Assembly: GCA_045130235.1 (NCBI GenBank) | Contig: JBGUPJ010000036.1 | Span: forward strand, 24,142 to 88,141 | Reading direction: 5' to 3' | DNA: 64,000 nt | Source: Bacteroidales bacterium | GTDB lineage: Bacteria > Bacteroidota > Bacteroidia > Bacteroidales > WCHB1-69 | In this document: positions 1-64,000 of the stretch, piece by piece | Layout of the letters: each line of letters opens with the position of its first letter | Position numbering within the stretch: position 1 is the first letter of the stretch | Notes under the pieces: model-generated | Told to the model about the DNA's origin: nothing | Database searches by the model: none | The model's input: only the letters and a program-made list of their open reading frames with translations | Program-made: the position numbers and the translations under genes

Positions 1-744
1 GCCGTAATCAGTGCCGTATGCACTGATGTTCACAATCTGATAACCATACTTGTCGTATGGCCTGATAGAGGAGCCTCCACTGCCTTTTTCCAACACCAGC
101 TCATTAGGCAGACTGTCGAAGGCTTCTTCTTCGGAGTAGTACATTTTGCAAGAAAGGAAATACTCCTTCAGACGTCTGTCAATCTCTTCCACAGAAACCG
201 TTTTCCAGTCCACATCAGGGAATGTCTGTTCTGAAATACTTTCTTTGATAGCATCCGACGCCACTCGATAATTCCAATCCACATAGTGAGTCGGCAAGCC
301 GACAATGCGATCGTATTTATTGCCCACTGGCACTTTATTGCGACCACTGACTTGCAGATAAAACTCTTCCTTGACTTTTGTATTGATTTGCATTCTCCAC
401 TTAAGTTCCTTGACATCAGCCAGTTCACGTTTAAGAATCTCTCCCAATGTCACATCCTTCGGTACCATCTCATCCTCTTCCACATAACCCGGGACACGGG
501 CAATCCCTTGATGAAAATAGCAGTTGCTCCCGTAGAGAATCATCTCGTCACAACCTTCCATTTCGTCTTCCGTGTGCGAAAGGATTTCTTCCACCACCTT
601 ACGGTCCTCTTCGTGCTTGCTCCACTTATTGACCAACAATTGCTGACCTTCGGCAAAGGTGTTGACGTGACCGATAATGCTGCGCCCGGAGTCGCCGAAA
701 AAATCGTCATCCCATACTACAAATTTTGTTTTCTTTTCTTTCAT
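1..744 (-). CDS. hypothetical protein, first 248 codons only (ORF runs off the left edge)
   Basis: Absent from the ORF track because it is edge-truncated. The reverse strand has ATG at 744-742 and reads MKEKKTKFVVWDDDFFGDSGRSIIGHVNTFAEGQQLLVNKWSKHEED... with no stop down to base 1. Third positions are GC-rich like the neighbouring genes. No family recognised. Confidence 0.55.
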   Translation of the reverse strand, partial: MKEKKTKFVVWDDDFFGDSGRSIIGHVNTFAEGQQLLVNKWSKHEEDRKVVEEILSHTEDEMEGCDEMILYGSNCYFHQGIARVPGYVEEDEMVPKDVTLGEILKRELADVKELKWRMQINTKVKEEFYLQVSGRNKVPVGNKYDRIVGLPTHYVDWNYRVASDAIKESISEQTFPDVDWKTVSVEEIDRRLKEYFLSCKMYYSEEEAFDSLPNELVLEKGSGGSSIRPYDKYGYQIVNISAYGTDYG

Positions 745-907
745 AATTTATGCGGTTTTAATTTTGATTAATATTTTACACAGATTTATTTTCATATTCG
801 TTGCCACCAATGTCTATTATGGGCCTAATTTTCACGCTGCAATATTACGAAGACTTTCCCCCTTTACGCATGATTTGCTAATAGCAAAAAAAAATCCCAT
901 TCTCAAA

Positions 908-954
908 TGCTCACGCAGTGAGCATCAAATCCGCAAATGCGAACGCAGTGAGCA
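908..954. promoter_or_regulatory. operator-like repeat pair upstream of the oxidoreductase operon
   Basis: AAATGCTCACGCAGTGAGCA (contains the perfect palindrome TGCTCAC-GCA-GTGAGCA, 908-924) is repeated 30 bp later as AAATGCGAACGCAGTGAGCA (938-954). The pair lies about 120-165 bp upstream of the ATG at 1073. Confidence 0.3.
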
Positions 955-1072
955 ACAAATCTTTCAAATGGCGAATAATATTCCAAAAATTTTTCGTACT
1001 TTAGCGGCCGTATTATGTGAAAAATCAAAATATTGATAATCAACTTATTAAAAAACTTAAATTCTAAACATT

Positions 1073-1294
1073 ATGGCATTTAAAGGAGCTTTAGTCATTG
1101 ACACGGAAAAGTGCAAAGGCTGCGCTGTGTGCATCACCGGATGCCCGAACAACTGCATCGCACTTTCCAAACATGTAAATGCAAAGGGTTACAACTACCT
1201 TGAAATGGTGAACGAAGATGCTTGTATCGGCTGCGCCAGCTGCGCTGTGATCTGTCCCGACGGCGTCATCGAGGTTTATCGCGCCAAGGAGTAG
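1073..1294 (+). CDS. 4Fe-4S dicluster ferredoxin subunit (delta) of 2-oxoacid:ferredoxin oxidoreductase
   Basis: 73 aa with two CxxCxxCxxxCP motifs (CKGCAVCITGCP, CIGCASCAVICP). It is the first gene of a tightly spaced four-gene operon. Confidence 0.85.
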   Translation: MAFKGALVIDTEKCKGCAVCITGCPNNCIALSKHVNAKGYNYLEMVNEDACIGCASCAVICPDGVIEVYRAKE

Positions 1295-1347
1295 TCCCTC
1301 AATTTTCATCTGAATCAAAAATCAATTAACAACTAAACAATTTCAAA

Positions 1348-2427
1348 ATGGCAAAAGAATTAAAATTAATGAAGGGTAACCAGGCCATTGCAGAGGCTGC
1401 TATCCGTTGCGGCTGCGATGGTTATTTCGGATATCCTATCACTCCTCAAAGTGAGGTTCTCGAGCATTTGATGGCCGAAAGACCCTACCTGACCACAGGT
1501 ATGGTGGTGCTCCAGGCCGAAAGTGAGCTGGCCTCCATCAACATGGTGTATGCCGGCGCCGCTGCCGGAAAACGAGTGATGACCTCCTCATCCTCCCCGG
1601 GTTTCTCCCTCATGCAGGAAGGCCTCTCCTATATCGCCGGCGCTGAACTGCCCGCCCTCTGCGTCAACGTCGTTCGTGGCGGCCCAGGTCTCGGCACCAT
1701 CCAGCCCTCACAGTCCGACTACTTCCAGACCACCAAGGGCGGCGGTCATGGCGACTATCGTCTGATCACCCTCGCCCCCGCCTCCGTGCAGGAAATGTAC
1801 GACTTCGTGGAACTCGGCTTCGACCTCGCTTTCAAATATCGCAACCCCGTCGCCATCCTCTCCGATGGTGTCATCGGTCAGGTGATGGAAAAAGTGATGG
1901 TGGACGACTACAAGCCGCGTTGGACCAACGAGTACATCGAGAAGAACTGCCCGTGGGCTGCCACCGGACACCGTTCCACCGGCAAACACCGCATCGTCAC
2001 TTCTCTTGAACTGGAAGCCCTCAAACAAGAGGCTATCAACGACCGCATCCAGGCCAAATATCGCAAATGCGAGGAAGAGGACGCCCGCTACGAAGCCATC
2101 CAGTGCGACGACGCTGAATATCTGTTCGTGGCTTACGGCTCCGCAGCCCGTATCTGCATGAAGTCCATCGAGCTGGCCCGCGCCGAAGGCATCAAAGTAG
2201 GTCTCGTGCGCCCGATCACCCTGTGGCCCTTCCCGACCAAAGCCGTTGGCGAAATCGGCGGCCGCATGAAGAAGATCCTCAGCGTTGAAATGAACGCCGG
2301 TCAGATGATCGAAGACGTGAAACTCGCCGTTGGCTGCAACGTGCCCGTCGAGCACTACGGCCGCTACGGTGGCGTCATCCCGACCCCCGTCGAAATCTTC
2401 GATGCTTTGAAAAAAATGGTTAAATAA
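1348..2427 (+). CDS. 2-oxoacid (2-oxoglutarate/2-ketoisovalerate):ferredoxin oxidoreductase alpha subunit
   Basis: N-terminus MKGNQAIAEAAIRCGCDGYFGYPITPQSE is typical of KorA/VorB-type alpha subunits. Operon context supports the call. Confidence 0.9.
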   Translation: MAKELKLMKGNQAIAEAAIRCGCDGYFGYPITPQSEVLEHLMAERPYLTTGMVVLQAESELASINMVYAGAAAGKRVMTSSSSPGFSLMQEGLSYIAGAELPALCVNVVRGGPGLGTIQPSQSDYFQTTKGGGHGDYRLITLAPASVQEMYDFVELGFDLAFKYRNPVAILSDGVIGQVMEKVMVDDYKPRWTNEYIEKNCPWAATGHRSTGKHRIVTSLELEALKQEAINDRIQAKYRKCEEEDARYEAIQCDDAEYLFVAYGSAARICMKSIELARAEGIKVGLVRPITLWPFPTKAVGEIGGRMKKILSVEMNAGQMIEDVKLAVGCNVPVEHYGRYGGVIPTPVEIFDALKKMVK

Positions 2428-2444
2428 TTAAAGTACTTGAAATT

Positions 2445-3287
2445 ATGACAAGAGAAGATATCATCAAACCCGAAAACTTAGTGTACAAACGCACTCCGGT
2501 TCTCACGGATGCCATCATGCACTATTGCCCCGGCTGCGGTCACGGTGTGGTTCACAGAATCATCGCCGAAGTGATCGAGGAGATGGGCATCCAGGACAAT
2601 GTCGTGGGTATCTCACCCGTCGGCTGCTCCGTTCTGGCTTACAACTATTTCGACGTTGACTTCGTGGAAGCCGCCCACGGTCGTGCACCGGCGTGCGCCT
2701 CCGCCATCAAGCGCCTCCGTCCCGAGACCTTCGTGTTCTCGTACCAGGGCGATGGTGACTTGGCCTCCATCGGTTGCGCCGAAGTGATGCATGCCTGCAA
2801 CCGCGGCGAGAACATCACCATGATCTTCATCAACAACGGTATCTACGGTATGACCGGCGGCCAGATGGCTCCCACCACCCTCGAGGGTATGGAGACCGTG
2901 ACCTGCCCCTACGGCCGTGACCCCGAAATCATGGGACACACCATGCGCCTCACCGAAATGCTGGCCCAGCTGCCCGGCACCTACTACGTGACCCGTCAGG
3001 CTGTCTATACACCCGCATTGGCCCGCAAGTGCAAACGCGCCATCCGTCAGGCCTTCGAGAACCAGAAGCTCAACAAGGGCGTCTCCTTCGTGGAGGTGAC
3101 CTCCAACTGCAACTCCGGCTGGAAGATGACCCCCGTACAGGCCAACAAGTGGATGGAAGAGAACACCCTCAAATACTTCCCGCTCGGCGATATGAAGGTG
3201 GACGGCAAGTTCGACCCGAATTTCGTACAGCGCGTGGCCACTTTCGACCAACCCAATGAAACCCGTTTCTCATTGAGAAGTAAATAA
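2445..3287 (+). CDS. 2-oxoacid:ferredoxin oxidoreductase beta subunit (TPP-binding)
   Basis: Contains a CPGCGHG cluster ligand motif and a GDGD...NNGIYGMTGGQ thiamine-diphosphate binding signature. Confidence 0.9.
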   Translation: MTREDIIKPENLVYKRTPVLTDAIMHYCPGCGHGVVHRIIAEVIEEMGIQDNVVGISPVGCSVLAYNYFDVDFVEAAHGRAPACASAIKRLRPETFVFSYQGDGDLASIGCAEVMHACNRGENITMIFINNGIYGMTGGQMAPTTLEGMETVTCPYGRDPEIMGHTMRLTEMLAQLPGTYYVTRQAVYTPALARKCKRAIRQAFENQKLNKGVSFVEVTSNCNSGWKMTPVQANKWMEENTLKYFPLGDMKVDGKFDPNFVQRVATFDQPNETRFSLRSK

Positions 3288-3307
3288 TAACCTTAAATTC
3301 AAAAACA

Positions 3308-3859
3308 ATGACAGAAGAAATTATTATAGCAGGCTTCGGCGGCCAGGGCGTACTCTCAATGGGTAAGATTTTGGCATACGCCGGCATCATGCAGGACAAG
3401 GAGGTCAGCTGGCTTCCCTCCTATGGCCCGGAAATGCGTGGCGGCACCTCCAATGTCACGGTTATTTTGAGCGACGAGCGTATCTGCTCCCCCTACCTTA
3501 ACCAGTTCGACACCGCCATCATCCTCAACCAGCAGTCTATGGACAAGTTCGAGTCAGCAGTGAAACCTGGCGGTTTGCTGATTTACGACCCGAACGGAAT
3601 TTCCCACCACCCCACCCGCAAAGATATCAACATCTATCAGGTGGCCGCTGCCGACAAGGCCAGCGAGCTGGGTATCTCCAAGCTGTTCAACATGATTATC
3701 CTCGGCGGTTTCCTCAAGGTGAAACCCCTTGTCACTCCTGAAATGCTCCACAAGGGTTTGGAAAAATCCCTTCCGGAACGTCACCATCACCTCATCCCCA
3801 AGAACGAAGAGGCAGTGGAGATCGGCAAGGGCCTGTTGAAACCCTATCACACCCTGTAA
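3308..3859 (+). CDS. 2-oxoacid:ferredoxin oxidoreductase gamma subunit
   Basis: N-terminus IIIAGFGGQGVLSMGKILA is typical of the gamma subunit. It is the last gene of the operon. Confidence 0.9.
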   Translation: MTEEIIIAGFGGQGVLSMGKILAYAGIMQDKEVSWLPSYGPEMRGGTSNVTVILSDERICSPYLNQFDTAIILNQQSMDKFESAVKPGGLLIYDPNGISHHPTRKDINIYQVAAADKASELGISKLFNMIILGGFLKVKPLVTPEMLHKGLEKSLPERHHHLIPKNEEAVEIGKGLLKPYHTL

Positions 3860-3884
3860 TCGCTCCGACGGTTACAGACACGAA

Positions 3885-3922
3885 GAAACGGCGAGCCGCA
3901 AGGTTCGCCGTTTCTTTATTTT
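3885..3922 (+). terminator. rho-independent terminator of the oxidoreductase operon
   Basis: Perfect 10-bp stem GAAACGGCGA (3885-3894) / TCGCCGTTTC (3905-3914) followed by TTTATTTT. Confidence 0.75.
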
Positions 3923-3985
3923 GTAAAAAACTAAAACTTAGAGAGTTAAATAATGTGTCATCACATTTTCGGCCATAAAATCATT

Positions 3986-4017
3986 AAAAAAATCACATTT
4001 TCGAAAATGGTGCGGGG
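3986..4017 (+). repeat. 32-nt direct repeat, copy 1 (AAAAAAATCACATTTTCGAAAATGGTGCGGGG)
   Basis: Matches 7025-7056 with one mismatch. An extra TCACATTTTCG lies at 3961-3971. The TCACATTTTCG...GGTG.GGG core resembles the 21-bp units at 17034-17075. Confidence 0.8.
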
Positions 4018-4232
4018 TTTTATTTGGGCGGCCCGGCTCCCTGCGGTCGCCGTCGGGCTATCCGCTGTACTTCGCTTCGCTCGTGCCGCTCCTATCCCTG
4101 CCGCGACCGAACCTCGGGGCGGGGTCGGTATAATCCATTCTGCCACGGGGGTACGGGCATCCCCACCGCCGCCTTGCAAATTCCAACGTGAAGAAATCGG
4201 GCGGAGCGAGCGTGAAAAACGATATTACTTAG
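4018..4232. repeat. GC-rich mosaic intergenic element (candidate structured RNA or REP/BIME-like repeat)
   Basis: About 215 nt with much higher GC than other intergenic DNA. Short hairpins are present (for example CCGACC...GGTCGG). It shares sub-motifs with 17404-17671 (GGT(C/G)CGGTA..CCATTC; AGCG.AGCG.AGT.C.GCGG). Track ORFs run on both strands here and are Ala/Gly/Arg/Pro low-complexity. Confidence 0.35.
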
Positions 4233-6860
4233 CTATTCGCTAATGATGGTAAGCGAACCGTGATACTCCACAGCACGGGTGAAGCCTTCATAACGGAAGG
4301 TGAAGTAGAACACCCCGTCGCTCAAGCCAGCGGCTGTGAATCCCTGCTCCGCATTGTAAATCACGCCGTCCTTCTCGTATGTACGGTAATCATTGCACTC
4401 ATACACTTTTTTGCCCCACCGGTTGTATATGGTCAGATTGTTGTGCAGGTCAGGATTCAGATTCTTGATGGCAAACACATCGTTGATATTGTCGCCGTTG
4501 GGGGTCAGCACATTCGGGAAAACAAGGTCGTCCTCCACATAAACGGTATGTTCCATTGTGGACGAACAGCCCATGTACTCCAACGAAAGCGTCACGATGA
4601 ACTCGCCCCAACTGCCGTAGGTATGTGAAATCATATACTCAGTGGTGCTTTCGGTATTTCCATCTCCGAAATCCCAATTCCAAACGAACGGATCATTGAC
4701 AGGCATCTGTGAAATATCAGTAAGATTAACGAATTGTATATCAGTTGCTTCTGATAAAAAAATCCTTTCAGGCTGCGGTACAAAATCAACCGTCGGCAAA
4801 GAGATGATGTTCAAATCCAACTCCGAAATACTGTCACAACCGAACGCATTGGTCAGATTCTGCGTATAGACAAAATCCCCCACGATATTGCTCTCCGCTT
4901 CCGAAACGACAAATCCGTACTGGTTATATCCGGTCCCCTGACAAATCGTGTCCTTGATCACCTCATGCTGGACGGGCAAAACAGTCAATGTGAGTGTTAC
5001 AATGCTATCACATCCATTAACACTCAATTCATTATGAACATAAACATGCTCCCCTACCTCGGTTGTATCGGTGTTAATGACAAAGCCGTCTTGGTTGTAA
5101 ACGTTCCCTGTGCAAACTTCGCCCTCAAGCTGAATGTCGTAAAGCGGCGCGACGGTCAGATGCAGCTCCATCACCGAATCGCAATCGGAGCCGCTGAACA
5201 AAGTGTCGAGATAGATGCCTGCCTCGGAAATTTCGGTTCCATAGAAATCATAACTTTCACCTTCACAAATGGTTGCATAAATCGGAATCGGATCCATCGG
5301 AGGCACATTGATGGTTTGGTAGAGGGTGTCATAACTTGTACCGTAGCAGTTGTTGCCCTCGCGTTCCACCACCACCATAAGCGGATAGCTGCCCGGACTA
5401 GTATAAGTATGCTGAACCGGACATCCCGCCAAGGAATCGCCATCGCCAAAGAACCAAATCATATTGTCGTAAGCATAATTGAGCAACAAATAGAAATCGA
5501 TAGGATGGTTCATGCAATAGAGTTGATTTAGGGGGATATCAACCGTATTTATTTCATTCACAAACATTTGTGTATTCAAATCCATCGTACTGGAGCCGAC
5601 GGAATAGGCATAGGAAGTCACATCGTACAAGCCATAGACGTGGGCGATGAAACCGCTGTCGCTCTCCAGTGTATGGGTGTTGTGCGTGATGTTCATGCGG
5701 GCATAGGAATAAGCCGGATTGCTTGGCAACGCGATGAAATTGGAGGAGATGTTCGCTCCGTCCAGCGTAACGGAGCCCACGTTGGTGGTGGGAGTGACCA
5801 CATTGACATAGTGGTTGGTTGTGGTGCCCCCATACTCGTAGGTGCCGAATGTGATTTTGCCGACTCTCTGCTCAATCGGGGTGATGATGACCATGGAGGG
5901 GTCGCCAGCAGTGCCACCGCACGACTGGCCGACCAGATAGAGGAAAGTGGTTGCCGGGCCGCTGGTCTCAATATAGGAGGCGTCCTGCGATGAGGTGAGC
6001 ATAAACTCGTAGGTCGCGCCGGCAGCCAGCGTGGTGACGAGGTTGCCGTCAACGCGAACGGTGGTATTGTTGTTGAGTGCCGTCACACGGACCTGGTCTT
6101 TGGTGCGCCCAAAGGAAGAGGTCACAACGAATTTGGTCCCCCAATAAGCGGTAGGCACCATCTGTTCGTAAATATGGTCGCAATAGGTGCAACCGGCGGG
6201 CACATTCGCGCATTTGTTGCCAGCATAAACGGCTATTTTCTTGCAGTCGTCGGCGATGATGGTGGAACCCGAGAAATCGTCATAAGCGCTCTGCGTCTGG
6301 AGCTGGTAGCATTGTCCCGGCTGCAAAGTGATCGAAAATGTGGAATTGGCCGAATGTCCGGAGGAGGTAGCCGCCGTGGGGGTTATATTCACAATTGTGT
6401 TGGGTTCGGTTCCCACGACCATCATAGAACTGCCGTTAAGGTTTGTCTGATAGGTCTGAACGACGTATTCGTTGGTCAGGGCGTCGGTTGGAAGGATATT
6501 GGCGCCATCAAAAGAGGCGTTCTTGTAATTCATGGAAAAGACGGAGATGGTATCGGTTGCCACGATATGGCAACCCAAATTGGCCACGGTGCCGAAGGCG
6601 GTCATATAGGCCTGGGCCAAGGGAATGACAACATCGATACGTCCGTTTGCCGGAACAGAGAAAGAGGTTGACCAGTTGGTGGAGGGATTGGTGACGGTAC
6701 CGGTACAGGCATGTTCGGCGGAAATGATCAGCGCCGTTTCCGTCGGGGTGGAGTTGTTGGTCATGAATGAGAACCAGAAATCGGTGCCCTGCGTGGATGA
6801 ATTTTGCGCAAAGCAAGAGACGGTAAAGACCAAACTTAAAAAGAATAATAGTTTTCTCAT
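4233..6860 (-). CDS. large secreted adhesin-like protein with a T9SS type B (gliding-motility CHU_C) C-terminal sorting domain
   Basis: Evidence comes from several domains. It has a signal peptide. The N-terminal GTDFWFSFMTN resembles the IgGFc-binding-protein N-terminal fold. There are two PKD-like segments (FGDGDS...HTYTSPGSY; WDFGDGNT...HTYGSWGEF). Three tandem ~55-aa Cys-containing repeats end in GCDS..L.LTV.P. The C-terminus reads FPNVLTPNGDNINDVF...GVFYFTF. Confidence 0.85.
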   Translation of the reverse strand: MRKLLFFLSLVFTVSCFAQNSSTQGTDFWFSFMTNNSTPTETALIISAEHACTGTVTNPSTNWSTSFSVPANGRIDVVIPLAQAYMTAFGTVANLGCHIVATDTISVFSMNYKNASFDGANILPTDALTNEYVVQTYQTNLNGSSMMVVGTEPNTIVNITPTAATSSGHSANSTFSITLQPGQCYQLQTQSAYDDFSGSTIIADDCKKIAVYAGNKCANVPAGCTYCDHIYEQMVPTAYWGTKFVVTSSFGRTKDQVRVTALNNNTTVRVDGNLVTTLAAGATYEFMLTSSQDASYIETSGPATTFLYLVGQSCGGTAGDPSMVIITPIEQRVGKITFGTYEYGGTTTNHYVNVVTPTTNVGSVTLDGANISSNFIALPSNPAYSYARMNITHNTHTLESDSGFIAHVYGLYDVTSYAYSVGSSTMDLNTQMFVNEINTVDIPLNQLYCMNHPIDFYLLLNYAYDNMIWFFGDGDSLAGCPVQHTYTSPGSYPLMVVVEREGNNCYGTSYDTLYQTINVPPMDPIPIYATICEGESYDFYGTEISEAGIYLDTLFSGSDCDSVMELHLTVAPLYDIQLEGEVCTGNVYNQDGFVINTDTTEVGEHVYVHNELSVNGCDSIVTLTLTVLPVQHEVIKDTICQGTGYNQYGFVVSEAESNIVGDFVYTQNLTNAFGCDSISELDLNIISLPTVDFVPQPERIFLSEATDIQFVNLTDISQMPVNDPFVWNWDFGDGNTESTTEYMISHTYGSWGEFIVTLSLEYMGCSSTMEHTVYVEDDLVFPNVLTPNGDNINDVFAIKNLNPDLHNNLTIYNRWGKKVYECNDYRTYEKDGVIYNAEQGFTAAGLSDGVFYFTFRYEGFTRAVEYHGSLTIISE

Positions 6861-6924
6861 CTTGAACTATGATTAAAAAAGAGACGTCGCTACGTTATTA
6901 GGCGCAATTTCTACAAAGATGCTG

Positions 6925-6932
6925 CAAAAATA
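6925..6932 (-). promoter_or_regulatory. -7 box TATTTTTG (Bacteroidetes TAnnTTTG type) for the adhesin gene
   Basis: The reverse complement of CAAAAATA lies about 65 nt upstream of the ATG at 6860. Confidence 0.45.
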
Positions 6933-7024
6933 ATTGTTTTTTCAAAAATTGCAATGATTTTCAAAATTGTTTTCTATATGTTCAAGCAGTAGAGACACGA
7001 TTCTTTGCGTCTCCACAGTCCATC

Positions 7025-7056
7025 AAAAAAAATCACATTTTCGGAAATGGTGCGGG
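7025..7056 (+). repeat. 32-nt direct repeat, copy 2 (AAAAAAAATCACATTTTCGGAAATGGTGCGGG)
   Basis: Near-identical to 3986-4017. It lies in the divergent region between the adhesin gene and the lipoprotein gene, 28 bp upstream of the -7 box at 7084. Confidence 0.8.
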
Positions 7057-7083
7057 CGGTTTTGTAAAAATCTCAAAAAATTG

Positions 7084-7091
7084 TATTTTTG
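7084..7091 (+). promoter_or_regulatory. -7 box TATTTTTG for the lipoprotein gene
   Basis: Exact TAnnTTTG match 23 nt upstream of the ATG at 7114. Confidence 0.5.
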
Positions 7092-7113
7092 CCCGCATTT
7101 ATACAGAAACCCC

Positions 7114-7989
7114 ATGCCGAAGCAACTGTTTCTATTTCTGACAATTACAACAATTATACTCCTTAGCGGATGCTCATCCAAAAGCGATGGAACCGACGAA
7201 AAAGCCGTCCCAGCCGCCAACCGCACCAGCCTGCACGAAAGCCACCTCCTCGGCGAAGTGAAGTCCGTGACCGACACCAAGTATATGGTCCTCCCCTTCC
7301 CCGACGGCCACGACTCGCTGGTCTTCTTCTCCACCAAATACGATACCTACAACCCAAATGGTTGGCTCTCAGGCACTGTGATGACCAACGCTGAAGGAGA
7401 CACGCTCTATGTGATGAAAGCAACTTTTGACGCAAAAGGGCACATCACTCTTAACGAGTTTTTTGATAGCGAAGGTAACAGAAGAGAATACACTGAATAT
7501 CAATACGATAATAAAGGATATCGCATAAAAGAGAGACGCTATCTCAACGACTCACTCGCCCACGAACACATCTGCACCAACGACCCCCATGGCAATCCAG
7601 AGCGAATCACCGTGAACCAAGGTGGCGACACCTATTATATGAATTACACCAACGACAATAACGGTCTGCCGGTACGCATCGACTGGGTGTCTCCCAGAAT
7701 GGGACAAGAATCTTATCAGCAGAACACCATCGAATACGACCAGAAAGGAAATATCATCAACCGCTCCGCCACCCTCAACGGCCGCAATGTGGAATTCTAC
7801 CATGCACAGTACAACGATAAAGGGCACCTCCTCAAAGAAATCTACCAATGCTCAGAACCCACTCGCTTGGAAGAGGTGGTGACCGAATACTCAAAACACG
7901 ACTCCCACGGCAACTGGACTCACCAAGAAAACACCAAAAATCAACAACGTCATTTTGTTATAGAAAGAAAAATCGAATACTATCATTAA
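7114..7989 (+). CDS. lipoprotein with YD/MORN-like repeats
   Basis: The track ORF (6967) is trimmed to the Met that begins a lipobox signal peptide, MPKQLFLFLTITTIILLSGC. Repeated (Y/F)D.KG motifs are present (TFDAKGH, YQYDNKGY, EYDQKGN, YNDKGH). Confidence 0.7.
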   Translation: MPKQLFLFLTITTIILLSGCSSKSDGTDEKAVPAANRTSLHESHLLGEVKSVTDTKYMVLPFPDGHDSLVFFSTKYDTYNPNGWLSGTVMTNAEGDTLYVMKATFDAKGHITLNEFFDSEGNRREYTEYQYDNKGYRIKERRYLNDSLAHEHICTNDPHGNPERITVNQGGDTYYMNYTNDNNGLPVRIDWVSPRMGQESYQQNTIEYDQKGNIINRSATLNGRNVEFYHAQYNDKGHLLKEIYQCSEPTRLEEVVTEYSKHDSHGNWTHQENTKNQQRHFVIERKIEYYH

Positions 7990-8008
7990 CCATTAATAAT
8001 TGAAGAAA

Positions 8009-8446
8009 ATGGATTTAAGCAAAATTTTATCAATCACCGGAAAAAGCGGTCTTTACAAACTGATTAGCAGAGGCAACAACAATTTTATCGTCGAATCATT
8101 GGCCGATGGCAAACGTTTCCCGGCCTTCTCCCATGACGGCGTAGCCAACTTGGAAAACATCTCCATCTTCACTGAGGAGGAGGACGTTTCCCTCGAATCA
8201 GTTTTCGTTTCTATGTATAAAAAAGAGAACGGCCAGCACTGCAATGTGAGCCTCACCGACGGCAACGCCATGAAGGCCTACTTCGCCGAAGTGCTGCCCA
8301 ACTACGACCGCGAGCGCGTGTATGTCTCCAACATCAAGAAGGTGATTGCTTGGTATAACCAATTGATTGATCACAATTTGATTGATTTGGAAGAGAAGAA
8401 AGAAGAGGGCGCAAGCGAGGAGACTCCTAAAACCGACGCTGAATAA
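8009..8446 (+). CDS. DUF5606-like conserved Bacteroidetes protein
   Basis: MDLSKILSITGKSGLYKLISRGNNNFIVESLADGKRFPAF matches my recollection of the DUF5606 N-terminus. The track starts at TTG 8000; ATG 8009 is preferred. Confidence 0.55.
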   Translation: MDLSKILSITGKSGLYKLISRGNNNFIVESLADGKRFPAFSHDGVANLENISIFTEEEDVSLESVFVSMYKKENGQHCNVSLTDGNAMKAYFAEVLPNYDRERVYVSNIKKVIAWYNQLIDHNLIDLEEKKEEGASEETPKTDAE

Positions 8447-8455
8447 TTTTTCAGG

Positions 8456-9760
8456 ATGCGCCTCACCGATAACGCCATCCGATACACCATAAGCCACCTC
8501 CTCAGGGTGGCTTTTCCGCATTCTACCCCCGACATCCGCATCGAAGAAGAGAAGGCTGTTGCACAGGTGGAAGGTGTTGATATTCACTTTTTTATAATGG
8601 ATGAAAAAACTGCCGACACCCTGACGGCAGGCACTCTTTCCCTCCAGTCGGTCACCTTGCCGTTCGGTGTGCAGGTACCACTCTACCAGCAACCCGACAC
8701 CGACCAGCCGTATCGTTGCGACGGTAATGCGCTCGTGCTGCAGTGCGACCTCGTCACGCTGCCCTTTCTGCTGCTGTCGCGCTGGGAGGAATATCAGGAA
8801 GGGAATGCCCGCGACGTGCACGGCCGCTTCTGCTTCGCCGGCAGTCTGAACGAGCGGTACGGCTGCATCGACCTGCCCGTCGCCGACTTCTACGGCCTCC
8901 TGCTCCGCAGCTGGGTGGTGGCCGCTCACCCCGACCTCCACGTACAGCCGCGCACCCCCCGCTGCATCAGCACCCACGATGTGGATCTGATTCAGCGATT
9001 CGGCGGATGGCTACAGAATGTTCGCACCCTGTTTGCCGACCTCATCAAGTATCACTCTATCAAGCTGTTCCGCCAGTCCAACCGCCAATGTCGTGCCGCA
9101 CGGAAAGATCGCAACACCGACCCGCTGCTGCAGGCTTGTCTGCGGCTGCGACTGTACGACAAGGAACGCCAGCACGAGAGCCTCTTCTTCATCAAGGCGC
9201 AACAGAAGGGCGAGTACGACTGCGGCTACGACATCCGAAGCCAGGAGGCGGCATTTCTTGTCGGCAAGCTCCGCGACATGGGAGCGGACATCGGGCTGCA
9301 CGGCGGGTTGCATGCCGCCTACGACGCCCGTCTGCTCGCCGCCGAGAAACAGCGGTTGGAGGAGGTGATGGGTGGTACCATCACCTCCGGCCGCCAGCAC
9401 TACCTGCGGTTTCATCCGCTGCAAACCCAGCGGGCGTGGCAGCATTGCGGCCTCACCGACGACTACACGCTCGGATTCGCCGAGCGCGAGGGCTTCCGCT
9501 GCGGCACCTGTCACCCCTATCCGCTCTACGACCTCGTAAACGATTGTGAAACAACGGTTATCGAACACCCGCTTATCGCCATGGACATGACCTTCATCGC
9601 TTATCGGAAGATGCAGCCGGGGGCGGCTTTGGACAGCATCCAGCGGCTGCGGCATACCTGCGAGCAGGCCGAGGGCGACTTCGTGCTGCTGTGGCACAAT
9701 ACCACCGTGGGGCGCAACAGCGAACAGTGGTTCCAACAAGTTTTCTGCAATATCGAGTAA
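8456..9760 (+). CDS. polysaccharide deacetylase-like (CE4-superfamily-like) protein, function uncertain
   Basis: Motifs STHDVD, HGGLHAAYD, GRQHYLRF and GFAEREGFRCGTCHPYPLYD resemble deacetylase-fold proteins. The ORF itself is clear (434 aa, GC3-rich). Confidence 0.5.
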   Translation: MRLTDNAIRYTISHLLRVAFPHSTPDIRIEEEKAVAQVEGVDIHFFIMDEKTADTLTAGTLSLQSVTLPFGVQVPLYQQPDTDQPYRCDGNALVLQCDLVTLPFLLLSRWEEYQEGNARDVHGRFCFAGSLNERYGCIDLPVADFYGLLLRSWVVAAHPDLHVQPRTPRCISTHDVDLIQRFGGWLQNVRTLFADLIKYHSIKLFRQSNRQCRAARKDRNTDPLLQACLRLRLYDKERQHESLFFIKAQQKGEYDCGYDIRSQEAAFLVGKLRDMGADIGLHGGLHAAYDARLLAAEKQRLEEVMGGTITSGRQHYLRFHPLQTQRAWQHCGLTDDYTLGFAEREGFRCGTCHPYPLYDLVNDCETTVIEHPLIAMDMTFIAYRKMQPGAALDSIQRLRHTCEQAEGDFVLLWHNTTVGRNSEQWFQQVFCNIE

Positions 9761-9762
9761 AA

Positions 9763-10788
9763 ATGGAAGATATCCGACATATCACAACCGAGCAGCTAAC
9801 CGACTTTCTGCTCCAGCATGGCGAGAAAAAGTTCCGTGCCGCCCAAATCCAGGAGTGGCTTTGGAAGCGCGGGGCATTGACTTTCGCTGAGATGACCAAC
9901 CTTTCGGTGGCGTTGCGCCAGCTGTTGGAGCAGCATTTCACCTTCCAGCGCACGGCTATTGAGCGGCGGGTGCAGAGCAGCGATGGCACCGCCAAGTACC
10001 TTTTCACACTTCACGATGGCTGCCAGGTGGAGGGTGTGTTAATTCCTTCAGGACAGCGTGTTACGGCTTGTATCTCCTCGCAGGTAGGGTGTGCCTTGAA
10101 GTGTGCCTTCTGTGCTACCGGCACATTGGGCTTCACCCGCAACTTGCACTTTTCGGAAATTTTCGACCAGTACATGCTGATGAACCGCGAGGCTGAGCAG
10201 CTGTATGGGCACGTCATCAGCAACATCGTGTATATGGGCATGGGCGAGCCGCTGCTGAACTACGAGAACGTGATGGAGTCGGTGCGGCTCATCACCACGC
10301 CGGCGGGACCGGGACTGTCGCCCAGCCGCATCACCCTCTCCACGGTCGGCATCGCGGAGGGCATCCGGCGGTTAGCCGACGACGGCTTCAAGCCTGAGGT
10401 GGCCCTCTCGCTGCACTGCGCCGACGAGCTGAAACGCTCGCTGCGGATGCCCGTCACCCGCAGCAACAACTTCGCCATGCTGCAGGATGCCCTCCGCTAC
10501 CTGCACGAAAAAACCGGCAAGCGCATCACCATCGAGTACCTGATGCTGAAAGGCTGGAACGACAGCGTGGAGGATGCGCGCAAACTGTTCCGTTTCTGCA
10601 TGCCGTTCCCCGTCAAAGTCAACCTCATCGAATACAATGCCACCGACAGCGGCTATGAAAAGAGCCCAGAGGAGAACGTGCAGCGGTTTGTCGCCTTCCT
10701 CGAGTCGAAAAACATGGTGGTGAACATCCGCCACAGCCGCGGGCAGGATATCGACGCCGCCTGCGGACAGCTGGCGAAGAAAGAATAA
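9763..10788 (+). CDS. rlmN: 23S rRNA/tRNA (adenine-C2)-methyltransferase, radical SAM
   Basis: Start trimmed to MEDIRHITTEQLTDFLLQHGEKKFRAAQIQEWLW. Radical-SAM motif CISSQVGCALKCAFCATG is present, together with the typical MGMGEPL and C-terminal DIDAACGQL motifs. Confidence 0.9.
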   Translation: MEDIRHITTEQLTDFLLQHGEKKFRAAQIQEWLWKRGALTFAEMTNLSVALRQLLEQHFTFQRTAIERRVQSSDGTAKYLFTLHDGCQVEGVLIPSGQRVTACISSQVGCALKCAFCATGTLGFTRNLHFSEIFDQYMLMNREAEQLYGHVISNIVYMGMGEPLLNYENVMESVRLITTPAGPGLSPSRITLSTVGIAEGIRRLADDGFKPEVALSLHCADELKRSLRMPVTRSNNFAMLQDALRYLHEKTGKRITIEYLMLKGWNDSVEDARKLFRFCMPFPVKVNLIEYNATDSGYEKSPEENVQRFVAFLESKNMVVNIRHSRGQDIDAACGQLAKKE

Positions 10789-10794
10789 AAACAA

Positions 10795-10824
10795 ACTGAA
10801 AAAAGCCCGTGCGAAAACACGGGC
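10795..10824 (-). terminator. terminator hairpin (T-tract on the minus strand), shared by convergent genes
   Basis: GCCCGTG-CGAAAA-CACGGGC. On the minus strand it is followed by TTTTTTCAG. It lies 43 nt downstream of the minus-strand gene that ends at 10867. Confidence 0.65.
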
Positions 10825-10866
10825 CAACAACAGAAGTGAATTGATCAGATGCCAAAAAATTTCGGC

Positions 10867-11427
10867 TTAATGGACTGATTTGGCTGGGGCTGCCTCCATA
10901 CTTTTCTGAGGACAGCTCTCCTTGCTGGCGGGAGTGGCTTTGCGGGCGGCATCCTTCCGATGTGATGCCGCAGAACGCTTGAACTTGCGCTCCAGCTGGA
11001 AATATTCGTTCACCTGCTGAGCTGAGAGGCACTGTGAGATGGCGTTGAGAAACGCTGACTCTGCTTCCAACATATGACTACGTGTCTCCAAGCGGGTGGT
11101 GTACAACACAAGAATTTGATTATCAGAAAGATATTGAACGCTGTCGGAGGTCACATAATGGTCAATACCTGCGGCATTCATCTTCACACGGCTCTTCTGA
11201 AAAGCTTCATATTCGGCTTTGGCGTATGCGTCGAAAGCGGCCCAGAAGGGTGCTTTCTGCTCCTCACTCAGCGTGAAATTCTTTTCCAAAAACTCCTTTT
11301 TTAATTTCATGACGGTCTGACAATCCTGTGAGCCACATTTTGAATTTTTAGTGGGTTCGACCTGTCCCTGCGCCATGGTTACAGCAGCAAAACTGACCAT
11401 CAAACAGAACATCAATATCTTTTTCAT
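10867..11427 (-). CDS. periplasmic LTXXQ-motif (Spy/CpxP-like) protein
   Basis: Signal peptide MKKILMFCLMVSFAAVTMAQG. Two L(S/T)xxQ motifs (LSEEQ, LSAQQ) sit in a helical, charged protein. Confidence 0.45.
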   Translation of the reverse strand: MKKILMFCLMVSFAAVTMAQGQVEPTKNSKCGSQDCQTVMKLKKEFLEKNFTLSEEQKAPFWAAFDAYAKAEYEAFQKSRVKMNAAGIDHYVTSDSVQYLSDNQILVLYTTRLETRSHMLEAESAFLNAISQCLSAQQVNEYFQLERKFKRSAASHRKDAARKATPASKESCPQKSMEAAPAKSVH

Positions 11428-11512
11428 AATAAAAATGGAATTGGTTACAAAATGAAAACATCGACTTTGACAAAAATGAGATGAGAGAGTTTAAAATCCG
11501 ATAAGATTTTTG

Positions 11513-11520
11513 TAATTTTG
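11513..11520 (+). promoter_or_regulatory. -7 box TAATTTTG for the sugar transporter gene
   Basis: TAnnTTTG match 21 nt upstream of the ATG at 11541. Confidence 0.5.
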
Positions 11521-11540
11521 CCGCCGATAAATCAACATTC

Positions 11541-12893
11541 ATGGAACAAAAGAACAAATACGCATTCAGTTTGTTTGTCATCGGCACGTTGTTTTTTGTG
11601 TTCGGTTACATCACATGGGTCAACAGTGTGGTCATGCCTTTTTTGAAAGAGGCCTGCGAGCTCACCACCTTTGAGGCTTCGTTTGTGCCCTTCTGCTTTT
11701 ACATCTCTTATTTTGTGATGGGCATTCCGGCCTCACTCCTTATCCGTAAGATAGGCTACAGCGGGGGTATGATGATCGGATTGCTGACCATGGCCTGCGG
11801 CTCCATCATGTTTGTGCCCGCGGCCATCACCCGCCAGTTCGGCATCTTCCTCACCGGCCAATTTTTCATGGGCGGTGGTCTCACCGTGCTACAGGCGGCC
11901 ACCAACCCCTATGCCACCATTTTGGGACCGATTGAAACGGCTGCCCGCCGTATCAGCATCATGGGCGTGTGCAACAAATTCGCCGGAGTCATCGGTATTT
12001 ATACCATTTACAAAGCCCTCTTCTCCGGTCTCGACGACGAGTTGAAAATGCTCAAAAGCGGTCTGTTGACTGGCGATGCAGCTGAAGCCACCCGCCAGCA
12101 CCTTGCCGAGCAGGTCATTCTGCCCTACATCATCATCACGGCGGTATTCATCCTGCTGGTGGTTTTCATCAAATTGGCCAAACTGCCCCGTATCGAGAAC
12201 ACCGACAACAGCGGCGACAGTCAGACCACATCCCTCTTTTCTCGCAAATACACCTATTTGTGGTTGGGAGTTCTCGCCATCTTCTTCTATGTGGGCGCCG
12301 AGGTTATCGCTATCGACTACCTGATTCCTTACGGCGAAGCTTGGGGCGTACAGGAAAGTGTGCGGAAAGATTTCCCCACCTACGCCATGTTCGCCCTCAT
12401 CGTCGGCTACTTTGTGGGACTGCTTACCGTGCCGAAGATGATTTCACAACGGCAGGCGCTCGTCACCAACCTTCTCATCGCTTGCGCACTTGCCTTGGTG
12501 GCCATCTACTCGCAGTCCATCGTACACATCTTCCAGCCCAGCCTTGACCCCATGGCCGCCCAAAACGCATCGGCCCGCCTGTCTATCGCCTGCATCATCA
12601 TGCTCAGCTTCGCCCATGCCATCATGTGGCCCGCCATCTGGCCGCTCTCCATCCACGACCTCGGCAAACATACCGAACTGGCCTCCGGACTGCTCGTCAT
12701 GGCATGTGCTGGCGGTGGTGTCATGTCGCTGATATATGGTAAATTATGTGAAGTACTGCAAGGTGACAACCCCATCGCACATCTCGCCCACCAAAAAGCA
12801 TATCTCATCCTCTTCGTCTGTTACCTATACATCCTCTTCTTCGCCACCATCGGCTACAAATTCAACGGACAGAAAAAACATATCAACAAATAA
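11541..12893 (+). CDS. MFS sugar:H+ symporter (FucP / glucose-galactose transporter family)
   Basis: 450 aa with about 12 TM segments. N-terminal FSLFVIGTLFFVFGYITWVNSVVMPFLK is typical of the FucP/GluP family. Confidence 0.8.
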   Translation: MEQKNKYAFSLFVIGTLFFVFGYITWVNSVVMPFLKEACELTTFEASFVPFCFYISYFVMGIPASLLIRKIGYSGGMMIGLLTMACGSIMFVPAAITRQFGIFLTGQFFMGGGLTVLQAATNPYATILGPIETAARRISIMGVCNKFAGVIGIYTIYKALFSGLDDELKMLKSGLLTGDAAEATRQHLAEQVILPYIIITAVFILLVVFIKLAKLPRIENTDNSGDSQTTSLFSRKYTYLWLGVLAIFFYVGAEVIAIDYLIPYGEAWGVQESVRKDFPTYAMFALIVGYFVGLLTVPKMISQRQALVTNLLIACALALVAIYSQSIVHIFQPSLDPMAAQNASARLSIACIIMLSFAHAIMWPAIWPLSIHDLGKHTELASGLLVMACAGGGVMSLIYGKLCEVLQGDNPIAHLAHQKAYLILFVCYLYILFFATIGYKFNGQKKHINK

Positions 12894-12930
12894 ACAATTC
12901 AACGAATCAACAAATAAACAATTCAACATT
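12894..12930 (+). repeat. CAACAAAT-type A/C-rich leader repeat (short member of the modular intergenic family)
   Basis: AAACAATTCAACGAATCAACAAATAAACAATTCAACATT lies directly between the transporter stop and the ridA ATG. Confidence 0.7.
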
Positions 12931-13305
12931 ATGAAAAAAGTCATCCACACCGACAAAGCTCCCAAGGCCATCGGTCCTTACAGCCAGGCCATTGAAATCA
13001 ACGGAACCCTCTACATCTCCGGTCAGATTCCGGTAGATCCCGCCACCGGCAAGGTCGCCGACACCATTGAAGAACAGACCGAACAGGTGATGAAGAACAT
13101 CGGCGCCATCCTCGAAGAGGCAGGCTACACCTTCGCCGATGTGGTGAAATCGACCTGTCTGCTCAGCGACATGGCCAACTTCAAACCCATGAACGAGGTT
13201 TATGCCAAGTACTACAGCACCAACCCGCCCGCCCGCGCCGCCTTCGCCGTGAAAGCGCTTCCTATGGGCGTGATGGTGGAAATCGAAACCGTGGCCGTGA
13301 AATAA
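12931..13305 (+). CDS. ridA: RidA/YjgF family reactive-intermediate (enamine/imine) deaminase
   Basis: Start trimmed to MKKVIHTDKAPKAIGPYSQAIEINGTLYISGQIPVDP. C-terminal ARAAFAV..LP..V.VEIE is present. Confidence 0.85.
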   Translation: MKKVIHTDKAPKAIGPYSQAIEINGTLYISGQIPVDPATGKVADTIEEQTEQVMKNIGAILEEAGYTFADVVKSTCLLSDMANFKPMNEVYAKYYSTNPPARAAFAVKALPMGVMVEIETVAVK

Positions 13306-13326
13306 TCATTCCCCACGAAAAACGTC

Positions 13327-13362
13327 AAGAGATGAGCCTACCATCCGCTCATCTCTTTTTTG
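13327..13362 (+). terminator. rho-independent terminator after ridA
   Basis: 11-bp stem AAGAGATGAGC / GCTCATCTCTT followed by TTTTTGT. Confidence 0.75.
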
Positions 13363-13388
13363 TAATGAGCATAATGAATTTTTAGCCC

Positions 13389-13877
13389 ATGAAAATCGGA
13401 ATCATCTCAGACACACATGGTTATGTACATCCCAAGGTGTTTGAGTTTTTTAAAGACTGTACCGAAATTTGGCATGCTGGCGACATCGGAAGGATGGAAG
13501 TGCTGGACGAGCTGAACCTGATTGCACCCGTGAGAGCCGTGTATGGCAATTGCGATGACTGGGACATCCGCAGCCAAACGACCGAAACGGCTGTGTTCAA
13601 TTGCGAAGCACATAAAGTGGCGATGATGCACATCGGAGGAAACGGCAATTACTATCCTTATCCTGCTGTTCAACTCATTGAAAAAGAGAAGCCTACTATC
13701 TTTATTGCGGGTCATTCCCATTTTCTTAAAGTGATGCACGACACCCGTCACAACCTGCTTTTCATCAATCCAGGCTCCGCCTCACGCTTTGGGCACCACG
13801 TACGCCTCACCTTCCTCCGACTCGACATCAACGGCAAAGAGTTGAGCAATCTGGAAATCTATGATGAAGAAAAATAG
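13389..13877 (+). CDS. YfcE/MJ0936-type metallophosphoesterase
   Basis: MKIGIISDTHGY, WHAGD, GNCD and GHSH metal-ligand motifs occur in the canonical order. Confidence 0.8.
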   Translation: MKIGIISDTHGYVHPKVFEFFKDCTEIWHAGDIGRMEVLDELNLIAPVRAVYGNCDDWDIRSQTTETAVFNCEAHKVAMMHIGGNGNYYPYPAVQLIEKEKPTIFIAGHSHFLKVMHDTRHNLLFINPGSASRFGHHVRLTFLRLDINGKELSNLEIYDEEK

Positions 13878-13883
13878 CAGAGT

Positions 13884-15149
13884 ATGCTGAAAAAAATCCT
13901 CCTTTTGATGGCGATTTTTTCGGGATGTTTATGCCAGATTTTGGCACAATCCACCCTTTCTAATGAAGCGAAATACGACACGCTACGGAATCGTTTACGC
14001 ACTGAATTTCTGTATTATACAGGCAATGGGATGGAACGTGGAACGTCGTTGCTGATGGAAAGAAAATATCAATCGAATCGAGGTCTTACGGGGTTGTGGG
14101 CTGACGCAGTGTGGTGGCAAGGACATTATTTGGCACTGTTGGCCACAGAATATGCGCGACTGCAACGGGATGGAAAGCCTACCGAAGCCACGTTGGAAGA
14201 GTTACGGTGTGCTGTCCAGGTGTATGAGAGGCTCGACTTGGAAGCTGAGTCATGTTGGGGATGCGACACTATCCAAAAGTGCAACGGCTTCTATATTCGC
14301 GACGATATCAACCGTGACGATACCAGCCGTTTCAATCTGAACTGGCTGGTTAGCGACTACAGCAACCACTGCGGTCATCTCAACACGACGGGCAACGCCC
14401 CATCACAAGACCAAGCATGGGCCAGCTATTTGGGATTTGCATTGGTGCAAAAACTCGTGGACGACTCATCACTATGCCAAAAAGTGGCAGAGATTAGTGA
14501 AAAAATGATTACCGCCATGCAGTACAAAACAGGAAATCAAACCGTCTGGGCGATTGTCAATCCTGTGAATGGCATAGAGATACAGCCGCAATCAGACATC
14601 GCATGGTTGGCGTATGCGCACGCCACGATAGGTGACTTACTGAGTGGTCATCCCGTTAGCTCCCAGAGAGCAAAAAAGGGGAGGAGTACTTGGAATATGG
14701 TGCAAAGCATCATGCTGGCGGCGAAAAACGGAAATTTCCGATGGTATGGCGTTTTAGCCATGTCAACCGTGATGAACGAGGGAGGAGCGAGCGGAAACTG
14801 TTATGAATGGTTGGTGCGCACCTGTGAGAAAATTGCACAAAAACGTCCTGATTTACAACAAGATATTATATTCCCACACCTCCCACTCATCCATTTAATA
14901 CTATATGGGAAAGAGGGAAAAGAGTTGCTACCCCGCTCGTCGTACGATTCCTATCTCAATAGTGCGCCGATTGACGGGTGTATCACCCATTATATCAATG
15001 GAAAAACGATCAGAAACACCCCTCCCTGGCATAGCGTATCGCTGTTTTGTCCGTGGCACCTCACGGAAACAGGTCAGGTGAATATGGTGGACTATCTGCT
15101 GCTTTACAATTCGGTGGAATTGGTTTATGGTTCAAAATCAGAAAATTAA
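13884..15149 (+). CDS. exported hypothetical protein
   Basis: Signal peptide MLKKILLLMAIFSGCLCQILAQS (possibly a lipobox). 421 aa, visibly more AT-rich than the flanking genes. No family recognised. Confidence 0.6.
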   Translation: MLKKILLLMAIFSGCLCQILAQSTLSNEAKYDTLRNRLRTEFLYYTGNGMERGTSLLMERKYQSNRGLTGLWADAVWWQGHYLALLATEYARLQRDGKPTEATLEELRCAVQVYERLDLEAESCWGCDTIQKCNGFYIRDDINRDDTSRFNLNWLVSDYSNHCGHLNTTGNAPSQDQAWASYLGFALVQKLVDDSSLCQKVAEISEKMITAMQYKTGNQTVWAIVNPVNGIEIQPQSDIAWLAYAHATIGDLLSGHPVSSQRAKKGRSTWNMVQSIMLAAKNGNFRWYGVLAMSTVMNEGGASGNCYEWLVRTCEKIAQKRPDLQQDIIFPHLPLIHLILYGKEGKELLPRSSYDSYLNSAPIDGCITHYINGKTIRNTPPWHSVSLFCPWHLTETGQVNMVDYLLLYNSVELVYGSKSEN

Positions 15150-15160
15150 AAAATAAAAAT

Positions 15161-15772
15161 ATGAAAATCATCTGTGTAGGAAGAAATTACTTGCCCCATA
15201 TCAAAGAGCTGGGGCATAAAGTCCCCGAAAAACCGACCCTGTTTCTGAAGCCCGACTCATCGGTCATTACCCGCAACCGTCCGTTTTTTCTGCCCGACTT
15301 CTCGCAACAGATTGAGTATGAGGTGGAGCTCCTGGTTCGCATCGACAAGGTGGGAAAATACATCCAGGAAAAATTCGCCCACACTTACTATCATGAGATT
15401 GGTTTGGGCATTGATTTCACGGCGCGGGATCTGCAAAAAAATTGCATAGAGGAAGGCAATCCGTGGGAAATCGCGAAGGCTTTTGATGGATCGGCCATTA
15501 TTAGTCAATTTATTGAAAAAGAGAAATTTGCAGACCTTAACAATATCAATTTTCACCTCAATTTAAATGGCAATACTGTGCAGAGCGGCAACAGTGGCGA
15601 GATGCTCTTTTCCATCGACCAGATCATCTCCTACGCCTCGCAATTTTTCACATTGAAAACGGGCGACATCATCTTCACCGGCACGCCGAAAGGGGTGGGG
15701 AAAGTGGCCATCAACGACCTGTTAGAGGGGTGGATTGAGGATCGCAGAATGTTGAATTTCAGGGTGAAATAG
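15161..15772 (+). CDS. fumarylacetoacetate hydrolase (FAH) family protein
   Basis: Start trimmed to MKIICVGRNYLPHIKELGHKVPEKPTLFLKP. E.E..V and GD.I.TGTP.GVG motifs are present. Confidence 0.8.
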   Translation: MKIICVGRNYLPHIKELGHKVPEKPTLFLKPDSSVITRNRPFFLPDFSQQIEYEVELLVRIDKVGKYIQEKFAHTYYHEIGLGIDFTARDLQKNCIEEGNPWEIAKAFDGSAIISQFIEKEKFADLNNINFHLNLNGNTVQSGNSGEMLFSIDQIISYASQFFTLKTGDIIFTGTPKGVGKVAINDLLEGWIEDRRMLNFRVK

Positions 15773-15784
15773 CCTTACCGTATT

Positions 15785-16849
15785 CTAAACCACCCTGCTG
15801 TACCCGCCGCTTCTCTTGCTGCCGCTGTGGGTAATCTGTCCATGCCGCCTGAGTTCGGAGAGGCAGCGTTCCACGGTGCTCAGCGAGAAGTCCGTTCCGG
15901 CCACGATGTCCGCCGTATTGCAGTTCGGATGGGCTTCGATGTAAGATAGCACCTCCCTGACCTTTCCCTCAGCGGCAGATGCCGGTTTACGCCTGGCAGT
16001 GGTGGAAGTTGGAGTCTCCGGGATTTTATTTTCGTCTAAAACAACCTCCTTCTGCGAAAGGATTTCGGAAATTCTTTCAGCCACTTCCGCCTGCGTGCGG
16101 GCCTCCAATGGGAAGGTGGTGGGCACCTCCTCCCACGGCATCTGCTTCATCATCACCCTGTTATCTTTGCACGACTGGATATGCTGGAAAGGCACCAGCA
16201 AGGTGGTTGTGATGCGGATGAAATCCTCCTCGCCAAACAGCTGCTCCAGATGCTTCATGGAACCCAACCGCGTGTATTTTTCATTTTGCACGGTGTAGAT
16301 TGTGGTGAAATTGCGTTGCTGCTCACAGTAGAAAATGTCATCCATGGTCAACAGCTGGATGTTGCTGTCCTTGTCGGCGACATCCAGCATGCGGACCCGC
16401 TCGTACACGATCTTGGTCTCGTCCTCCAACGACTGTTGGTAATTTTTACGATCCCTGAACAAAAACGGGAAGAAATTCAAAGCGAGATTCCGTCCAATGA
16501 CCTCAAACTGATGGGAGGCGAAAAACTCGAAATATCCCACCAGTTTAATAGCATTGGCATGGCGCGATACAATAAAACGGTAGGCAAGAGCCGTCTCCAC
16601 AACGCCCACCACGATAGCACTGAGCACCACAACCGCCCAATACACTTGCGGATATTTGGGATAAAGCTTGGGATAAAGCACCAAGTAATTGAAATACAAT
16701 GAGCCTAACAACAGAATGCCCGAAATGGCTTCCTTGACAAAACCGCCCGAGAATGGGTGCAAAATAAGGTTGCGGGCAAAAAACCAAAGCACTACTGCAC
16801 TAAACAGGACATTGAGCAAAACGATGGCAATTTTCTTCGAATGTTTCAT
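15785..16849 (-). CDS. membrane-anchored LytTR-domain regulator with an extra C-terminal winged-helix domain (paralog 1)
   Basis: Start trimmed to MKHSKKIAIVLLN (the -7 box at 16874-16881 overlaps the track start). About 4 TM helices. LytTR-like core IQLLTMDDIFYCEQQRNFTTIYTV..KYTRLGSMKHLEQL..FIRITT. C-terminal wHTH REVLSYIEAHPNCNTADIVAGTDFSLSTVERCLSELRRHGQITHSGSKRSGGYSRVV. Confidence 0.7.
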   Translation of the reverse strand: MKHSKKIAIVLLNVLFSAVVLWFFARNLILHPFSGGFVKEAISGILLLGSLYFNYLVLYPKLYPKYPQVYWAVVVLSAIVVGVVETALAYRFIVSRHANAIKLVGYFEFFASHQFEVIGRNLALNFFPFLFRDRKNYQQSLEDETKIVYERVRMLDVADKDSNIQLLTMDDIFYCEQQRNFTTIYTVQNEKYTRLGSMKHLEQLFGEEDFIRITTTLLVPFQHIQSCKDNRVMMKQMPWEEVPTTFPLEARTQAEVAERISEILSQKEVVLDENKIPETPTSTTARRKPASAAEGKVREVLSYIEAHPNCNTADIVAGTDFSLSTVERCLSELRRHGQITHSGSKRSGGYSRVV

Positions 16850-16873
16850 AAAGGCAGGATGTATATACGGCAG

Positions 16874-16881
16874 CAAAAATA
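16874..16881 (-). promoter_or_regulatory. -7 box TATTTTTG for LytTR paralog 1
   Basis: Reverse complement of CAAAAATA, 25 nt upstream of the ATG at 16849. Same spacing as in paralog 2. Confidence 0.5.
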
Positions 16882-16916
16882 CTCAATTCTTTCCAAACAA
16901 TCTTCCCCAAATGGGT

Positions 16917-17079
16917 TTATCCCTTCACTCATCTTCATTTATTCCTTCATTAGCCTTCTTAATTATATTTTTATAAAAATTTGATTATCAAAATATTATA
17001 AATCCATACAGCATTTTCATTTGAACCTTCCCGTCACATTTTCGTGGTGAGGGTTCACATTTTGGGTGTGAAGGGATAA
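16917..17079. promoter_or_regulatory. mirror-symmetric repeat sites in divergent promoter region 1 (candidate LytTR binding sites)
   Basis: On the left, TTATCCCTTCAC (16917-16928) and the degenerate TTATTCCTTCAT lie 22 bp apart. On the right is a 21-bp tandem repeat TCACATTTTCGTGGTGAGGGT / TCACATTTTGGGTGTGAAGGG (17034-17075) ending GTGAAGGGATAA (17068-17079), the exact reverse complement of the left site. Confidence 0.55.
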
Positions 17080-17097
17080 AATTTCATCAAATGAATG

Positions 17098-17105
17098 TAT
17101 TTTTG
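17098..17105 (+). promoter_or_regulatory. -7 box TATTTTTG for the small lipoprotein gene
   Basis: 19 bp downstream of the repeat sites and 43 nt upstream of the ATG at 17148. Confidence 0.5.
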
Positions 17106-17147
17106 CCCCGCTTTTAACCCATATTACTAACCTAAAAAATTCAAAAC

Positions 17148-17348
17148 ATGAAAAAGTTATTGGTTATTTTCGCTTGCGTTGCCCTTGCTGGCGCATTCAC
17201 TTCATGTGACAAGAAATGCCACTGCAAACAATGGGTTGGTGGTGTTTCTGCTGCTCACGTCTTCGAACCCCAAGACGACATGAAATGCTCGGATTACAAC
17301 ACCGTTGCAGAAGTCAATGGCGTAAAAACCGGCATTGAATGCAAGTAA
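17148..17348 (+). CDS. small Cys-rich lipoprotein (66 aa)
   Basis: Lipobox signal peptide MKKLLVIFACVALAGAFTSC. Mature part CDKKCHCK...KCSDY...KTGIECK. Paralog of the gene at 25255-25470. Confidence 0.7.
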   Translation: MKKLLVIFACVALAGAFTSCDKKCHCKQWVGGVSAAHVFEPQDDMKCSDYNTVAEVNGVKTGIECK

Positions 17349-17367
17349 TTGGCGAAATGTATGGGAC

Positions 17368-17403
17368 GGAAGCGGGACAGTTGCTGTTCCGCTTCTTTTT
17401 TTT
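17368..17403 (+). terminator. rho-independent terminator after the small lipoprotein gene
   Basis: GGAAGCGGGACAG-TTG-CTGTTCCGCTTC followed by TTTTTTTT. Confidence 0.75.
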
Positions 17404-17671
17404 GTAGGGTTATCAGATGTTGACACCTTGTAGGGCTGTCATAATATGGCAGCCCTACTAACCATTGCTTGTAATGTCCCGATGGTGCGGTAACCATTCA
17501 CCCCGAAGGGGTGATATTTTGGTAACCCCGTACAAGCGTAGCGCAGTGCGGGGATGTGCGATGGGTCGTGCGCCAGCCCGCGGCACGCTGACAGAAAAAT
17601 AGTACTTGTTGGGAAGTTTGCCGCGGAAGAACGGGCAAGGGGATTCCGTGTAAAAAGCACATCGCCCCAAC
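17404..17671. repeat. GC-rich mosaic intergenic element, second copy type
   Basis: Hairpins GTAGGGCTGTCAT-AAT-ATGGCAGCCCTAC and CACCCCGAAGGGGTG are present. Sub-motifs are shared with 4018-4232. There is no tRNA T-loop and no RNase P, SRP or tmRNA signature. Confidence 0.35.
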
Positions 17672-18739
17672 TCACACCCTGCTGTACCCGCCGCTCTTCT
17701 TGCTGCCGGTGTACTGGATTGCCCCTCGTTTCTTGAGCTCAGCGAGACAGCGCTCCACGGTGCTCAGCGAGAAGTCCGTTTCGGCCATGATGTCCGCCGT
17801 GTTGCAGTTGGGATGGGCTTCGATGTAGGAAAGTACCTCCCTGACCTTCTCTTCAGCGGGCAATGCCGGTTTCCGCCTGGCGGTGGAGGAAGTGGGAGCC
17901 TCCTGGATTTTATTTTCGTCCAAAACAACCTCCCTCTGCGAAAGGACTTTAGCAATCTTTTCGGCCGCCTCTGCCTGCATTCGGGCTTCCAACGGTAAGG
18001 TAGTGGGAACCCTTTGCCACGGCATCTGCCTCATCATCACCAAGTTGTCTTTACACGAATGAATGTACCGAAACGGCACCAGCAGGTTGGTCGTGATGCG
18101 GACGAACTCCTCTTCGCCGAGCAGTTGCTCCAGATGTTTCATGGAACCCAAGCGCGTATAAGTCTTATTCTTCACCGTATGAATCGTGGTGAAATTCCGT
18201 TGCTGTTCGCAGTAAAATATGTCGTCAATGGTCAATAGCTTGATATTGCTCTCCTTGTCGGTGACATCAATTTTCCGGACTTCTTGGTAAACCACCTGCA
18301 CCTCTTTCTCCAACGATTGTCGCAACTGCTGACGCTCTCTGAACAGATAAGGGAAAAAATTCAATGCAAGGTTACGACCAATGGTAAAGTACAAAATCGT
18401 TGAAAAAAAATTATAGTAGCCGATATGCTGGATAAACTGTGGATTCAGTGAAACAATAAAGGGATATGCAATAGCAAGATCAGCCATACCAACCACAATA
18501 GCAAGGATAATCACAGCGACCCAGTATATAAAGTACGAATATTTTTTGTAAATCCTTGGATACAGCAGAAAGTAATTGGCATACAAAGAACCCAACAACA
18601 GAAGTGCGGAGAGGGCCTCTTTGAGAAAACTGCCGGCGTATGGTCGCAAAACTGAATTTTGGGTAAAGAGCCAAATTACAGTGGCACAGAACAGGATATT
18701 CAGCAAAATGATGACAATTGTTTTCAGGTATTTTTTCAT
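17672..18739 (-). CDS. membrane-anchored LytTR-domain regulator with an extra C-terminal winged-helix domain (paralog 2)
   Basis: Start trimmed to MKKYLKTIVIILLN. Same architecture as 15785-16849. The C-terminal two-thirds are near-identical at protein level (IKLLTIDDIFYCEQQRNFTTIHTV...GSKKSGGYSRV). Confidence 0.7.
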   Translation of the reverse strand: MKKYLKTIVIILLNILFCATVIWLFTQNSVLRPYAGSFLKEALSALLLLGSLYANYFLLYPRIYKKYSYFIYWVAVIILAIVVGMADLAIAYPFIVSLNPQFIQHIGYYNFFSTILYFTIGRNLALNFFPYLFRERQQLRQSLEKEVQVVYQEVRKIDVTDKESNIKLLTIDDIFYCEQQRNFTTIHTVKNKTYTRLGSMKHLEQLLGEEEFVRITTNLLVPFRYIHSCKDNLVMMRQMPWQRVPTTLPLEARMQAEAAEKIAKVLSQREVVLDENKIQEAPTSSTARRKPALPAEEKVREVLSYIEAHPNCNTADIMAETDFSLSTVERCLAELKKRGAIQYTGSKKSGGYSRV

Positions 18740-18763
18740 TGAAGCAATATTTGAATGAGGACG

Positions 18764-18771
18764 CAAAGATA
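18764..18771 (-). promoter_or_regulatory. -7 box TATCTTTG for LytTR paralog 2
   Basis: Reverse complement of CAAAGATA, 25 nt upstream of the ATG at 18739. Confidence 0.5.
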
Positions 18772-18807
18772 CTCAAATCCCTTACAACATTTTCACAAAA
18801 CACCGTT

Positions 18808-18973
18808 TTATCCCTTCACAAATCTACATTTATCCCCTCACAAACCCGTTTAAAATAAATTTTTATAATATATTGATTATTAGTATGTTATCACACCCAT
18901 ACAGAGTATTTATTTTAATCTTTATAAAAAAATTTTTCCTGTGAGGGTTCACATTTTGGGTGTGAAGGGATAA
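18808..18973. promoter_or_regulatory. mirror-symmetric repeat sites in divergent promoter region 2
   Basis: TTATCCCTTCAC (18808-18819) and TTTATCCCCTCAC (18829-18841) sit on the left. GTGAGGG (18941-18947) and GTGAAGGGATAA (18962-18973) sit on the right. 34 nt (GTGAGGGTTCACATTTTGGGTGTGAAGGGATAAA) are identical to copy 1. Confidence 0.55.
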
Positions 18974-19044
18974 ATTTTGCACAAAATGATTGTAATTTTG
19001 TTGCTGAGAATCGCAATGAAGTATATTCATCAAGAAAATAATCG

Positions 19045-19052
19045 TACCTTTG
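19045..19052 (+). promoter_or_regulatory. -7 box TACCTTTG inside a 21-nt cassette GAAAATAATCGTACCTTTGCA (19034-19054)
   Basis: 29 nt upstream of the ATG at 19081. The same 21-mer recurs at 20612-20632. A second candidate box, TAATTTTG, lies at 18993-19000. Confidence 0.5.
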
Positions 19053-19080
19053 CAGATGTTAAATTTTAAATAAAAACACT

Positions 19081-20592
19081 ATGATTACTATTAAAGCTTT
19101 TTATGATCTGCTGGATTGCGGAGAAGGTACAGTGGTTGAATTCAAAACATCGAAAGGTGGGTTTCCCAATTCGTTTTGGGCCACCTTTTCGGCATTTGCA
19201 AATACAGATGGCGGAATAATTGTGCTCGGGGTAAAAGAGAAAGGCAAACAGGCTATTGTGGATGGCTTGACAAAAGCAGAAGTCGTAGTCTTAAAAAAAC
19301 AGTTTTGGGACATGGCCCACAACAAACAGAAGGTAAGCCTACCTCTGTTGAGAGATGATGAGGCTCACGTGGAGGAGATTCCGGGCGAGGGTTGGGTGCT
19401 GGTGTGCGAAGTCCCTAGGGCGAGTTACGACCAGCGACCAATATTTCTAAATGGGCAACCCTACGGCAACACCTATAAAAGAAGACATGAAGGTGACTAT
19501 TGTTGTACCGATGACGAAGTGCGGCAGATGTTTTCAGATGCCAACCTAAAGAACAATTCTGCAGATGCACGAATTCTGAAAGGTTATTCGATGGAGGACA
19601 TTGATCTGGTAACATTACACAAATATCGGAAAGCTTACGACAATCGGCATGAAAATCATCCATGGTCTGAACTTTCAGATATGGATTTTTTGAAAAAAGT
19701 AGAGGCTTGGCGTCAAGACCGCGAAAAAGGGGAAGAGGGTTTCACAGTGGCAGGCATCATGATGTTCGGAAAGACGCAAAGCGTGACAGATCAAAGCTGT
19801 ATGCCGTGGTTCTTTCCCGACTATAGAGAACATCTGAGCATGATAGAGGGGGAGCGATGGAGCGACAGAATTTATCCTGATGGAACATGGGAGGTTAATT
19901 TGTACCAATTTTTCTCACGAGTATATCAGAAACTTTCGTTACTGTTGCCCAAACCATTTCGTTTGGCAGATGATGGCTTAACTCGTTTGGAATTTACGCC
20001 TGCCCATATTGCTATACGTGAGGCTTTGGCCAATTCTTTAATTCATGCGCAGCACAATTCAATGGGGAACATAGTGGTGGACGGTTGGATAAACCGTATC
20101 GTAATCAGCAATCCAGGGAGTATGCTGGTGAGCATTAACGAGTTCTATGAAGGACAACACAGTGTTTGTCGCAATCCACTGATTCAAAAGATGTTTGTGT
20201 TGATTGGTGTAGGAGAAAAGGCTGGGAGTGGTGCAGACGTAATAGTAAAAGGTTGGGAAAAGCAGAAATGGATGAAACCCACAATCAGGCAGTGCGAAGA
20301 GCCGGAAAGAGTGGAAATGGAACTGCGAATTGGAGTGGAAGAGAATCGTAATGGCGAATTAAATGGTCAATTAAATGGTCAATTAAATGGTCAATTAAAC
20401 GAGAGCCAAAAAGAAACGTTAGAGTTTATCAGTAAGCACGTTGGCTTTAACACAACAAAAATTGCAAAAACACTTAACAAGCCTTTTCGGACTATTGTCA
20501 AGCATATTAATGTCTTGATAGAAGCAGGATTGATAGAGCGGCGCGGAAGCAAAAAAACGGGTGGGTATTACATTGTTGAAACAAAGAATTAA
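19081..20592 (+). CDS. AlbA_2 (Schlafen-like) DNA-binding domain + ATPase-like domain + C-terminal wHTH protein ('RecG-like' putative transcriptional regulator family)
   Basis: N-terminal VEFKTSKGGFPNSFWATFSAFANTDGGIIVLGV is the AlbA_2 signature. C-terminal wHTH reads ...TIVKHINVLIEAGLIERRGSKKTGGYYIV. The linker contains NGELNGQLNGQLNGQLN. The gene is noticeably more AT-rich than the backbone genes. Confidence 0.7.
   Translation: MITIKAFYDLLDCGEGTVVEFKTSKGGFPNSFWATFSAFANTDGGIIVLGVKEKGKQAIVDGLTKAEVVVLKKQFWDMAHNKQKVSLPLLRDDEAHVEEIPGEGWVLVCEVPRASYDQRPIFLNGQPYGNTYKRRHEGDYCCTDDEVRQMFSDANLKNNSADARILKGYSMEDIDLVTLHKYRKAYDNRHENHPWSELSDMDFLKKVEAWRQDREKGEEGFTVAGIMMFGKTQSVTDQSCMPWFFPDYREHLSMIEGERWSDRIYPDGTWEVNLYQFFSRVYQKLSLLLPKPFRLADDGLTRLEFTPAHIAIREALANSLIHAQHNSMGNIVVDGWINRIVISNPGSMLVSINEFYEGQHSVCRNPLIQKMFVLIGVGEKAGSGADVIVKGWEKQKWMKPTIRQCEEPERVEMELRIGVEENRNGELNGQLNGQLNGQLNESQKETLEFISKHVGFNTTKIAKTLNKPFRTIVKHINVLIEAGLIERRGSKKTGGYYIVETKN
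20350..20397 (+). repeat. in-frame 12-bp tandem repeat x4 (AATGG(C/T)(G/C)AATTA)
   Basis: Encodes the NGEL-NGQL-NGQL-NGQL linker of the AlbA_2 protein; three units are identical. Confidence 0.9.
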
Positions 20593-20622
20593 CGGCGTTA
20601 TTGCCTTTTTAGAAAATAATCG

Positions 20623-20630
20623 TACCTTTG
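20623..20630 (+). promoter_or_regulatory. -7 box TACCTTTG inside the second copy of GAAAATAATCGTACCTTTGCA (20612-20632)
   Basis: 21 nt upstream of the ATG at 20651. The cassette is identical to the one before 19081. Confidence 0.5.
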
Positions 20631-20650
20631 CAACCAATATTTTTTCAGCC

Positions 20651-21157
20651 ATGAAACATGGGAAAGCCACCTGTAAAATTTTGAAAGAGATCCGTCGGGA
20701 TATTGCCGCCCAAAACAACATTCCGCTGGAGGAACACGAATGCACCTATGAAGGCGACTGCCGCGGCACCTGTCCGTACTGCGAATCGAAAGTACAGTAC
20801 CTGGAACGGGAGCTACAGAAGCGGAGTCTGATGGGCAAAGCGGTCATCACCACCGGCATCGTGCTTGGCGGAATGCTGATGAGCGGATGTCACTCCTCCA
20901 CACCCACTTCGCCAGAAGCACCCACACCCACCTCGTCTGAAACCATTCTCAATCATAATGAACCCCCTGAAACCTCCGACAGCATTCCTAGACAAGGCGG
21001 AATTTTTGATTATGATGACGAAGGAATTATTGAGACAGAGTGGGTATACGATAGGAATCAGGATGATATAGTTAAATGTGTATTGGGTGAAGTGGAGATA
21101 GTACCCTCCACTCCGCAGTTACCCGAGAACGACTCTGTAGTTTCCGATACCCTTTAA
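20651..21157 (+). CDS. Cys-rich single-pass membrane protein associated with a radical-SAM enzyme
   Basis: Start trimmed to MKHGKATCKILKEIRRDIAAQNNIPLEEHECTYEGDCRGTCPYCESKVQYLERELQKR (C-x5-C-x3-C-x2-C). A TM segment AVITTGIVLGGMLMSGC follows, then a Pro/Thr/Ser linker and an acidic C-terminal domain. It ends 3 nt before the radical-SAM gene. Confidence 0.6.
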   Translation: MKHGKATCKILKEIRRDIAAQNNIPLEEHECTYEGDCRGTCPYCESKVQYLERELQKRSLMGKAVITTGIVLGGMLMSGCHSSTPTSPEAPTPTSSETILNHNEPPETSDSIPRQGGIFDYDDEGIIETEWVYDRNQDDIVKCVLGEVEIVPSTPQLPENDSVVSDTL

Positions 21158-21160
21158 GCC

Positions 21161-21790
21161 ATGACCAACTCTGCACCCTTCATCGGCATTATGCGACACC
21201 GCATCGGCATCGACGGCGAGGGGGTGACTACGCTGGCGGCCTTCCACGGCTGTCCGCTGCACTGCCATTACTGTCTGAACCCCTCCTGTCTCGGTTCGGC
21301 GGAGCGGTTGCGCCGCTTGACACCGGAGGAGCTTTACGAGGAGGTGCGCATCGACCAACTCTACTTTCTGGCCACTGGCGGCGGCGTGTGCTTCGGCGGC
21401 GGCGAGCCGCTGCTGCGCCCTGATTTTATCATCCGCTTCCGCGAGTTGTGCGGTCCCGACTGGCAGCTCACCCTTGAAACCTCCCTCAACGTGCCGGAAG
21501 AAAACCTGCAAGCGGTGCTGCCTCATGTGAATGCCTTGATCGTGGACATCAAAGACCTGCATCCCGACATCTACCAGCGATACACGGGGCAGCCGATAAC
21601 ACGGCTCCTGCGGAATCTGGAACACCTCGCAGCCCACTTCCCCACCCAGCAGGTGGTGGTGCGCGTGCCGCTCATCCCCGACTACAACACCGATGACGAC
21701 CGGGCGTGGAGCGTGGAGCAGCTGCAAGCTTACGGCTTCACCCGATTCGACCGATTCACCTATCGCACAGACCTCAAAAGCACAAAGTAA
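21161..21790 (+). CDS. small radical-SAM protein of the glycyl-radical-enzyme-activase (PflA/NrdG-like) type
   Basis: GVTTLAAFHGCPLHCHYCLNP (CxxxCxxC) plus the GGGEPLL SAM-binding motif. 209 aa with no ferredoxin insert. No glycyl-radical enzyme lies adjacent. Confidence 0.75.
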   Translation: MTNSAPFIGIMRHRIGIDGEGVTTLAAFHGCPLHCHYCLNPSCLGSAERLRRLTPEELYEEVRIDQLYFLATGGGVCFGGGEPLLRPDFIIRFRELCGPDWQLTLETSLNVPEENLQAVLPHVNALIVDIKDLHPDIYQRYTGQPITRLLRNLEHLAAHFPTQQVVVRVPLIPDYNTDDDRAWSVEQLQAYGFTRFDRFTYRTDLKSTK

Positions 21791-21836
21791 ATTACCTCAA
21801 AAACGCAAAGTAAAATACCTCAAAAACACAAAATAG
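21771..21836 (+). repeat. 23-bp tandem repeat x3 spanning the radical-SAM stop codon
   Basis: ACCTCAAAAGCACAAAGTAAATT / ACCTCAAAAACGCAAAGTAAAAT / ACCTCAAAAACACAAAATAG. The first unit encodes the last codons of the gene. Confidence 0.85.
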
Positions 21837-22014
21837 TGAGGAAGGTGCAAGTCATCTGATTGAACTTAAACGTTTGATACAAGAGCATAACAAGAAAGAG
21901 GAACAAGTCCCCCTCCGTGAGCCTGATTTACTTATCATTCTGACAGGCGGACACATGGCATATACCCGGCCCGATGGAGTGAAAATCATACCCTTGGCCA
22001 CGTTGAGACAGTAG
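21814..22014 (+). pseudogene. possible 3' gene remnant (start-less open frame)
   Basis: The open frame has no Met until near its end. It reads ...EEGASHLIELKRLIQEHNKKEEQVPLREPDLLIILTGGHMAYTRPDGVKIIPLATLRQ*. It looks like the C-terminus of a longer protein. Family not recognised. Confidence 0.25.
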
Positions 22015-22074
22015 ATGAAACGAAGGGGGAATGAGAATTGAAAATTAATCCTTTCAAGTCTGATAATAATTCTT

Positions 22075-22082
22075 TATTTTTG
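22075..22082 (+). promoter_or_regulatory. -7 box TATTTTTG for the nucleoside transporter gene
   Basis: 104 nt upstream of the ATG at 22186. The long leader contains TCAAATCTT-type repeats. Confidence 0.45.
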
Positions 22083-22094
22083 CAAGCTGAAATT

Positions 22095-22156
22095 TCAAAT
22101 CTCCCAAGTCTCTCAAATCTTCAAATCTTTCAAATTTTTCAAATCCTCAAATCTTC
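22095..22156 (+). repeat. low-complexity (T)TCAAATCT repeats in a 5' leader
   Basis: TTTCAAATCTCCCAAGTCTCTCAAATCTTCAAATCTTTCAAATTTTTCAAATCCTCAAATCTTCG. The stretch is G-poor, with about 6 units. Confidence 0.8.
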
Positions 22157-22185
22157 GAATTAATAATCCATAATCTTTAATAACC

Positions 22186-23562
22186 ATGAAACTGAAAATC
22201 AGACTGATTGTGATGAACTTCCTGCAGTATGCCGTGTGGGGAGCTTACCTTACTTGTATGGGTAAGTATTTGGGCAAGTGCGGATTAGGTGGCGACATCG
22301 GATTGTTCTATGCCATGCAGGGCATTGTTTCGCTGTTCATGCCCGCCTTGATGGGCATCATTGCCGACCGCTGGATCCAGGCGCAAAAAACGCTCGGAAT
22401 CTGCCATATTTTGGCAGGAGGTGCCATGATTGCCGCTTGTTTCTACGGACTGGCGAATCCCAACCCCAACTTCATTGGGCTGTTCACCCTCTATTCCATC
22501 AGTGTGGCATTTTACATGCCCACCATCGCATTATCCAACTCGGTGGCGTATAATGCGTTGGAGAACGGTGGTTTGGACACCGTGAAAGATTTCCCGCCCA
22601 TCCGCGTGTTTGGTACCATCGGTTTCATCTGCGCCATGTGGCTGGTGGACCTCGTGCATTTCTCCGACAGTTTCTTGGCCTCCTGTCTGTCGAATCCCGC
22701 CGACTTTCTGTGGGCACAGCACGGACCAGATGAAGTCATACAGGCCTCCAACACCCCGTTCCAGTTCATGCTGAGCGGTATTTTGGGCATCCTGTTAGGA
22801 ATTTACGCTTTCACACTGCCGAAATGCGCCATCAACAAAGGAGAAAAGAAAAGTTTTGTGGAAGCTCTTGGTTTGCAAGCCTTTTCACTTTTCAAACAGA
22901 AAAAAATGGCCATCTTCTTCATCTTCTCCATGTTGTTAGGAGCGGCCTTGCAAATCACCAACGGCTTCGCCACCCCGTTCATCTCATCTTTCGCCGCTGA
23001 CCCTGCCTTTGCGGACACCTTCGGCGTGAAATACTCGGTCATCATCTACTCCATCTCACAGATTGCAGAAACCCTCTGCATCCTGCTCATCCCCTTCTTC
23101 CTCAAGCGTTTCGGTATCAAGAAGGTGATGCTGATGGCCATGATTGCATGGTTTTTCCGCTTCGGATTGTTCGGCATCGGCGACACGGGCAGCATGGTAT
23201 GGGCCATCATCCTCTCGATGATCGTATATGGCTTTGCCTTTGACTTTTACAACATCTCCGGCTCCCTGTTTGTGAATCAGGAAACCGACCCGAGCATCCG
23301 CTCGTCGGCACAGGGCTTGTTCATGATGATGACCAACGGCTTCGGCGCCACCATCGGCACGTTAGGCGCGCAGGCCATCGTCAATCGGTTCTGCGCATGG
23401 AACGAGGCGGGACTTCTCGTTAGCATTGACGGCACCGGCGGCTGGCCGGCCGTATGGTTCATCTTCGCCGGCTACTCGCTGGTCGTGGCCATCCTGTTCG
23501 CCATCTTCTTCAAGTACAAACACGAGAGAACGGAAAACGGAAAACGGAAAATTGAAAACTGA
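22186..23562 (+). CDS. MFS nucleoside:H+ symporter family transporter (NupG/XapB-like)
   Basis: MKLKIRLIVMNFLQYAVWGAYLT... N-terminus and 12-TM layout are typical of the family. The last 10 codons (TENGKRKIEN) are encoded by the heptad repeat array. Confidence 0.8.
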   Translation: MKLKIRLIVMNFLQYAVWGAYLTCMGKYLGKCGLGGDIGLFYAMQGIVSLFMPALMGIIADRWIQAQKTLGICHILAGGAMIAACFYGLANPNPNFIGLFTLYSISVAFYMPTIALSNSVAYNALENGGLDTVKDFPPIRVFGTIGFICAMWLVDLVHFSDSFLASCLSNPADFLWAQHGPDEVIQASNTPFQFMLSGILGILLGIYAFTLPKCAINKGEKKSFVEALGLQAFSLFKQKKMAIFFIFSMLLGAALQITNGFATPFISSFAADPAFADTFGVKYSVIIYSISQIAETLCILLIPFFLKRFGIKKVMLMAMIAWFFRFGLFGIGDTGSMVWAIILSMIVYGFAFDFYNISGSLFVNQETDPSIRSSAQGLFMMMTNGFGATIGTLGAQAIVNRFCAWNEAGLLVSIDGTGGWPAVWFIFAGYSLVVAILFAIFFKYKHERTENGKRKIEN

Positions 23563-23703
23563 GAATTGAGAGGTGAGAGGAAGGGAGGAAAGGATGAAGA
23601 GATTAAAGGATGAAAACTTCCCGTTCGCATTTTAGTAGAGACGCGATTCATCGCGTCTCTACAACAACAAACCACCTTCAACAAATAAATAATAAACAAC
23701 CCG
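23531..23703 (+). repeat. modular intergenic element D (heptads, ATG module, palindrome, A/C leader)
   Basis: Heptads CGGAAAA x3, TTGAAAA, CTGAGAA, TTGAGAG, GTGAGAG (23531-23579) span the transporter stop. GGATGAAGAG/GGATGAAAA follow. The palindrome GTAGAGACGCGA-TTCA-TCGCGTCTCTAC lies at 23635-23662. CAACAACAAACC...CAACAAATAAATAATAAACAAC then leads to the ung ATG. Confidence 0.85.
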
Positions 23704-24381
23704 ATGGTCAACCCTGTCATTGAAGAATCTTGGAAACGCGAGCTGGCCGACCAGTTTGCCTCCCCCTACTTTGAGGAGCTGAAGCGGTTTCTGATTGCGG
23801 AGAAACAGCAGTTTCCCGTCTATCCTCCCGGTCCGCTGATTTTCAACGCCTTCAACCTCACACCGTTCGACAAGGTGAAGGTGGTGATTCTCGGGCAGGA
23901 CCCGTACCACGAGCCGGGGCAGGCCCACGGACTCTGTTTCTCGGTGCAACCCGGCACGAAGTTCCCGCCCTCGCTGGTCAACATCTTCCAGGAGTTGCAT
24001 ACCGACATCGGGATGCCCATCCCCCTGACCGGCAACCTCGACGGCTGGGCGCGGCAGGGCGTGCTGCTGCTCAACGCCACTCTGACGGTACGGGCGCACC
24101 AGGCCGGCTCGCACCAGCGGCACGGCTGGGAAACCTTCACCGACGCCGCCATCGCCCGCCTCTCCGAAAAACGCAGCGGCATCGTGTTCCTCCTCTGGGG
24201 CTCGTACGCACAGGCCAAAATCCAACTGATCGATACCTCCAAACACTACGTGCTCACCGCCCCGCACCCGTCGCCCCTCTCCGCCTACCGCGGATTTTTC
24301 GGCTGCAAACACTTCTCCAAAACCAACCAGCTGCTCATCCAGTCCGGGCAGACTCCCATCCGCTGGGAGGAAACCACCTGA
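23704..24381 (+). CDS. ung: uracil-DNA glycosylase
   Basis: [18 protein letters not shown] and HPSPLSA motifs. Confidence 0.92.
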
Positions 24382-24463
24382 ACGAAATTAAAGAACCGGA
24401 AAATGTAGAGACGCAGCATGCTGCGTCTCTACTCTATACTCTTTACTTTTAACTCTTGACTAT
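24382..24463 (+). repeat. modular intergenic element F (palindrome plus low-complexity leader)
   Basis: Perfect 28-bp palindrome GTAGAGACGCAGCATGCTGCGTCTCTAC (24405-24432) followed by the ACTCTT-type repeat leader TCTATACTCTTTACTTTTAACTCTTGAC. Confidence 0.85.
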
Positions 24464-25147
24464 ATGAAACAGATCCTCTCCTTTTTAGACCAGCTGATGC
24501 GCCACAACTACCGCGAATGGTTCATGGAACACAAGCAGGAGTATGTGGCCGCACAGACCCATTTCAACCAGTTTGCCGAACAGCTGATTGCGGAGGTCGG
24601 AAAATTTGATCCCTCCATCCGCGACCTGACCGTGAAAGACTGTACCTATCGGATTTACAAGGATATGCGTTTCTCGAAAGAGAAAATCCCCTACAAAACC
24701 CACATCGGAGCCTATCTTTGTCCGCATGGCAAAAAATCGGGATATGCAGGCTACTATTTTCATCTGGAGCCCTCAGAATCAGAAGATTACTCATTTGGCA
24801 ATATGTTGGCGGCCGGGTTGTACAATCCCACCCCGTCGTTGGCCATCGCCATCCGCGACAGAATCTTCAACGAAGGAGAGCTTTTCCGCCAAGCAGCGGC
24901 CGCTTGCGCCCAACATTATCACTGGAACGACAATGCTAAATATAAGCACGTTCCCAACGGCTTCCCGGAAGACGACCCCAATGCGGAATTCCTGAAACTC
25001 AAGACTTTCACGATTGCTGCCGAGTTACCCGACGAAATGGTTTTAGGGGACGAAAAGCGACTTTTGAAATTTGTGGTGGAACGCTTCCGCGAGGCCAAAC
25101 CCGTCAACGATTTCATCAACCAAGTGATTGAAGGAGGATGCTGGTAA
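24464..25147 (+). CDS. DUF2461 (TIGR02453) family protein
   Basis: FL.QL..HN.REWF..HK.EY and YRIYKDMRFSKEKIPYKTHIGAY match my recollection of the family. Confidence 0.7.
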   Translation: MKQILSFLDQLMRHNYREWFMEHKQEYVAAQTHFNQFAEQLIAEVGKFDPSIRDLTVKDCTYRIYKDMRFSKEKIPYKTHIGAYLCPHGKKSGYAGYYFHLEPSESEDYSFGNMLAAGLYNPTPSLAIAIRDRIFNEGELFRQAAAACAQHYHWNDNAKYKHVPNGFPEDDPNAEFLKLKTFTIAAELPDEMVLGDEKRLLKFVVERFREAKPVNDFINQVIEGGCW

Positions 25148-25201
25148 ACAGACATTAACATTTTTTAACTACCCATCTTGCTCTTATATTGAAAAATATC
25201 C

Positions 25202-25209
25202 TATCTTTG
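25202..25209 (+). promoter_or_regulatory. -7 box TATCTTTG for the second small lipoprotein gene
   Basis: 46 nt upstream of the ATG at 25255. Confidence 0.5.
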
Positions 25210-25254
25210 CACCCATAAAATATCATTTCATAACCTATTAAAAATTAAAGTATT

Positions 25255-25470
25255 ATGAAGAAAGTATTTGTAGCATTCGCCGCTATGGCATTTGTTTTCG
25301 GTTTCGCTTCTTGCGACAAGAAATGCACCTGCAAATGGTACAACAATGGCAAAGTTACTGCCACTCAGACCTACACCATCGACAAAGATTCTGACAAAAA
25401 ATGTTCAGACTATGCTACTTCCGCTATCGTGGATAACGGTAATGGCAAAACTGGTGTTGAATGCAAATAA
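25255..25470 (+). CDS. small Cys-rich lipoprotein (71 aa), paralog of 17148-17348
   Basis: MKKVFVAFAAMAFVFGFASC lipobox, then CDKKCTCK...KCSDY...KTGVECK. Cys spacing and C-terminus match the paralog. Confidence 0.7.
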   Translation: MKKVFVAFAAMAFVFGFASCDKKCTCKWYNNGKVTATQTYTIDKDSDKKCSDYATSAIVDNGNGKTGVECK

Positions 25471-25491
25471 GCATCCGAAACAACGACTAAA

Positions 25492-25519
25492 AGGCGCAGT
25501 TTTCACTGCGCCTTTTTTA
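25492..25519. terminator. bidirectional terminator between the small lipoprotein gene and mutY
   Basis: AGGCGCAGT-TTTC-ACTGCGCCT flanked by A-tract / T-tract. It overlaps the mutY stop codon. Confidence 0.7.
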
Positions 25520-26554
25520 TTGCTGAAAAACGAGTTGTAGAGCCCGCTCTGTCACTTTAGCCACCGCATAGTCGCGGAGACGGCCAACCGGCACGATCTG
25601 CTGGTGTTCTGAACATGGCGGCAGGCATTTCACACTCACCACATAGAAGTAGGCGAAGATCCTGCGGTGGGTAAGCTGATGCTGGGTTTGCCACACCTGA
25701 CTAGGTTTTTCTGTATATTCTATTTTATTATCATTCAAATAATTAATAATATCAAACTGCACTCCATCGAGTTCCACGAGTGGAAATTCGTACAGCTCGC
25801 GCCAGATATCATTTTCCGCGCGCCGTTGCACAATGGTTTGGTCGTTGTGCAGAAAGATAAGGTAATGGAAGTAGCGGTTCTTCACCGTGACCGTTTTCTG
25901 TTTGACAGGGAGTTGTTCCACCTGCTGGTGCTGAAAGGCGTAGCACTCTGACGCGAAGGGACACGTTGGGCAGTCAGGATTTTTGGGGGTGCACATCATG
26001 GCGCCCATTTCCATCATGGCCTGGTTGAAGTCGCCCGGGCGGTCGTTGGGAATCCACTTCTGGCAGGTGGTTTCCACGAGTTTGCGGGTGGCGGGGGCGG
26101 CGATATTGTCGAAGATGCCCTGGTAGCGCGCCACGAAGCGCAGCACGTTGCCATCCACGGCGGGATGGGGCAGGCCGAAGGCGATGGAGGCGATGGCCGC
26201 AGCGGTATAGTCACCCACGCCTTTCAGGTTTCGAATGGACGGATAGTCGGAGGGAAACACCCCGCCATGGTCGGCCACAATCTGGCGGGCGGCGGCATGG
26301 AGGTTGCGGGCGCGGCTGTAGTAGCCCAGTCCCTGCCACACCTTCAGCACCTCTGCTTCGGGGGCGGCGGCGAGGGAGGAGCAGGTGGGAAATGTCTCCA
26401 GAAAGCGGCGATAGTAGTCCATGCCCTGCACCACACGGGTTTGTTGCAGAATCACCTCCGAGATCCAGATGCGGTAAGGATCGGTTTCGCCGCGCCACGG
26501 CAAATCGCGCTTGTGGGTGTCGAACCAGTCGAGCAGGCGTTCTGTAAACATCAT
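25517..26554 (-). CDS. mutY: A/G-specific adenine DNA glycosylase
   Basis: Start trimmed to MMFTERLLDWFDTHKRDLPWRGETDPYRIWISEVILQQTRV. HhH-GPD LKGVGDYTAAAI and Fe-S Cys cluster CTPKNPDCPTCPFASEC are present. Confidence 0.88.
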   Translation of the reverse strand: MMFTERLLDWFDTHKRDLPWRGETDPYRIWISEVILQQTRVVQGMDYYRRFLETFPTCSSLAAAPEAEVLKVWQGLGYYSRARNLHAAARQIVADHGGVFPSDYPSIRNLKGVGDYTAAAIASIAFGLPHPAVDGNVLRFVARYQGIFDNIAAPATRKLVETTCQKWIPNDRPGDFNQAMMEMGAMMCTPKNPDCPTCPFASECYAFQHQQVEQLPVKQKTVTVKNRYFHYLIFLHNDQTIVQRRAENDIWRELYEFPLVELDGVQFDIINYLNDNKIEYTEKPSQVWQTQHQLTHRRIFAYFYVVSVKCLPPCSEHQQIVPVGRLRDYAVAKVTERALQLVFQQ

Positions 26555-26597
26555 TTTTGTGAAAAAGAAGGGGAAGCGATTGGCTTCCCCTATGCGA

Positions 26598-27602
26598 TTA
26601 GTTGTTGTCGATGATTTGGAAAAGCTCGTCGAGCTTGGGGGTGAGAATGATCTCGGTACGGCGGTTCTTGGCGCGGGCTTCCGGCGTGTCGGCGGGGTCG
26701 ATGGGGAAATACTCGCCACGGCCCGACGCTGAGATGCGCTGCGGGTCGATGTCGCCGTAGGAAAGGATGAGTTTCACCACGGAGGTGGCGCGCATCACAC
26801 TCAGATCCCAGTTGTCTTTCACCTGACCGCTGCCGTTGTAGCGGAGGTTGTCGGTGTGGCCTTCGATGAGCACGTTGATGGTGCTGTCGGCCTCCAACAC
26901 TTTGGCCAGCTCTTTGAGGGCTTCTTTACCTTCGCCTTGCACTTCCCAGCGGGCGGAGGCAAACAGCAATTTCTCATCCATAGAGACATACACCTTGCCG
27001 TTGCGTTGCTCCACCTTAAGGCCGCTACCCTCGAAGTTCTTGAGAGCGTTGCTCACCTTGTCTTTCAGGGCGCGCACTTCGGCATCTTTCTGGTCGAGAA
27101 TTTTCTGCAACTCGGCGAGGCGGCTGGCAAACTGGTTCAGCGAGTCCTGCTTGGCCTGCAATTCTTCGGACTGATATTCGAGGCGGCTCTGCATCTCTTT
27201 CAGCTCGTTCTCCTTGGCACGGAGCTGCATCTGGGCGCTGTCGAGGTTGCTGGACAATTCGGAGATGGCCGCTCCACTGTTTTTCGTCAGTTCTTTAATG
27301 TCTTTTGCCAGTTCATCGTAGTCGTGGCGCGACTTGGCGTATTCGGCTTCCGTCTGGGCCAGCTTGCGGCTCAGGTCGAGGGTGTCAGCCTTCAGTTGAT
27401 CTACTTTTGACTGCAGAGCGTTGACCTGACGATCCAAGTCTTTGTTTTTGTTCTGACAATCAGTAAGTTCCGTTTCAGAGAACCTTTTATCCTCCATACA
27501 CTCCTTATACTTGCCCTCTAATTCCAAATACTTTTGCTTGGTGACGCAAGAAGTGGCAAGGATAGCCATAACCGCCAATGCGGTAAACACAAATTTTCTC
27601 AT
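26598..27602 (-). CDS. OmpA-family lipoprotein with a long coiled-coil
   Basis: Lipobox AILATSC. A heptad-rich central region is followed by the C-terminal OmpA-like domain IEGHTDN...NWDLSVMRA...NRRTEI. Confidence 0.8.
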   Translation of the reverse strand: MRKFVFTALAVMAILATSCVTKQKYLELEGKYKECMEDKRFSETELTDCQNKNKDLDRQVNALQSKVDQLKADTLDLSRKLAQTEAEYAKSRHDYDELAKDIKELTKNSGAAISELSSNLDSAQMQLRAKENELKEMQSRLEYQSEELQAKQDSLNQFASRLAELQKILDQKDAEVRALKDKVSNALKNFEGSGLKVEQRNGKVYVSMDEKLLFASARWEVQGEGKEALKELAKVLEADSTINVLIEGHTDNLRYNGSGQVKDNWDLSVMRATSVVKLILSYGDIDPQRISASGRGEYFPIDPADTPEARAKNRRTEIILTPKLDELFQIIDNN

Positions 27603-27606
27603 TCCT

Positions 27607-28698
27607 TTACTGTTTGATAAATCCCTCTACTTTAATAACCTGGACAGGATTGGTAGGACTATTCGTAATTACTTCAAAATTGCTAAACTGTTTACCACGA
27701 CGGCTTTGTGCCTTGTAGGTCAGCTGAAGGGTAGCCGACTGACCCGGTTCGATGGTCATGCTCGACATGGTATAGGAAAGAGCGGGAAGGTTATTGGTAT
27801 CAATCTTTCGAATGATAAGGGGAGTTTTACCCGTATTGGTGATGGTAATCTCATCGGTAGCCACCTGTTTTTGAGCGATGGTATCGAATTTGAACACCAC
27901 CTTGCTATACACAGCCTTAGGAGCGCGGTCGAGTTCTTTCTGGGAAAGGCCGGAGAAGTCTTCTTGAATATTGACGGAGTAATGGATACATTTTTTCGCT
28001 TCAATGGTGTCGTTGGTAATCAACGCGATTCTGTCTTTCAAAGTACCCCAACCATTGCGGAGCGAGCCGTCGTATTTCAGCACGATGTATCCTTCTTGAC
28101 CGGCAGGTAGTTCGGGGCCGAAGCTACGGCCAACCTCTTGAATATAAGCTGGGAGCTCAGTTTGGATGGATGCTTTACGGCCATCTTCGAAGAAATTGCG
28201 AATCCAAAGCGTGTCGAAATGCGACTGCGTGTTGGTAGTACTAACATTGACCGTGTAGGATTTAACTCTAATTTCACCTTTACCAGCCTTATAACCAGCA
28301 AGTTCGTATTTTGTCGGAGGGCGTTTGATGACATTTCCTTTTATGAAAATGATGTAAGGAGACGTCACATCGGGCTCGTTGGTGGAAACCTTGATGTTTT
28401 TGTTGAAATTTCCGGGACGGTTCCACGGGTCATAAGTGGCATCGATGAAGCCGGTCTGTCCGGGGGCGACAGGTTCGCGGGTGTAGTTAGCAGCTGTACA
28501 ACCGCATCCAGGCTTCACATTCGTAAGAACCAAATCCTCAGTGCCCACGTTCTTGAAAATGAAACGAGCGGTTACTTTGCCACCCTCCTCGTGGATGTCG
28601 CCAAATTCATGTGTTTTCTTTTCAAACTCGATTTTCGGCTGGGCCATTGCACACAAAAAGGCCACCACCATTGTCAGAGATAAAACTAACTTTTTCAT
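27607..28698 (-). CDS. DUF1573 domain-containing protein (three repeats)
   Basis: Signal peptide, then FEKKTHEFGDIHEEGGKVTARFIFKNVGTEDLVLTNVKPGCGCT, the DUF1573 hallmark. Further copies lie downstream. Confidence 0.8.
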   Translation of the reverse strand: MKKLVLSLTMVVAFLCAMAQPKIEFEKKTHEFGDIHEEGGKVTARFIFKNVGTEDLVLTNVKPGCGCTAANYTREPVAPGQTGFIDATYDPWNRPGNFNKNIKVSTNEPDVTSPYIIFIKGNVIKRPPTKYELAGYKAGKGEIRVKSYTVNVSTTNTQSHFDTLWIRNFFEDGRKASIQTELPAYIQEVGRSFGPELPAGQEGYIVLKYDGSLRNGWGTLKDRIALITNDTIEAKKCIHYSVNIQEDFSGLSQKELDRAPKAVYSKVVFKFDTIAQKQVATDEITITNTGKTPLIIRKIDTNNLPALSYTMSSMTIEPGQSATLQLTYKAQSRRGKQFSNFEVITNSPTNPVQVIKVEGFIKQ

Positions 28699-28746
28699 GA
28701 TTGATATTTTAATTTACCTAATTACTCAATTTACAAAAAGCGGGTG

Positions 28747-28754
28747 CAAAAATA
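28747..28754 (-). promoter_or_regulatory. -7 box TATTTTTG for the DUF1573-OmpA-mutY gene string
   Basis: Reverse complement of CAAAAATA, 49 nt upstream of the ATG at 28698. Confidence 0.45.
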
Positions 28755-28826
28755 CTACTTTATTTTGTAACAATGCTTTCTTATTCATATTTTTTAAAAC
28801 AAAAACATTTAATAAAAATTTTTGCC

Positions 28827-28834
28827 TAAATTTG
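28827..28834 (+). promoter_or_regulatory. -7 box TAAATTTG for the ammonia-lyase operon
   Basis: About 89 nt upstream of the ATG at 28923. Confidence 0.4.
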
Positions 28835-28922
28835 CCGCTTGATTGGGTAAAGGGTGGAGAAGTTTAAATTATCAACGAAAGATTTTATAATAACTTTATA
28901 ATCAAGCAACTATTTTTTTGAC

Positions 28923-30431
28923 ATGCAGATTAGTGAGATTGAAAAAATTCTTTTTGAGGGAAAGAAACTCATCATCAATGCCGAAGAGCGTAACAGAATT
29001 GAACGCAGTTACAACTTTTTGAAAGAGTTTTCGGCTGATAAGATCATCTATGGCATCAACACTGGTTTCGGTCCGATGGCGCAATATCGCATTGCTGATT
29101 CGGATTTGATTTCTCTCCAATACAATATCATCCGCAGTCACTCAACGGGAGCAGGAGAGCCTTTCGATGAGATTTACGTGAAGGCAGCGATGCTGTCGCG
29201 CTACATGACCTTTGCCAGCGGCAAGTCGGGCGTGCACATCAGCGCCTTGGAGATGCTGGCAGCTTTCATCAACAACGGCGTTTATCCTTACATTCCGCAA
29301 CACGGCAGCGTGGGTGCCAGCGGCGACCTTGTGCAGTTGGCTCATCTCGCCCTGACGCTCATCGGAGAGGGACAGGTGTTCTACAAAGGCGAACTCCGTC
29401 CCACCGCCGAAGTGATGAAAGAGCTTGACCTCACCCCGTTCCAGCCGCACATCCGCGAAGGTCTGGCCCTGTGCAACGGCACCGCCATGATGACCGGCGT
29501 CGGCTTGGTGAACCTGCATTATGCCAAACGCCTCCTCTCGTTTGCTGTACTCGCTTCCGTGATGGTCAACGAGATTGCGGCCTCCTACGATGACTTCCTC
29601 GCCCCTGAACTCAACGACCTGAAGAACCACAAAGGACAGATGCGTATCGCTCAGTGGATGACCAATATAGCAGCTTCATCGCATCGTCTGCTGAAGCGCG
29701 AGGTGGAACTGTACCGTCCGCACGAAGAGGCCGTATTCAAACATAAAGTACAGCCTTTCTACTCACTGCGCTGCATCCCCCAAATTCTCGGTCCCGTGCT
29801 CGACACCCTCGACTTTTCGGAGAAAATTCTCGAAGAGGAGTTCAACGCAGTGGACGACAATCCGGTGGTGGATATCGAGACGCAGACCGTGTATCACGGC
29901 GGCAACTTCCACGGCGATTATATCAGTTTTGAGATGGACAAGATTAAGATTGCCGTCACCAAGCTGACCATGCTGATGGAGCGTCAGTTCAACTACTTGT
30001 GCCACGACAAAGTCAACGAGATCCTGCCTCCGTTCATGAACCTCGGCACCATCGGTCTGAACTACGGCGTACAGGCCATGCAGTTTACGGCCACCTCCAC
30101 CACAGCCGAATGCCAGACCCTTTCCAACCCGATGTGTGTACACAGCATTCCGAACAACAACGACAACCAGGATGTGGTGAGCATGGGCACCAACTCGGCC
30201 ATACTCGCCAAACGGGTAATTGAAAACGCCTATCAGGTGATGGCTATCCATCTTATCGGTATCGCGCAAGCTATTGATTGTCTGAAAATTAAAGAAGATT
30301 TATCAGAACAGTCGCGGACCTTATATCACGACATTCGCAATTTGGTGCCGGCCTTTGTGGAAGATACTCCGAAGTACGAAGAGATAGCCACAGTAATTGA
30401 CTTTTTGAAAAACCGCAAAATCGACTTTTAA
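28923..30431 (+). CDS. MIO-dependent aromatic amino acid / histidine ammonia-lyase family enzyme
   Basis: GSVGASGDLVQLAHLAL (the Ala-Ser-Gly MIO-forming triad), YGINTGFG, and QDPYSLRC-like VQPFYSLRC motifs. Confidence 0.85.
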   Translation: MQISEIEKILFEGKKLIINAEERNRIERSYNFLKEFSADKIIYGINTGFGPMAQYRIADSDLISLQYNIIRSHSTGAGEPFDEIYVKAAMLSRYMTFASGKSGVHISALEMLAAFINNGVYPYIPQHGSVGASGDLVQLAHLALTLIGEGQVFYKGELRPTAEVMKELDLTPFQPHIREGLALCNGTAMMTGVGLVNLHYAKRLLSFAVLASVMVNEIAASYDDFLAPELNDLKNHKGQMRIAQWMTNIAASSHRLLKREVELYRPHEEAVFKHKVQPFYSLRCIPQILGPVLDTLDFSEKILEEEFNAVDDNPVVDIETQTVYHGGNFHGDYISFEMDKIKIAVTKLTMLMERQFNYLCHDKVNEILPPFMNLGTIGLNYGVQAMQFTATSTTAECQTLSNPMCVHSIPNNNDNQDVVSMGTNSAILAKRVIENAYQVMAIHLIGIAQAIDCLKIKEDLSEQSRTLYHDIRNLVPAFVEDTPKYEEIATVIDFLKNRKIDF

Positions 30432-31159
30432 TGAAATATGCAATGGTAACGGGAGGCTCGCGCGGCATCGGCCGGGCGTGTTGTCTCCAATTGGCAGAGA
30501 TGGGCTATAACGTGATTATCAACTACGCCCGCAACCAGGAAGCGGCTGAAGAGACGCGCCGCTTGGTGGAGGAGAAGGGCGTGACGGCGGAGCTGATGCC
30601 GTTTGATGTGGCCGACGGCGCCGCGGCCGATGCCGCCGTAACCGCCTGGCAGGAGCAGCATCCCGACGACTATATCGCCATCTTGGTGAACAATGCCGGC
30701 ATCCGTCAGGATACCATGTTAGTATTTATGGAGGACCGCCAGTGGCACGATGTGCTGAACACCACGCTGAACGGCTTTTTCTACATCACCCGTCGGGTGG
30801 TGAAGGACATGCTGACGAAGCGGTGGGGCCGCATCGTGAATGTGGTGTCGCTCTCCGGCATCAAGGGACTGCCCGGACAGGTGAACTACTCGGCGGCGAA
30901 GGCGGCCATCATCGGTGCCACGAAAGCACTGGCGCAGGAGGTGGGACCGCGCAAGGTGACTGTCAACGCAGTAGCCCCCGGCTTCATCGCCACCGACATG
31001 ACGAAAGACCTCGACGAGGCGATGCTGAAGAAGCAGATCCCCTGTGGCCGGTTCGGAAAACCCGAGGAGGTGGCCGCACTGGTGGGCTTCCTTGCCTCCG
31101 ACAACGCCGCCTATATCAACGGCGAGGTGGTGTCGATTAATGGGGGACTGTATACCTAA
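30431..31159 (+). CDS. fabG: 3-oxoacyl-[ACP] reductase (SDR)
   Basis: VTGGSRGIGRA, NNAG and YSAAKAA motifs. The start overlaps the upstream stop (TAATG). Confidence 0.85.
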   Translation: MKYAMVTGGSRGIGRACCLQLAEMGYNVIINYARNQEAAEETRRLVEEKGVTAELMPFDVADGAAADAAVTAWQEQHPDDYIAILVNNAGIRQDTMLVFMEDRQWHDVLNTTLNGFFYITRRVVKDMLTKRWGRIVNVVSLSGIKGLPGQVNYSAAKAAIIGATKALAQEVGPRKVTVNAVAPGFIATDMTKDLDEAMLKKQIPCGRFGKPEEVAALVGFLASDNAAYINGEVVSINGGLYT

Positions 31160-31276
31160 ACTGAAAATTGAAAATTGAAAATTAAGAGGTGAGATGAAAG
31201 GATAAAGAGATTAATGATGCAAATCCCCCTTTCATTTTTAATTGTTAATTATTAATTGTTAATTGTTTATAACATC
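31160..31276 (+). repeat. modular intergenic element E (heptads, ATG module, TTAATTGTTAAT repeats; no palindrome)
   Basis: CTGAAAA TTGAAAA TTGAAAA TTAAGAG GTGAGAT, then GAAAGGATAAAGAG, then TTAATTGTTAATTATTAATTGTTAATTGTT directly before the KAS start. Confidence 0.8.
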
Positions 31277-32494
31277 ATGCGACGTGTAGTCATTACTGGA
31301 ATGGGAATTTGGTCGTGCCTCGGGAAGAACTTGGAGGAGGTGCGGCAATCGCTTTATCATGGAAAATCGGGCATCGGCATTGATGAGGAGAGAATCGCAT
31401 ACGGCTATCGCTCGCCGCTGACGGGCATTGTGGAACGGCCTGCGCTGAAGGGGCTGTTGGATCGCCGCTCGCGGGTGTGCCTGGCCGAGGAGGGCGAATA
31501 TGCCTATATGGCGACGTCCGAAGCGCTTCGTAACGCGCAGATTGACAGTGATTATTTGGAGAAAAACGAAATCGGCATATTGTACGGCAACGACTCATCG
31601 GCGAAATCGGTGATAGAGGCCCACATGCTGACATTGGAGACCAAAGACACCACCTTGCAGGGCTCTGGGGCGATTTTCCAGTCGATGAACTCGACGGTGA
31701 CGATGAACCTCTCGACCATCTTCAAGCTGAAGGGTATCAACATCACCATCAGTGCAGCGTGTGCCAGCGGCTCGCATGCCATCGGCTTGGGGCTGATGTT
31801 CATCCGGCAGGGCTTGCAGGACATGGTGATTTGCGGCGGCTCGCAGGAGGTCAACTACCTGTCGATGAGCAGCTTTGATGCCATCAGTGCGTTTTCCACC
31901 CGTATCAGCGACCCGACGAAGGCATCGCGTCCGTTCGACCGCGACCGCGACGGGCTGGTGCCGAGCGGCGGGGCGGCGACGGTGATTCTGGAAGAGTACG
32001 AGCACGCCGTGAAGCGCGGCGCGCCCATCCTCGCCGAGGTGGTCGGTTACGGTTTCTCCTCCAACGGCGCTAACATCTCGCAGCCCAGCGACTTGGGTTC
32101 CTGCATCGCCATGGAACGTGCTATGAGGGATGCAGGGGTGAGAGCGGAAGAGATCGACTATATCAACGCCCACGCCACCTCCACCTTGCAGGGCGATGCC
32201 TTCGAGGCCGACGCGCTCAACCACCTTTTCGGCGCACTGAAAACACCCATCTCCTCCACCAAATCGATGACGGGACATGAGTGCTGGATGGCGGGCGGCA
32301 GCGAAATCGTTTATTCTAACATTATGATGCTCAACGATTTCATCGCACCCAATATCAACTTCGAAAATCCTGACGAACATTCACAAAATTTAAATATTGT
32401 GAACCGCACGCAGGAGAAAAAAATCAACATCTACCTCTCCAACTCATTCGGATTCGGCGGCACCAACAGCGCGTTGGTCATCAAAAGAATCTGA
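31277..32494 (+). CDS. beta-ketoacyl-[ACP] synthase (KAS I/II family)
   Basis: Start trimmed to MRRVVITGMGIWSCLG. Active-site ACASGSHAIG is present, and the HATST / GHE..MAG His-His motifs follow. Confidence 0.85.
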   Translation: MRRVVITGMGIWSCLGKNLEEVRQSLYHGKSGIGIDEERIAYGYRSPLTGIVERPALKGLLDRRSRVCLAEEGEYAYMATSEALRNAQIDSDYLEKNEIGILYGNDSSAKSVIEAHMLTLETKDTTLQGSGAIFQSMNSTVTMNLSTIFKLKGINITISAACASGSHAIGLGLMFIRQGLQDMVICGGSQEVNYLSMSSFDAISAFSTRISDPTKASRPFDRDRDGLVPSGGAATVILEEYEHAVKRGAPILAEVVGYGFSSNGANISQPSDLGSCIAMERAMRDAGVRAEEIDYINAHATSTLQGDAFEADALNHLFGALKTPISSTKSMTGHECWMAGGSEIVYSNIMMLNDFIAPNINFENPDEHSQNLNIVNRTQEKKINIYLSNSFGFGGTNSALVIKRI

Positions 32495-32556
32495 AAATTA
32501 GAGATGTCGAGGCAACATTTTAGAATACCTTTTGTATAAGCAAGAGAAACGTCCGT

Positions 32557-33138
32557 ATGGTCAGCGACAGTGAGATTATCCGTAAGTGCAAGAATGGCAG
32601 TCGGAAACATCAGGCCATGTTGTACGAAAAGTACTCACCAGTGCTGATGGCGATCTGCATCCGGTACACCCGCTGCATGGAAGATGCCGAGGATTTGTTG
32701 CACGATACTTTCGTGAAAATCCTTACGAACATCGACTCCTGCGACGAGAACGGAAGCATCGGGGCGTGGATGCGCAAGATTGCGGTGAACACCTGCATTA
32801 ACGCATACCACAAACGGAAGAAAGAAGAGGGGGAGATTGATGCGGAGGATGTGGCGGAGACCATTCTCGACGTTCGGATACAGCAGAATGACTTCCTGTC
32901 GGAAGAGATTTTGCTGAGGTTCATACAAGAGTTGCCCGACGGTTACCGAACAGTGTTCAACCTTTTCGAAATCGACGGCTACTCGCATCAGGAAATTTCC
33001 GAGATGATCGGAAGTTCCTATACCACAGTAAGAACGCAGCTGTTTAAGGCCAAGCGTTCATTAAAACAGAAAATTGAAAAATATCTCGGCGAAGAGTTTA
33101 AGTATCACGTCGGGGTGAAAAAAGAGATAGAAGAATGA
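32557..33138 (+). CDS. ECF-type RNA polymerase sigma-70 factor
   Basis: Region 2 (YSPVLMAICIRYTRCMEDAEDLLHDTF) and region 4 (LPDGYRTVFNLFEIDGYSHQEISEMIGSSYTTVRTQL) are recognisable. Confidence 0.85.
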   Translation: MVSDSEIIRKCKNGSRKHQAMLYEKYSPVLMAICIRYTRCMEDAEDLLHDTFVKILTNIDSCDENGSIGAWMRKIAVNTCINAYHKRKKEEGEIDAEDVAETILDVRIQQNDFLSEEILLRFIQELPDGYRTVFNLFEIDGYSHQEISEMIGSSYTTVRTQLFKAKRSLKQKIEKYLGEEFKYHVGVKKEIEE

Positions 33139-34217
33139 AAGAACAGGAAATCGGAGAGATGTTCAAGAACCAACTGGCGGGCCACGAGGTGAAGCCCCAG
33201 CCGTCGGTGTGGGAGGGCATTGCCAACGACTCAGCGGTGAAGCGATTCAACCGCGGGCGGCAGTTCCGTTATTGGGGACTCCGCGCTGGCGTTCCGGCCC
33301 TGTTCACGGCTGCTGTCATCACAGCGGTGCTGTTGTTCCGTCCCACCCCGTCCACCAACGACACCAACATCTCGCAAAATCATGCTTCCAGCGCTCCCAT
33401 CGCCCAAACAGAAATTATCCAACAAAATACTGAGCAACAGATTATTAACACAAAAACCACTCCTCCTACTCCTGTACGCACTTCTCCCTCACAACCTTCT
33501 GCAAACACTGGCATCATCCCCGCTGAAGCGGCAACCGTGAACGACATCACCGCAGCAGAAACTTCTACCCTTCCCTCCCCCACTCCCACTGCCTCCACCA
33601 CCCCGCAGACCAAAACGCTTCCGGCTAACGGCGGCAACGGCAAACCCGACAATCCGCCCGTGCCCAACAATCCCGAACCGGAAGCGGTGCAGGTCACTGA
33701 CAATCACCCCACCACCAACCAGAAAGAAGATTTCCGTCTCACCTATAGTCACGACACGCTGGTGTGCCGCAACTCCAAGCTCACCCTTTTTGTCCACAAT
33801 GCGGATCACGTATTCTGGAGCTTTGGTTCCGATCTGGAGAGTGTGGATTTGATTGTGGAGGAGAACACCCGCGTAGAGGCGACCGTACACACCAAGGAGG
33901 GCAAGGACACGACCATCCGTGTGAACATCACAGTATGCGACTGCGAGCTGTTCATTCCGACGGCCTTCACGCCCAACGGCGACGGTTTGAACGACGAGTG
34001 GCTGGTGTACGCGCCGGCCGGCATCACCGACTTCGAGTGCATGGTGTACGACAAGGCCGGAACGCTGCTGTTCCACACCCGCAGCATTCATCAGGGCTGG
34101 AACGGCATGAACAACGGAAAGTACCTGCCGGCAGGCGGTTACTTCTACAGCTGCCGTTACCGCGATGAGTTAGGCACCCAGCACGTTCAGAAAGGCCAGG
34201 TAACGTTGGTGCGGTAA
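33135..34217 (+). CDS. anti-sigma-like single-pass membrane protein ending in a T9SS type B (CHU_C) sorting domain
   Basis: ATGA overlap with the sigma stop. About 45 cytoplasmic residues are followed by the TM segment GVPALFTAAVITAVLLF and a ~130-aa Pro/Thr/Ser/Asn linker. The C-terminus reads FIPTAFTPNGDGLNDEW...GGYFYSCRY...GQVTLVR. Confidence 0.6.
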   Translation: MKEQEIGEMFKNQLAGHEVKPQPSVWEGIANDSAVKRFNRGRQFRYWGLRAGVPALFTAAVITAVLLFRPTPSTNDTNISQNHASSAPIAQTEIIQQNTEQQIINTKTTPPTPVRTSPSQPSANTGIIPAEAATVNDITAAETSTLPSPTPTASTTPQTKTLPANGGNGKPDNPPVPNNPEPEAVQVTDNHPTTNQKEDFRLTYSHDTLVCRNSKLTLFVHNADHVFWSFGSDLESVDLIVEENTRVEATVHTKEGKDTTIRVNITVCDCELFIPTAFTPNGDGLNDEWLVYAPAGITDFECMVYDKAGTLLFHTRSIHQGWNGMNNGKYLPAGGYFYSCRYRDELGTQHVQKGQVTLVR

Positions 34218-34258
34218 GACAATATATATTACCCCTCCGTTCAAATCCAAATTTTTCG

Positions 34259-34266
34259 TATTTTTG
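34259..34266 (+). promoter_or_regulatory. -7 box TATTTTTG for the C10 peptidase gene
   Basis: 67 nt upstream of the ATG at 34333. Confidence 0.45.
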
Positions 34267-34332
34267 CCGCTCGAAAATCTGTGCGGAGAGCACCCGTTTT
34301 CATCATTTTCATCCAAAATTATCATCAAAAAA

Positions 34333-36495
34333 ATGAAAAAAATCACCCTCCTTCTCCTTTTGGTTATCGCAATGGGAATGACCGCTGTGGCAGGTCCCGT
34401 GGATTCTACTACGGCCCAAAATGTGGCCCTTAACTTCTGGCGTTCACAAATCAGTTCTACCCGTCAGGATGCAACTGACGTTCAGCTTCGCAATGTGGCA
34501 CCGCAGCTCGGTTTCAGCCAGTTATATCTGATGCAGAACGAGGCGGGCGAAGGCTTTGTCATAGTTGCCGCCGACGACCGCGCCATTCCGGTGTTGGGCT
34601 ATTCTGACCACGGCACGCTCGATGCCGCCACCATGCCCGATAACTTCCGCATGTGGCTGCAGATTTACGAAGAGGAGATCGCTGCCGCCGCACAGGCACA
34701 GCTGCCGCAGAGCGAAGAGGCCGCCACACAGTGGGCCGCCTTGGCCGCCGGCATTTCACTCCCCACAAGAGCCACCACCGCCGTGCAGCCCCTGCTTAGC
34801 ACCACGTGGGACCAGGGAAGTCCGTACAACAGCATGTGTCCGGGTAGCGGCTGGAGCAAGTGCCCCACTGGCTGCGTGGCCACCGCCATGGCGCAGGTGA
34901 TGAAATACTGGTCGTACCCCCAAAAAGGCTGCGGCTCACATTCTTACACATGCACTTCCTATAACAACCAAGTGTTGAGCGCCGACTTCGGCAACACCAC
35001 CTACAACTGGAGCAGTATGCCCAACTCGGTCACCAGCAGCAACACGGCGGTCGCCACCCTCATGTTCCACTGTGGCGTGGCCGTGGAGATGCAGTACACC
35101 ACCTCGGGCTCTGGTGCGCCCACCCTCGACCCCTACGGCAACAACTATCCCAGCGCAGAGGCTGCTTTCAAATGCTACTTCGGCTATGCCAGCACCCTGA
35201 AAGGCAAACGGAAAGATGGATTTGAAGAGAGTGTTTGGATTGACATGCTGAAAGCCGAACTCGACGCTGGCCGCCCGGTCATGTACTCCGGTTTTGACGA
35301 GGATCTCACCGACGGACACGCTTTTGTATGCGATGGCTACAACAACAGCAACTATTTCCACTTCAACTGGGGATGGAGCGGCTCCAACGATGGCTATTTC
35401 GCGGTGTCGTCACTGAACCCTGGCAGCGGCGGATGGGGCAGCAGCCACTATGACTTCACCTACTCACAACAAGCACTTTTCGGCGTGGAACCTCCTCAGC
35501 TGGTCATCAACTCCAACTACTCGCTCACCCCCAACAGCACCACCATCCAGCACGGCTCTCGTCCCACCTTCAGCGTCAACTATAAGAATCGCACCAACAG
35601 TGCTTTCAATGGAGAGGTACAGCTGGTATTGGTGGACAATCATGGTTTAGTGGGACAAATCATCGGACAGACCACTGCGAGTGTGGGCGCGGGCAGCATC
35701 GCCAGCATCTCCTTCACAGATGTCATTACCGCAGTTCCCGGTGACTACCAGTTGGTGTTGCAATATAAAGCCACCGGCGCCTCTGCATGGACGTATGCCG
35801 GCATCGGAACTTCCGCCAACTTATTGGATGTTACGGTGGTGCTTGACCCTGATAACTATGAAAACAACAACACCGCCAGTGCCGCCTACGTATTCACGCC
35901 CAACTTCACCAACAATCAAGCCACCATCAACACCACGGGATCCAATTTCCATGTGGGCGACAGCTACGACCACTATAAAATCAACCTGCCGAGCGGCTAC
36001 AGATATACCGTGAACGTGCGGGCACAAGACGCTGCCGACTGCGACAACAACCAGTATTACACTGCGGATGTCACCTTCAGAATTTCACAGAACGGAGGTT
36101 CTTGGGGAGCCGGTGTCGATACCATTGCCCCGACCTTTGTGCTGGAAGATGGCGGTCCCATCGTGTATAAAGTGCAGCCTAAGAGTTCCGGCTCTATCGG
36201 CACGTATTTGCTCAGTACGCAGATTACCCGTACGCCCAACACCGGCATTAACGACGAAGAGGCTGCCGCCATCAGCGCATTCCCCAACCCCTGCAACAAC
36301 ACCCTGCAGGTGCAGTGCCCGTATGCTGGCGCACAACTGATGCTTTACGATGTCTATGGCAAAATGGTGCTGACGGCGACCGCCGACCACGAGCTGACCA
36401 CCGTGGATATGAGCCAACTCACTGCGGGCATTTACATGCTGAATGTCTGCAAAGATGGTCGTATCGTGAAGAATATCAAGGTGGTACGGCAGTAA
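34333..36495 (+). CDS. C10-family (streptopain/SpeB-like) cysteine peptidase with a T9SS type A C-terminal sorting domain
   Basis: Start trimmed to the signal peptide MKKITLLLLLVIAMGMTAVAG. Catalytic Cys context CPTGCVATAMAQVMKYWSYPQKG is close to SpeB HCVATATAQIMKYH, and the catalytic His sits in DGHAFVCDGY. C-terminal sorting domain reads FPNPCNNTLQV...LTAGIYMLNV...IKVVRQ. Confidence 0.85.
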   Translation: MKKITLLLLLVIAMGMTAVAGPVDSTTAQNVALNFWRSQISSTRQDATDVQLRNVAPQLGFSQLYLMQNEAGEGFVIVAADDRAIPVLGYSDHGTLDAATMPDNFRMWLQIYEEEIAAAAQAQLPQSEEAATQWAALAAGISLPTRATTAVQPLLSTTWDQGSPYNSMCPGSGWSKCPTGCVATAMAQVMKYWSYPQKGCGSHSYTCTSYNNQVLSADFGNTTYNWSSMPNSVTSSNTAVATLMFHCGVAVEMQYTTSGSGAPTLDPYGNNYPSAEAAFKCYFGYASTLKGKRKDGFEESVWIDMLKAELDAGRPVMYSGFDEDLTDGHAFVCDGYNNSNYFHFNWGWSGSNDGYFAVSSLNPGSGGWGSSHYDFTYSQQALFGVEPPQLVINSNYSLTPNSTTIQHGSRPTFSVNYKNRTNSAFNGEVQLVLVDNHGLVGQIIGQTTASVGAGSIASISFTDVITAVPGDYQLVLQYKATGASAWTYAGIGTSANLLDVTVVLDPDNYENNNTASAAYVFTPNFTNNQATINTTGSNFHVGDSYDHYKINLPSGYRYTVNVRAQDAADCDNNQYYTADVTFRISQNGGSWGAGVDTIAPTFVLEDGGPIVYKVQPKSSGSIGTYLLSTQITRTPNTGINDEEAAAISAFPNPCNNTLQVQCPYAGAQLMLYDVYGKMVLTATADHELTTVDMSQLTAGIYMLNVCKDGRIVKNIKVVRQ

Positions 36496-36509
36496 AAGAG
36501 CCGTTTATT

Positions 36510-37517
36510 CTATTCTGGTAACGAAATCAACGAGCAGCCTTCAGAGGTGACGCTCAAGGTGACGGTGCATCCCAACCGGAGGGCGAGGTTGCGCTTGCAA
36601 TGCCCCGCCGGGAAAGCGAAACAGATGGGATAATCGTATTTGCCGCACACATCCAACAGCGCCTCGTTGGTATTCACATCCTTAAAGTATTTGTCCACCT
36701 CGATGCGGGTCATGCCCCCCACGAGAAGACCTTTCAGATTCTTCAGTTTGCCGGCACGGTCGAGGGCCACCAGCATACGATGGATATGGTAGATATCCTC
36801 GTCCACGTCTTCGATGAACAGGATTTTGCCATCGGTATTGATGGAGGATGGTGACTCGAGAAGGGAGTAAAGGAGAGAGAGGTTGCCGCCGACGAGGGTG
36901 GCGGTGACGGTGCCGCAACGGTTTTCGGGAGTGGCATCGAAATCATAACGGAGGGTATCGCCCCGCAAGGCCCCGATGAACGAAATAAAGCTCTCGCTTT
37001 CAGGATCTTTTGACGATGAAGTAGTAGGCATGATGCTGTGAAGCGTAGGGAATCCCAGCGTGTGGAGATGGGCATGAAGGGCGGTAATGTCGCTATAGCC
37101 ACAAATCCATTTGGGGTGCTGACGGAAGGCCGTGAAATCGAGCTGGTCGAGAATATTAACCGCCCCATAGCCGCCTTTCGCACACAAAATGACCTTGATG
37201 GTAGGATCATCGAGCAACTGCTGGAAGCGTTGGGCACGTTGGGCGGATGTTCCGGCGAAACCGTTCCAGTTATCCCACAACCCATCTGGGATGATGACAT
37301 GGTATCCCAGCGACTGCAGCACCTGAACGGCTGGCATCACCTGGGTGGAATCAATTTTGCCGCTCGGTGCAGCAATAGCGATGGTGTCGCCGGGCAGTAG
37401 GCGGGGCATAGATTGTGCAGTAGCACCTGCGGTCATCAACGTCAACAATGCAAACATTATACCTCTTTTAAAATTATAAAAAATTGATTTGTAATATTTT
37501 ATATGGATATTATTCAT
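36510..37517 (-). CDS. S66-family LD-carboxypeptidase (muramoyltetrapeptide carboxypeptidase-like)
   Basis: GDTIAIAAPSG, GYSDITALH and FPAGH motifs are present. The start is uncertain (37517 or Met21 at 37457). A minus-strand TAATTTTG box lies at 37570-37577. Confidence 0.7.
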   Translation of the reverse strand: MNNIHIKYYKSIFYNFKRGIMFALLTLMTAGATAQSMPRLLPGDTIAIAAPSGKIDSTQVMPAVQVLQSLGYHVIIPDGLWDNWNGFAGTSAQRAQRFQQLLDDPTIKVILCAKGGYGAVNILDQLDFTAFRQHPKWICGYSDITALHAHLHTLGFPTLHSIMPTTSSSKDPESESFISFIGALRGDTLRYDFDATPENRCGTVTATLVGGNLSLLYSLLESPSSINTDGKILFIEDVDEDIYHIHRMLVALDRAGKLKNLKGLLVGGMTRIEVDKYFKDVNTNEALLDVCGKYDYPICFAFPAGHCKRNLALRLGCTVTLSVTSEGCSLISLPE

Positions 37518-37590
37518 TTTACAACCAATATAAGGATTGATAAATAGAAAAGAGTACCCTTGGGGCGGGCAAAATTAGAAAAAAATCATG

Positions 37591-37598
37591 TATTTTTG
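37591..37598 (+). promoter_or_regulatory. -7 box TATTTTTG for the OPT transporter gene
   Basis: 25 nt upstream of the ATG at 37623. Confidence 0.5.
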
Positions 37599-37622
37599 CG
37601 CTTCACCAAAAAATAATCTACA

Positions 37623-39638
37623 ATGGCAAATTTTGAGGAAAAGAAAATTGCAGAGGAAGACATCCCGCAGGATGTGAAACTTCCGGAAAATGCGTACCGC
37701 GAGCTGAAAGCTGGCGAGGAGTACAGACCCATTTTGGACCCCAACAAGAAGTATCCCGAGCTAAATGCCTGGACTATCGTGTGGGGTATTATCATGGCGG
37801 TGATCTTTTCGGCGGCTACCGCTTACGCTGGACTGAAATTCGGCCAAGTATTTGAGGCGGCCATCCCCATCTCCATCATCGCGGTCGGTGCGTCGGTCAT
37901 CGCACGGCGCAAAGGAGCCCTGTCGGAGAATGTGCTGATACAGTCTATCGGCGCCAGCTCGGGCGTGGTGGTGGCCGGTGCCATCTTCACCCTGCCCGCC
38001 ATCTACATCATCCAAGCCAAGAATCCTGAAATGGGAATCAACGTGAACTTCTTCCAGATTTTCATCGCATCGCTGGTCGGCGGCTTCCTTGGCATCCTCT
38101 TCCTGATTCCGTTCCGCAAGTATTTCGTTTCCGACATGCATGGCAAATACCCCTTCCCCGAGGCAACTGCCTCCACCGAGATTCTGGTGTCAGGCGCAAA
38201 AGGTGGCAGCCAGCTCAAACTCTTACTTATCAGCGGACTGGTAGGCGGATTATACGACTTCTTCATGTCCACCTTCAAATTCTGGTCAGAGGCCATCTCG
38301 TCTCAAATGACGGGTTGGGGCGAGAAGCTGGCTACCCACTACAAGTTCACCTTCAACATGAGCAGTTCGGCCGTATTATTAGGCACCGGCTACCTGATTG
38401 GCCTCAAGTATGCGGCCATTATCTGCGCAGGTTCATTCCTGTCGTGGTGGGTGATTGTGCCGCTACTCGGGCAGTATGGTGTGACCGCCGACGGCAGCAC
38501 CCTGATGAGCACGATGGCACCTGCTGAAATCTTCTCAAGCCATGTCAAGCTTATTGGCATCGGCGGCATTGCCATGGCGGGCATCCTTGGCGTTATCAAG
38601 TCGGCAGGAGTTATCAAGACTTCTATGGGCACCATCTTCAAGAAAAACAAAGGAGCGACAGCTGAGCAGCAGCAGGTTCTGCGCACCCAGCGCGACATCG
38701 CCATGAAGATCATCCTTTTCGGTTTTCTCGGTCTGGCTGTCGTCATGGCTTTGTTTTTCGCCTTTGGTGGTTTGCACATGAATGTCACCCAAGTGATTGT
38801 TGCCTTGCTCATCGTATTCCTCTTCGCCTTCCTGTTCACCACTGTAGCAGCCACAGCTATTGCCACGGTGGGCAGCAACCCGGTGTCGGGAATGACCCTG
38901 ATGACGCTCATTCTCTCCTCTTTTATTCTGGCTGCAGTAGGCCTGAAGGGACCTATGGGAATGGTCACGGCATTGATTGTGGGCGGAATCGTCTGCTCAG
39001 CGCTGGCCATGGCGGGCGGCTTTATCACCGACTTGAAAATCGGTTACTGGATTGGCACATCGCCCTACAAACAGCAGTCGTTTAAGTTCATCGGCACGCT
39101 GGTGTCGGCCTTGACGGTCGGTGGGGTGATCATGGTGCTGTCGAGAGTTTATGGCTACGATGCCGATAATGGCGGACTGGTGGCTCCGCAGGCCAACGCC
39201 ATGGCCGCCATCGTGCAGCCGCTGATGTCGGGACAAGGCACTCCGTGGATTCTTTATATCGTGGGTGCGGTTCTCGCCCTTATTTTGGATATGATTGGCA
39301 TTCCGGCACTAGCTTTCTCGCTGGGTATGTTCATCCCGCTGGCGCTGAACATCCCGTTGCTCATCGGCGGTGCTATCGCCTGGTTGGTGGGCAGCCGCAG
39401 CAAAGATGAAGAGGTCAACAAGGCCCGTAAGAACAAAGGTACGCTGTTAGCCTCCGGCTTGCTGGCGGGTGCGGCCATCATGGGTGTGGTGAGTGCCATC
39501 CTGAAATTCGCAGGCGTGGACATTGCCACTACGCAGGCTTACGCCAACTCCCCGTGGCCGGGCATTATCGCGGTTGTGATGTACGTGGCGCTGTGCGTCT
39601 ATCTGATTCTGCATTCGCTCCAGCGCGAGAAAGAATAA
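37623..39638 (+). CDS. OPT-family oligopeptide transporter
   Basis: 671 aa with about 16 TM segments. The N-terminal region (PELNAWTIVWGIIMAVIFSAATAYAGLKFG) and overall layout are typical of bacterial OPT proteins. Confidence 0.8.
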   Translation: MANFEEKKIAEEDIPQDVKLPENAYRELKAGEEYRPILDPNKKYPELNAWTIVWGIIMAVIFSAATAYAGLKFGQVFEAAIPISIIAVGASVIARRKGALSENVLIQSIGASSGVVVAGAIFTLPAIYIIQAKNPEMGINVNFFQIFIASLVGGFLGILFLIPFRKYFVSDMHGKYPFPEATASTEILVSGAKGGSQLKLLLISGLVGGLYDFFMSTFKFWSEAISSQMTGWGEKLATHYKFTFNMSSSAVLLGTGYLIGLKYAAIICAGSFLSWWVIVPLLGQYGVTADGSTLMSTMAPAEIFSSHVKLIGIGGIAMAGILGVIKSAGVIKTSMGTIFKKNKGATAEQQQVLRTQRDIAMKIILFGFLGLAVVMALFFAFGGLHMNVTQVIVALLIVFLFAFLFTTVAATAIATVGSNPVSGMTLMTLILSSFILAAVGLKGPMGMVTALIVGGIVCSALAMAGGFITDLKIGYWIGTSPYKQQSFKFIGTLVSALTVGGVIMVLSRVYGYDADNGGLVAPQANAMAAIVQPLMSGQGTPWILYIVGAVLALILDMIGIPALAFSLGMFIPLALNIPLLIGGAIAWLVGSRSKDEEVNKARKNKGTLLASGLLAGAAIMGVVSAILKFAGVDIATTQAYANSPWPGIIAVVMYVALCVYLILHSLQREKE

Positions 39639-39640
39639 CC

Positions 39641-39811
39641 TTAGAAATCCTTCATGTTGTGATCCACACGCAGGTCTTCTTCCAGCTGCCAGAGCTGGAA
39701 GGCGGCCTGGCGTTCCATGTAGGTCAGGATATCGGCCTTCGCGGTGAGGTCGTTGATTTTGCAGATTTCCTCTAAAATCTCGTCGATTCGCACTTTGATA
39801 TTGTTATCCAT
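39641..39811 (-). CDS. small hypothetical protein (56 aa), missed by the ORF track
   Basis: MDNNIKVRIDEILEEICKINDLTAKADILTYMERQAAFQLWQLEEDLRVDHNMKDF*. Third positions are GC-rich. A perfect minus-strand -7 box lies 24 nt upstream. The overlapping plus-strand track ORF 39554-39775 has no such support. Confidence 0.5.
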   Translation of the reverse strand: MDNNIKVRIDEILEEICKINDLTAKADILTYMERQAAFQLWQLEEDLRVDHNMKDF

Positions 39812-39834
39812 GATGTCGTCTTTTTTTGGTGCGG

Positions 39835-39842
39835 CAAAGGTA
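39835..39842 (-). promoter_or_regulatory. -7 box TACCTTTG for the 56-aa ORF
   Basis: Reverse complement of CAAAGGTA, 24 nt upstream of the ATG at 39811. Confidence 0.45.
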
Positions 39843-39888
39843 CGGGATTTTTTTCAAAAAAAATTTCCCACCTCTTCAATTTTAGTTG

Positions 39889-39896
39889 TATTTTTG
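39889..39896 (+). promoter_or_regulatory. -7 box TATTTTTG for glnS
   Basis: 28 nt upstream of the ATG at 39924. Confidence 0.5.
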
Positions 39897-39923
39897 CACT
39901 TCAAATTCTAAAATTATAAGGCA

Positions 39924-41549
39924 ATGAATTTTATTGAAGAAATTATCGAACAAGATTTGGCTAATGGTAAAAATGAATCGAAAGTACACACTCGTTTTCC
40001 TCCCGAACCGAACGGCTATCTCCATATCGGTCACGCCAAGTCGATTTGCTTGAATTTCGGCATTGCCAAGAAATACAACGGATTGTGCAACCTGCGCTTC
40101 GACGACACCAACCCCGTGAAGGAGGATGTGGAGTACGTGGATTCCATCAAGGAGGATATCCAGTGGCTCGGCTTCCAGTGGGCTGAGGAGCACTACGCCT
40201 CCGACTACTTCGACCAGCTCTACGAGTGGGCCGAGCAGCTGATCAAGGAAGGCCTCGCCTATGTGGACGACCAGTCGCAGGAGGAGATCAGCGCGGGACG
40301 CGGCGTGCCCACCCAACCCGGCACCGAAAGTCCGTACCGCAACCGCAGCGTGGAGGAGAACCTCGACCTCTTCCGCCGCATGAAGGCCGGTGAGTTTCCC
40401 GACGGCAGCAAGGTGCTGCGCGCCAAAATCGGCATGACCTCACCCAACATGCACATGCGCGACCCCATCATGTACCGCATCCTGCACAGCCATCACCACC
40501 GCACCGGCGACAAGTGGTGCATCTACCCGATGTACGACTACGCCCACGGCCAGAGCGACTCCATCGAGGGCATCACCCATTCCATCTGCACCTTGGAGTT
40601 TGAGATCCACCGTCCGCTGTACGACTGGTTCTGCGAGGCGCTGAAGATCCACCACCCGCAGCAAATCGAGTTCGCCCGCCTCAACATCAACTACACGGTG
40701 ATGAGCAAGCGCAAGCTGATGCAGCTGGTGCGCGACGGTCATGTGATGGGCTGGGACGATCCGCGTATGCCCACCATCTGCGGTTTGCGCCGCCGCGGCT
40801 ACACCCCCGCCTCGGTGCGCAACTTCGCCGAGACCGTCGGCATTGCCAAGCGCGACAACATCATCGACGTGTCGCTGCTGGAGTTCTGCGCCCGCGAGGA
40901 CCTCAACAAGGTGGCCACCCGCACCATGGCGGTGCTCGACCCCGTGAAGTTGGTTATCGACAACTTCCCGGACGATAAGGTGGAGATGCTCAACGCGGTC
41001 AACAACCCCGAAAATCCGGAGGCGGGTACCCGCGAGGTGCCGTTCACCAAGGAGCTTTGGATCGAGCGGGCCGACTTCCGCGAGGTGGCCGACAAGAAGT
41101 TCTACCGCCTCACCATCGGCGGCGAGGTGCGCCTCAAATACGGCTATATCGTTAAATGCAGCCATGTGGACAAGGATGCCGACGGCAACATCACCGCCAT
41201 CCATGTTACCTACGACCCCGAGACCAGGAGCGGCATGCCGCAGAGCAATCGCAAGGTGAAAGCCACCATCCACTGGGTGTCGGTGGCCCACGCCAAGAAG
41301 GCGGAGGTGCGCCTGTTCGAGCGCCTGTTCACCTCCCCCGATCCCGACGACTGCGAAGAGGGCAAGACCTTCATCGATTACCTCAACCCCAACTCGCTCA
41401 CCATCCAGGACGGCTGGATTGAGGAGGGTCTGACATTGGAGAACGCCGAGAAGCACTACCAGTTCGAGCGCATCGGCTATTTCTGCATCGACAAAGATTC
41501 CACCCCCGACAAGATTGTGTTCAACAAGACGGTGAGTTTGAAACAGTAA
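39924..41549 (+). CDS. glnS: glutamine--tRNA ligase
   Basis: [16 protein letters not shown] (HIGH motif), VMSKRKL (KMSKS motif), and the class I GlxRS core and anticodon-binding domain. Confidence 0.95.
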
Positions 41550-41762
41550 TTGAAAACTGAGAATTGAAAACTGAGAATTGAAAACTGAAAGGTGGTGGAT
41601 TTTCTCGGATTTTCAGTACCTTTGCACGTGGAAATTGGAGGAGGGGATGAAAAGATGAAAAGATGAAAAGATGAAGGGATGAAATGTGTGGGTGTAGAGA
41701 CGTTGCGCGCAACGTCTCTACCTTCAACAAATAAACAAATCAACGAATCAACACCCCAAACC
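41550..41762 (+). repeat. modular intergenic element A (archetype)
   Basis: (TTGAAAACTGAGAA)x3 heptad pairs run from 41550 to ~41591. The -7 box TACCTTTG is at 41617-41624. GATGAAAA octamers place ATGs at 41647, 41655, 41663, 41671 and 41679. A perfect 28-bp palindrome GTAGAGACGTTGCGCGCAACGTCTCTAC lies at 41694-41721. The CAACAAATAAACAAATCAACGAATCAAC leader follows. About 200 bp is homologous to 45164-45390. Confidence 0.9.
41617..41624 (+). promoter_or_regulatory. -7 box TACCTTTG embedded in element A
   Basis: TAnnTTTG match. The predicted ~130-nt leader would contain the ATG octamers, the palindrome and the CAACAAAT repeats. Confidence 0.4.
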
Positions 41763-42809
41763 ATGAAAACAAGAAAAATTTACCAACCCTTATTTCTCCT
41801 CGCGCTGCTGGTAGCGGCGGGGGGATTCGGACAGCAGGCGAAGGCGCAGGAGGACAGTTACCATCCTTTCGCCGACAACGCAGTATGGTCAAACAAGAAC
41901 ATTAAGTATGCCACTTCTGGGGATACTACCATTTGTGGGAAAAATTACCTGAAGGTGTACCGGCAGAAAGAAGACCATCCTTTTGACTTTGATGTGGAAC
42001 AGGCCGAATATTTCTGCGCCATCCGCAACGACACCGCTGCACAAAGGGTATATGGGGTGTACCGGAATCCATTAATTGTATATAAGTATGTTTCAAGCAC
42101 ATATCCATTTTATGCCATTGTGGATACCACATCTGACTCCACTGAATTTCTCTTGTATGATTTCAGTCTGACCGCAGATGACACGGTGGAGGTTGCCTCC
42201 TTCGAGGAATATTTCTACGAATACGATGCGCCAGGAATATATGTGTATGAGGTTTCTCTCCACCAGCAGGCTTCGTTTGTCACCCTCAGCGACAGCAGTA
42301 CAAGAAAGGTATTGGAAGTGGAACTCCTCCATTGGATTTCACCAGATTCATACGTTGACAACATATTGGAGTGGGTGGAACAGATTGGAAATACGGAAGG
42401 CACCTTCACGGTTGGGAAAGGCTGGTTGGAAGGAATATACGAAGGCCCGCACCTGACCTTGTTATGCTATGAGCAGGATGGGGAGCTGCTGTTCTCAAGA
42501 CCATGGGTGGACGCGGACTTGAACTATGACTGTTTCAATAACTCAGGCATAGAAGATGAAGACTTTTTTGCCGGCAATATCTATCCGAATCCCACGAGCG
42601 GAAAGGTCACCATCTCTCTGCCGGAACCGTGGGGAGAAAGAGTTTCGCAAGTTGCTGTTTACAATGCCAATGGGCAGCGGGTGCTTGCAAGGTCTTTTGA
42701 AACACAGCAATTAGAAATCAATCTGCATGACCTTCCCAACGGCATGTATATCATGCAAATCATTGGTGACAACAAGCGGGCTATCAGTAAGAAAATAATT
42801 AAACAGTAG
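41763..42809 (+). CDS. secreted protein with a T9SS type A C-terminal sorting domain (cargo 1 of 3)
   Basis: Start trimmed to the signal peptide MKTRKIYQPLFLLALLVAAGGFGQQAKAQ. C-terminus reads IYPNPTSGKVTISL...VYNANGQRV...LPNGMYIMQI...KKIIKQ. Confidence 0.8.
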   Translation: MKTRKIYQPLFLLALLVAAGGFGQQAKAQEDSYHPFADNAVWSNKNIKYATSGDTTICGKNYLKVYRQKEDHPFDFDVEQAEYFCAIRNDTAAQRVYGVYRNPLIVYKYVSSTYPFYAIVDTTSDSTEFLLYDFSLTADDTVEVASFEEYFYEYDAPGIYVYEVSLHQQASFVTLSDSSTRKVLEVELLHWISPDSYVDNILEWVEQIGNTEGTFTVGKGWLEGIYEGPHLTLLCYEQDGELLFSRPWVDADLNYDCFNNSGIEDEDFFAGNIYPNPTSGKVTISLPEPWGERVSQVAVYNANGQRVLARSFETQQLEINLHDLPNGMYIMQIIGDNKRAISKKIIKQ

Positions 42810-42972
42810 ATGGTTATGAGCTGAAATTTGAAAACGGAAAATTGAAAATTGAGAGGTTGGATTATTCATGGGAATTGTATTACATTTGCTGGCGAAAAAC
42901 GTACGGGCGAATAATGATTCGCCCCTCCAACCAAACAAATCAACAAATAAACAAATCAACAACCATACCACC
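42810..42972 (+). repeat. modular intergenic element C
   Basis: Heptads CTGAAAT TTGAAAA CGGAAAA TTGAAAA TTGAGAG. The -7 box TACATTTG is at 42881-42888. The hairpin GGGCGAAT-AATG-ATTCGCCC is at 42905-42924. The leader is CAAACAAATCAACAAATAAACAAATCAACAACC. Confidence 0.85.
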
Positions 42973-44103
42973 ATGAAAATACAAACCCCATTCAAAACCC
43001 TCCTTCTCCTCGCCCTGCTGGTAGCGGCGGGGGGCTTCAGCCAGCAAGCGATGGCGCAGGAGGACACCTGCATTGTGAATGTTGTCCGCACCTACATGAA
43101 CGGGCGGCAGATACCATGGGACAGCGTACAAGTGCGTGTAAACCTCGTCAATCCGAGTTTCTTTATGATGTATCCACCTGACACTATACTTGCCAATTGT
43201 CCCACAGGCATTCATGAAGACATTCCATCTACGGGTTTCTCTTTATCGCAGAGCTATCCCAATCCCTGTGAGGGTGAGTGCCAGATGAAGCTGACAACTT
43301 GTACGGCAGGGAATGTGCATCTGCAGATCATGGACATGCAGGGACGTTTGTGCTGCCAGCGGACTGAGTCGTTGCCAGCGGGCGAGCACCAGCTGTCGGT
43401 GACGCTTCCTCACAGCGGCGTTTACTTCGTGCAGGCCGAGACAAGCGGCGGCCGCGAGGTAAGCAAGGTGCTGTGCACGGAAGGTAGAGGCAGTGGTTTT
43501 AACATCCGGGTGGCATCCACCTCACCCCAGCTTGTGGAGAAGGCCGAGCGGGGCGGAGAAGGACTGTTCAATGGAGGGGCTTTAATGTGGATTACTGCCT
43601 ATATCACGTATGAGGGAAGGGTGATGAAAAAGACGGAGCAGGTGAACTATTACATTGCAGACAAGTTGTATTCCTATGGTTCTGTCAACATCTTTTTTTC
43701 AGAGAGCGGGAATTGTGACACATTCTCGCTTGCGGGGAAATCCTTTACGGTCGTCTCCGCTCCACTCACCTTGCCGACTATGGATCACCCCATCACGTAT
43801 CGTGTAACCTTTGGTGATTCCACGTTCTATTCAGAACCGACAGAACTCGCACCCTATTCATCCCCCTCATGGTCATTTAGCGGCGAATACAAATATCGTT
43901 ATTATCCTGAAGACTTGGGCGGATGTATTTGCATTGGGGACATCAATGAAGAGATGCCGTCTGAAAACCTTCCGTATTATGTGGTGACGCCCAATTATTG
44001 GATAAGAAAACTTGAAATCATTTCTTGTGATGATTTTAAGATTTTACGATATGATTACGATTGGACGGAACGAAAGAATGAGTATTTTTTGAAAGAAGAA
44101 TAA
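42973..44103 (+). CDS. secreted protein with an internal T9SS type A sorting-domain-like segment (cargo 2 of 3)
   Basis: The signal peptide MKIQTPFKTLLLLALLVAAGGFSQQAMAQ is nearly identical to that of cargo 1. Residues ~89-168 (nt 43237-43476) read LSQSYPNPCEGECQMKL...IMDMQGRL...GEHQLSVTLPHSGVYFVQAETSGGREVSKVL, a typical sorting-domain pattern. About 205 further residues follow it. Confidence 0.7.
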   Translation: MKIQTPFKTLLLLALLVAAGGFSQQAMAQEDTCIVNVVRTYMNGRQIPWDSVQVRVNLVNPSFFMMYPPDTILANCPTGIHEDIPSTGFSLSQSYPNPCEGECQMKLTTCTAGNVHLQIMDMQGRLCCQRTESLPAGEHQLSVTLPHSGVYFVQAETSGGREVSKVLCTEGRGSGFNIRVASTSPQLVEKAERGGEGLFNGGALMWITAYITYEGRVMKKTEQVNYYIADKLYSYGSVNIFFSESGNCDTFSLAGKSFTVVSAPLTLPTMDHPITYRVTFGDSTFYSEPTELAPYSSPSWSFSGEYKYRYYPEDLGGCICIGDINEEMPSENLPYYVVTPNYWIRKLEIISCDDFKILRYDYDWTERKNEYFLKEE

Positions 44104-44113
44104 TCCCAAAACC

Positions 44114-45163
44114 ATGAAAACCATGAAGACAAACCCAATCATTAAAATTGCAACCCTTGCTCTATTGCTTATTGCAGGAGCGGGTATATTTCAGGCAAAG
44201 GCACAGTATCAGTCGTTCTTTGGCGACAGCCTCACAATATATAACGTACAAGGTATGGGAGTTAGCAAAGGCACATCGACTGATGACATTGAATTGATTC
44301 CTGGCAATACGTATGAGTATGGGCTTTTCACAAGAGACACTGTCAATATCAATGGACATCGCTATTACCGATTTTATAGTGAACATTGGGAATACTTGCG
44401 TGAAGACACTGCCACAGGTAGAATTTATAGATATAGTCCTGATGATGAGGAAGAGATTCTGACTTGCGACATGTCGCTATCCGTGGGAGATACCTTCTGG
44501 ATGCCTTTTGATAAATCATATTATTATGACAGTCGGCCCGTTCCCATTGTGGTGGATACAATTTACTTTGTCAATGGATTGAAGACCATTCAATTCAGAA
44601 CAATCTATGAGTGTGGGAGTATGTGGAGTGATGACCCGACGCCTTGTCCCACTCTTTTTGGGGTAGAGGTACATCATCACCCTATTATTTTTGTAGAGGG
44701 GATAGGTCCCAATTTTTCTCCGTTCGGGTGGCTGAATGATGCATTTGAGGAGTGCAATGGAAGCTGTTTCACAGGAGAACAGGAACTTCATTGTGGCTAT
44801 GGACACTGGAATCCTTTCTTATTGTGTGTGTACAAAGACCGTGAGTTAGTTTTTATGTCGGATGCACAGATTGGCTGCTGGCAGGATAACAATATTTCCA
44901 TACAAGAAAACCAGCCTTTGCCATTTTCCATTTACCCCAACCCCACCACCCATACCCTGACGGTGGAAACCGCCAGCCCCATCCGCGAAATCACCGTGTA
45001 CGACCTTGCCGGACGGGTGATGATGACGGCGGAGGGCGGAACGGTAGAGACGTGCCATGGCGCGTCTCTACAGGTGGATGTTTCATCCCTGCCCAATGGC
45101 ATCTACCTGCTGCGTGCCGTAACCGACAACGGCGTGGAAACGGGACGGTTTGTGAAGAATTGA
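44114..45163 (+). CDS. secreted protein with a T9SS type A C-terminal sorting domain (cargo 3 of 3)
   Basis: Signal peptide ...IATLALLLIAGAGIFQAKAQ. The N-domain resembles cargo 1 (ING.RYYRFY...LREDTATGRIYRY versus ICGKNYLKVY...IRNDTAAQRVYGVY). C-terminus reads IYPNPTTHTLTVE...VYDLAGRV...LPNGIYLLRA...GRFVKN. Confidence 0.8.
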   Translation: MKTMKTNPIIKIATLALLLIAGAGIFQAKAQYQSFFGDSLTIYNVQGMGVSKGTSTDDIELIPGNTYEYGLFTRDTVNINGHRYYRFYSEHWEYLREDTATGRIYRYSPDDEEEILTCDMSLSVGDTFWMPFDKSYYYDSRPVPIVVDTIYFVNGLKTIQFRTIYECGSMWSDDPTPCPTLFGVEVHHHPIIFVEGIGPNFSPFGWLNDAFEECNGSCFTGEQELHCGYGHWNPFLLCVYKDRELVFMSDAQIGCWQDNNISIQENQPLPFSIYPNPTTHTLTVETASPIREITVYDLAGRVMMTAEGGTVETCHGASLQVDVSSLPNGIYLLRAVTDNGVETGRFVKN

Positions 45164-45455
45164 AAATTGAGAATTGAAAATTGAAAGGTGGTGGATTTTC
45201 TCGGATTTTCACTATCTTTGCACGCGGGAATGTGAGGAGGGGAGGAGGGGATGAAAAGATGAAAGGATGAAAAGATGAAGGGATGAAATGTGTGGGTGTA
45301 GAGACGTTGCGCGCAACGTCTCTACCTTCAACAAATCAACGCATCAACAAATCAACGCATCAACAAATCAACGAATCAACATTTTTCCCCTCCCCCGTCT
45401 GCAATTCAATTCCTTTTTGTACTTTTGCAAACTGTAAATTGAAAATTATCCCATT
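45164..45455 (+). repeat. modular intergenic element B (homolog of element A plus an extended leader)
   Basis: ATTGARA heptads x4 overlap the cargo-3 stop. The -7 box TATCTTTG is at 45213-45220. Chained ATGs lie at 45251, 45259, 45267, 45275 and 45283. The identical palindrome is at 45298-45325. The leader has (CAACAAATCAACGCAT)x2 plus CAACAAATCAACGAATCAAC. A second -7 box TACTTTTG is at 45420-45427. Confidence 0.9.
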
Positions 45456-45947
45456 ATGAAAAGATTTATTTTCTCCCTCTGTATGATTTGCCTCATAGGA
45501 GGACTGTGCGCACAATGCACCTCCATGGCCCCTTCATCAGACACTCCTCCCGGAAAAGGGAAAGTGAATAAAATCACGCAATCTGAATTTGCCAAGAAAA
45601 TCTTCGATTACAACGATCCGCAAGCCCTCTACCAAGGCAAAAAGCCCATTGTGGTGGACTGCTACGCCGACTGGTGCGGACCGTGCCGCGCCCTCGCCCC
45701 CACCATTGAGGAACTGGCCGCCGAGTATGAAGGAAAAGTCATCTTCTATAAACTGAATGTTGACAATGCTAAAGAATTGTCCAAAGCACTGCAAATCAGA
45801 AATATCCCCACCTTACTCCTCATCAAACCTAACACACCTCCGCAACGTTCTGTCGGATTAGTGGATAAAGCCACTTTGACCAAATCGATCGACGATTTCC
45901 TGCTCGCTCCAACCGATGAGAATGATAATTCTTCTGATAATCAATAA
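45456..45947 (+). CDS. lipoprotein-anchored thioredoxin (WCGPC)
   Basis: Lipobox LIGGLCAQC, and VVDCYADWCGPCRALAP with the thioredoxin fold. Confidence 0.85.
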   Translation: MKRFIFSLCMICLIGGLCAQCTSMAPSSDTPPGKGKVNKITQSEFAKKIFDYNDPQALYQGKKPIVVDCYADWCGPCRALAPTIEELAAEYEGKVIFYKLNVDNAKELSKALQIRNIPTLLLIKPNTPPQRSVGLVDKATLTKSIDDFLLAPTDENDNSSDNQ

Positions 45948-45981
45948 ATTTACCATTTACATTTCACCTGTTTTTTTATTT

Positions 45982-46509
45982 ATGAAAAAATTCTACTTTA
46001 CCATTGCCCTAGCTATTTTGGTTGGATGCCTCTGCATTCAATGCAACTCCTCTCAAACAGAATCTGAACCCGCCAAACCGACCGAACAACCCAAAGAAAC
46101 TAATAGTCAGCCCGACACCACCACCGAAAATACAGACCTGGAAACTATAGTTGTCAACGGCAAAGTGAATCATCTCACCCAAGATGGATTCATAGAAAAC
46201 GTGTTTGATTTCAACGATCCTGTTGCTGTTTATACCGGCAAAACACCCGTTGTGGTGGACTGCTCTGCCGACTGGTGCGTATGGTGCAAAAGGCTGGCTC
46301 CCCATCTTGAGGCATTGGCTGCACAATATGATGGACAAATTATTTTCTATGAGATTGATATGGACCACGCTTCGAAATTAGCGAATGCTATGGAAATTGA
46401 AGGCCTTCCCACTCTTTTGCTCATCAAGCCCAATTCTCGGGCCGAAAAATTAGAAGGTTACATGGAAAAATCTGATTTGGAGAAAGAACTCAAAAAAGCT
46501 TTCTTTTAA
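45982..46509 (+). CDS. lipoprotein-anchored thioredoxin-like protein with a variant WCVWC motif
   Basis: Start trimmed to MKKFYFTIALAILVGCLCIQC. VVDCSADWCVWCKRLAP. Paralog of the upstream gene. Confidence 0.8.
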   Translation: MKKFYFTIALAILVGCLCIQCNSSQTESEPAKPTEQPKETNSQPDTTTENTDLETIVVNGKVNHLTQDGFIENVFDFNDPVAVYTGKTPVVVDCSADWCVWCKRLAPHLEALAAQYDGQIIFYEIDMDHASKLANAMEIEGLPTLLLIKPNSRAEKLEGYMEKSDLEKELKKAFF

Positions 46510-46537
46510 TTCACAGACTTTAGTGTTTGTTGTTGCT

Positions 46538-46568
46538 TGCCCTCCTGCAATGCAAGAGGGCATTTTTA
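46538..46568. terminator. hairpin between convergent thioredoxin and TetR genes
   Basis: TGCCCTC...GAGGGCA stem followed by TTTTTATTT. Confidence 0.5.
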
Positions 46569-47186
46569 TTTCTTCAAACCATTAAAAATCAATGTTTTAA
46601 TCTCTTCTTTCCGATGCGATAAGTACCCCTCCACCTCTTCCTGATTTTGAAGGAACATATCGCTGTACAACGGCAGCGACAGGAAAGTGAACACCACCAA
46701 CGAGATGACATCCAACGTAAGATCCATGGTCTCGATGGGCCGGATGTTGCCCTTCTCCACCTCCTCTTTCACCAGCTGATCCCATGCCGCGTAGTAGTTG
46801 AGGTATTCCATGTTGGTGATGATTTTCATCCGCATGGTCTGCCGGCGCTCTTCGTTCATCACCAGCTCCGTCATGAGGAAGAAGGGCAGTTTGCGGTGGT
46901 GCGAAAGCATGTTGAAGTAGTTGTCTATCAGCTGGGTTAGCGCGTGCCAAAAATCCATTTCCCCCTCTTTTTCGGTGCGGATGAATTGCAGAAGCAGTTG
47001 GAATTTTTTGGTGAAAATCTGTTGGAAAAGATTTTCTTTGGTACGGAAATAGTAGTGTATCAGTGCCTGATTGCAGCCTACCCGTTTGGCGATATCGGTG
47101 GTGGAGGTGGCATCAAACCCGTTTTCCATGAACAGCTCTTCTGCCGTTTGAAGGATTTTTTCCTCTAATTGTGAATTCTTTGACAT
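46566..47186 (-). CDS. TetR/AcrR family transcriptional regulator
   Basis: N-terminal HTH ILQTAEELFMENGFDATSTTDIAKRVGCNQALIHYYFRTKENLF. Confidence 0.88.
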   Translation of the reverse strand: MSKNSQLEEKILQTAEELFMENGFDATSTTDIAKRVGCNQALIHYYFRTKENLFQQIFTKKFQLLLQFIRTEKEGEMDFWHALTQLIDNYFNMLSHHRKLPFFLMTELVMNEERRQTMRMKIITNMEYLNYYAAWDQLVKEEVEKGNIRPIETMDLTLDVISLVVFTFLSLPLYSDMFLQNQEEVEGYLSHRKEEIKTLIFNGLKK

Positions 47187-47213
47187 GATGTTTTCTTTTT
47201 GATAATGAAAGAA

Positions 47214-49721
47214 TTACTGCTTTGACATAGCCTGTTTGCAGTTCTCGACCATGAAGTGGAGGCGGTTGAAGACGTTGGCCTCGGAGGTGCCGCTGTCGAA
47301 GTCGAGAAAGAGCAGGTTGAGCTGCGGATAGACCTCTTTGAGCCGTTTCTCCACGCCTTTGGAGATGATGTGGTTGGCGATACAGCCGAAAGGCTGCAGG
47401 CTTACCACGTTGGTGATACCGTTTTCGGCCAGATGGCAGATTTCGCCGGGCAGGAACCACCCTTCGCCGAAATCGCCGGCCATATTCACCACCTGTTCGG
47501 CCAAGCGGGCATCTTCATACACATGCGTCAGCGGACGGTAGAAGGGGAACGGCTCGCAGATGGCGTTGAACTGCTGGATTTTTTTGTATAAAAGATTGTA
47601 AACGAAGTCGTTCAGCCACGCCGAATGCTTCACCTCCTTGATGTTCAGCCGCCGGTTGATATGGTTGTTGGCGAAGCCGGTGGTGAGGAAGCCGATGAGG
47701 GCGGGCGGCACCACCTCCACGCCATGTTCCTCCAACCAGTTGGTGACATATTTGTTGCTGAAACCGTTGTATTTCACATAGATCTCACCCACCAGCCCGA
47801 TTACCGGCACCTGCTTGGTGGTGTCGATGGCCGCGGTAAAAGCCGAAACGGCCTCGCCCAACAGTTGGCGCAAACCCTTTGAGTTTCTAGCCTCTATCAG
47901 CGGCAAGGCACGTTCCGTGTACTTTTGCCGCAGCTGCTTCACGCTGCCGGGCACCTTTTCGCGCACCACCGCCGCATGGTACAGCTTCGCCAAGCAGTCG
48001 GCATACAGCACTGTATTGACGGTGATACCCAGCACCTTACGCCATGGGATGGTAAAACCTGGCTGGCTGGCCTTCACCGAGGCACTTAGGGCGAGCGAGA
48101 GCACCGGAATATCCTGCATGCCCGCCGACACCAGCGCGTTCTTAATCAACGAGTAGTAGTTGGAGGCACGGCACTGTCCGCCCGTCTGCGTCATGATGAC
48201 GGCCACATCGTTGAGGTCGTACTCGCCACTCAGCAGGGCGTTCATGATGGAACCCACCACGATGGTGGCGGGATAGCACACCTCGTTGTTGGCATATTTG
48301 AGGCCCATCTCAGCGGCCTGCTGGTTGCCCATAGGAAGTGTAATCAATTTATAACCAGCCACTTTAAAGATAGAAGGGAAGAACTCGGAATAGCCTTCCG
48401 CAAAATAAGGTCCTATCAAGGTGCGCCGGCGCTCTTTCTTGGTGAACAGGCGGGTGGTGACGTACGGGTCGGGGATGTTGGCGCCCTGCTCGTCCACCGC
48501 CCCCACCGGCTGGCCGAAGCCGCTCACCGACTCCACCAGCGAGCGCACCCGCAACCGCAAGGAACCGATGTTGTTCACATCGTCGATTTTCAGGATGGTG
48601 TGATTTTTGTGAAAACGCTTCAGCACGGCGTTCACCTCATCGAGGATGAAGGCGTCGGGGCCGCAGCCGAAGGAGGTGAGCTGCACGAAATGCAGGTTGC
48701 GGTAGGGATGCTTGCCCACGAAATAGGCCGCCTTGAAGATACGGTTGGGGTAGCTCCATTGCGACATGGCGTTGAGCTCGTTATACACCTCCGCGCCCTT
48801 TACCGCCGCTGTGTTTTCGGTGATGACATCGATGCCCATGTCGGCGATGGCGTGGGAGATTTTGTGCTCGATGAGCGGGTCGATATGGTAGGGGCGGCCG
48901 GCCAGCAGGATGACCATCCGCTTCTCGCGGATGGCGGACTCCAGAATCTCGTTGCCGCGTTGTGCCAACGCCGACAGATAGTCCTCCTGTGCCTGCCAGG
49001 CCTTGTCGATGGCGCGGAAGGCCACCTCTTTCGGCACGTTCAGCGTCTGCAGGTAGGCCCAGCACGACTTCTGCATCAGCTTCGGGTTGTTGAAGGTGAT
49101 GACGGGGGCATCGAACGGGATGCCCGCCTTCTGCGCCGGGTCCATCGAGCTTTTGATGACATCGGAGTAGCCCGCCACAATCGGGCAGTTGTAGCTGTTT
49201 CCCGACTTTTCATCCTCTTTACGCTCATACACCACATACGGGTAAAAGATGCGATCTACCTTTTGGGCGATCAGGTCGTTGATATGGCCGTGCATCAGCT
49301 TGGCGGGGAAACAGATGTTGTCGGCCATAATAGCCCGTAAACCACTCTCATACAGCGCGTTGTTTGACGCTTTAGAGAGAACGGGGCGGAAACCGCACTC
49401 GCTGAAAAGGGTTTTCCAGAACGGATAGTTTTCGTAGATGCCCAATCCACGTGGGATGCCGATGGCGGGCGCGTTGGCGGGCAACTCGCGTTCGGGTTTG
49501 CTAAAGAGCATTTTGTATTTCTCTGCAAACATATTGATGCCTCTTCGCTGCTCCTGCTGGGTATTGGAATAGACCTTTTCGCAGTTGTTGCCGGAGAAGA
49601 AGGTCTTGCCGTTCTGGAAATGGAACAACTTGACGGTGCAGTGGTTCTCGCAACCGGGGCATATCTCAAACGCCGACTCATAGCTGTTGGCGGATATCAG
49701 GTCATTCAGGTTAGTGGACAT
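47214..49721 (-). CDS. acyl-CoA dehydratase activase-related protein (DUF2229-type, non-ATPase half)
   Basis: 835 aa. N-terminal Cys cluster CPGCENHCTVKLF..NGKTFFSGNNCEK. The family normally occurs fused to, or next to, double BcrAD/BadFG ATPases. A 12-nt gap separates it from the upstream ATPase gene. Confidence 0.7.
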   Translation of the reverse strand: MSTNLNDLISANSYESAFEICPGCENHCTVKLFHFQNGKTFFSGNNCEKVYSNTQQEQRRGINMFAEKYKMLFSKPERELPANAPAIGIPRGLGIYENYPFWKTLFSECGFRPVLSKASNNALYESGLRAIMADNICFPAKLMHGHINDLIAQKVDRIFYPYVVYERKEDEKSGNSYNCPIVAGYSDVIKSSMDPAQKAGIPFDAPVITFNNPKLMQKSCWAYLQTLNVPKEVAFRAIDKAWQAQEDYLSALAQRGNEILESAIREKRMVILLAGRPYHIDPLIEHKISHAIADMGIDVITENTAAVKGAEVYNELNAMSQWSYPNRIFKAAYFVGKHPYRNLHFVQLTSFGCGPDAFILDEVNAVLKRFHKNHTILKIDDVNNIGSLRLRVRSLVESVSGFGQPVGAVDEQGANIPDPYVTTRLFTKKERRRTLIGPYFAEGYSEFFPSIFKVAGYKLITLPMGNQQAAEMGLKYANNEVCYPATIVVGSIMNALLSGEYDLNDVAVIMTQTGGQCRASNYYSLIKNALVSAGMQDIPVLSLALSASVKASQPGFTIPWRKVLGITVNTVLYADCLAKLYHAAVVREKVPGSVKQLRQKYTERALPLIEARNSKGLRQLLGEAVSAFTAAIDTTKQVPVIGLVGEIYVKYNGFSNKYVTNWLEEHGVEVVPPALIGFLTTGFANNHINRRLNIKEVKHSAWLNDFVYNLLYKKIQQFNAICEPFPFYRPLTHVYEDARLAEQVVNMAGDFGEGWFLPGEICHLAENGITNVVSLQPFGCIANHIISKGVEKRLKEVYPQLNLLFLDFDSGTSEANVFNRLHFMVENCKQAMSKQ

Positions 49722-49733
49722 GGTGGTTGTAGT

Positions 49734-51524
49734 TTAATGATGGGAACGTTCAAACATCCGGCTGGCGTAGAGAGCCGCGCCGTAGGCCCCCATCAGCTCG
49801 GGGATGTCGGAAAAGGCGACTTTGCAGTGGGCCATATTCTCCAGTGCCCGCACGATGCTGTGGTTGCGGAAGGTGCCTCCCTGCACCACAATCTTCGCTC
49901 CTAATTCTTCTATATTTTTGAGTTTTAATACTTTAAAAAGACAATTTTTGACGACAGAATAACTAAATCCGGCGGCGATGTCATCTACCGAAGCTCCCTC
50001 CTGCATAGCTTGTTTCACCTTCGAGTTCATGAAAACGGTGCAGCGTGTGCCCAAGTCGCAAGGGTGCGGGGCGAAGCAGGAAAGCTGGGCGAACTCGGCC
50101 ACCGGGTAGCCCATCATATTGGCAAAAGTCTCTATAAATGAGCCACATCCCGACGAGCAGGCCTCGTTGATTTCCATGCGGCGGATCGAGCCGTTCTCCA
50201 CGAAAATCGCCTTCATATCCTGTCCGCCGATGTCGAGCACGAAGCTCACCTGCGGCTCCACCTGCTTGGCGGCTGAGAAGTGCGCCATGGTCTCCACGAT
50301 GCCGTAGTTGAAGTTGAAGGCCGTGCGAATCAGGTTCTCGCCGTAGCCGGTCACCGCGCTGGCCTCGATGAGGATGTTTTCGGGGTGCGGAGTGCTGCTG
50401 TGGAGCGTTTGGAGCATCTTGCAGAAAGCCTTGAAACTGTCGCCCTCGTTGCGCTGGTAGTCGGTATAGACGATGCGCTCGTAGCGGTCGAGCAGCACCA
50501 GTTTGGTGGTGGTGCTGCCGGAGTCCACACCGAGGAAGTAGCGGGTGGGCGTGTCCGACAGCAGTTCGGCGCGGGGCACACGGTAGATGTTCTCCGACCG
50601 CAGCCACAGGTCGTAATCTTCCTGAGAGCTGAATAGCGCCGGCAGGCGGTTGTCGAGCGGCACCTCCACCTCCGTTTTCGTCTGCGTGATGTTCACCAGT
50701 TCGTCAACGGTGAGGATGCCGTTGGCCTGTTGGTCGGCCAGCAGGGCGCAGCCCGTAGCGGGAATCAGCTGCGCGTTTTCGGGCAGCATACACTCCTCTT
50801 CGGTGAGACCGAGCACGCGGCGGAAATGTTTCTGTAATTCAGGAAGAAAGGCGAACGGACCGCCGCAGAAAAAGACCTTCGGCGTGATGTCCATGCCGCG
50901 GGCCAACGAGGCCACCACCTGCATCGCCACCGCATTGAAAACCGATGCGGCAATGTCGGCGCGACTGATGTTGCGGCTCATCAGGTTCTGGATGTCGGTT
51001 TTGGAGAAAACACCGCAGCGCGATGCGATAGGATGGATGTTCTCGGCCTGTGCCGCCAACTCGTTCAGCACTTTGGTCTCCACATGAAACAGCATGGCGG
51101 TCTGGTCGATAAAGGCGCCGGTGCCGCCAGCGCAGCTGCCATTCATCCGAATATCAGGCACTTTGCCTTTCTCAAAGAAAATCATCTTACTGTCTTCGCC
51201 GCCCATATCGATGAACGTGCGCACCTCGGGATAGCGCTGTCGCACCGTTTCGGCCGCCGCCACCACCTCCTGCACAAAGCCGATGCCCAACCGCTGGGCA
51301 TAGCCCATTCCCACCGAGCCGGTGATGACCAGCAGCACCTTCACATTCCCCAACTCCTTGTATAAACGTCCCACAATGTCGGCTGCCGTGCCCTTGATGT
51401 CGGCCTGATGGCGCTGATAGGCCGAAAAAACCAGCGTTCCATCCGCATCCAGCACCGCCACCTTCATCGTGGTGGACCCTATGTCAACCCCCATACGATA
51501 AGGGGTTTCCGTATCAATTGCCAT
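49734..51524 (-). CDS. CoA-substrate-specific enzyme activase, double BcrAD/BadFG/HgdC-type ATPase
   Basis: Two actin-fold ATPase modules (MGVDIGSTTMKVAVLD and FLGVDSGSTTTKLVLLD), each with a cluster-ligand region (NGSCAGGTGAFIDQ, NEACSSGCGSFIE). Confidence 0.8.
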   Translation of the reverse strand: MAIDTETPYRMGVDIGSTTMKVAVLDADGTLVFSAYQRHQADIKGTAADIVGRLYKELGNVKVLLVITGSVGMGYAQRLGIGFVQEVVAAAETVRQRYPEVRTFIDMGGEDSKMIFFEKGKVPDIRMNGSCAGGTGAFIDQTAMLFHVETKVLNELAAQAENIHPIASRCGVFSKTDIQNLMSRNISRADIAASVFNAVAMQVVASLARGMDITPKVFFCGGPFAFLPELQKHFRRVLGLTEEECMLPENAQLIPATGCALLADQQANGILTVDELVNITQTKTEVEVPLDNRLPALFSSQEDYDLWLRSENIYRVPRAELLSDTPTRYFLGVDSGSTTTKLVLLDRYERIVYTDYQRNEGDSFKAFCKMLQTLHSSTPHPENILIEASAVTGYGENLIRTAFNFNYGIVETMAHFSAAKQVEPQVSFVLDIGGQDMKAIFVENGSIRRMEINEACSSGCGSFIETFANMMGYPVAEFAQLSCFAPHPCDLGTRCTVFMNSKVKQAMQEGASVDDIAAGFSYSVVKNCLFKVLKLKNIEELGAKIVVQGGTFRNHSIVRALENMAHCKVAFSDIPELMGAYGAALYASRMFERSHH

Positions 51525-51563
51525 ATTTAATAACTTAATTAAATAGTTTTATTAAAACGGCGG

Positions 51564-51571
51564 CAAAGATA
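51564..51571 (-). promoter_or_regulatory. -7 box TATCTTTG for the activase-DUF2229-TetR operon
   Basis: Reverse complement of CAAAGATA, 40 nt upstream of the ATG at 51524. The AT-rich leader contains TTAATTAA. Confidence 0.45.
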
Positions 51572-51590
51572 CGAAAAATTTGGAATCAGC

Positions 51591-52154
51591 TTATTTGATT
51601 TTCTTGTTGCAGATTTCGCCGATCTCCTCACCCAACTCGCTGAAGGCGAATTTGACGCGATGCTCCACCACAGGGGTCATCTGGAAGCCATTGCCTGCGA
51701 CATCGGAAAAGGTGATGATGGCGAAAGAATCGGTACTGCCAGTGGGCACAAACGTAATGGTACCGGTGAGTTTGCAGGGCTGTGAGAACGGACCTGCGAA
51801 GCTGCCCGGGTCGATGTCGGTGATTTTCACGATAGCCGTGTACTTCGCATCGGGGTAGTTGCCCGCCTGCAACTTCGACATCTCGTCGTTCCAATCTTTC
51901 AGCATCTCGGGCTCCCACATGTTGGTACGGAACTCGCCCGTCCAGTCTTGTTTCCACTGCTCAAAATCATCGTGATCTTTGTTGTCTTTGAAGAACTTGG
52001 CCTCTGAATCGCCGTCGTAGGTAACGCCGTCGTAAACGAAAACCACATTCAGCTCCTTCTGTCCGGCCAGCGGAGAGAGGTCACCTTTCAGTTTTTGGGC
52101 CTGCATAAAGGTCACGGATGCCATGACTACCAATAAAACAAAAATTCTTTTCAT
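51591..52154 (-). CDS. exported hypothetical protein
   Basis: Signal peptide MKRIFVLLVVMASVTFMQAQ. 187 aa. No family recognised. Confidence 0.6.
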   Translation of the reverse strand: MKRIFVLLVVMASVTFMQAQKLKGDLSPLAGQKELNVVFVYDGVTYDGDSEAKFFKDNKDHDDFEQWKQDWTGEFRTNMWEPEMLKDWNDEMSKLQAGNYPDAKYTAIVKITDIDPGSFAGPFSQPCKLTGTITFVPTGSTDSFAIITFSDVAGNGFQMTPVVEHRVKFAFSELGEEIGEICNKKIK

Positions 52155-52185
52155 AATGTAAACTATTAAGGGTTAAATAATTGGG

Positions 52186-53160
52186 TTAATTTTCATAATA
52201 TTCAAACGCGTCAATAATGTCCAAATACACGCCATCGAAGCCGGCATGAAGGATGCGGTTGAGGTAGCTGTCGCCGGCGCCGCAGATGATTTCCTGCCAG
52301 TCGGAATTCCAATAATGCACCTTGTAGTTGCCCTCCCAGTCGGGATTTTCCTTGTCGAGCCACACGGGGCGGTGCCGTTTCCACGACTGCTGCCAGTAGT
52401 ATCGGTAGCTCTCTGCCTCACCGATCGACATATAGCTCATCACCAGACGGCGCCCCCCGTTGGCTTTGCTACGCAACTGCTCAATTTCTTCAGCGGTAAA
52501 GGCCTCGCCATCGAAAAACAGATCCATGATCAGCAGGTCGTAGTTGGTGGCGCAAACAGCGGCAATAAAGGCTAATTTGCTATTAAAGTCTTCAGGATTA
52601 ATAAGATACAGAAAATTCTTCACCTCACTCAACTGGGTGATGTCATCACTATTTTCGTGGAGGGGAGGAGTAGTGGGGATGCGGTTGAGCTCGCGGGTGG
52701 GCGGAGCATACGGCACGAAGCCCTCCTCATCGCAGCGAGTTGCGGATGTGGACATTTGCTGAATGTCTGTACAATAGTCTGTCACCAAAACCGTCTTTCC
52801 ATCCGTATGCAAGCGACGGAGGAAGCCGAGCAGGTGGTTGGTTTCGTTGGCTGGAGTAGCGATGCCGTCACCGTCGTAGCCGTAGAAGAGGTCCTCTTGC
52901 CCCACGCCATCAATGGCCGACAGGTAGCGTGATGCCCAGTTCCCGTCTGCCTCGCCATTTTCGGTAACCAGTTCCACGCCGTTCTGGGTGATGACCACGA
53001 AATTGCTGTTGGCCTCATGAGCCGTCTCGCTGATGCGCACCACAAAGCCGCGCATAGCCTGCCGATAGTCGCTGCACGGGTCATCGTGCAGCCGGTCGCA
53101 ACCGCCCACGCAGAGAACGAGGAGAAGCATCAGCCAGAAGTGACGGGAGCGGTGGGGCAT
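52186..53160 (-). CDS. MJ1477/TM1410-type putative glycoside hydrolase (GH114-like, endo-alpha-1,4-polygalactosaminidase-like) lipoprotein
   Basis: Lipobox LVLCVGGC. SYMSIGEAESYRYYW...WNSDWQ...GFDGVYLDIIDAFEY matches my recollection of this TIM-barrel family. Confidence 0.6.
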   Translation of the reverse strand: MPHRSRHFWLMLLLVLCVGGCDRLHDDPCSDYRQAMRGFVVRISETAHEANSNFVVITQNGVELVTENGEADGNWASRYLSAIDGVGQEDLFYGYDGDGIATPANETNHLLGFLRRLHTDGKTVLVTDYCTDIQQMSTSATRCDEEGFVPYAPPTRELNRIPTTPPLHENSDDITQLSEVKNFLYLINPEDFNSKLAFIAAVCATNYDLLIMDLFFDGEAFTAEEIEQLRSKANGGRRLVMSYMSIGEAESYRYYWQQSWKRHRPVWLDKENPDWEGNYKVHYWNSDWQEIICGAGDSYLNRILHAGFDGVYLDIIDAFEYYEN

Positions 53161-53175
53161 AATGAGTAATATAGA

Positions 53176-53460
53176 TTACCTATTGTATAATAAACAATAC
53201 TTTGAAAGACAATATTGGATAGCCTTTACAGCCAACTGTTCTTTGGTGCTGGATGGATTGTTGCTATCAGGGGTACCAATGGTAGCATCGGGAGAATCAT
53301 TACGAGAAGCTGATTCGCCATTACTCTTTTTCAAATCATCCACACTTTTCTGCAACTGAGCCACTTGCTCTTTTAACTCTTTGTCTTCAGAATGAGAATT
53401 TGAAATGCACCCCATACAAAGGAGGGCGATTCCAATAAATAAAAAAAGAATTTTTTTCAT
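53176..53460 (-). CDS. small lipoprotein, hypothetical
   Basis: Lipobox ALLCMGC. 94 aa. AT-rich. Confidence 0.55.
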   Translation of the reverse strand: MKKILFLFIGIALLCMGCISNSHSEDKELKEQVAQLQKSVDDLKKSNGESASRNDSPDATIGTPDSNNPSSTKEQLAVKAIQYCLSKYCLLYNR

Positions 53461-53489
53461 AATATTCTGATTATAAATTTATACCATCT

Positions 53490-54059
53490 CTAATTGGGGA
53501 AACTTCCGATGAGAGCAATAGCCGCATCGCCATCCTCGCGCATAGACTCCGGATACTCGTAATACACAGTGGCGATGAGGTCATCATCTGAATAAAGGAT
53601 ACTTTTTTCATAAAAGATTAATCCGCCCCTAGTTTTTCCCGAAAGCACAATGACTTTTCCTTTTGCAAACTGGTAAGTAATGGTGCATCCATCGTCAATA
53701 AGCCACCCCTTGTATTGTTCCATGATTTCATAAACACCCATCCCCTCATCTTTATACAAATTAAAACCAGCAGAGGCGGTCAACTTCATGGATCCATCGG
53801 TAGTGCGGGCAGCTATGCCATCCCCATTGTCGCTCTCTTGGTAGATGACAAAATTTGCAGGATATCTAAGCTGGAATCCAAAGCGGTCATTATAATATAC
53901 TTTCGACTTGACCGTTTTCGTTTTCTCCTTAACCTCTTTATCTTGATTTTCAATATTTTCCTTGTCGGCGGAAGCCGGAGCTGAAACCTCATTTTTGCTG
54001 GTATTGGAGCAGGAAAACAGCACTCCAGCCAAAGCAACAATTACAAATAGTCTTTTCAT
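53490..54059 (-). CDS. lipoprotein, hypothetical
   Basis: Lipobox GVLFSC. 189 aa. AT-rich. Confidence 0.6.
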   Translation of the reverse strand: MKRLFVIVALAGVLFSCSNTSKNEVSAPASADKENIENQDKEVKEKTKTVKSKVYYNDRFGFQLRYPANFVIYQESDNGDGIAARTTDGSMKLTASAGFNLYKDEGMGVYEIMEQYKGWLIDDGCTITYQFAKGKVIVLSGKTRGGLIFYEKSILYSDDDLIATVYYEYPESMREDGDAAIALIGSFPN

Positions 54060-54080
54060 AATGGGAAATTTATTACATCA

Positions 54081-54650
54081 TTATATTTTCTTGATGATAC
54101 CCTTCGGAAACACTCCTTGTTCGAGGGCACCCGTATCGGAAAGCTTCCTCGCAGGGATGCCCCCGACCGTGCAGTTGTCAGGAAACGAGCTGTTAACCAC
54201 TGCATTAGCCCCTATAGCTACATTGTTGCCGATGGTGATATCGCCATAGAGCTTGGCACCAGGTCCCACATACACGTTGTCGCCCAGAACGGGGGTGCCA
54301 TTGTAATCGCCGATCGAAGTGGAGGGGTGGATGCGGCAGTTGGCCCCCACCCGCACGGCCGGATTGACCACTACCGTGCCACGATGCACCAGACACAAGC
54401 CCGGACCGAACACATTTTTAGGGATGGTAAAACCGAGCTTCACGGCCAGACGGTGGTTCACCACCTCCAGGAAAATACGAGAGATCAACCGCCAACGCCG
54501 ACAATTCGTCAGATATTCCAACTTGCGGAGGCGCAGCTGAAACCGCAACTGGTCGATACGCAGCCAGTTATAAAGACTGACCTTCTGCAATCCGTAAGCG
54601 GCCAGATCAGCACGGACAAACTGACGATATGTTTGGCGGGAGGTAATCAT
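54081..54650 (-). CDS. hexapeptide-repeat (LbH) O-acetyltransferase, serine acetyltransferase/WcaB-like
   Basis: Start trimmed to MITSRQTYRQF (the track start would overlap asd). Left-handed beta-helix repeats are present: VGANCRIH, LGDNVYVGPGAKL, IGNNVAIGANAVV, VGGIPARKL. Confidence 0.75.
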   Translation of the reverse strand: MITSRQTYRQFVRADLAAYGLQKVSLYNWLRIDQLRFQLRLRKLEYLTNCRRWRLISRIFLEVVNHRLAVKLGFTIPKNVFGPGLCLVHRGTVVVNPAVRVGANCRIHPSTSIGDYNGTPVLGDNVYVGPGAKLYGDITIGNNVAIGANAVVNSSFPDNCTVGGIPARKLSDTGALEQGVFPKGIIKKI

Positions 54651-54655
54651 TGATT

Positions 54656-55642
54656 TTATCCTCTTTTTTCGATCAATTTTTGCATAATCTGAATGGCATT
54701 GGTGGCGGCACCCTTGCGAAGGTTGTCGGCCACCACCCACATATTCAAGCTGTTAGGCTGTGAGAAGTCGCGACGGAGGCGGCCCACAAATACCTCGTCT
54801 TTGTCTTTGGCGAAACGGGGCATAGGATACTCGTTGCGGTCGGGATTGTCGAGCAGCACCACTCCGGGCATGTCGGTGAGGAGCTGGCGCACTTGGGCGA
54901 GGTCGTAGTCCTGGTCGAACTCCACATTCACCGCTTCGGAATGGCCGCCAAAAACGGGCACACGCACCACCGTGGCAGTGATTTGTATCGTATTGTCGCC
55001 CAAAATCTTACGGGTTTCATTTACCAGTTTGGTCTCCTCGGTGGTATAGCCGTTAGGCTCGAAAGTACCGCCGTGCGGCAGCACGTTAAGGTCGATTTCG
55101 TAGGGATAAGCCTTCTCGCACGGCCGGCCAGCACGCTCCTCGTTGAGCTGCCGCACGGCCTTCACGCCGGTACCCGTCACCGACTGGTAGGTGGAGATGA
55201 CGAGGCGGTGGATATGGTACTGCCGGTGGAGCGGCGCGAGGGCCAGCACCATCTGGATGGTGGAGCAGTTGGGGTTGGCGATGATACGGTCGGCGGGACT
55301 CACCACGTCGATGTTGATTTCAGGAACCACGAGCGGGATGTGCTCATAACTGCGCCAGGCCGACGAGTTGTCGATGACGGTGGTGCCTACCTCCGCAAAC
55401 TGCGGGGCGTACTGGAGCGATGCCGCACTGCCCGCCGAAAAGATCGCATACTGCGGACGCTGCGCGATGGCATCCTCTACCGCCACCACCTTCAGCTGCC
55501 GCCCGCCAAAAGTCACCTCCTTGCCTACCGAGCGTGCCGAAGCGGCAGGTATCAGTTCACAATTTTCAAATCCTCTCTCTTCCAATACTTTAAGCATTAC
55601 ACTTCCTACTAATCCAGTAGCTCCAACCAATGCAATTTTCAT
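54656..55642 (-). CDS. asd: aspartate-semialdehyde dehydrogenase
   Basis: Start trimmed to MKIALVGATGLVGSVML. The active-site region ANPNCSTIQM and the typical C-terminus ADNLRKGAATNA are present. Confidence 0.9.
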   Translation of the reverse strand: MKIALVGATGLVGSVMLKVLEERGFENCELIPAASARSVGKEVTFGGRQLKVVAVEDAIAQRPQYAIFSAGSAASLQYAPQFAEVGTTVIDNSSAWRSYEHIPLVVPEINIDVVSPADRIIANPNCSTIQMVLALAPLHRQYHIHRLVISTYQSVTGTGVKAVRQLNEERAGRPCEKAYPYEIDLNVLPHGGTFEPNGYTTEETKLVNETRKILGDNTIQITATVVRVPVFGGHSEAVNVEFDQDYDLAQVRQLLTDMPGVVLLDNPDRNEYPMPRFAKDKDEVFVGRLRRDFSQPNSLNMWVVADNLRKGAATNAIQIMQKLIEKRG

Positions 55643-55691
55643 ATCTGTAAATTTTTTCTTAAAAATTCTTAAAACACTTGAATATCGCTTG

Positions 55692-55708
55692 CAAAAATAG
55701 TAAATTTG
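55692..55708. promoter_or_regulatory. back-to-back -7 boxes (minus TATTTTTG 55692-55699 for asd; plus TAAATTTG 55701-55708 for the LTD protein gene)
   Basis: Both match TAnnTTTG. They lie 50 nt and 43 nt upstream of their respective ATGs. Confidence 0.45.
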
Positions 55709-55750
55709 CACAATTGAAACTCGGAAAAACTTCCAAAACTCAAAAAAAAT

Positions 55751-58360
55751 ATGAAGACGCTTAAATTCCTCTTACTCATCGGGTTATCATTCTCCACTTT
55801 TTTCCTTTCGGCGCAGGTCTATGATGATTTTTCGGATGGGGACTTCACTTCCTCACCGATTTGGGTGGGCGACACCGACCAATTCATCGTCAACTCACAG
55901 CAGCAGTTGCAGTTGAACGCGCCTGAGGCAGGCAGGGCCTATCTTTCCACCTCCGCCCACTTTGGCGACACAGATTGCGAGTGGCGGCTGTCGCTGAAAA
56001 TGTCGTTCGCGCCTTCGGGCAGCAACTACGCCCGCTACTATCTTGTCGCCGACACGTCCAACCTTTTCGCTACCAGCCTCGTAGGGTATTTTCTGCAGTT
56101 CGGCGAGGCGGGCAGCAACGATGCCATCGAACTCTTCTACCAACAAAGTGACTCGTTGGTGCCGGTGTTTCGCAGCAACACCACTGTGGCACAATCTTTC
56201 TTTTATAATATAAAGATTATCAGAAATTTAGAGAATGATTGGACGCTATGGATGGACACTCTCCGGCTCGGTTTTTACTACCTCGACACTACAGGCCATC
56301 ACGCTGCGCCATTACCTCCCGACGGCCACCTCGGACCCGTCTGCGTCTTCACCTCCGGCAACCGTACCAAGTTCTACTTCGACGACTTCTACTGTGGACC
56401 GCCCCTCATCGATACCACCCCGCCCTCGGTCAGCCAGTGGACTTTCGACCCCGATACACCTAACCAGCTCGTTATCAACTACGCAGAGCGGGTGACCGAC
56501 ACCAGTGCGTTAGACTGCACCCACTATATCAATAGGTCAGGGCAGCAACATCCCGTTCTTTGTGAGTGGGAGGGAGAGGATGAGCGTGCCGTTCGGCTCT
56601 ATTTTGCGGAGGCCTTGGAGGAACGACAGGAGGTGGCTATCGGCATCCAGCAAGTCACTGACTATAATGACAATATATTGATTGATACCACATTATATTT
56701 AACCTATTGTATTCCCCGAAGGCATGAGATTCTGATCACCGAAATTATGGCCGACCCGTCGCCACCCGTTCACCTTCCCGAGTGCGAATACGTGGAGTTG
56801 TACAACACGCTGCCGTTTCCTATCTCCTTGAAAGGATGGACGTTGGCGATGGGCAACAGCCGTCGCACCCTGCCCGACAGCACGTTGCAGCAGGGCGGGT
56901 ATGTCATCGTGACGGGCGCCGCCAACGCCTCGCTCTTCCCGTCCTCCGCACCCGTGGTGGCTATCTCCTCCACGAGTCTGACCGACGACGGACAGCAGGT
57001 GGTGCTCTACGACCGGCAAGACCGTATCATCCATCGGGTGCAGTACAGTCGCAGCTGGCACCGCAACATGCTGAAGCGCGATGGCGGGTGGTCGTTGGAG
57101 ATGAAGGATGTGGGCAACCCGTGCGGCACCGCCGACAACTGGGACTCTTCGAACGACGGGCGGGGCGGAACGCCCGGCGAGCCCAACTCGATAGCAAATC
57201 CCCAGCCCGACGAGTCGCCGCCGGAGTGGGTGAAAGTCACCGTGCCGGATGCGTGGCACGTGCGGCTGTTCTTCAGCGAGACGCTGCTTACCGACTCGTT
57301 CCCCTCCCCTTCCCTATTCGGCATCGAGCCGCCCGTGGCTATCGAACGAACCGAGACGGGACTGCCCGCCGGACAGCAGATTACACTCACATTGGGGGAA
57401 GAACTGCAACCGCGGGTGGTGTACACCCTCACCCTGCAGGGAGGGCTGTGCGACTGCGTGGGGAATGCCACCGACATCGGTATATCCATGCCGTTCGGGC
57501 TGCCCGAGGAGGCGGCCACCGGCGACCTTATCCTCAACGAGGTGCTCTCCAACCCCTTCGGCGACAGCGATGCCGACTTTGTGGAGCTTTACAACCGTTC
57601 CAACAAGTTGCTGGACCTCGGCACGTTATGGCTTGGCAGCGGCAATGACGACCTGCCCTCTCAAGTTGCGCAGGCCATCCCCGACGGCTACCTGCTGTGG
57701 CCTGCCCAATACGTGTGCATCAGCAAGAGCCGCACGCTAACAATGGAACAATACACTTGTCCGTACCCGGACCGTGTGGTGGAGAATACTGCCCTGCCCG
57801 CCTACGCCAACGACGAAGGTACCGTACACCTGCTGGATGACAGTTACCATGTTATTGACCGGTTGCATTATACGGCATCGATGCACCACCCGCTGCTGAG
57901 CAGCACCGACGGGGTGGCGTTGGAGCGCATCCACCACGATGCTGAAACGCAGGATGAAACCAACTGGACGTCGGCATCGGAGAACTACGGGTGGGGCACG
58001 CCGGGGTACCGCAACTCGCAATTCTCGGAGCTGGCGGCGACCGACGCGGAGATCACCGTCGTGCCTGATGTTTTCTCACCCGACGGCGATGGCAACAACG
58101 ACTTTGCCGAGATATACTGTAGGTTTGAGGAGGCCGGCAGCTGCATCACCATCGACTTGTACAATCGAGCGGGGCAGCGGGTGCGGCGGTTAGCGGCCAA
58201 CGAGCCAGTCGGCTTCGAGGCTCGTTACCGGTGGGACGGCACCACCGACGACCATCGGGCAGAAAACAGCGACATCTATCTGGTTCACATCCAGTTATGG
58301 AACCCCAATGGCAAGCGGAAGAGTTACCGCCGCACGGTGGCGGTGGTGCGGAGGGAGTGA
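55751..58360 (+). CDS. large secreted lamin-tail-domain (LTD) protein
   Basis: Signal peptide. Two LTD signatures are present (LITEIMADPSP...CEYVELYN and LILNEVLSNPFGDSDADFVELYN). The C-terminal beta-sandwich carries VFSPDGDGNNDF (FlgD-Ig/CHU_C-like). Confidence 0.75.
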   Translation: MKTLKFLLLIGLSFSTFFLSAQVYDDFSDGDFTSSPIWVGDTDQFIVNSQQQLQLNAPEAGRAYLSTSAHFGDTDCEWRLSLKMSFAPSGSNYARYYLVADTSNLFATSLVGYFLQFGEAGSNDAIELFYQQSDSLVPVFRSNTTVAQSFFYNIKIIRNLENDWTLWMDTLRLGFYYLDTTGHHAAPLPPDGHLGPVCVFTSGNRTKFYFDDFYCGPPLIDTTPPSVSQWTFDPDTPNQLVINYAERVTDTSALDCTHYINRSGQQHPVLCEWEGEDERAVRLYFAEALEERQEVAIGIQQVTDYNDNILIDTTLYLTYCIPRRHEILITEIMADPSPPVHLPECEYVELYNTLPFPISLKGWTLAMGNSRRTLPDSTLQQGGYVIVTGAANASLFPSSAPVVAISSTSLTDDGQQVVLYDRQDRIIHRVQYSRSWHRNMLKRDGGWSLEMKDVGNPCGTADNWDSSNDGRGGTPGEPNSIANPQPDESPPEWVKVTVPDAWHVRLFFSETLLTDSFPSPSLFGIEPPVAIERTETGLPAGQQITLTLGEELQPRVVYTLTLQGGLCDCVGNATDIGISMPFGLPEEAATGDLILNEVLSNPFGDSDADFVELYNRSNKLLDLGTLWLGSGNDDLPSQVAQAIPDGYLLWPAQYVCISKSRTLTMEQYTCPYPDRVVENTALPAYANDEGTVHLLDDSYHVIDRLHYTASMHHPLLSSTDGVALERIHHDAETQDETNWTSASENYGWGTPGYRNSQFSELAATDAEITVVPDVFSPDGDGNNDFAEIYCRFEEAGSCITIDLYNRAGQRVRRLAANEPVGFEARYRWDGTTDDHRAENSDIYLVHIQLWNPNGKRKSYRRTVAVVRRE

Positions 58361-58411
58361 GCGTATGAAACAAAGAAAGCAGTAATGAGAATGCCAACCT
58401 AACGAAACGCG

Positions 58412-59278
58412 CTACATGGTGTGAAGCGGCCGGTGGGCCGCCTGCTTCATCTGGCGCTCCACCTCCTTAATATGCCGGCGAGTTCTGTCGGTGAAAAAAA
58501 CCTCGGCGATTCGTTCCTCCACGTACGCTATGCCCTGCCGCGAGGGATGACACAAGTCGGCGTCGTAGAAACGGTAATCGCGCAAATCATCCTGAAACAT
58601 CTCATACACAGGAAAATAATAGGTGTCGGAATACTCGCTCAAAAGCCGCTCGATGGCCAAATGCAGAATCGACTTGCTGAGCTGGTTCTCGTGGAAACCA
58701 TCGGCCAAGTGCCGCACCGGACTCACCGTGAACACGACCTTCATCGACGGACAGTGCTGCGCGCGCCAGGCAAAGAAGGCGCCGAAAGCCTTCACCACCT
58801 CCTCGATGGTGGCCCGCCGCTTCTCGAACGCAGCCGCCGGCAACTTGTGACAGTTGGCCACCACCACCTGCCGCTCAAGATGGTAGTAATAGTAGCTCGT
58901 ACCTAACGTAACGAAAAGAAAATCAGCACTCTTGAGAAACTTTTCGGCCTCCGACTGCGCCGCCTCGATGTGGCTACGGAAAACCTCCTGGTCGGCATGG
59001 GAGAACTTGCCGTGGTGCGCCAAACTCACCCAACGGCCCTCATGCTGCAGGAAGTATCGCTCCGTCAGGTTCGACTGTCCCGTCAGGAAGTCCAAGCCCT
59101 GCGCGATGGAGAGCGGATTGAAAAGGATGCCGAAAGGGTTGGCACACACCGCAAAACCGCGGTCGGCGAAGTAGGAGGAGACATGTTCCGAGAAGCAGGA
59201 GCCGCAGAACATCAAGCGACTATCCGGCTCAATATGAAACGGATAGCGCGGTGCAGGCAGCTCGGTGCGGAACTTCAT
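58412..59278 (-). CDS. GSCFA domain-containing protein
   Basis: Start trimmed to MKFRTELPAPRYPF...MFCGSCFSEHV (the GSCFA motif). The track start would overlap nrdG. Confidence 0.8.
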   Translation of the reverse strand: MKFRTELPAPRYPFHIEPDSRLMFCGSCFSEHVSSYFADRGFAVCANPFGILFNPLSIAQGLDFLTGQSNLTERYFLQHEGRWVSLAHHGKFSHADQEVFRSHIEAAQSEAEKFLKSADFLFVTLGTSYYYYHLERQVVVANCHKLPAAAFEKRRATIEEVVKAFGAFFAWRAQHCPSMKVVFTVSPVRHLADGFHENQLSKSILHLAIERLLSEYSDTYYFPVYEMFQDDLRDYRFYDADLCHPSRQGIAYVEERIAEVFFTDRTRRHIKEVERQMKQAAHRPLHTM

Positions 59279-59289
59279 TGAGAAGAGTA

Positions 59290-59742
59290 TTATTTCTTGC
59301 GGAAACGTTCGGTGATGTCGTGCCACTCTTCGCCATCGCGCTCGTACAAACGCTGGTTGGTGGTCGGGGCCTTCAAACTGCCGCATTCGGGTTTGTAGGG
59401 ACCGGTCTTCACATAGTCGAACCACTCGGCATGCTTGGGCATCTCGTCGCGGCCAGAGTACCAGCCCACCTTCATGTTTCCTTTGGAATGGATGTGTCCG
59501 GCCAGCTTTTCCACCTCCGGCTTCTCGCCGTCGCCGCCCATCAAACAGATACAGGTAGCCAAGCCCTTGTAGCGGGCCATCAGCAAATCTACCACCTCGG
59601 GAGTGAGCTCCTCGCCTTTGTCCTCCCACAAGTGCGGACTGTGACAGTTCTTGCAGTGGTTGGGACAGTTGGTGATGTTGACAGCGAGGGTGACTTCTCC
59701 GGGAATCTCTTGAAAAACGATGTCGTAATTATAAAACTTCAT
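59290..59742 (-). CDS. nrdG: anaerobic ribonucleoside-triphosphate reductase activating protein
   Basis: Start trimmed to MKFYNYDIVFQEIPGEVTLAVNITNCPNHCKNCHSPHLW (CxxxCxxC). It overlaps the nrdD stop by 14 nt. Confidence 0.85.
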   Translation of the reverse strand: MKFYNYDIVFQEIPGEVTLAVNITNCPNHCKNCHSPHLWEDKGEELTPEVVDLLMARYKGLATCICLMGGDGEKPEVEKLAGHIHSKGNMKVGWYSGRDEMPKHAEWFDYVKTGPYKPECGSLKAPTTNQRLYERDGEEWHDITERFRKK

Positions 59743-61831
59743 GGTTGTTCTTGGCATAATAACGACGATGTTCTTCTTCCTGACGAGCCAGCGAGAAATT
59801 GCTGACACGCTTCATATAGCCGATGACACGAGTCATGTAGTCGATGTCCGTGCTATGGCACACGGGACACTCTTTGAGGTAGCGTTTATCAATATGTCCA
59901 CATTTGTTGCAGATGGTATTCGGGATGTTGAAGGTGAAGTAGTTGCATCCCTCCTGAGCCGCCACACGCAGCAGCTGGCGGTATTGTTCTTTGCTGAGGT
60001 GCTCTTCCAAATTGAGGTGCAGCGCCGAACCGCCGGTGAGGTGCGTGATGTACTTACGACCATGGAGACGGAACTTGTCGAGAATGTTAATCTCTTTATC
60101 TTCAACAATATAGAAATAACTATTATAACAATCGCGGGTCACCACGTAACCGTCTTCGCGGTCCCACTTGGCGTGCTTCACACCCACATTCTCAGCGGGA
60201 ATCATCTCGCAATTGAACATGAGGTCTTTGCTCTTATAGCGTTTGTTGTAATCTTCAATCATTCCCAAGATCTCCTCCACGAAATGCTGATACTTCTCAT
60301 TGTCGTTGATGGGAATCTTGAGGAATTCGGCGGCCTCCACCAGTCCGTTGATACCGATGGTGAGGTACTGGCGGTTGATGGCAATATAGCCGGCGTCGAA
60401 GAGCGGAAGCATTCCCTTTTTCAACAAATACTTAAGGTTCTCATTATAACAGATTTGCACCTTATGGGTCAGGTCCACCATCTGTTCAAGGAACTCCATA
60501 TAGGGGATGTTCTGCTTGCAGGCGTACTGGATGCAGCGGTTGAGGTTGATGGTGAGCACACTCTTGGAGCCGGTGGAGACGCCGCCAGCGCCCAGCGTGT
60601 AGCTGAAGCCATTGTCCTGAATCTCGTTGCGGAGGCGGCAGCAGCTGCTCAATGAGTCGGCGTTGTCGCTGAGGTAGGTGAAGAAGGAGTGCCCTTGGGC
60701 ATACATCTCGGCGGTGAAGTCGCCGTACTCCTGGTCGAGCACGTCGCCGTCTTTCGAGAGCAGCGCCATGGTTTCCACGGGGAAGGTGAGCATGGTGCGG
60801 GTGCGCTCCTTGTTGAACCAACGCATGAACCGTTTCTGGAGCCAGTTGAGAGAATCCCAGTCGGGACGGCTGCCGTCGGGGAAGACGAAGTCGCCGAAGA
60901 GGCTCTGGAAGTAGAACTTGTCGTAGTAGGCGATATTCCAGAACACCGACTGATAGTTACGGGCGCCGGAGGGCTGGTTGATAGAATAGACCACCTGCTG
61001 GAAGCAGTCGGTAATAACCTTATCGATGGTACGTTTTTTGAGGGAGAGGTCCACCACTTCGTCGGCACGCTTGTAGTAGTCGGTGCCGTACTCTTGACCG
61101 ATGAAGTAGTTCATGTACATCAGGAACTCGGGGGTGGCGCAGGCGCCGCTGAGCATGCTGGATACCATGAACACCATGTTGATGAAGCCGCCGCAGAACG
61201 ACTTGAGGTTGGTAGGACGGGAGGCATTGCCGCCGATGCTCTGGGTGCCGCCGAGCAGCCACGGGTACATGGTGATGCTGGCGCAGTAGTTGGCGATGCT
61301 GGTCTCGTCGTTTTTATAGATAAAATGATTGTTGAGATAATAGAGATACTTGTCGGACAGCTCTTTGCCATACACCTCCTTGATGCGGTCGCACAGCATA
61401 CGGCGGTTGAGGCGGATGAAGCCCGACTTAGGAAGCTCGCCGATGAGCGTGGCGATGTTCTTGCGCTCCACGTTGGCGTTGGCGTCGTACTTGCTGCCGG
61501 TGGCCGCATTCTGGGCGTTGCAATAGTTGATGAGGAAATCGAGTTTCTCCTTCACCTCGCGGTCTTCGTAATGCTTCTGGCGGTATAGGATGAATGCCTT
61601 GGCCACCTCGTAGTAGCGCTCAGCCATCAGCGAGCGCTCCACCTGGTTCTGGATTTCCTCTTCATGGATGCCGTCGTAGATGTTGAGGCGGCTGAGGATG
61701 TTAATCATCGACTCCTGGGTGGCAAAGCTCCCTACGGAGATGAAGGCCTTGGTAATGGCGCTTCGGATTTTTTCAATCGAGAACGGCTCCCTCTTTCCGT
61801 CTCGTTTGATAATGTGAACTTCTTCTATCAT
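59729..61831 (-). CDS. nrdD: anaerobic ribonucleoside-triphosphate reductase (class III)
   Basis: Start trimmed to MIEEVHIIKRDGKREPFSIEKIRSAI (ATP-cone). C-terminal Zn-ribbon CNKCGH...CPVCHS and the glycyl-radical region TRVIGYMKRV are present. The track start at 61981 would run through the riboswitch. Confidence 0.92.
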   Translation of the reverse strand: MIEEVHIIKRDGKREPFSIEKIRSAITKAFISVGSFATQESMINILSRLNIYDGIHEEEIQNQVERSLMAERYYEVAKAFILYRQKHYEDREVKEKLDFLINYCNAQNAATGSKYDANANVERKNIATLIGELPKSGFIRLNRRMLCDRIKEVYGKELSDKYLYYLNNHFIYKNDETSIANYCASITMYPWLLGGTQSIGGNASRPTNLKSFCGGFINMVFMVSSMLSGACATPEFLMYMNYFIGQEYGTDYYKRADEVVDLSLKKRTIDKVITDCFQQVVYSINQPSGARNYQSVFWNIAYYDKFYFQSLFGDFVFPDGSRPDWDSLNWLQKRFMRWFNKERTRTMLTFPVETMALLSKDGDVLDQEYGDFTAEMYAQGHSFFTYLSDNADSLSSCCRLRNEIQDNGFSYTLGAGGVSTGSKSVLTINLNRCIQYACKQNIPYMEFLEQMVDLTHKVQICYNENLKYLLKKGMLPLFDAGYIAINRQYLTIGINGLVEAAEFLKIPINDNEKYQHFVEEILGMIEDYNKRYKSKDLMFNCEMIPAENVGVKHAKWDREDGYVVTRDCYNSYFYIVEDKEINILDKFRLHGRKYITHLTGGSALHLNLEEHLSKEQYRQLLRVAAQEGCNYFTFNIPNTICNKCGHIDKRYLKECPVCHSTDIDYMTRVIGYMKRVSNFSLARQEEEHRRYYAKNNHEVL

Positions 61832-61924
61832 AAGGTTAATGGTTAATTTCCTAAAGAACAACAACTTGCGGGGAGCATTCACAGAATCCTCACGGACATG
61901 TATGCTTTTATCCCGAAAGCTACA

Positions 61925-62092
61925 TTTGCAGATGCGGGCAGGTCTTCTGGCTTGTTCAGCTACCCGCCGCCTTCCCGACAATCGGAGTTTTTGTCAGTGG
62001 CGCAGTGGCGAGGAGCGGAGGATGAACTTTACAGCTACGGGAATAGCTCCTGATTTTCACAGGCTTCCCTTTTAATCCGTGGAACCCGAATC
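61925..62092 (-). promoter_or_regulatory. cobalamin (B12) riboswitch aptamer upstream of nrdDG
   Basis: The minus strand reads GGTTCCACGG..TTAAAAGGGAAGCCTGTGAAAATCAGGAGCTATTCCCGTAGCTGTAAAG...GCCACTG...CGGGAAGGCGG...AAGCCAGAAGACCTGCCC. This includes the conserved core and the B12 box (plus-strand 61936-51). A minus-strand -7 box TATTTTTG lies at 62099-62106. Confidence 0.85.
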
Positions 62093-62197
62093 GCAGGGCA
62101 AAAATACACTTTTTTTCCATCCTGTTTCTGTACAAAATGGATTTTTTTTTCACAATTTTTGGCTGAAAAGTGGAATAATTTATTCAGATAAATTTTG

Positions 62198-62205
62198 TAT
62201 TTTTG
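62198..62205 (+). promoter_or_regulatory. -7 box TATTTTTG for rpiB
   Basis: 25 nt upstream of the ATG at 62230. Confidence 0.5.
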
Positions 62206-62229
62206 CAGATTGTGAAAAAGTGTATAGAA

Positions 62230-62658
62230 ATGAAAGTTTACATTGCATCCGACCATGCTGGTTTTGAGCTAAAAGAGGCCATCAAACAGCATTTTTCAAC
62301 CCAGTACGAATGGGAAGATTTTGGCACCCATTCATCAGAAAGTGTTGACTATCCCGACTTTGCGCATCCTCTTGCGGAAGCCGTGGCGAAAGACCCGTCG
62401 GCAAAGGCCATCTTGATTTGCGGCACCGGCAACGGGGTTGCCATGACGGCCAACAAGCACGCCAATGTGCGCGCAGCCCTCTGCTGGGACAAAGAAATTG
62501 CCGCCCTCGCCCGCCAGCACAACAATGCCAACGTCCTCGTCATGCCCGCCCGCTTCATCCTGCCGGAGACCGCCTTCGACCTCGTCGAGACTTTCTTCAG
62601 CACCGACTTTGAGGGTGGCCGCCATGAGAGAAGAGTAGAAAAAATCAACCTCCGATAG
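62230..62658 (+). CDS. rpiB: ribose-5-phosphate isomerase B
   Basis: Start trimmed to MKVYIASDHAGFELKEAIK. CGTGNGVAMTANKH and the C-terminal GGRHERRVEKI motif are present. Confidence 0.88.
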   Translation: MKVYIASDHAGFELKEAIKQHFSTQYEWEDFGTHSSESVDYPDFAHPLAEAVAKDPSAKAILICGTGNGVAMTANKHANVRAALCWDKEIAALARQHNNANVLVMPARFILPETAFDLVETFFSTDFEGGRHERRVEKINLR

Positions 62659-62660
62659 CT

Positions 62661-63749
62661 ATGGAATTCACCCAAGAAGATATGACCGAGTTCTGCCGCA
62701 CCCGCGCCAACATCATACGGCAGAAGTATATAGAAGACATGGAGAACAAGCTCACGTTCTTCGACCGCAAGATGCGTGAGAAGGGATGCCGCGTGTGCTG
62801 GATCCCCGATGAGGATGCCCTCACCGAAACCTTCTTCAGCCTCCTGCCCAAAAATCCTTATAACAAGGTGTGCTTCGACCTCCCCGATGTGCCGGAAGAC
62901 CTGCGGAATTCTAAAAGCATCCGTCCGGTCCACTACGCCGACGTGGAAAGCGGCAAGTCGGGCGCTACCTACCTCTTTGTGCAGGCCGACTTCGCCATCG
63001 TGGAAACAGGCACCCTCGTGCTGCTCAATAAGAACTCCAAAAACTGCCTCAACGCTGTACCCAACCTCTTCGTCCTGCTCGACATCAGCAAGCTCCTCAA
63101 CAAAGCCTCCGACCTCGAAACCATCCTCTACCTTCGCTCACAAGCTCAAGAAAATCAACAATTTCCAGAAGATGTAAAACTCATCAACCGCCCCTTCTCC
63201 CTTATAGAACCCAGCTTCACCGACCCGAACCAGGGCTACACCCGCACCCCCGTGCAAATCACCATCTTCCTCTACGACAACGGCGTGACCGACATCATGC
63301 AGAACAGCATCCTGCGCGAAGCCCTCTACTGCATCGACTGCGGCAAGTGCAAAACCGTATGCCCCATGTACGCCTATACCAAGGAACATACCCCCATCAA
63401 TATCGTACGCGACAACTTCCTCAACTACACCACCAACACCGAACATATCATCAAAAACGCCATGCTCTGCGGAAACTGCGACCACGTATGCCCCGTACAA
63501 ATTCCCATCAGTGACTTGATACTCAAAGAAATAGAAATCGCCCGACAGTCACACCCGGGCAGGAGCAAACTGGCCAACACCTTCGACAAAAGAAAGAAAC
63601 TGAACAGCAAGAACGGCAAATTCAACCGCTTCTTCTTCAACCAAACCATGTTCGGCAAGAATAAAATGCTGTACAACTATTTTAAACAACAACAAGACCC
63701 CTTCTATAATATCCTTTGGACACAAGAGAACAGCGAAAATGACAAGTAA
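62661..63749 (+). CDS. LUD-domain plus 4Fe-4S dicluster protein (LutB/YkgF-like)
   Basis: ADFAIVETGTLVL is typical of LUD domains. Ferredoxin-type motifs CIDCGKCKTVCP and CGNCDHVCP are present. Confidence 0.55.
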   Translation: MEFTQEDMTEFCRTRANIIRQKYIEDMENKLTFFDRKMREKGCRVCWIPDEDALTETFFSLLPKNPYNKVCFDLPDVPEDLRNSKSIRPVHYADVESGKSGATYLFVQADFAIVETGTLVLLNKNSKNCLNAVPNLFVLLDISKLLNKASDLETILYLRSQAQENQQFPEDVKLINRPFSLIEPSFTDPNQGYTRTPVQITIFLYDNGVTDIMQNSILREALYCIDCGKCKTVCPMYAYTKEHTPINIVRDNFLNYTTNTEHIIKNAMLCGNCDHVCPVQIPISDLILKEIEIARQSHPGRSKLANTFDKRKKLNSKNGKFNRFFFNQTMFGKNKMLYNYFKQQQDPFYNILWTQENSENDK

Positions 63750-64000
63750 TCAGGAGATTATAAGGCAGAAAATCAAAGAGTTCGTCCGCAAGTACTACCT
63801 CAACAAACTCTTGCGCGGCGCACTCATCTTCGTCATCATCACCCTAATGGTGTTCATCACCTACGCTCTGCTTGAATATTTCTCCTACTTCAACACCACC
63901 GTCCGCACCATACTCTTCTTCTCTTACCTCGCCATCTTCGCCACCACCTTCATCTTCTATATCTTCATCCCCCTACTCAAAATTTTTGGGGTGGGCAAAC
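63739..64000 (+). CDS. membrane protein, N-terminal part only (ORF runs off the right edge)
   Basis: Absent from the ORF track (edge-truncated). The ATG at 63739 overlaps the upstream gene by 11 nt. It reads MTSNQEIIRQKIKEFVRKYYLNKLLRGALIFVIITLMVFITYALLEYFSYFNTTVRTILFFSYLAIFATTFIFYIFIPLLKIFGVGK with two TM helices. Confidence 0.55.
   Translation, partial: MTSNQEIIRQKIKEFVRKYYLNKLLRGALIFVIITLMVFITYALLEYFSYFNTTVRTILFFSYLAIFATTFIFYIFIPLLKIFGVGK

Follow-up and report, generated by a model that had tools for sequence, protein, structure and literature searches.

LytTR regulators bind 9-bp direct repeats separated by 11–13-bp spacers just upstream of the −35 element, and activate their own genes (PMC6193735). 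In Caulobacter crescentus, the 4TM-LytTR protein HigX is membrane-associated and dependent on its transmembrane (TM) domain, and it binds the promoters of envelope genes (PMC13384398). The HdrRM and BrsRM systems of Streptococcus mutans also place a LytTR regulator under membrane control and use paired direct repeats with 11–13-bp spacers (20–22-bp phasing) just upstream of the promoter, with positive autoregulation and targets common to the two paralogous systems; regulator and inhibitor (a 3–4-TM membrane protein) are separate products of one operon (PMC6193735). ToxR, CadC and BcrR are single proteins that have both TM segments and a DNA-binding domain and act on DNA from the membrane; their sole DNA-binding module is an N-terminal winged helix or XRE domain, and the sensor of BcrR is a 4-helix membrane domain without periplasmic part (PMC10269533).

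The two regulator paralogs found in our 64-kb window (the whole stretch of DNA analyzed; Table 1), which comes from a rumen Bacteroidales genome, compare with these systems as follows. A fused-LRS/HigX-like membrane-tethered LytTR activator is the likeliest mechanism. The paralogs resemble HigX by architecture (some four N-terminal helices in a bundle without periplasmic domain, then a cytoplasmic LytTR domain), in membrane association and in their tie to cell-envelope genes. HigX, from another phylum, lacks the C-terminal winged helix, and the text of the paper describing it makes no mention of direct repeats (PMC13384398). The common targets of HdrRM and BrsRM parallel the identical sites of the window paralogs, but the latter are single polypeptides with an added winged helix and a bidirectional control region bearing mirror-image arrays. 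With the response regulators AgrA, ComE and AlgR they share the LytTR fold and the phased direct-repeat recognition geometry, but not a receiver domain or partner histidine kinase, the input being a fused membrane domain. Unlike ToxR, CadC and BcrR, they place the TM segments first and carry two DNA-binding-type domains. Finally, the C-terminal winged helix has the G-S-K-K-x-G-G-Y wing motif of the DIP2311/AlbA_2 and SoFic types (faint DIP2311-like_C, Foldseek 3lmm and weak SoFic matches), in which a winged helix of putative function follows an AlbA_2/ATPase or Fic module rather than LytTR. An earlier note on this DNA took a membrane protein with two DNA-binding modules to be uncharacterised; this no longer applies to the 4TM-LytTR part, characterised in HigX (PMC13384398), and what stays uncharacterised is the added winged helix together with the cis-architecture.

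The three-part organization read by eye in that note (membrane domain, LytTR, winged helix) was borne out by profile searches and the predicted fold. Paralogs 1 and 2 scored 36.5 and 38.8 bits, respectively, against LytTR (PF04397, Pfam cut-off 22.6 bits), and 20.3 and 25.3 bits against HTH_24 (cut-off 21.9 bits), i.e., slightly under the threshold for paralog 1 and over it for paralog 2. In the AlphaFold model of paralog 2 (pLDDT 75.6), the LytTR region is AgrA-like, with Foldseek matches to 3d6w, AgrA and ComE (E 1e-5 to 5e-4; TM-score on target 0.74–0.78 for 3d6w and AgrA, 0.74–0.75 for AgrA itself), and the C-terminus matches winged helices (MarR and Z-alpha). Paralog 1 comprises a membrane helical domain (~1–135), a long helix (to ~153), LytTR (~156–250), then a helix, a disordered linker and the winged helix (~296–354). 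Three of the roughly four TM helices first proposed are clear by hydropathy scan; the fourth candidate (~108–130) is amphipathic and weakly hydrophobic, and leans on an AlphaFold helix and on topology logic. Should it not cross the membrane, the DNA-binding domains would lie on the wrong side, a point against the regulatory model given below. The paralogs share 67% protein identity and, as previously described, are closer at the nucleotide level in the 3′ part (77–82%) than in the first 450 nt encoding the membrane part (59–69%). They end in GSKRSGGYSRVV (copy 1) and GSKKSGGYSRV (copy 2), and the C-terminal module said to recur in the neighboring AlbA_2 protein, which ends in GSKKTGGYYIVETKN, is there 34% identical over 56 aa to that of copy 2. 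Across 64 diverged representatives (19–43% identity), LytTR was kept in 63 and HTH_24 matched in 41 (E ≤ 0.001), other winged-helix models matching as well.

Table 1. Features of the duplicated regulator locus, in window coordinates (IGR1 and IGR2, control regions of copies 1 and 2).
Feature	Position	Strand	Details	Basis
Regulator paralog 1	15785–16849	−	354 aa	ORF
−7 box of paralog 1, Bacteroidetes type	16874–16881	−	TATTTTTG	Read from sequence
Regulator-proximal arm, IGR1	16916–16951	−	Units (rc) GTGAAGGGATAAA and degenerate ATGAAGGAATAAA, 22 bp apart	
AT-rich core, IGR1	16952–17033	.	Conserved central element TTGATTATCAA at 16981–16991	
Divergent-gene arm, IGR1	17034–17080	+	Two 21-bp units, TCACATTTTCGTGGTGAGGG / TCACATTTTGGGTGTGAAGGGATAAA	
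−7 box of divergent lipoprotein gene	17098–17105	+	TATTTTTG	Read from sequence
Divergent target of copy 1, Cys-rich lipoprotein gene	17148–17348	+	66 aa	ORF
Terminator-like hairpin, 3′ of lipoprotein gene	17368–17396			
Regulator paralog 2	17672–18739	−	355 aa; architecture as in paralog 1	ORF
−7 box of paralog 2	18764–18771	−	TATCTTTG	
Regulator-proximal arm, IGR2	18790–18842	−	Units 18807–18820 (site 18808–18819) and 18829–18842 (site 18830–18841), 22 bp apart	
AT-rich core, IGR2	18843–18939	.	Central element TTGATTATTAG at 18874–18884	
Divergent-gene arm, IGR2	18940–18975	+	TGTGAGGGTTCACATTTTGGGTGTGAAGGGATAAA; 34 nt identical to IGR1	
Ancestral divergent −7 box, IGR2	18993–19000	+	TAATTTTG	
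Secondary insertion with AlbA_2/HATPase_c_4/winged-helix gene	19033–20632	+	Gene at 19081–20592	
Ancestral divergent partner of copy 2, now displaced	20651–21157	+	168 aa; Cys-rich N-terminus, one TM segment	

The divergent-promoter layout described earlier (sites, spacings and −7 boxes) could be located by coordinate in both control regions, which carry TGTGARGGGATAAA-type units at 21–22-bp phasing. The units form two arms that mirror each other across an AT-rich core, with Bacteroidetes −7 boxes on either side. In IGR1, the proximal arm holds TTATCCCTTCAC at 16917–16928 and a variant 22 bp further on, and the divergent arm GTGAGGG at 17047–17053 and GTGAAGGGATAA at 17068–17079, 21 bp apart; the tandem repeat reported for this arm corresponds to two 20-nt units (17034–17053 and 17055–17074) that are 80% identical. 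IGR2 has its divergent-arm sites at 18941–18947 and 18962–18973, plus a degenerate third proximal unit (18790–18800) and a second −7 box (TACCTTTG, 19045–19052). At ≤1 mismatch, GTGARGGGATAA occurs five times in the 64 kb, every time in IGR1 or IGR2 (0.38 expected; 0/100 shuffles reach 5).

The 34-nt run said to be identical between the copies was recovered, against 63% overall identity in a global pairwise alignment (80% mean column identity with MAFFT). The common layout is real, but does not by itself signify constraint: the duplication unit took in the IGR, which partly accounts for the likeness of the two copies, and functional constraint has to be read from distant orthologues instead. 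It could be argued that the IGRs, which align throughout, resemble each other as a mere by-product of recent tandem duplication, without regulatory meaning. We find this scarcely credible, as the identical run stands out over the 63% background, and blocks occur at the same offsets down to 44–45% protein identity where flanking IGR sequence is not kept; the relatives' conserved offsets and information profile effectively refute it.

These relatives, i.e., the orthologous loci whose comparison the earlier note had proposed, form a set of 61 non-redundant loci from gut and rumen metagenomes (44–100% protein identity), in which sites and spacings are conserved and the phased direct repeats keep fixed offsets from both promoters. 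Unit positions homologous to the IGR1 proximal arm fall at −76 to −80 and −98 to −102, with a spacing of 22–23 bp (18/20 loci), and the divergent-arm spacing is 21 bp in all 12 scorable loci. The core lies 22–24 nt from the divergent −7 box (31/32 loci; box found in 53/61) and 37–42 nt from the regulator −7 box (30/33), while a TAnnTTTG box stands 19–27 nt from the regulator ATG in 60 of the 61 loci (32 nt in the remaining one). The arm-to-arm span is held at 152–157 bp, and the information profile shows a conserved central block, GGTAATA..TTGATAATCAAT.TATTAT.

Invertible DNA segments are common upstream of Bacteroidales surface-protein genes, and perfect 13–14 bp inverted repeats around a ~140 bp AT-rich stretch between such genes might suggest that the mirror-image 13–15-bp arms bound a phase-variable segment. 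This appears very improbable, given that the repeats enclose neither −7 box, each arm consists of direct units in phase and not of one inverted repeat, the central segment has one orientation at every alignable locus, no recombinase gene is adjacent, and strand-switch joints were absent from four metagenome runs.

The site cores vary between loci (CCCTCAC, CCTCTCAC, CCTCGCA, CGCCTCGA, GCCCCA), but agree between the two arms of one locus: core class is concordant in 46/61 loci vs. 25.3 ± 2.9 expected (0/20000), and the mean length of the longest inverted match within a locus is 9.44 nt vs. 7.46 ± 0.23 with loci permuted (0/5000). The joint change of the cores in both arms speaks for the adjacent regulator as reader of the sites, even if gene conversion between arms could be part of the covariation. 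Such locus-specific cores are not expected if the repeats, whose TGTGA and TCACA half-sites look like CRP-family motifs, were read by a single global CRP/FNR-like factor, with the adjacent LytTR-winged-helix protein binding elsewhere or not at all; the spacings (TCACA-N8-TGTGA-N4-TCACA) are also unlike CRP, and 21–22-bp direct-repeat phasing is a LytTR signature (PMC6193735), which leaves this reading quite improbable. Two orphan control regions (L001, L003) lost the regulator gene and kept the sites, implying action in trans by a paralog. No clean specificity determinant emerged from associating protein residues with site classes, a comparison confounded by phylogeny. Overall, conserved offsets and core covariation provide the strongest in silico support for a putative autoregulation coupled to divergent-gene control.

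As for the genes facing the regulators, 51 of 56 divergent ORFs begin with a signal peptide, with a lipobox in 35 of those 51, and partners include Por_Secre_tail and Fib_succ_major proteins; the usual partner gene encodes a lipoprotein or a protein secreted by the T9SS. The small Cys-rich lipoprotein assigned to copy 1 fits this pattern, its 66-aa gene being likewise paired with a regulator in L002 and L004. Rumen metatranscriptome contigs include fragments of regulator paralog 1, and one contig covers 17125–17355 (the lipoprotein gene), although these RNA contigs are low-depth and may include DNA. For copy 2, the AlbA_2 regulator can be ruled out as original target: a perfect 22-bp direct repeat (19033–19054 and 20611–20632) brackets its gene as a later insertion, and in L010 a control region of the copy 2 type faces the 168-aa gene now displaced in the window (directly opposite the regulator in both L010 and L003). 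Nor did the wider regulon hinted at by a related motif at 3961–4017 and 7033–7056 stand up. These are single units of different spacing, one of them between two convergent gene ends, and together form a separate 31/32-nt direct repeat bracketing an adhesin gene, which was found in 0/86 related loci scanned.

We give slightly better than even chances to a membrane-tethered one-component LytTR factor that autoregulates and activates the divergent surface-protein gene. The N-terminal bundle (~four helices, no periplasmic domain) would anchor the protein and presumably sense a signal, and a long helix would join it to the cytoplasmic LytTR domain, followed by a flexible linker and the winged helix. 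Paralog oligomers would bind the 21–22-bp phased repeats of each arm (core TGTGARGG and its flank). The divergent arm abuts the divergent promoter at its −33 region, and the proximal arm lies ~40 nt upstream of the −7 box that serves the regulator gene. Occupancy would therefore activate both genes, with positive feedback on the regulator as in LytTR regulatory systems and a lipoprotein or secreted surface protein switched on alongside. We infer here that the regulator binds the repeats, that LytTR and not the winged helix reads them, that binding activates instead of represses, and likewise the nature of the signal. Alternatively, the repeats might be bound by the winged helix, but its recognition helix is nearly invariant although site cores vary, which argues against this.

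A site over the −33 region would fit repression just as well, and the same protein and sites might instead occlude the divergent −33 and loop or block the regulator's own promoter until a membrane signal arrives. The divergent unit closest to the promoter ends ~18 nt short of the −7 box, thereby covering the −33 position, the conserved arm-to-arm span across an AT-rich, bendable core would be well suited to a repression loop, and HigX is able to activate or repress the higBA promoter (PMC13384398). We nonetheless regard repression as unlikely: no canonical TTTG stands at the proper spacing to the divergent −7 box (as read from the sequence, unsystematically), as expected of an activator-dependent promoter, units at the regulator promoter lie well upstream in a typical activator position, and those LytTR systems with such repeats that have been characterised activate, with positive feedback (PMC6193735). 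Under the activator model, two paralogs with identical sites and diverged membrane domains would probably let two different membrane signals converge on both control regions. These loci suggest that switches of this kind, which would control cell-surface protein genes along with their own expression, form an uncharacterised family.

Both regulators encoded in the window combine a membrane part, a LytTR domain and a C-terminal winged helix, as the earlier note had proposed, with HMM matches and predicted fold in agreement. The LytTR domain (Pfam PF04397) scores 36.5 bits in copy 1 and 38.8 bits in copy 2 (gathering cut-off 22.6), and HTH_24 scores 25.3 bits in copy 2, above its 21.9 cut-off, and 20.3 bits, just below it, in copy 1. 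A Response_reg domain was sought in both proteins and gave no match, the N-terminus being a membrane domain instead. In an AlphaFold2 model made from 30 homologues (mean pLDDT 75.6), helices predicted at residues 2-27, 38-64 and 69-98, a short one at 100-106 and a long one at 108-153 are followed by an all-beta LytTR domain (residues 156-249, ~ten strands, pLDDT 82-90), a helix at 252-275, a disordered linker at 273-291 and the winged helix at 296-354 (helices 296-308, 314-321 and 325-337 plus two strands). Searching the PDB by sequence returned no significant match, and matches came from the fold search alone: Foldseek ranked LytTR domains first, namely 3d6w, AgrA (4xqj, 3bs1) and ComE (4cbv), the 3d6w and AgrA matches at E ~1e-5 with target TM-scores of 0.74-0.78 and rmsd of 2.6-2.9 Å, followed by MarR-type and Z-alpha winged helices (Z-alpha 4kmf, TM-score 0.81). 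About four transmembrane helices had been claimed; three segments are clear by hydropathy, and the fourth, weaker and amphipathic, is weakly supported. Modelled loops between the N-terminal helices are about 10 residues at most, with no periplasmic domain, and the charge distribution (positive-inside) fits a putative N-in/C-in topology.

Broadly, these proteins belong to a large family, with 498 matches in a 90%-clustered database and 313 clusters at E≤1e-3 in a 50%-clustered library; roughly a hundred among the representatives listed are full-length (340-400 aa), at identities down to about 21-29%. LytTR is matched in 63 of 64 distant representatives and HTH_24 in 41 of the 64, with other winged-helix models matching too, so that the family holds stably to its three-part architecture. 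NCBIfam holds no model for the family, and its members are labelled only generically at source ("LytTR family ... domain-containing protein", "winged helix-turn-helix transcriptional regulator", "hypothetical"). The named genomes with relatives are uncultured "Bacteroidales bacterium" MAGs from rumen, sheep, yak and horse gut. Some database homologues (P0012, P0101, P0105, P0112) look mosaic, their membrane and winged-helix parts being differently combined, which suggests that paralogs may have exchanged segments. The two paralogs of the window share 67% protein identity. At nucleotide level they are 59-69% identical in the first 450 nt and 77-82% in the remainder, in line with the judgement by eye that the 3' part is more alike than the 5' membrane part.

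The layout described for the two divergent control regions, IGR1 upstream of copy 1 and IGR2 upstream of copy 2, each with two mirror-image repeat arms, is present in both. With at most one mismatch, GTGARGGGATAA occurs five times in the 64-kb window, against 0.38 expected, always within IGR1 and IGR2. These regions share a 34-nt identical run and 63% identity overall, but since the duplication unit includes the intergenic region, this likeness alone is weak functional evidence. We collected 86 related loci from gut and rumen metagenomes, whose upstream regions were reduced to 61 with <95% mutual identity, each feature being counted among the loci scorable for it. Across these 61, sites and spacings recur at fixed offsets, as the earlier note had suggested checking. 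A TAnnTTTG box lies 5' of the regulator ATG in all 61 loci (at 19-27 nt in 60 and 32 nt in one), and a -7 box for the divergent gene was found in 53 of 61. Unit spacing is 21 bp in the arm nearer the divergent gene (12/12 loci) and 22-23 bp in the regulator-side arm (18/20); the nearest core (TGTGARGG type) lies 22-24 nt from the divergent -7 box in 31/32 loci and 37-42 nt from the regulator -7 box in 30/33, where two to three units stand upstream, and the arm-to-arm span is 152-157 bp in 29/33. Seven conserved blocks stand out when information content is profiled over the 61 regions (table), and the control region of a distant member (L087, 32% identity), though shorter, keeps an inverted TTTATCTTCTCATTTT / AAAATGAGAAGATAAA pair. 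Conservation at 44-45% protein identity rules out a pure duplication artefact. An Rfam scan of the control-region area found no RNA family; the sole Rfam match in the window is a cobalamin riboswitch (RF00174, 98 bits). A sigma-70 consensus scan is irrelevant to Bacteroidetes promoters, and its terminator output alone was used. Metatranscriptome contigs include the lipoprotein gene and regulator 1, at a coverage too sparse for mapping transcription start sites.

Inverted arms could also mark an invertible promoter, which we consider unlikely: both -7 boxes are placed outside the inverted repeats, no strand-switch joints turned up in four metagenome runs, core orientation is identical in every alignable locus, and no recombinase gene is adjacent.

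Features of the window and of related loci (L numbers); positions are those of the window unless a locus is named.
Feature	Coordinates	Strand	Remark
Regulator copy 1	15785-16849	-	ORF, 354 aa
Regulator copy 2	17672-18739	-	ORF, 355 aa
22-bp perfect duplication AGAAAATAATCGTACCTTTGCA	19033-19054; 20611-20632		brackets AlbA_2 gene
AlbA_2 gene	19081-20592		AlbA_2/HATPase_c_4/wHTH product
Insertion span	19033-20632		
Displaced 168-aa Cys-rich membrane protein gene	20651-21157		partner in L010
31/32-nt direct repeat AAAAAAATCACATTTTCGRAAATGGTGCGGG	3986-4017; 7026-7056		flanks adhesin gene
T9SS adhesin gene	4233-6860		875 aa; IgGFc_binding + PKD + CHU_C
Proposed wider-regulon motif	3961-4017; 7033-7056		
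Palindrome GTAGGGCTGTCATAATATGGCAGCCCTAC	17430-17458		13-bp stem
Cobalamin riboswitch	61920-62103	-	RF00174
Orphan control regions	L001 8057-8181; L003 7841-7965		both arms kept, regulator gene lost
Frameshifted regulator pseudogene region	L001 1461-2158		sites intact
~166 aa lipoprotein gene, examples	L034 2199-2699; L013 2188-2688		
Conserved block 1			divergent -7 box; information profile
Conserved block 2			TTTATTCCCTCACA; information profile
Conserved block 3			GAAATGTGAACCCTC, strongest of seven; information profile
Conserved block 4			AAAATGTGAA; information profile
Conserved block 5			central GGTAATA..TTGATAATCAAT.TATTAT element; information profile
Conserved block 6			TGTGAGGGGATAAA, two copies; information profile
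Conserved block 7			AATTGAGTATCTTTGC; information profile

The cores of the two arms covary. Beyond CCCTCAC/GTGAGGG, four other core pairs occur, CCTCTCAC / GTGAGAGG, CCTCGCA / TGCGAGG, CGCCTCGA / TCGAGGCGA (L059) and GCCCCA / TGGGGCA (L083), and in each the core of one arm is the reverse complement of that of the other, locus by locus. The longest inverted match between arms averages 9.44 nt within a locus vs. 7.46±0.23 across loci (reached by 0/5000 permutations), and core class is concordant between arms in 46/61 loci vs. 25.3±2.9 expected (0/20000 permutations), these loci being phylogenetically related rather than independent trials and representing at least four or five separate core types. 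Such covariation would be expected of a reader encoded at the locus, not of a single global factor. As to which domain reads the core, the protein columns with the highest mutual information with site class (A, GTGAGGG; B, GAGAGGG; C, GCGAGGG) are scattered over linker, LytTR and winged helix and are confounded by phylogeny, class C being one tight clade. Between site classes the LytTR loops differ at positions 178, 181, 183 and 185-193, whereas the winged helix hardly changes in its recognition helix (S-L-S-T-V-E-R-C-L) or its GSKKxGGY wing; we infer that the variable core is read by LytTR. What the winged helix reads may then be constant, be it AAATRTG, the central palindrome or a protein partner.

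The divergent genes nearly always encode exported proteins, with a signal peptide at the start of 51 of 56 ORFs and a lipobox in 35 of those 51. The commonest partner (23/61 loci) is an uncharacterised ~166 aa lipoprotein that lacks a Pfam match, has ..QFTFTGL.. close to its C-terminus and may be the ancestral cargo or a co-sensor; further partners are Por_Secre_tail/SprB T9SS cargo, Fib_succ_major proteins, a ~347 aa lipoprotein and, in the window, a 66-aa Cys-rich lipoprotein. Regulator copies number two in the window and three in L002; in L001 one copy is intact, another is frameshifted, and one control region is left as an orphan. The orphan control regions of L001 and L003 keep their sites, adjoin a 474-aa SprB/Por_Secre_tail gene and imply regulation in trans by a paralog, in agreement with the identical sites of the two window copies.

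The AlbA_2 gene, which the earlier note took for the divergent target of copy 2, proved to be a later insertion: it is bracketed by a perfect duplication, and L010 preserves the uninterrupted state, with the control region opposite the 168-aa Cys-rich membrane protein gene. The duplication carries the TAnnTTTG -7 box, so inserted and displaced genes each keep a promoter copy. The likeness noted between the C-terminal modules of AlbA_2 and the regulators stands as far as subtype goes (34% identity over 56 aa, GSKKxGGY wing in common), but amounts to family resemblance, not to a functional link between the genes. The AlbA_2 protein also gave weak PADLOC matches to Schlafen-like parts of pAgo-associated and SIR2-associated proteins. 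The proposed wider regulon was likewise abandoned: its motif belongs to a direct repeat round the adhesin gene, whose left copy sits between two convergent gene ends, its spacing from TCACATTTT to the G-rich part exceeds that of the regulator units by 4 nt, and the repeat is absent from the 86 related loci. The AlbA_2 and adhesin genes each lie between the copies of a short duplication, a pattern hinting that this genome has a mechanism by which cassettes are inserted repeatedly. Separately, the GTAGGGCTGTCATAATATGGCAGCCCTAC palindrome (DNA fold z = -4.4) reaches 400-600x depth vs. ~10x in its flanks in gut metagenome contigs, joins many different flanks, and looks like a dispersed REP/MITE-like hairpin.

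Characterised LytTR regulators autoactivate through paired 9-bp direct repeats with 11-13-bp spacers just upstream of the -35 (PMC6193735). The Caulobacter protein HigX, with four TM helices and a LytTR domain, associates with the membrane, is active only with its TM domain and binds promoters of envelope genes; it is described by its authors as a possible "fused LRS" (PMC13384398). Because the fused membrane domain, LytTR, phased promoter-abutting repeats and envelope-related targets match this HigX/LRS logic, we lean towards a membrane-tethered LytTR activator that would autoregulate and co-drive the divergent surface-protein gene. The main rival, in which the same components repress, seems unlikely to us.

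More speculatively, and with little confidence, each 21-bp unit may be bipartite, with both DNA-binding domains of a single membrane-tethered protomer reading it: the LytTR loops, which vary, would recognise the locus-specific core, and the invariant winged helix either AAATRTG in the divergent arm or the conserved palindrome TTGATAATCAA at the centre. With the mirror-image arms ~150 bp (~14 helical turns) apart, protomers bound to them would draw the AT-rich core between them into a loop apposed to the membrane, and this loop would fire both promoters together. A family of orthogonal positive-feedback (bistable) switches of this kind could make the surface lipoproteins and T9SS repertoire of rumen Bacteroidales more diverse.

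Returning to the tethered activator, its N-terminal helical membrane domain followed by LytTR may correspond to the HigX arrangement of about four TM helices, the fourth being putative and weakly hydrophobic here. Unlike in HdrRM-type LRS, membrane domain and LytTR lie in one ORF rather than in separate operon genes, and no small membrane-protein gene was found downstream of the regulators. As in LRS, two to three units at 22-bp spacing stand upstream of the regulator's own promoter, where they may mediate feedback. The response regulators AgrA and ComE differ in having a REC domain with a phospho-acceptor Asp. Direct repeats ~21 bp apart, conserved and covarying, are present as candidate binding sites of the kind suited to LytTR domains. 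While 4TM-LytTR factors and LytTR direct-repeat autoregulation are already known, four features are new: a winged helix that is added to them and strictly conserved, a bidirectional array whose mirror-image arms keep a fixed span, a systematic association, in Bacteroidales, with genes for exported proteins, and a set of specificities that covary in nature. A literature search for LytTR proteins with two DNA-binding domains, or for LytTR with Bacteroides lipoproteins, found nothing.

Most of what is known about transcription control in Bacteroidales concerns hybrid two-component systems, ECF sigma/anti-sigma pairs and SusR-like sensors; to our knowledge there has been hardly any work on LytTR factors in the phylum. 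The family is large (313 clusters at 50% identity), forms tandem arrays, is nearly always coupled to genes whose products are exported, extends the recently proposed "fused LRS" idea of HigX to another phylum, and raises the question of the role that a second domain of DNA-binding type has in a factor tethered to the membrane. Its at least five core types covarying between arms are built-in natural specificity swaps, and LytTR recognition rules could therefore be read from sequence and tested by swapping. If the switches are bistable, they would offer gut and rumen bacteria a recombinase-free route to surface variation.

Follow-up and report, generated by a model that had tools for sequence, protein, structure and literature searches.

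Activases of glycyl-radical enzymes (GREs), namely PflA of E. coli (PDB 3C8F/3CB8; TIGR02493), the TIGR02494 family and NrdG (TIGR02491/02495), are the described proteins closest to a radical-SAM (rSAM) enzyme encoded in the window, the 64,000-nt stretch of a Bacteroidales genome analysed here. Similar to PflA, this enzyme has a compact single-domain rSAM fold, a comparable size and no auxiliary-cluster domain, and its N-terminal CX3CX2C, GGGE and SAM-binding positions align with those of PflA. It differs from the activase group in lacking a GRE partner and in co-occurring with Cys-rich proteins (hereafter clients) that share an N-terminal domain (the N-domain). Identity to the group is about 23-30%, the DGPGIR of PflA reads DGEGVT here, and an almost invariant basic RHR patch near the N-terminus is specific to the family at this locus. 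RiPP rSAM maturases (SCIFF/ranthipeptide, sactipeptide) provide another parallel, in which one enzyme serves one to several Cys-rich precursors whose N-terminal parts are conserved and whose remainders vary, as in the clients. However, the present system has no SPASM, twitch or RRE domain; in the clients, a folded five-Cys domain of 62 residues takes the place of the ‘leader’ and precedes an apparent Sec-type signal peptide, and the ‘cores’ are entire envelope proteins of 130-450 aa, mostly with TonB_C. The layout of most clients, in which a hydrophobic segment leads through an acidic or Pro-rich linker to a TonB_C domain at the C-terminus, is also that of TonB-family/TonB_C proteins of Bacteroidota (PF03544). 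What sets clients apart is a lipobox or AxA|Q at the end of the hydrophobic segment, as in cleavable signal peptides, and the 62-residue Cys domain ahead of it. The TIGR04133 ‘rSAM_w_lipo’ family also comprises Bacteroidota rSAM proteins, with a name that refers to lipoprotein association, but it is a 350-position rSAM model that neither protein in the window matches, and its best matches in the genome lie on contig C21 (32 bits against a cut-off of 425), with none at the pair locus. The TIGRFAM lipoprotein family suggested in an earlier note on this DNA is an rSAM model that does not apply here, and the Cys-rich partner belongs to no NCBIfam or Pfam family.

The rSAM gene (21161..21790, plus strand) encodes 209 aa, as supported by its open reading frame, a PF04055 match at 3e-19 and its predicted fold. 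Its cluster motif (GCPLHCHYCLNP; CX3CX2C at codons 31-38, 21251-21274) falls within GCPLHCHYC at residues 30-38, which, like GGGEP at residues 79-83, is invariant across the family. CX3CX2C, GGGE, E106/T107, D129/K131 and R168 align with PflA and are invariant or nearly so; the SAM-binding core is intact and the enzyme looks active. PflA (3C8F) was matched by sequence at E 2e-14 and was the top Foldseek match of the AF2 model (pLDDT 90.9; E 1.8e-15, TM 0.84, rmsd 2.2 Å, 205 columns). The conserved Cys residues are limited to C31, C35, C38 and C97, the protein ends with the rSAM core, and Pfam and NCBIfam scans revealed no ferredoxin insert and no SPASM, twitch or auxiliary-cluster domain; peptide maturase models match the rSAM core only, at 17-24 bits. 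The best NCBIfam matches are GRE activases, each under its curated cut-off: 124 bits for TIGR02494 (cut-off 174), 89 bits for TIGR02493 (232) and 20-41 bits for the NrdG models (126-131). Twenty-three family members formed one clade on a long stem (support 100/100), separate from true PflA and NrdG, in a tree with few outgroups (PflA, NrdG and one TIGR02494-type activase).

Only 3 nt separate the ATG of the rSAM gene from the stop of the client gene, an open reading frame of 168 aa (20651..21157, plus strand; ATG at 20651, stop at 21157) in whose product the N-domain is followed by a signal peptide of lipoprotein type, a Pro/Thr/Ser linker and, last, an acidic tail. The Cys cluster previously noted in this partner is present as C31-x5-C37-x3-C41-x2-C44, and a fifth conserved Cys, C8, belongs with it. 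Alignments (A1, A3 and A4) and AF2 delimit the N-domain to residues 1-62 (20651..20836, plus strand), with C8, C31, C37, C41, C44, G35, G39, T40 and P42 invariant. AF2 predicts a helical hairpin (H3-21, H42-60) linked by the Cys loop (pLDDT 72.5), and the domain is predicted to be cytoplasmic. It has no PDB match, by sequence or by fold, and no Pfam or NCBIfam model matches it; the client as a whole, which has 46 close homologues, likewise matches no family in either collection. The domain, found in 2,937 protein clusters, was N-terminal in all of the best 150 listed. Across seven paralogues the head is under strong purifying selection, with 10-23 synonymous versus 0-10 non-synonymous codon differences, and the tails diverge.

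Behind the N-domain lies a signal-peptide-like segment (20837..20890, plus strand) with an n-region K63, an h-region AVITTGIVLGGMLM and a lipobox MSG|C, whose Cys80 occupies 20888-20890. It does not stand at the extreme N-terminus of the client, where a lipoprotein precursor has its signal peptide, since the 62-residue domain precedes it. The same hydrophobic stretch had been described as a single transmembrane helix; a more fitting interpretation is the hydrophobic core of a lipoprotein signal peptide, cleavable and ending at C80, and the Cys-rich part would therefore be a pre-signal-peptide domain rather than the head of a stable membrane protein. AF2 gave no confident helix at residues 70-86 (pLDDT below 50), and either a lipobox Cys or AxA|Q closes the corresponding segment in relatives (139 + 148). 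A regular expression for the lipobox matched 104 of 139 clients from fetched loci and 78 of 148 cluster representatives. Most clients are TonB_C-domain envelope proteins with differing mature parts (TonB_C in 7 of 10 related clients scanned with Pfam), and the client in the window, unlike most relatives, has no TonB_C. The linkers frequently carry the motif [LP]xG[DE][VIP], which occurs in 107 of 202 lipobox-type clients versus 13.8 in shuffles and 5 of 107 ordinary lipoproteins, an enrichment of ~8-fold and ~11-fold, respectively.

Enzyme and N-domain are linked across genomes. An rSAM gene of ~205 aa lies within a few kb at 65 of 80 N-domain loci, in varying order and orientation and with 1-7 clients per locus; three contigs with Clostridia-like neighbours carry it as an overlapping gene. 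No third conserved gene was found at these loci, neither a dedicated protease or exporter nor a gene to supply another substrate. Of 301 genomes of the order, four encode the rSAM gene and the same four encode the N-domain (Fisher p=3e-9), and among 81 relatives 13 have both, 1 (80% complete) has the N-domain alone, none has the rSAM gene alone and 67 have neither (p=4e-14), in tests that ignore shared ancestry and include many carriers from one genus. Within the window’s own genus, 12 of 19 genomes have the N-domain and 11 of those also have the rSAM gene, so that presence is patchy and both vary together. The two persist together even if unlinked, as in two genomes (G140 and G306) with enzyme and clients on separate contigs. 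The organism’s own genome encodes one enzyme and five clients, one adjacent and four elsewhere; four of the five have a TonB_C-type C-terminal region (FPGG...PxWxPG), recognized by eye rather than by Pfam scan. The co-conservation of the pair, named in advance as a check on its significance, is thus borne out by both linkage and phyletic pattern.

We consider it probable that the pair is a two-gene system in which a PflA-type rSAM enzyme acts on or through the five-Cys, probably metal-binding N-domain of exported clients, most likely modifying each client in the cytoplasm before export. Once the client has been synthesised in the cytoplasm, its N-domain would fold into a hairpin of two helices about the Cys loop; the enzyme would then dock on this domain and cleave SAM reductively, and the 5'-deoxyadenosyl radical would strip the client of a hydrogen atom, most likely in the invariant Cys/Gly loop (C31...G35-x-C37-x-G39-T-C41-P-x-C44). 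The linker motif [LP]xG[DE][VIP], which follows the signal peptide, would be a second candidate. Sec export would follow, and signal peptidase II (at Cys80 here) or I (at AxA|Q, in most TonB_C clients) would free the mature protein from the N-domain and signal peptide, one enzyme serving all five clients in the organism’s own genome. The clients behave like substrates in that each enzyme has many of them, their heads are constrained, their tails diverge and a signal-peptide-like segment follows the head. Two features count against this model: the loop is unlike the glycyl-radical motif RVxG[FYW], and the known rSAM enzymes that crosslink Cys residues (sactipeptide and ranthipeptide maturases) carry an auxiliary-cluster domain, which the enzyme here lacks. 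The N-domain could instead be a redox or docking partner.

The enzyme’s resemblance to GRE activases raises the alternative that it is simply a redundant or spare activase, serving NrdD, PFL or some GRE that went unrecognised, and that the Cys-rich neighbour is incidental. Its top family matches and PflA-like fold fit such a role, as do the JGI label ‘pyruvate formate lyase activating enzyme’ on homologues and the GREs in 3 of 4 order-level carrier genomes. However, no GRE adjoins the rSAM gene, the only GRE in the window, NrdD (59729-61981, minus strand), has a small NrdG-like rSAM gene directly downstream (59290-59808, minus strand), and a PF01228 search of the own genome (86% complete) gave no match and no PFL. 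These results agree with the earlier description of an activase-like gene with no GRE to serve. In three carrier genomes (G132, G140 and G161) each GRE has its own activase, the PFL and NrdD activases adjoining them. Together with scores under every activase cut-off, the separate clade, which answers the refuting test of clustering with PflA or NrdG, and a distribution that tracks the N-domain almost perfectly rather than GREs, this leaves the spare-activase reading already largely refuted and very improbable. We also weighed whether the N-domain is instead an Fe-S or Zn partner tethered to the membrane, which would donate electrons, anchor the enzyme or provide an auxiliary cluster in trans. 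The enzyme would then act at the inner membrane on some other target, perhaps a lipid, an envelope precursor or a polypeptide in transit. C-x5-C-x3-C-P weakly resembles a ferredoxin motif minus its second Cys (non-significant PDB search matches to DsrB, E 1.1, and RnfB, E 4.1), zinc-ribbon matches appear sporadically (4 of 14 N-domain members, best E 0.0025), and the enzyme matches TIGR02494 best yet lacks that family’s ferredoxin insert. We nevertheless regard such a partner as quite unlikely: a single enzyme may have as many as seven clients that differ in their mature parts, which suits substrates more than cofactors; no further conserved gene could supply the substrate; and the tether would be a mere signal-peptide remnant if the signal peptide is cleaved.

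Possible, but still unlikely in our judgement, is that the N-domain is a leader-like recognition element in the style of RiPPs and that the [LP]xG[DE][VIP] motifs are the target. The linker would then be modified before Sec export, and the surface linker would carry, for example, D-residues or a crosslink. The motif enrichment in lipobox-type clients agrees with this, as do the VLGEVEIVP of the window client, which matches the motif, and the pairing of one enzyme with numerous precursors whose heads are conserved and whose tails vary; the RHR patch of the enzyme might also suit an acidic peptide. On the other hand, enrichment is weak in signal-peptidase-I/TonB_C clients (10 of 52 versus 2.9 expected), and the motif is absent from 129 of 332 clients. 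We know of no precedent for a folded 62-residue five-Cys leader placed before a signal peptide.

The pair’s promoter has a history of its own. An exact 21-nt repeat before both the pair and the neighbouring AlbA_2 gene had been reported and taken as a promoter cassette duplicated from the latter. The 21-mer indeed occurs in the window only at 19034 and 20612 (expected 0, 100 shuffles), and the true identity is 22 nt (copy 1, 19033..19054; copy 2, 20611..20632; both plus strand), with the TACCTTTG box at 19045-19052 and 20623-20630. Copy 2 is the core promoter of the pair, with an extended -7 box, 18 nt before the client ATG; this promoter is similar in related loci L009 and L010 and identical in L011, L105 and L106. 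Copy 1 now precedes the AlbA_2/HATPase_c_4/wHTH gene (19081-20592, plus strand; Pfam). L011 and L106 have a single 22-mer, preceded by the sequence that lies left of copy 1 and followed by that right of copy 2. As these close relatives lack AlbA_2 and have one 22-mer each, AlbA_2 is an unrelated foreign gene inserted into the pair’s promoter and flanked by a 22-bp duplication. The inserted segment of 1,578 bp (19055..20632, plus strand), comprising the AlbA_2 gene and one repeat copy, is absent from close relatives; L105 matches the 3' end of AlbA_2 at 266/267 positions (99.6%) but its rSAM gene is only 86% identical. Genes homologous to AlbA_2 at 89% and 82% identity have unrelated surroundings, and GC in the insertion region is 0.42-0.47 versus 0.50 for the genome. 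The two copies are therefore related by descent, as a duplication implies, but AlbA_2 was not the donor: the promoter belongs to the pair in L009, L010, L011 and L106. Two independent near-consensus promoters, identical by chance, might have been suspected, as the 21-mer is one case of a genome-wide extended -7 consensus (41 other identical 21-mer pairs and 285 one-mismatch pairs among 721 promoter-like sites, and a third site with one mismatch to the 21-mer on contig C30). Identity alone is thus no proof of duplication; the comparison with relatives is, and the single copy between the outer flanks in the empty-site relatives, along with the discrepant 99.6% and 86% identities, refutes independent origins and makes them exceedingly improbable.

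Upstream of copy 1, a putative operator connects the pair to neighbouring regulators. LytTR-regulated promoters of the AgrA/ComE/PlnC type carry two 9-bp direct repeats 12 bp apart, and the motif GTGAGGGTT-N12-GTGAAGGGA-TAAA (18941..18974, plus strand; one of seven genome sites) has the same 9+12+9 layout, just upstream of the core promoter and beside divergent LytTR genes. A second -7 box (GTAATTTTG; TAATTTTG at 18993-19000) lies 17 nt downstream, and together they form a putative regulated promoter, P1, upstream of the 22-mer. A GTAnnTTTG box follows the motif by 17 nt here and by 16 nt at 5 of 7 genome sites, including the second copy in the window (17047..17080, plus strand), which precedes a gene for a 66-aa Cys-rich lipoprotein (17148-17348); two of the seven sites precede other clients. 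Pfam confirmed the AlbA_2/HATPase_c_4/wHTH gene and the two LytTR+wHTH paralogues of the earlier note. Copy B of these membrane regulators (17672..18766, minus strand; PF04397 at 1.1e-9, HTH_24) is transcribed divergently from the motif-bearing intergenic region and is a candidate binder of the 34-nt motif, and copy A (15785..16876, minus strand) is part of a ~1.89-kb tandem duplication. Copy B homologues adjoin the pair in L011 and L106, and the motif is conserved in L011. Unlike the described regulators, the LytTR proteins of the window reside in the membrane, carry an additional wHTH at the C-terminus and lack a receiver domain, and the operator role is a prediction. Within this lineage, the shared motif supports a LytTR-type operator that the pair has in common with other clients and with secreted proteins; outside it, the LytTR genes are not conserved with the pair in our neighbourhood comparison. 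Of the accessory module proposed for 15.8-22.0 kb, the LytTR connection is therefore retained through the shared operator-like motif in this lineage but not elsewhere, and AlbA_2 falls out as an unrelated insertion.

In aggregate, the rSAM enzyme and N-domain represent an unstudied enzyme-partner system that is widespread among anaerobes of the gut and rumen, with a previously undescribed five-Cys domain in front of a probable signal peptide. If that segment were instead an uncleaved anchor, the TonB_C clients would be TonB-like in topology, and their heads might serve as input domains in the cytoplasm.

The gene at 21161–21790 (+), the coordinates of which we confirmed, encodes a 209-amino-acid protein with the radical-SAM (rSAM) cluster motif GCPLHCHYCLNP at residues 30–41 and Pfam assignments to Radical_SAM and Fer4_12. 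Its top NCBIfam matches are activases of glycyl-radical enzymes (GREs), every score lying well under the curated cut-off (TIGR02494, 124 versus 174; the PflA model, 89 versus 232), and the TIGR02494 alignment skips the ferredoxin insert of that family. By sequence, the nearest solved structure is E. coli PflA (E = 2e-14, residues 17–184 onto 15–182). An AF2 model built with 49 homologues as input (pLDDT 90.9) returned PflA 3C8F as the first Foldseek match (E = 1.8e-15, TM 0.84, rmsd 2.2 Å) and QueE as the second (TM 0.69). The three cluster cysteines, GGGE, E106/T107, D129/K131 and R168 show no or almost no variation among 186 family members. Since these positions align with those of PflA, the enzyme appears to be capable of catalysis. 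A nearly invariant RHR patch (residues 12–14) is specific to the family, and where PflA reads DGPGIR the family has DGEGVT. The gene is thus activase-like, as the earlier note had it, yet it does not cluster with true activases: the 23 family members placed in a maximum-likelihood tree, including three from Clostridia-like contigs, form a single long-stemmed clade (100/100), apart from true PflA, NrdG and one TIGR02494-type activase of the carrier genomes in a small outgroup sample.

Two further features mark this gene. A 23-nt unit (ACCTCAAAAGCACAAAGTAAATT) is repeated three times in tandem at 21771–21839, from the last rSAM codons past the stop. Opposite the GC-rich gene runs a long shadow ORF (21119–21727 (−)) with a counterpart in the homologous locus L105 (778–1434 (−)); the public gene call on that contig picked the shadow ORF rather than the rSAM gene, so annotation-based surveys may under-count the enzyme.

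Upstream, a gene starting with ATG at 20651 and ending at 21157 (+) encodes the described 168-amino-acid neighbour, with three bases separating its stop from the rSAM ATG, as claimed. It matched no Pfam, NCBIfam or PADLOC family. The TIGRFAM mentioned in the earlier note proved inapplicable: we rejected TIGR04133, a 350-position rSAM model with no match at the locus. Alignments of homologues showed likeness over the first ~62 residues only (the N-domain), with C8, C31, C37, C41 and C44 invariant together with G35, G39, T40 and P42. The N-domain profile drew 2,937 clusters (50% identity) from 1.8 billion representatives; in every one of the best 150 clusters (150/150), the domain starts at the called N-terminus or at most ~27 residues in. 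Behind it come a basic stretch and then a hydrophobic stretch ending either in a lipobox Cys (MSG-C80 here) or in AxA and then Gln, as is typical of signal-peptidase-I sites in Bacteroidota ('Q-rule'). The mature parts carry TonB_C in 7 of 10 related proteins scanned and CarbopepD_reg_2 in 2 of 10, once alongside TonB_C, and the window protein, a short form, has a Pro/Thr/Ser linker plus an acidic tail. Because of this layout and the exported mature parts, we interpret the Cys-rich part as a domain that stands, in the cytoplasm, ahead of the signal peptide of exported proteins, here called clients. The 'Cys-rich membrane protein' described earlier thus retains its Cys cluster but would lose its stable membrane topology, as its hydrophobic stretch ends in a signal-peptide-like site.

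For the N-domain, AF2 predicted a helical hairpin (residues 3–21 and 42–60, with the Cys loop between) at moderate confidence (pLDDT 72.5), with no confident helix over the client's hydrophobic stretch. A PDB profile search with the domain gave nothing significant (best E = 0.13), and Foldseek with the AF2 model found no similar fold (best E = 3.2). We also considered, and rejected by eye, a likeness to the NrdD C-terminus: a CPxC knuckle is common to both, and the RVxGY motif is absent from the N-domain. Among seven paralogues in one locus, N-domain codon differences numbered 10–23 synonymous versus 0–10 non-synonymous, a pattern indicating that the domain is kept by selection on the protein and not by recent gene conversion. 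In the source genome, assembly breaks at the ends of contigs C2, C22 and C29 fall within the 5′ regions of clients, which are almost identical in promoter, motif and first codons. As a result, two clients are divided between contig ends, and client counts from draft genomes are a lower bound.

Enzyme and client proved to be co-conserved when we ran the neighbourhood check. In a genome collection with one genome per species, at least 512 stretches encode the N-domain, and the best 78 of these loci are all from Bacteroidales, Duncaniella muris DSM 103720 included. A ~205-amino-acid rSAM gene lies within a few kb of the N-domain in 65 of 80 loci examined, most commonly followed by 1–7 tandem clients, with client-first and convergent orders also occurring. 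A third conserved gene was sought in the same 80 loci and none was found, the next clusters being shadow ORFs or lineage-specific synteny. On three further contigs, the client overlaps a downstream rSAM gene among Clostridia-like neighbours (an ECF sigma factor with a DUF4367 protein, BlaI, LrgAB); the non-Bacteroidota ('Firmicutes') assignment of loci L089–L093 comes from neighbouring genes and lipobox style alone. At order level, four of 301 evenly drawn genomes hold the enzyme (E ≤ 1e-30) and the identical four hold the N-domain (Fisher p = 3e-9), and among 81 relatives 13 hold both, one clients only (an 80%-complete MAG), none the enzyme only and 67 neither (p = 4e-14), both p-values ignoring shared ancestry. 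Within the window's genus, 12 of 19 genomes encode the N-domain and 11 of those 12 also the enzyme; both components were therefore gained or lost together. Physical linkage is not required, since two genomes (G140 and G306) carry enzyme and clients on separate contigs. The source genome itself has one enzyme and five clients: that of the window and those at C24:27887, C25:64054, C2:2172 and C29:74675.

PflA-type activases are known to act on GREs, and the enzyme might be a redundant one. The window's NrdD gene (59729–61981 (−)) has its own NrdG-like activase, as the earlier note stated, encoded by a small rSAM gene directly downstream, and the glycyl-radical domain PF01228 had no match in the whole source assembly (86% complete). 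Elsewhere, carriers G132, G140 and G161 have NrdD with an adjoining NrdG, and G132 and G140 also have PFL together with a true PflA (299–308 bits). As each of these GREs is already served by its own activase, the rSAM enzyme is surplus to every GRE in the carrier genomes examined, and we give the redundant-activase explanation very little credence.

We instead consider it probable that the enzyme acts on N-domain clients. In the cytoplasm, it would probably dock on the client N-domain, and a SAM-derived 5′-deoxyadenosyl radical would take hydrogen from the client. Export would come next, with signal peptidase II or I cutting off the N-domain and signal peptide. The sequence evidence establishes the intact rSAM core, the PflA fold, the tight co-occurrence, the arrangement of one enzyme to many clients and the signal-peptide-like architecture, whereas contact, metal binding, target site, chemistry and cleavage are inferred. 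Within this enzyme–client reading, we favour the Cys/Gly loop as the target site over a second candidate, the motif [LP]xG[DE][VIP]. Set in acidic context, this motif is enriched in the mature linkers of lipobox-type clients, occurring in 107 of 202 (13.8 expected from shuffling), against 5 of 107 ordinary predicted lipoproteins of the source genome; among signal-peptidase-I type clients, it occurs in 10 of 52 (2.9 expected). The window client has a single copy, VLGEVEIVP (21083–21109), and in clients from Bacteroidales and Clostridia-like contigs alike the motif shows strong enrichment, often with several copies per client.

Such enrichment would suit a leader-guided modification of the linker, which overlaps with the main enzyme–client reading and which we regard as improbable. 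A little less probable still is that the N-domain serves as an Fe–S or Zn partner and not as a substrate; scanned alone at E ≤ 10, the domain drew sporadic weak zinc-ribbon matches only. The fullest form of the enzyme–client reading, which we hold tentatively and at somewhat short of an even chance, is that a PflA-type enzyme with a non-GRE protein substrate makes a radical or radical-derived covalent change in a metal-binding five-Cys pre-signal-peptide domain, and that this gates or accompanies export of a TonB_C-type envelope protein family. Candidates for such a change include a crosslink from Cys to the backbone and a glycyl or thiyl radical. If true, this reading would add a protein-processing step that precedes export, depends on anaerobiosis and has no known described counterpart.

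The earlier note also proposed that the pair's promoter was duplicated from the neighbouring AlbA_2 gene. The window does contain exactly two copies of the 21-mer GAAAATAATCGTACCTTTGCA, at 19034 and 20612 (none expected in shuffles), and identity spans 22 nt, not 21. Taken alone, it is unremarkable: it fits the source genome's extended −7 consensus (an A/T-rich tract, then GTAnnTTTGCA), and 721 promoter-like sites include 41 other identical 21-mer pairs. This consensus is strong (AAAAAATTTTGTATTTTTGCA) and numerous sites share exactly the same sequence; without comparative data, a short perfect 'repeat' that contains TAnnTTTG is therefore no evidence of duplication. In two relatives (L011 and L106; rSAM identity to the window 91% and 93%), the AlbA_2 gene is absent and a single 22-mer has the flank of the first window copy on its left and that of the second on its right; in L009 and L010, a similar promoter stands directly ahead of the pair. 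The promoter therefore belongs to the pair, and the segment 19055–20632 (1,578 bp), which holds the AlbA_2/HATPase_c_4/wHTH gene (19081–20592, Pfam), is an insertion flanked by a direct repeat of 22 bp. Chance identity was rejected on these empty sites, despite the genome-wide consensus; duplication thus stands, but not its proposed origin.

The 3′ end of AlbA_2 in L105 matches that of the window at 266/267 positions, versus just 86% identity for the rSAM gene, a difference that favours recent transfer over presence in an ancestor. Homologues at 89% and 82% identity lie in unrelated contexts, one of which shares the leader and has a native promoter that is similar. Neither has flanking repeats, and we rejected a site-specific mobile element on that ground; a defence role was likewise rejected, PADLOC giving weak partial matches only (pAgo/SIR2-associated and wHTH models). 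No terminator-like site was found between AlbA_2 and the client, so both read-through and the second promoter copy could drive the pair. Within the AlbA_2 gene, a 12-nt tandem repeat (20350–20397) encodes NGQL three times in the linker between HATPase_c_4 and wHTH and is identical in L105. In L009 and L010, the promoter–client–rSAM unit (L009:4972–6134, corresponding to window 20614–21775) sits between homologues of window 13884–15149 and of the FAA-hydrolase gene (15127–15771); this means that the pair has been relocated as a cassette with the 22-mer promoter as its left edge. The region shows three rearrangements that have repeated regulatory motifs at their breakpoints.

Two membrane LytTR+wHTH paralogues (Pfam) lie at 15785–16876 and 17672–18766, both (−). 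Upstream of the first promoter copy, a 34-nt motif of 9+12+9 layout, GTGAGGGTT-N12-GTGAAGGGA-TAAA (18941–18974), lies 17 nt ahead of a −7 box (TAATTTTG at 18993–19000); a second copy lies at 17047–17080. The source genome has seven such sites, with a GTAnnTTTG box beginning 16 nt after the motif in five and 17 nt after it at the 18941 site. Two stand ahead of the clients that lie at the ends of contigs C2 and C29, and others ahead of secreted proteins or lipoproteins. The motif layout and the divergent LytTR genes alongside suggest a LytTR-controlled regulon that includes clients. The putative operator has been displaced from the pair by the AlbA_2 insertion. Comparison of 80 loci showed that the LytTR link is not conserved in other lineages. 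The single module of LytTR, AlbA_2 and pair envisaged earlier therefore survives as a putative LytTR link in this lineage only, with AlbA_2 as an insertion.

The LytTR genes and their upstream intergenic regions form a ~1.89-kb tandem duplication (15785–17100 and 17672–18990; 71–92% identity). In L011, which has one LytTR gene (97% like the first copy), the sequence changes to the right flank of the second copy immediately behind the 34-nt motif, a junction that recombination between the two motif copies would be expected to leave. Directly behind one motif copy lies a 66-amino-acid lipoprotein-like Cys-rich gene (17148–17348; MKKLLVIFACVALAGAFTSC...) without a family match. Outside the window, a CRISPR-like array (C22:22047–23505) has ~20 copies of a 47-nt repeat (GTTGTGAATCGCTTTCAAAAAAATTGTATCTTTGCATGCTAAACAAC) at a ~77-nt period; each repeat holds a Bacteroidota −7 promoter box, and each spacer may therefore have its own promoter.

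A full-text literature search found no description of the enzyme–client pair. Although radical-SAM enzymes with a dedicated protein partner are known, here a minimal PflA-type scaffold without a GRE tightly co-occurs with a partner domain for which we found no name, structure or literature. This domain stands ahead of the signal peptide, a position without known precedent, in thousands of envelope proteins from anaerobes of gut and rumen. The window is also a clean case of an AlbA_2 gene cassette inserted into a promoter with a 22-bp duplication. With two genes only and a cultured carrier, the system is directly testable. If the enzyme modifies pre-proteins, clients would be a new substrate class for the smallest radical-SAM fold, and their modification an extra step in protein export in Bacteroidales and probably Clostridia, as well as a possible control point for TonB_C-type envelope proteins in organisms that rely on TonB-dependent nutrient uptake.

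Follow-up and report, generated by a model that had tools for sequence, protein, structure and literature searches.

The window analysed here, a stretch of 64,000 nucleotides of rumen Bacteroidales DNA, holds between the gene of GlnS and a gene for a T9SS-secreted protein an intergenic spacer (41550-41762, hereafter copy A) made of successive repeats. Its module layout, as described in an earlier note on this DNA, was borne out exactly by reading the letters:

41547-41549: GlnS stop codon TAA, the upstream boundary of copy A.
41550-41591, + strand: C-poor heptad array (TTGAAAA/CTGAGAA), beginning 1 nt past the GlnS stop codon.
41599-41616, + strand: two inverted heptads, ATTTTCTC GG ATTTTCAG, giving an AU-rich hairpin with the heptad array.
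41617-41624, + strand: Bacteroidetes -7 box TACCTTTG, a predicted promoter.
41630-41685, + strand: C-free purine block, composed of a GGAGG-like run and (GATGAAAA)n octamers.
41694-41721, no strand: perfect 28-bp palindrome GTAGAGACGTTGCGCGCAACGTCTCTAC, that is GTAGAGACG-N10-CGTCTCTAC.
41722-41762, + strand: G-poor octamer leader of CAACAAAT type, reaching the ATG at 41763.

On folding, the heptads and inverted heptads of copy A have a minimum free energy (MFE) of -18.7 kcal/mol (z -2.6). The octamers give overlapping ATGA mini-ORFs (MKR*), and the final 40 nt of the leader hold a single G and no start-like triplet.

The earlier note had counted seven regions of the window as built from the same ordered modules. 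Order and orientation were upheld, as detailed below, but all five modules are present only in the copies at 41550 and 45164. The features outside copy A are the following:

45153-45384, + strand: copy A', with five modules as in copy A.
45153-45186, + strand: heptads of copy A'.
45213-45220, + strand: -7 box of copy A'.
45234-45289, + strand: octamers of copy A'.
45298-45325: palindrome of copy A'.
45328-45384, + strand: leader octamers of copy A'.
45420: -7 box of the thioredoxin gene's own promoter, 3' of copy A'.
42822-42972, + strand: copy B, without octamers.
42822-42852, + strand: heptads of copy B.
42881-42888, + strand: -7 box of copy B.
42905-42924: hairpin of copy B, of a different type, GGGCGAATAATGATTCGCCC.
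42926-42972, + strand: G-free leader of copy B.
23529-23703, + strand: nupG-ung spacer, without promoter box.
23529-23576, + strand: heptads of the nupG-ung spacer, with the nupG stop TGA (23560-23562) inside the array.
23573-23618, + strand: purine block of the nupG-ung spacer.
23635-23662: palindrome of the nupG-ung spacer.
23663-23703, + strand: G-poor leader of the nupG-ung spacer.
24405-24463, + strand: ung-DUF2461 spacer, a palindrome (24405-24432) and then a G-poor leader of (CTCTATA) type.
31158-31276, + strand: fabG-fabF spacer, with heptads (31158-31185), purine block and (ATTGTTA)n leader, without palindrome.
12877-12930, + strand: MFS-ridA spacer, solely octamers of CAACAAAT type.
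22090-22160, + strand: nupG leader array of a G-poor 9-mer, TCAAATCTT type, 3' of a -7 box at 22075.
34296-34332, + strand: leader of a C10 peptidase gene, TTTTCATC octamers, G-poor on the sense strand.
45044-45071, no strand: palindrome inside a coding sequence (gene 44114-45163), in frame (VETCHGASLQ).
6989-7016, no strand: degenerate palindrome with 2 mismatches, in a divergent intergenic region.

Copy A' is 86-88% identical to 41560-41784. The TAnnTTTG -7 box fails as a general module, being confined to three copies (41617, 42881 and 45213), and the GTAGAGACG palindrome holds for four of the seven regions, 42810 having the GGGCGAATAATGATTCGCCC hairpin instead and 31160 and 12894 neither palindrome nor hairpin. 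Entry of repeats into the last codons of the upstream gene is correct for the heptads at 23531 and 45153, and at 12877 for the CAACAAAT array, which begins in the last MFS codons and encloses the MFS TAA stop. The fabG-fabF purine block is homologous to the block at 23573, the (ATTGTTA)n leader is of reverse-complement type, and the nupG leader array differs in copy number in relative L117. Two occurrences had been missed earlier, the leader at 34296-34332, TTTTCATC being the reverse complement of the GATGAAAA octamer, and the palindrome at 45044-45071, which sits in a T9SS C-terminal sorting domain. The degenerate palindrome at 6989-7016 had likewise been overlooked.

Module counts in the window were compared with those of dinucleotide-preserving shuffles of the window. 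The heptad pattern has 20 matches (19 on the + strand) for 0.19 expected, the palindrome 6 for 0.00 in the 64 kb, the CAACAAAT dimer 18 for 1.0 and the GATGAAAA dimer 14 for 1.0. The arrays were also called independently by TRF, with units arranged in tandem head-to-tail, as in the heptameric repeat class of PMC4692102 (7 nt, range 6-9). The copies align collinearly in MAFFT, with parts of the regions homologous at unlinked loci, and all of them point the same way as the flanking genes, in agreement with the claimed plus orientation between a stop and the next start. In the clade sample, a C-free run precedes a G-free run in 13 of the 14 co-directional spacers having both (each run at least 25 nt), and the mean relative position is 0.29 for C-poor and 0.68 for G-poor arrays (p=0.0009). 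The counts are far above those of the shuffles, and order and orientation are conserved. The pattern is real and non-random, yet it combines repeat classes known from other bacteria.

The spacer modules are indeed separable repeat classes and not one new mobile element. The heptad junction pattern matches at least 118 genome stretches, mostly of ruminant-gut Bacteroidales, where heptads are widespread; other carriers are Treponema, Riflebacteria, Acidobacteriota and Hymenobacteraceae, and Xylanibacter brevis ATCC 19188 is a cultured carrier. Octamers follow heptads at only 7 of 124 heptad loci, all 7 from the window's clade, and a tandem array is found in only 7 flanks of the 124 environmental palindrome copies with full flanks, which does not support the view of one mosaic element working as a unit.

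The heptads are associated with stop codons: a co-oriented long ORF ends at the array 60 times in 108 on the sense strand vs 13 in 108 on the antisense strand, for about 10% at random positions, and 33 of the 108 have their reverse complement in a leader. Just past stop codons, non-seed arrays are C-free in 47 of 92 cases and G-free in 11, and period 7 is dominant in related loci (142 of 316 non-seed arrays). The TGARAAY units of the window copies hold no run of three or more G. Stop triplets are found in 128 of 145 cases, for 108.5 expected when unit letters are shuffled; this excess was rejected as a proof of function, as it is mostly a matter of composition, the units being C-free, and is partly circular, since arrays with stops define ORF ends.

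Orthologous spacers of close relatives differ in modules and range from 16 to 216 nt. Between nupG and ung, relatives with Ung 87-96% identical have 16, 23, 86, 114, 141, 163 or 216 nt. The fabG-fabF spacer is wholly replaced in L239, and array copy numbers differ between L240 and L241, with 3 vs 1 GATGAAAA units. From GlnS to thioredoxin, L097 and L240 have a plain spacer of 36-37 nt; the window has there a 3.6-kb insertion carrying three T9SS genes and flanked by A and A', and L043 shows a permuted gene order. The homology of A and A' reaches into signal-peptide coding sequence. The near-identical full copies are accounted for by a rearrangement of T9SS genes with shared 5' coding sequence, which, together with spacers swapped or empty in close relatives, goes against a stable element. 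Among rumen metatranscriptome contigs, an RNA contig from a 93% relative covers nupG, the spacer and ung. Assembler contigs of the rumen metatranscriptome were also seen to end at repeat boundaries. In rumen runs, the modules are covered up to several hundred times as deeply as the flanks.

At least 120 metagenome contigs, whose GC ranges over 29-66%, carry the 28-bp palindrome. Its metagenomic copies show 77 distinct inner decamers, with 85 of 132 perfectly self-complementary. In the clade, 93% of the cells of the stem pair, and 7 of the 13 pairs change on both sides, a number equalled by none of 500 shuffles. Five of the six window copies are intergenic and, in metagenomes, no more than 63 of 132 copies are within a long open frame, for a coding density of about 90%; where in frame in T9SS proteins, the palindrome encodes VETCHGASLQ and PRRDVARNVST. 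Its first four bases, GTAG, are paired with a terminal CTAC, and relatives have a GTGG variant. A target-like motif, AGGGATGAAA-N9, stands by the palindrome in A and A' and once, inverted, at the copy inside the coding sequence, and is absent at the remaining palindrome copies. At the Rfam gathering threshold, the sole match in the window is a cobalamin riboswitch outside these elements, and nothing credible appears in 41400-45600 at E up to 1. A search of the literature for the exact palindrome gave nothing but cloning and shRNA oligonucleotides.

As a sigma-70 promoter scan is uninformative for Bacteroidetes, the TAnnTTTG box was used instead. Its matches fall, for 28 out of 50, within the 10% of the window that is intergenic, where they are mostly 20-100 nt upstream of starts, and the -7 boxes look like real promoters. 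Downstream, G represents 9.4% of the last 30 nt ahead of starts across the window, and in the repeat leaders 40 nt contain 0-1 G and not one start-like triplet: the G-free octamer leaders are the extreme of a genome-wide G depletion before start codons. Bacteroidia do not use Shine-Dalgarno sequences; low structure, adenines upstream and a depletion of AUG near starts tune their initiation (PMC6847099). In broader loci, no G-free preference is seen among 49 leader arrays (17 G-free vs 17 C-free), and in L240 and L241 purine octamers extend right up to an ATG; a start-codon-free leader is therefore a tendency of the clade and not a law. Two other ideas about the leaders were discarded. A pairing of the purine arm with a CA-rich arm was rejected in the window copies: their centroid fold retains the palindrome, and (GAUGAAAA)n lacks complementarity to (CAACAAAU)n. 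The idea of an N-terminal extension or of a uORF relay was rejected as well: the last octamer ATG is in frame in A and L043 and out of frame at nupG-ung, and the in-frame octamer ATGs in A and L043 are treated as chance.

To account for these results we lean, slightly beyond an even chance, towards composite untranslated spacers built in place from three independent, fast-evolving repeat classes and an ordinary promoter. C-free (A/G/T) tandem repeats of 7-8 nt would be laid on the coding strand, at or just past the stop codon; a small REP-like palindrome would be dispersed on its own, genes included; G-free (A/C/T) tandem repeats would occupy the last 40-60 nt ahead of the start codon; and a Bacteroidetes promoter would be added where a new transcript begins. 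The arrays could arise and change through replication slippage and inter-locus copying, and the near-identical full copies could spread via duplication and rearrangement of T9SS genes plus their 5' ends. With a TGA per unit, a period of 7 or 8 would close all three reading frames. The palindrome hairpin would be the only strong structure, because a three-letter alphabet allows no G-C pairs within itself, and it probably works at the RNA level, as a stabiliser, a processing site or an insulator. The G-free leader, devoid of AUG, GUG, UUG and of any Shine-Dalgarno-like run, would suit the ribosomes of Bacteroidia, which bind unstructured leaders and choose the start without a Shine-Dalgarno sequence. 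The likely role of the whole is thus that of structure-poor, frame-closed spacers with a start-codon-free landing pad for Shine-Dalgarno-independent initiation. Nevertheless, four unlinked loci share homologous purine blocks and each genome keeps to one palindrome type, which points to some copying mechanism outside this composite account.

A rival reading, that of the earlier note, is one modular mobile element whose stop region, promoter, hairpin and leader would be copied together as a cassette into other intergenic sites, individual copies later losing modules. The purine block GAGGTGAGAGGAAGGGAGGAAAGGATGAAGAGATTAAA recurs at the nupG-ung, fabG-fabF and T9SS loci, and in each genome a palindrome type of its own is present at two unlinked loci. 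Over about 200 nt, A, A' and the L043 copy share 86-95% identity and stand at different positions. From read depth in the source sample, the modules would number roughly 3-20 copies. Such an element is nonetheless improbable. No terminal inverted repeats surround the composite, for which an inverted-repeat search finds internal palindromes only, and neither target duplications nor a clean insertion are seen where filled and empty orthologous sites can be compared; these sites differ in repeat units, not in the presence or absence of one sequence. The modules are found alone, with differing taxonomic ranges, the full copies follow from the T9SS rearrangement, and neither the scan of 30 window proteins nor the gene listing for 94 kb from relatives shows a transposase, the Y1 tyrosine transposase RAYT included. 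Integron-like cassettes were rejected too, the modules having no recombination-site architecture and being also found in housekeeping operons. The variation in copy number, among copies and among close relatives, could alternatively reflect a repeat-number rheostat or contingency loci, where slippage in the 5' UTR would tune or switch the expression of secreted or surface proteins. In A and B, arrays and a strong hairpin do lie between the predicted promoter and the start of a T9SS cargo gene, and a precedent exists in hmw1A of Haemophilus influenzae, with its (ATCTTTC)n and RNase III hairpin (PMC12721329). Since the same modules are carried by promoterless housekeeping spacers (fabG-fabF, nupG-ung, MFS-ridA) and the arrays of the window copies do not pair with a partner arm, we find a rheostat hard to credit.

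A neutral origin, which we regard as rather unlikely, would make the arrays a by-product of slippage-prone low-complexity DNA accumulating where tolerated, their strand bias a transcription-linked mutation asymmetry and the hairpin a selfish sequence. Turnover is very fast, up to complete replacement between close relatives, and some spacers are only 16-23 nt long; moreover, heptameric repeats, over-represented in bacteria and stop-adjacent on the coding strand, have been ascribed to polymerase slippage, no function having been found for these analogous repeats (PMC4692102). However, a single strand-wide mutation bias would not predict that C-free gives way to G-free inside one transcription unit, as it does in 13 of 14 spacers, the palindrome stem stays paired through two-sided changes, and the positional rule recurs in distant phyla (also PMC4692102). 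Finally, the heptads could provide the 5' arm and A-tract of post-stop hairpins ending the upstream transcript, as a terminator or attenuator. A reverse-complement arm comes after 28 of 124 heptad arrays, and for 26 of 122 a fold involving downstream sequence reaches z < -2 with 8 or more cross pairs. In L083 a canonical stem precedes a T-run, and the heptads of copy A pair with ATTTTCTCGGATTTTCAG. Most heptad arrays nevertheless lack a partner arm, a T-rich tail follows only 2 of the 26 significant hairpins, and the RNA contig of the 93% relative runs through nupG, spacer and ung. In a terminator scan of 39000-46600, no terminator-like site was found on the + strand at the GTAGAGACG palindromes, which are not followed by T-runs on that strand, and the hairpin of copy B is the only one of these elements to score, on the minus strand only. 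Termination as the role of the heptads is thus the least probable of these readings, and a very unlikely one.

Returning to the composite spacers, C-free repeats, one hairpin and G-free repeats could even constitute a selected spacer grammar of Bacteroidia devoid of Shine-Dalgarno use, perhaps also of other heptad lineages, a generalisation that we put forward very tentatively and do not expect to hold. If it did, three-letter arrays would make untranslated regions that are frame-closing, structure-free and start-codon-free, slippage would continuously retune the coupling of neighbouring genes and downstream translation, and the long-unexplained heptamer excess of bacteria would gain a concrete function. 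The present lineage shows the heptamer rule cleanly, with C lacking past the stop and G lacking ahead of the start in 13 of 14 cases, and the link between repeat composition and translation is directly testable there, because start choice in this phylum is independent of Shine-Dalgarno (PMC6847099). Arrays and palindromes also have practical consequences: they break metagenome assemblies, put spurious tails and inserts on predicted proteins and appear to mediate the rearrangement of T9SS cargo genes. The cultured carrier Xylanibacter brevis ATCC 19188 offers an experimental route.

Several known systems resemble parts of these spacers. The omega leader of tobacco mosaic virus is CAA-rich, G-poor and unstructured, contains short direct repeats and supports Shine-Dalgarno-independent initiation; its resemblance to the leaders described here would be functional only, this viral leader, which works in a eukaryotic context, having no evolutionary relation to them. 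BOX of Streptococcus pneumoniae and Correia of Neisseria are modular intergenic repeats, which may carry promoter-like sequences and RNA hairpins and influence neighbouring genes. Both are discrete insertions delimited by fixed end modules or terminal inverted repeats, whereas the present modules are independent and without defined ends; MITEs differ likewise, no terminal inverted repeats or target-site duplication bounding a discrete insertion here. Rickettsia palindromic elements (RPE), of 100-150 bp, lie in frame in genes that stay open. Our in-frame palindromes are comparable small repeats in open genes, but their sequence is unrelated and the insert is of about 30 nt; RPE are also mentioned in PMC3733652.

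The earlier note knew of no described equivalent, but tagged palindromic repeats (PMC3733652) and stop-adjacent heptamers (PMC4692102) are both known in other phyla. Like REP or GTAG-tagged repeats, the palindrome is GC-rich, within 20-40 bp, starts with GTAG and reaches a high copy number; its subfamilies keep pairing via complementary changes, and it is mostly found 3' of coding regions between co-directional genes, with some copies inside genes (PMC3733652). Their GTAG is an unpaired tag, while in the present palindrome it appears to pair with CTAC. GTAG families were not reported from Bacteroidetes in that survey (PMC3733652). It differs also from the BIME mosaic, each spacer having a single palindrome flanked by tandem repeats, without head-to-head dimers, Y/Z units or defined linkers. 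With the hmw1A 5' UTR are shared 7-nt repeats of variable number by a strong hairpin upstream of a secreted or surface gene, transcription being here predicted; the hmw1A repeats form one arm of the hairpin in a proven phase-variable switch (PMC12721329), whereas ours flank an independent palindrome and are present in housekeeping operons too. The closest known counterparts of the arrays, over-represented heptameric simple sequence repeats or cyanobacterial STRR, are described in PMC4692102, where coding-strand heptameric repeats are placed 0-50 bp from stops and those of the non-coding strand precede ORFs, with GGGAATC in Xanthomonas and GGGGA(C/T)T in Nostoc, Calothrix heptanucleotides being also cited. 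As here, these are tandem 7-nt units, mainly intergenic and usually with co-directional genes on both sides, that stand by stop codons on the coding strand and accompany genes of every functional class; their length and sequence vary between close relatives. G-quadruplex formation is inapplicable to the A-rich, C-free TGARAAY units, because these lack the G-runs of the Xanthomonas and Nostoc motifs. What sets the present spacers apart is their host, a Bacteroidales lineage devoid of Shine-Dalgarno use, and the fixed order in which the heptads stand with a palindrome and a G-free array.

The regions picked out in the earlier note are composite structures, built from three independent classes of repeat that obey a positional and strand rule. 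Composite spacer A (41550-41762, + strand), which follows GlnS, has exactly the module content previously described:

heptads TTGAAAA/CTGAGAA, immediately 3' of the GlnS stop
TACCTTTG box, between the heptads and the octamers
GGAGG run and GATGAAAA octamers, before the palindrome
perfect 28-bp palindrome GTAGAGACGTTGCGCGCAACGTCTCTAC
CAACAAAT-type octamers, reaching the ATG at 41763

When module counts are compared with dinucleotide-preserving shuffles of the window, the heptad pattern has 20 matches (19 on the + strand) for 0.19 expected, the palindrome 6 for 0.00, and the CAACAAAT and GATGAAAA dimers 18 and 14, respectively, each for 1.0. The arrays are called independently by TRF, and the copies are collinear in a MAFFT alignment. 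It was correctly noticed that every region listed lies between co-directional + strand genes, and that individual copies lack some modules: the full five-module set is present only at 41550 and 45164 (copy A', 45153-45384), the others missing one to four. Absent from the earlier list are a palindrome copy within coding sequence (45044-45071), a degenerate palindrome copy at 6989-7016, and leaders made of reverse-complemented 'upstream' units, such as TTTTCATC at 34296-34332.

Module order was assessed in a sample anchored on ung and not on the repeats, composed of the window and five loci (158 kb). An array of period 5-10 is present in 23 of its 73 co-directional spacers, and the mean relative position is 0.29 for C-poor and 0.68 for G-poor arrays (p=0.0009). 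For a repeat-independent test, the same sample offers 54 spacers 60 nt or longer, of which 14 contain both C-free and G-free runs of 25 nt or more; in 13 of these 14, the C-free run is the first. Both tests show the proposed module order to be real, C-poor preceding G-poor. G represents 9.4% of the last 30 nt 5' of start codons over the whole window, and in leaders made of repeats a 40-nt stretch contains at most one G and lacks ATG, GTG and TTG altogether; in a wider sample of loci, the G-free leader rule fails.

The predicted promoter boxes of A, A' and B (a copy at 42822-42972) fit an extended TAnnTTTGC consensus found at other genes. TAnnTTTG boxes show a strong intergenic bias: the non-coding 10% of the window contains 28 of the 50 matches, and most lie 20-100 nt 5' of starts. 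A predicted promoter-like stretch, AATAATCGTACCTTTGCA, occurs at 19045 and 20623, 5' of the gene 19081-20592, which has Schlafen/AlbA_2 domains, and of its neighbour 20651-21157. Elsewhere, a cobalamin riboswitch (61920-62103, - strand; 98 bits against Rfam RF00174) lies 5' of the minus-strand gene 59729-61831, and a motif, GGGTTCACATTTTGGGTGTGAAGGGATAAA, is common to the large intergenic regions (~17060 and ~18960) beside two paralogous LytTR-domain regulators (15785-16849 and 17672-18739, both on the - strand).

With TGA in every unit, at a period of 7 or 8, the arrays would close all three frames, the stop-triplet excess in arrays being mostly compositional and partly circular. As C-free or G-free sequence cannot G-C pair internally, the palindrome would be the sole strong structure, and its hairpin is retained in the centroid fold; by analogy with REPs, it probably acts at the RNA level, affecting stability or processing or providing insulation. 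A G-free leader would contain neither a start codon nor an SD-like run. Such a leader would fit the SD-less initiation of Bacteroidia, in which low structure and adenines upstream have the tuning role and AUG is depleted near starts (PMC6847099).

The source organism of the window is a ruminant-gut Bacteroidales, and the public runs containing its sequence are gut and bovine-gut metagenomes. The flanking genes mix housekeeping and secreted functions (GlnS, three cargo genes of the T9SS secretion system, thioredoxin, nupG, ung, DUF2461, fabG, fabF, an MFS transporter and ridA), and T9SS sorting domains are present in several window genes. The composite spacers undergo fast slippage-type change, and full copies spread along with gene rearrangement. 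Orthologous spacers turn over very fast, as seen between nupG and ung.

Spacer between nupG and ung in the window and at loci from other genomes (L-numbers)
L241 and L243: 16 or 23 nt, plain sequence
L239: 86 nt, heptads, GTAGAGACG palindrome and leader
L240 and L097: 114-163 nt, purine block and GTGG-type palindrome
Window: 141 nt
L242: 216 nt, AU-rich complementary arms, without GC-rich palindrome

Between fabG and fabF, L239 has a very different (GAGTTAAG)n array, though its Ung is 96% identical. L240 and L241 do not have equal numbers of repeat units, and the NupG C-terminus is longer where TGA heptads are mutated to CGG. Unlinked loci are truly homologous, with one palindrome type per genome, at two loci. 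Between GlnS and thioredoxin, L097 and L240 have a 36-37-nt spacer without T9SS genes, and the window has three T9SS cargo genes, in a block bounded by the direct copies A and A'; in L043, whose GlnS is 95% identical, gene order is permuted. The homology of A does not stop at the spacer: it takes in ~90 nt of signal-peptide coding sequence, beyond which the mature proteins differ. No terminal inverted repeats bounding the composite were found. In rumen metagenomes, the modules are covered as much as several hundred times as deeply as their flanks, and the junctions are numerous and varied.

Also near nupG, on its 5' side, a 266-nt segment (21837-22102) is 97.4% identical to L097:393-657, from a MAG, the flanking genes being only 83-88% identical; it ends in an open frame (...LREPDLLIILTGGHMAYTRPDGVKIIPLATLRQ*) and may represent what is left of a gene exchanged recently, or else a conserved non-coding RNA. 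A 30-nt repeat, CAAATGCGAACGCAGTGAGCAACAAATCCG (1.9 copies, 904-961), resembles a unit inserted in the ung-DUF2461 spacer of L243 (10770-10850), and such units may form a further dispersed repeat family of the clade.

The palindrome, GTAGAGACG-N10-CGTCTCTAC, is found in at least 120 metagenome contigs, of 29-66% GC. The copies listed contain 77 distinct inner decamers, and self-complementarity is perfect in 85 of 132 (chance ~0.1%). At most 63 of the 132 listed lie within a long open frame, well under coding density, so that the palindrome favours intergenic DNA without genes being excluded. Only 7 flanks among the 124 listed copies with full flanks carry a tandem array, and flank skew is modest (left G>C, right C>G; Wilcoxon p=0.0002). 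A clade variant, GTGGGGATG...CATCCCCAC, occupies the equivalent spacer position; over nine clade copies, pairing holds in 93% of cells and both sides have changed in 7 of the 13 pairs, a covariation level matched by none of 500 shuffles. The arms of all copies contain an inverted CGTCTC/GAGACG pair, the site recognised by the type IIS enzymes BsmBI and Esp3I. No palindrome-associated RAYT was seen in the window proteins scanned or in the genes listed for relatives' loci. A single T9SS protein (L043:4855-6687) has two in-frame palindromes, one read as PRRDVARNVST, which the window orthologue lacks, and the other, in a different frame, as VETCHGASLQ. Exactly 9 nt separate AGGGATGAAA from the palindrome in A (41675-41693), and the motif recurs, inverted, beside the in-CDS copy (45072-45090), where it may be a coincidence with SSLP codons of the sorting domain.

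Heptads were sought with the pattern TGARAAYTGARAAYTGARAGGTG in one genome per species, and at least 118 stretches matched. Ruminant-gut Paludibacteraceae, Prevotella, Alistipes and Bacteroidaceae account for the majority of the matches listed, and one of these carriers is an isolate, Xylanibacter brevis ATCC 19188; Treponema, Riflebacteria, Acidobacteriota, Hymenobacteraceae, Balneolaceae and Limisphaerales MAGs also carry the pattern. Among these listed matches, 60 of 108 arrays coincide with the stop of a co-oriented long ORF, versus 13 of 108 on the opposite strand and ~10% of random positions; the reverse complement lies in a gene leader in 33 of 108. Octamers follow the array in only 7 of 124, all from the window's clade, and a reverse-complement arm in 28 of 124. 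Among non-seed arrays at related loci, period 7 is the commonest (142/316), and the 92 just 3' of stop codons include 47 C-free and 11 G-free arrays. In L014, L023, L098, L102, L112 and L118 (Acidobacteriota, Hymenobacteraceae and some Prevotella MAGs), heptads make up both arms of long post-stop hairpins, with an MFE of -46.8 kcal/mol (z -12) in L014.

The idea of one mosaic element without equivalent is only partly supported: the modules are ordered and co-oriented, with homologous unlinked copies, but they are separable, their composite is not bounded by terminal inverted repeats, and they belong to repeat classes known elsewhere. In the literature searched, no description was found of the composite, nor of these repeats in Bacteroidales, the search otherwise yielding papers mentioning cyanobacterial STRRs. 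The nearest description of the heptads is that of the heptameric SSRs of Xanthomonas and Nostoc, a class with no known function, which are likewise stop-proximal and on the coding strand (PMC4692102). The main interest is that the function of heptameric repeats becomes testable in an SD-less phylum. For the palindrome, the nearest known sequences are GTAG-tagged REPs, of which no families were reported from Bacteroidetes in a survey (PMC3733652); unlike theirs, the GTAG of the Bacteroidales palindrome is base-paired. In-frame palindrome copies resemble Rickettsia RPEs, and the predicted promoter-repeat-hairpin layout resembles that of the hmw1A 5' UTR (PMC12721329).
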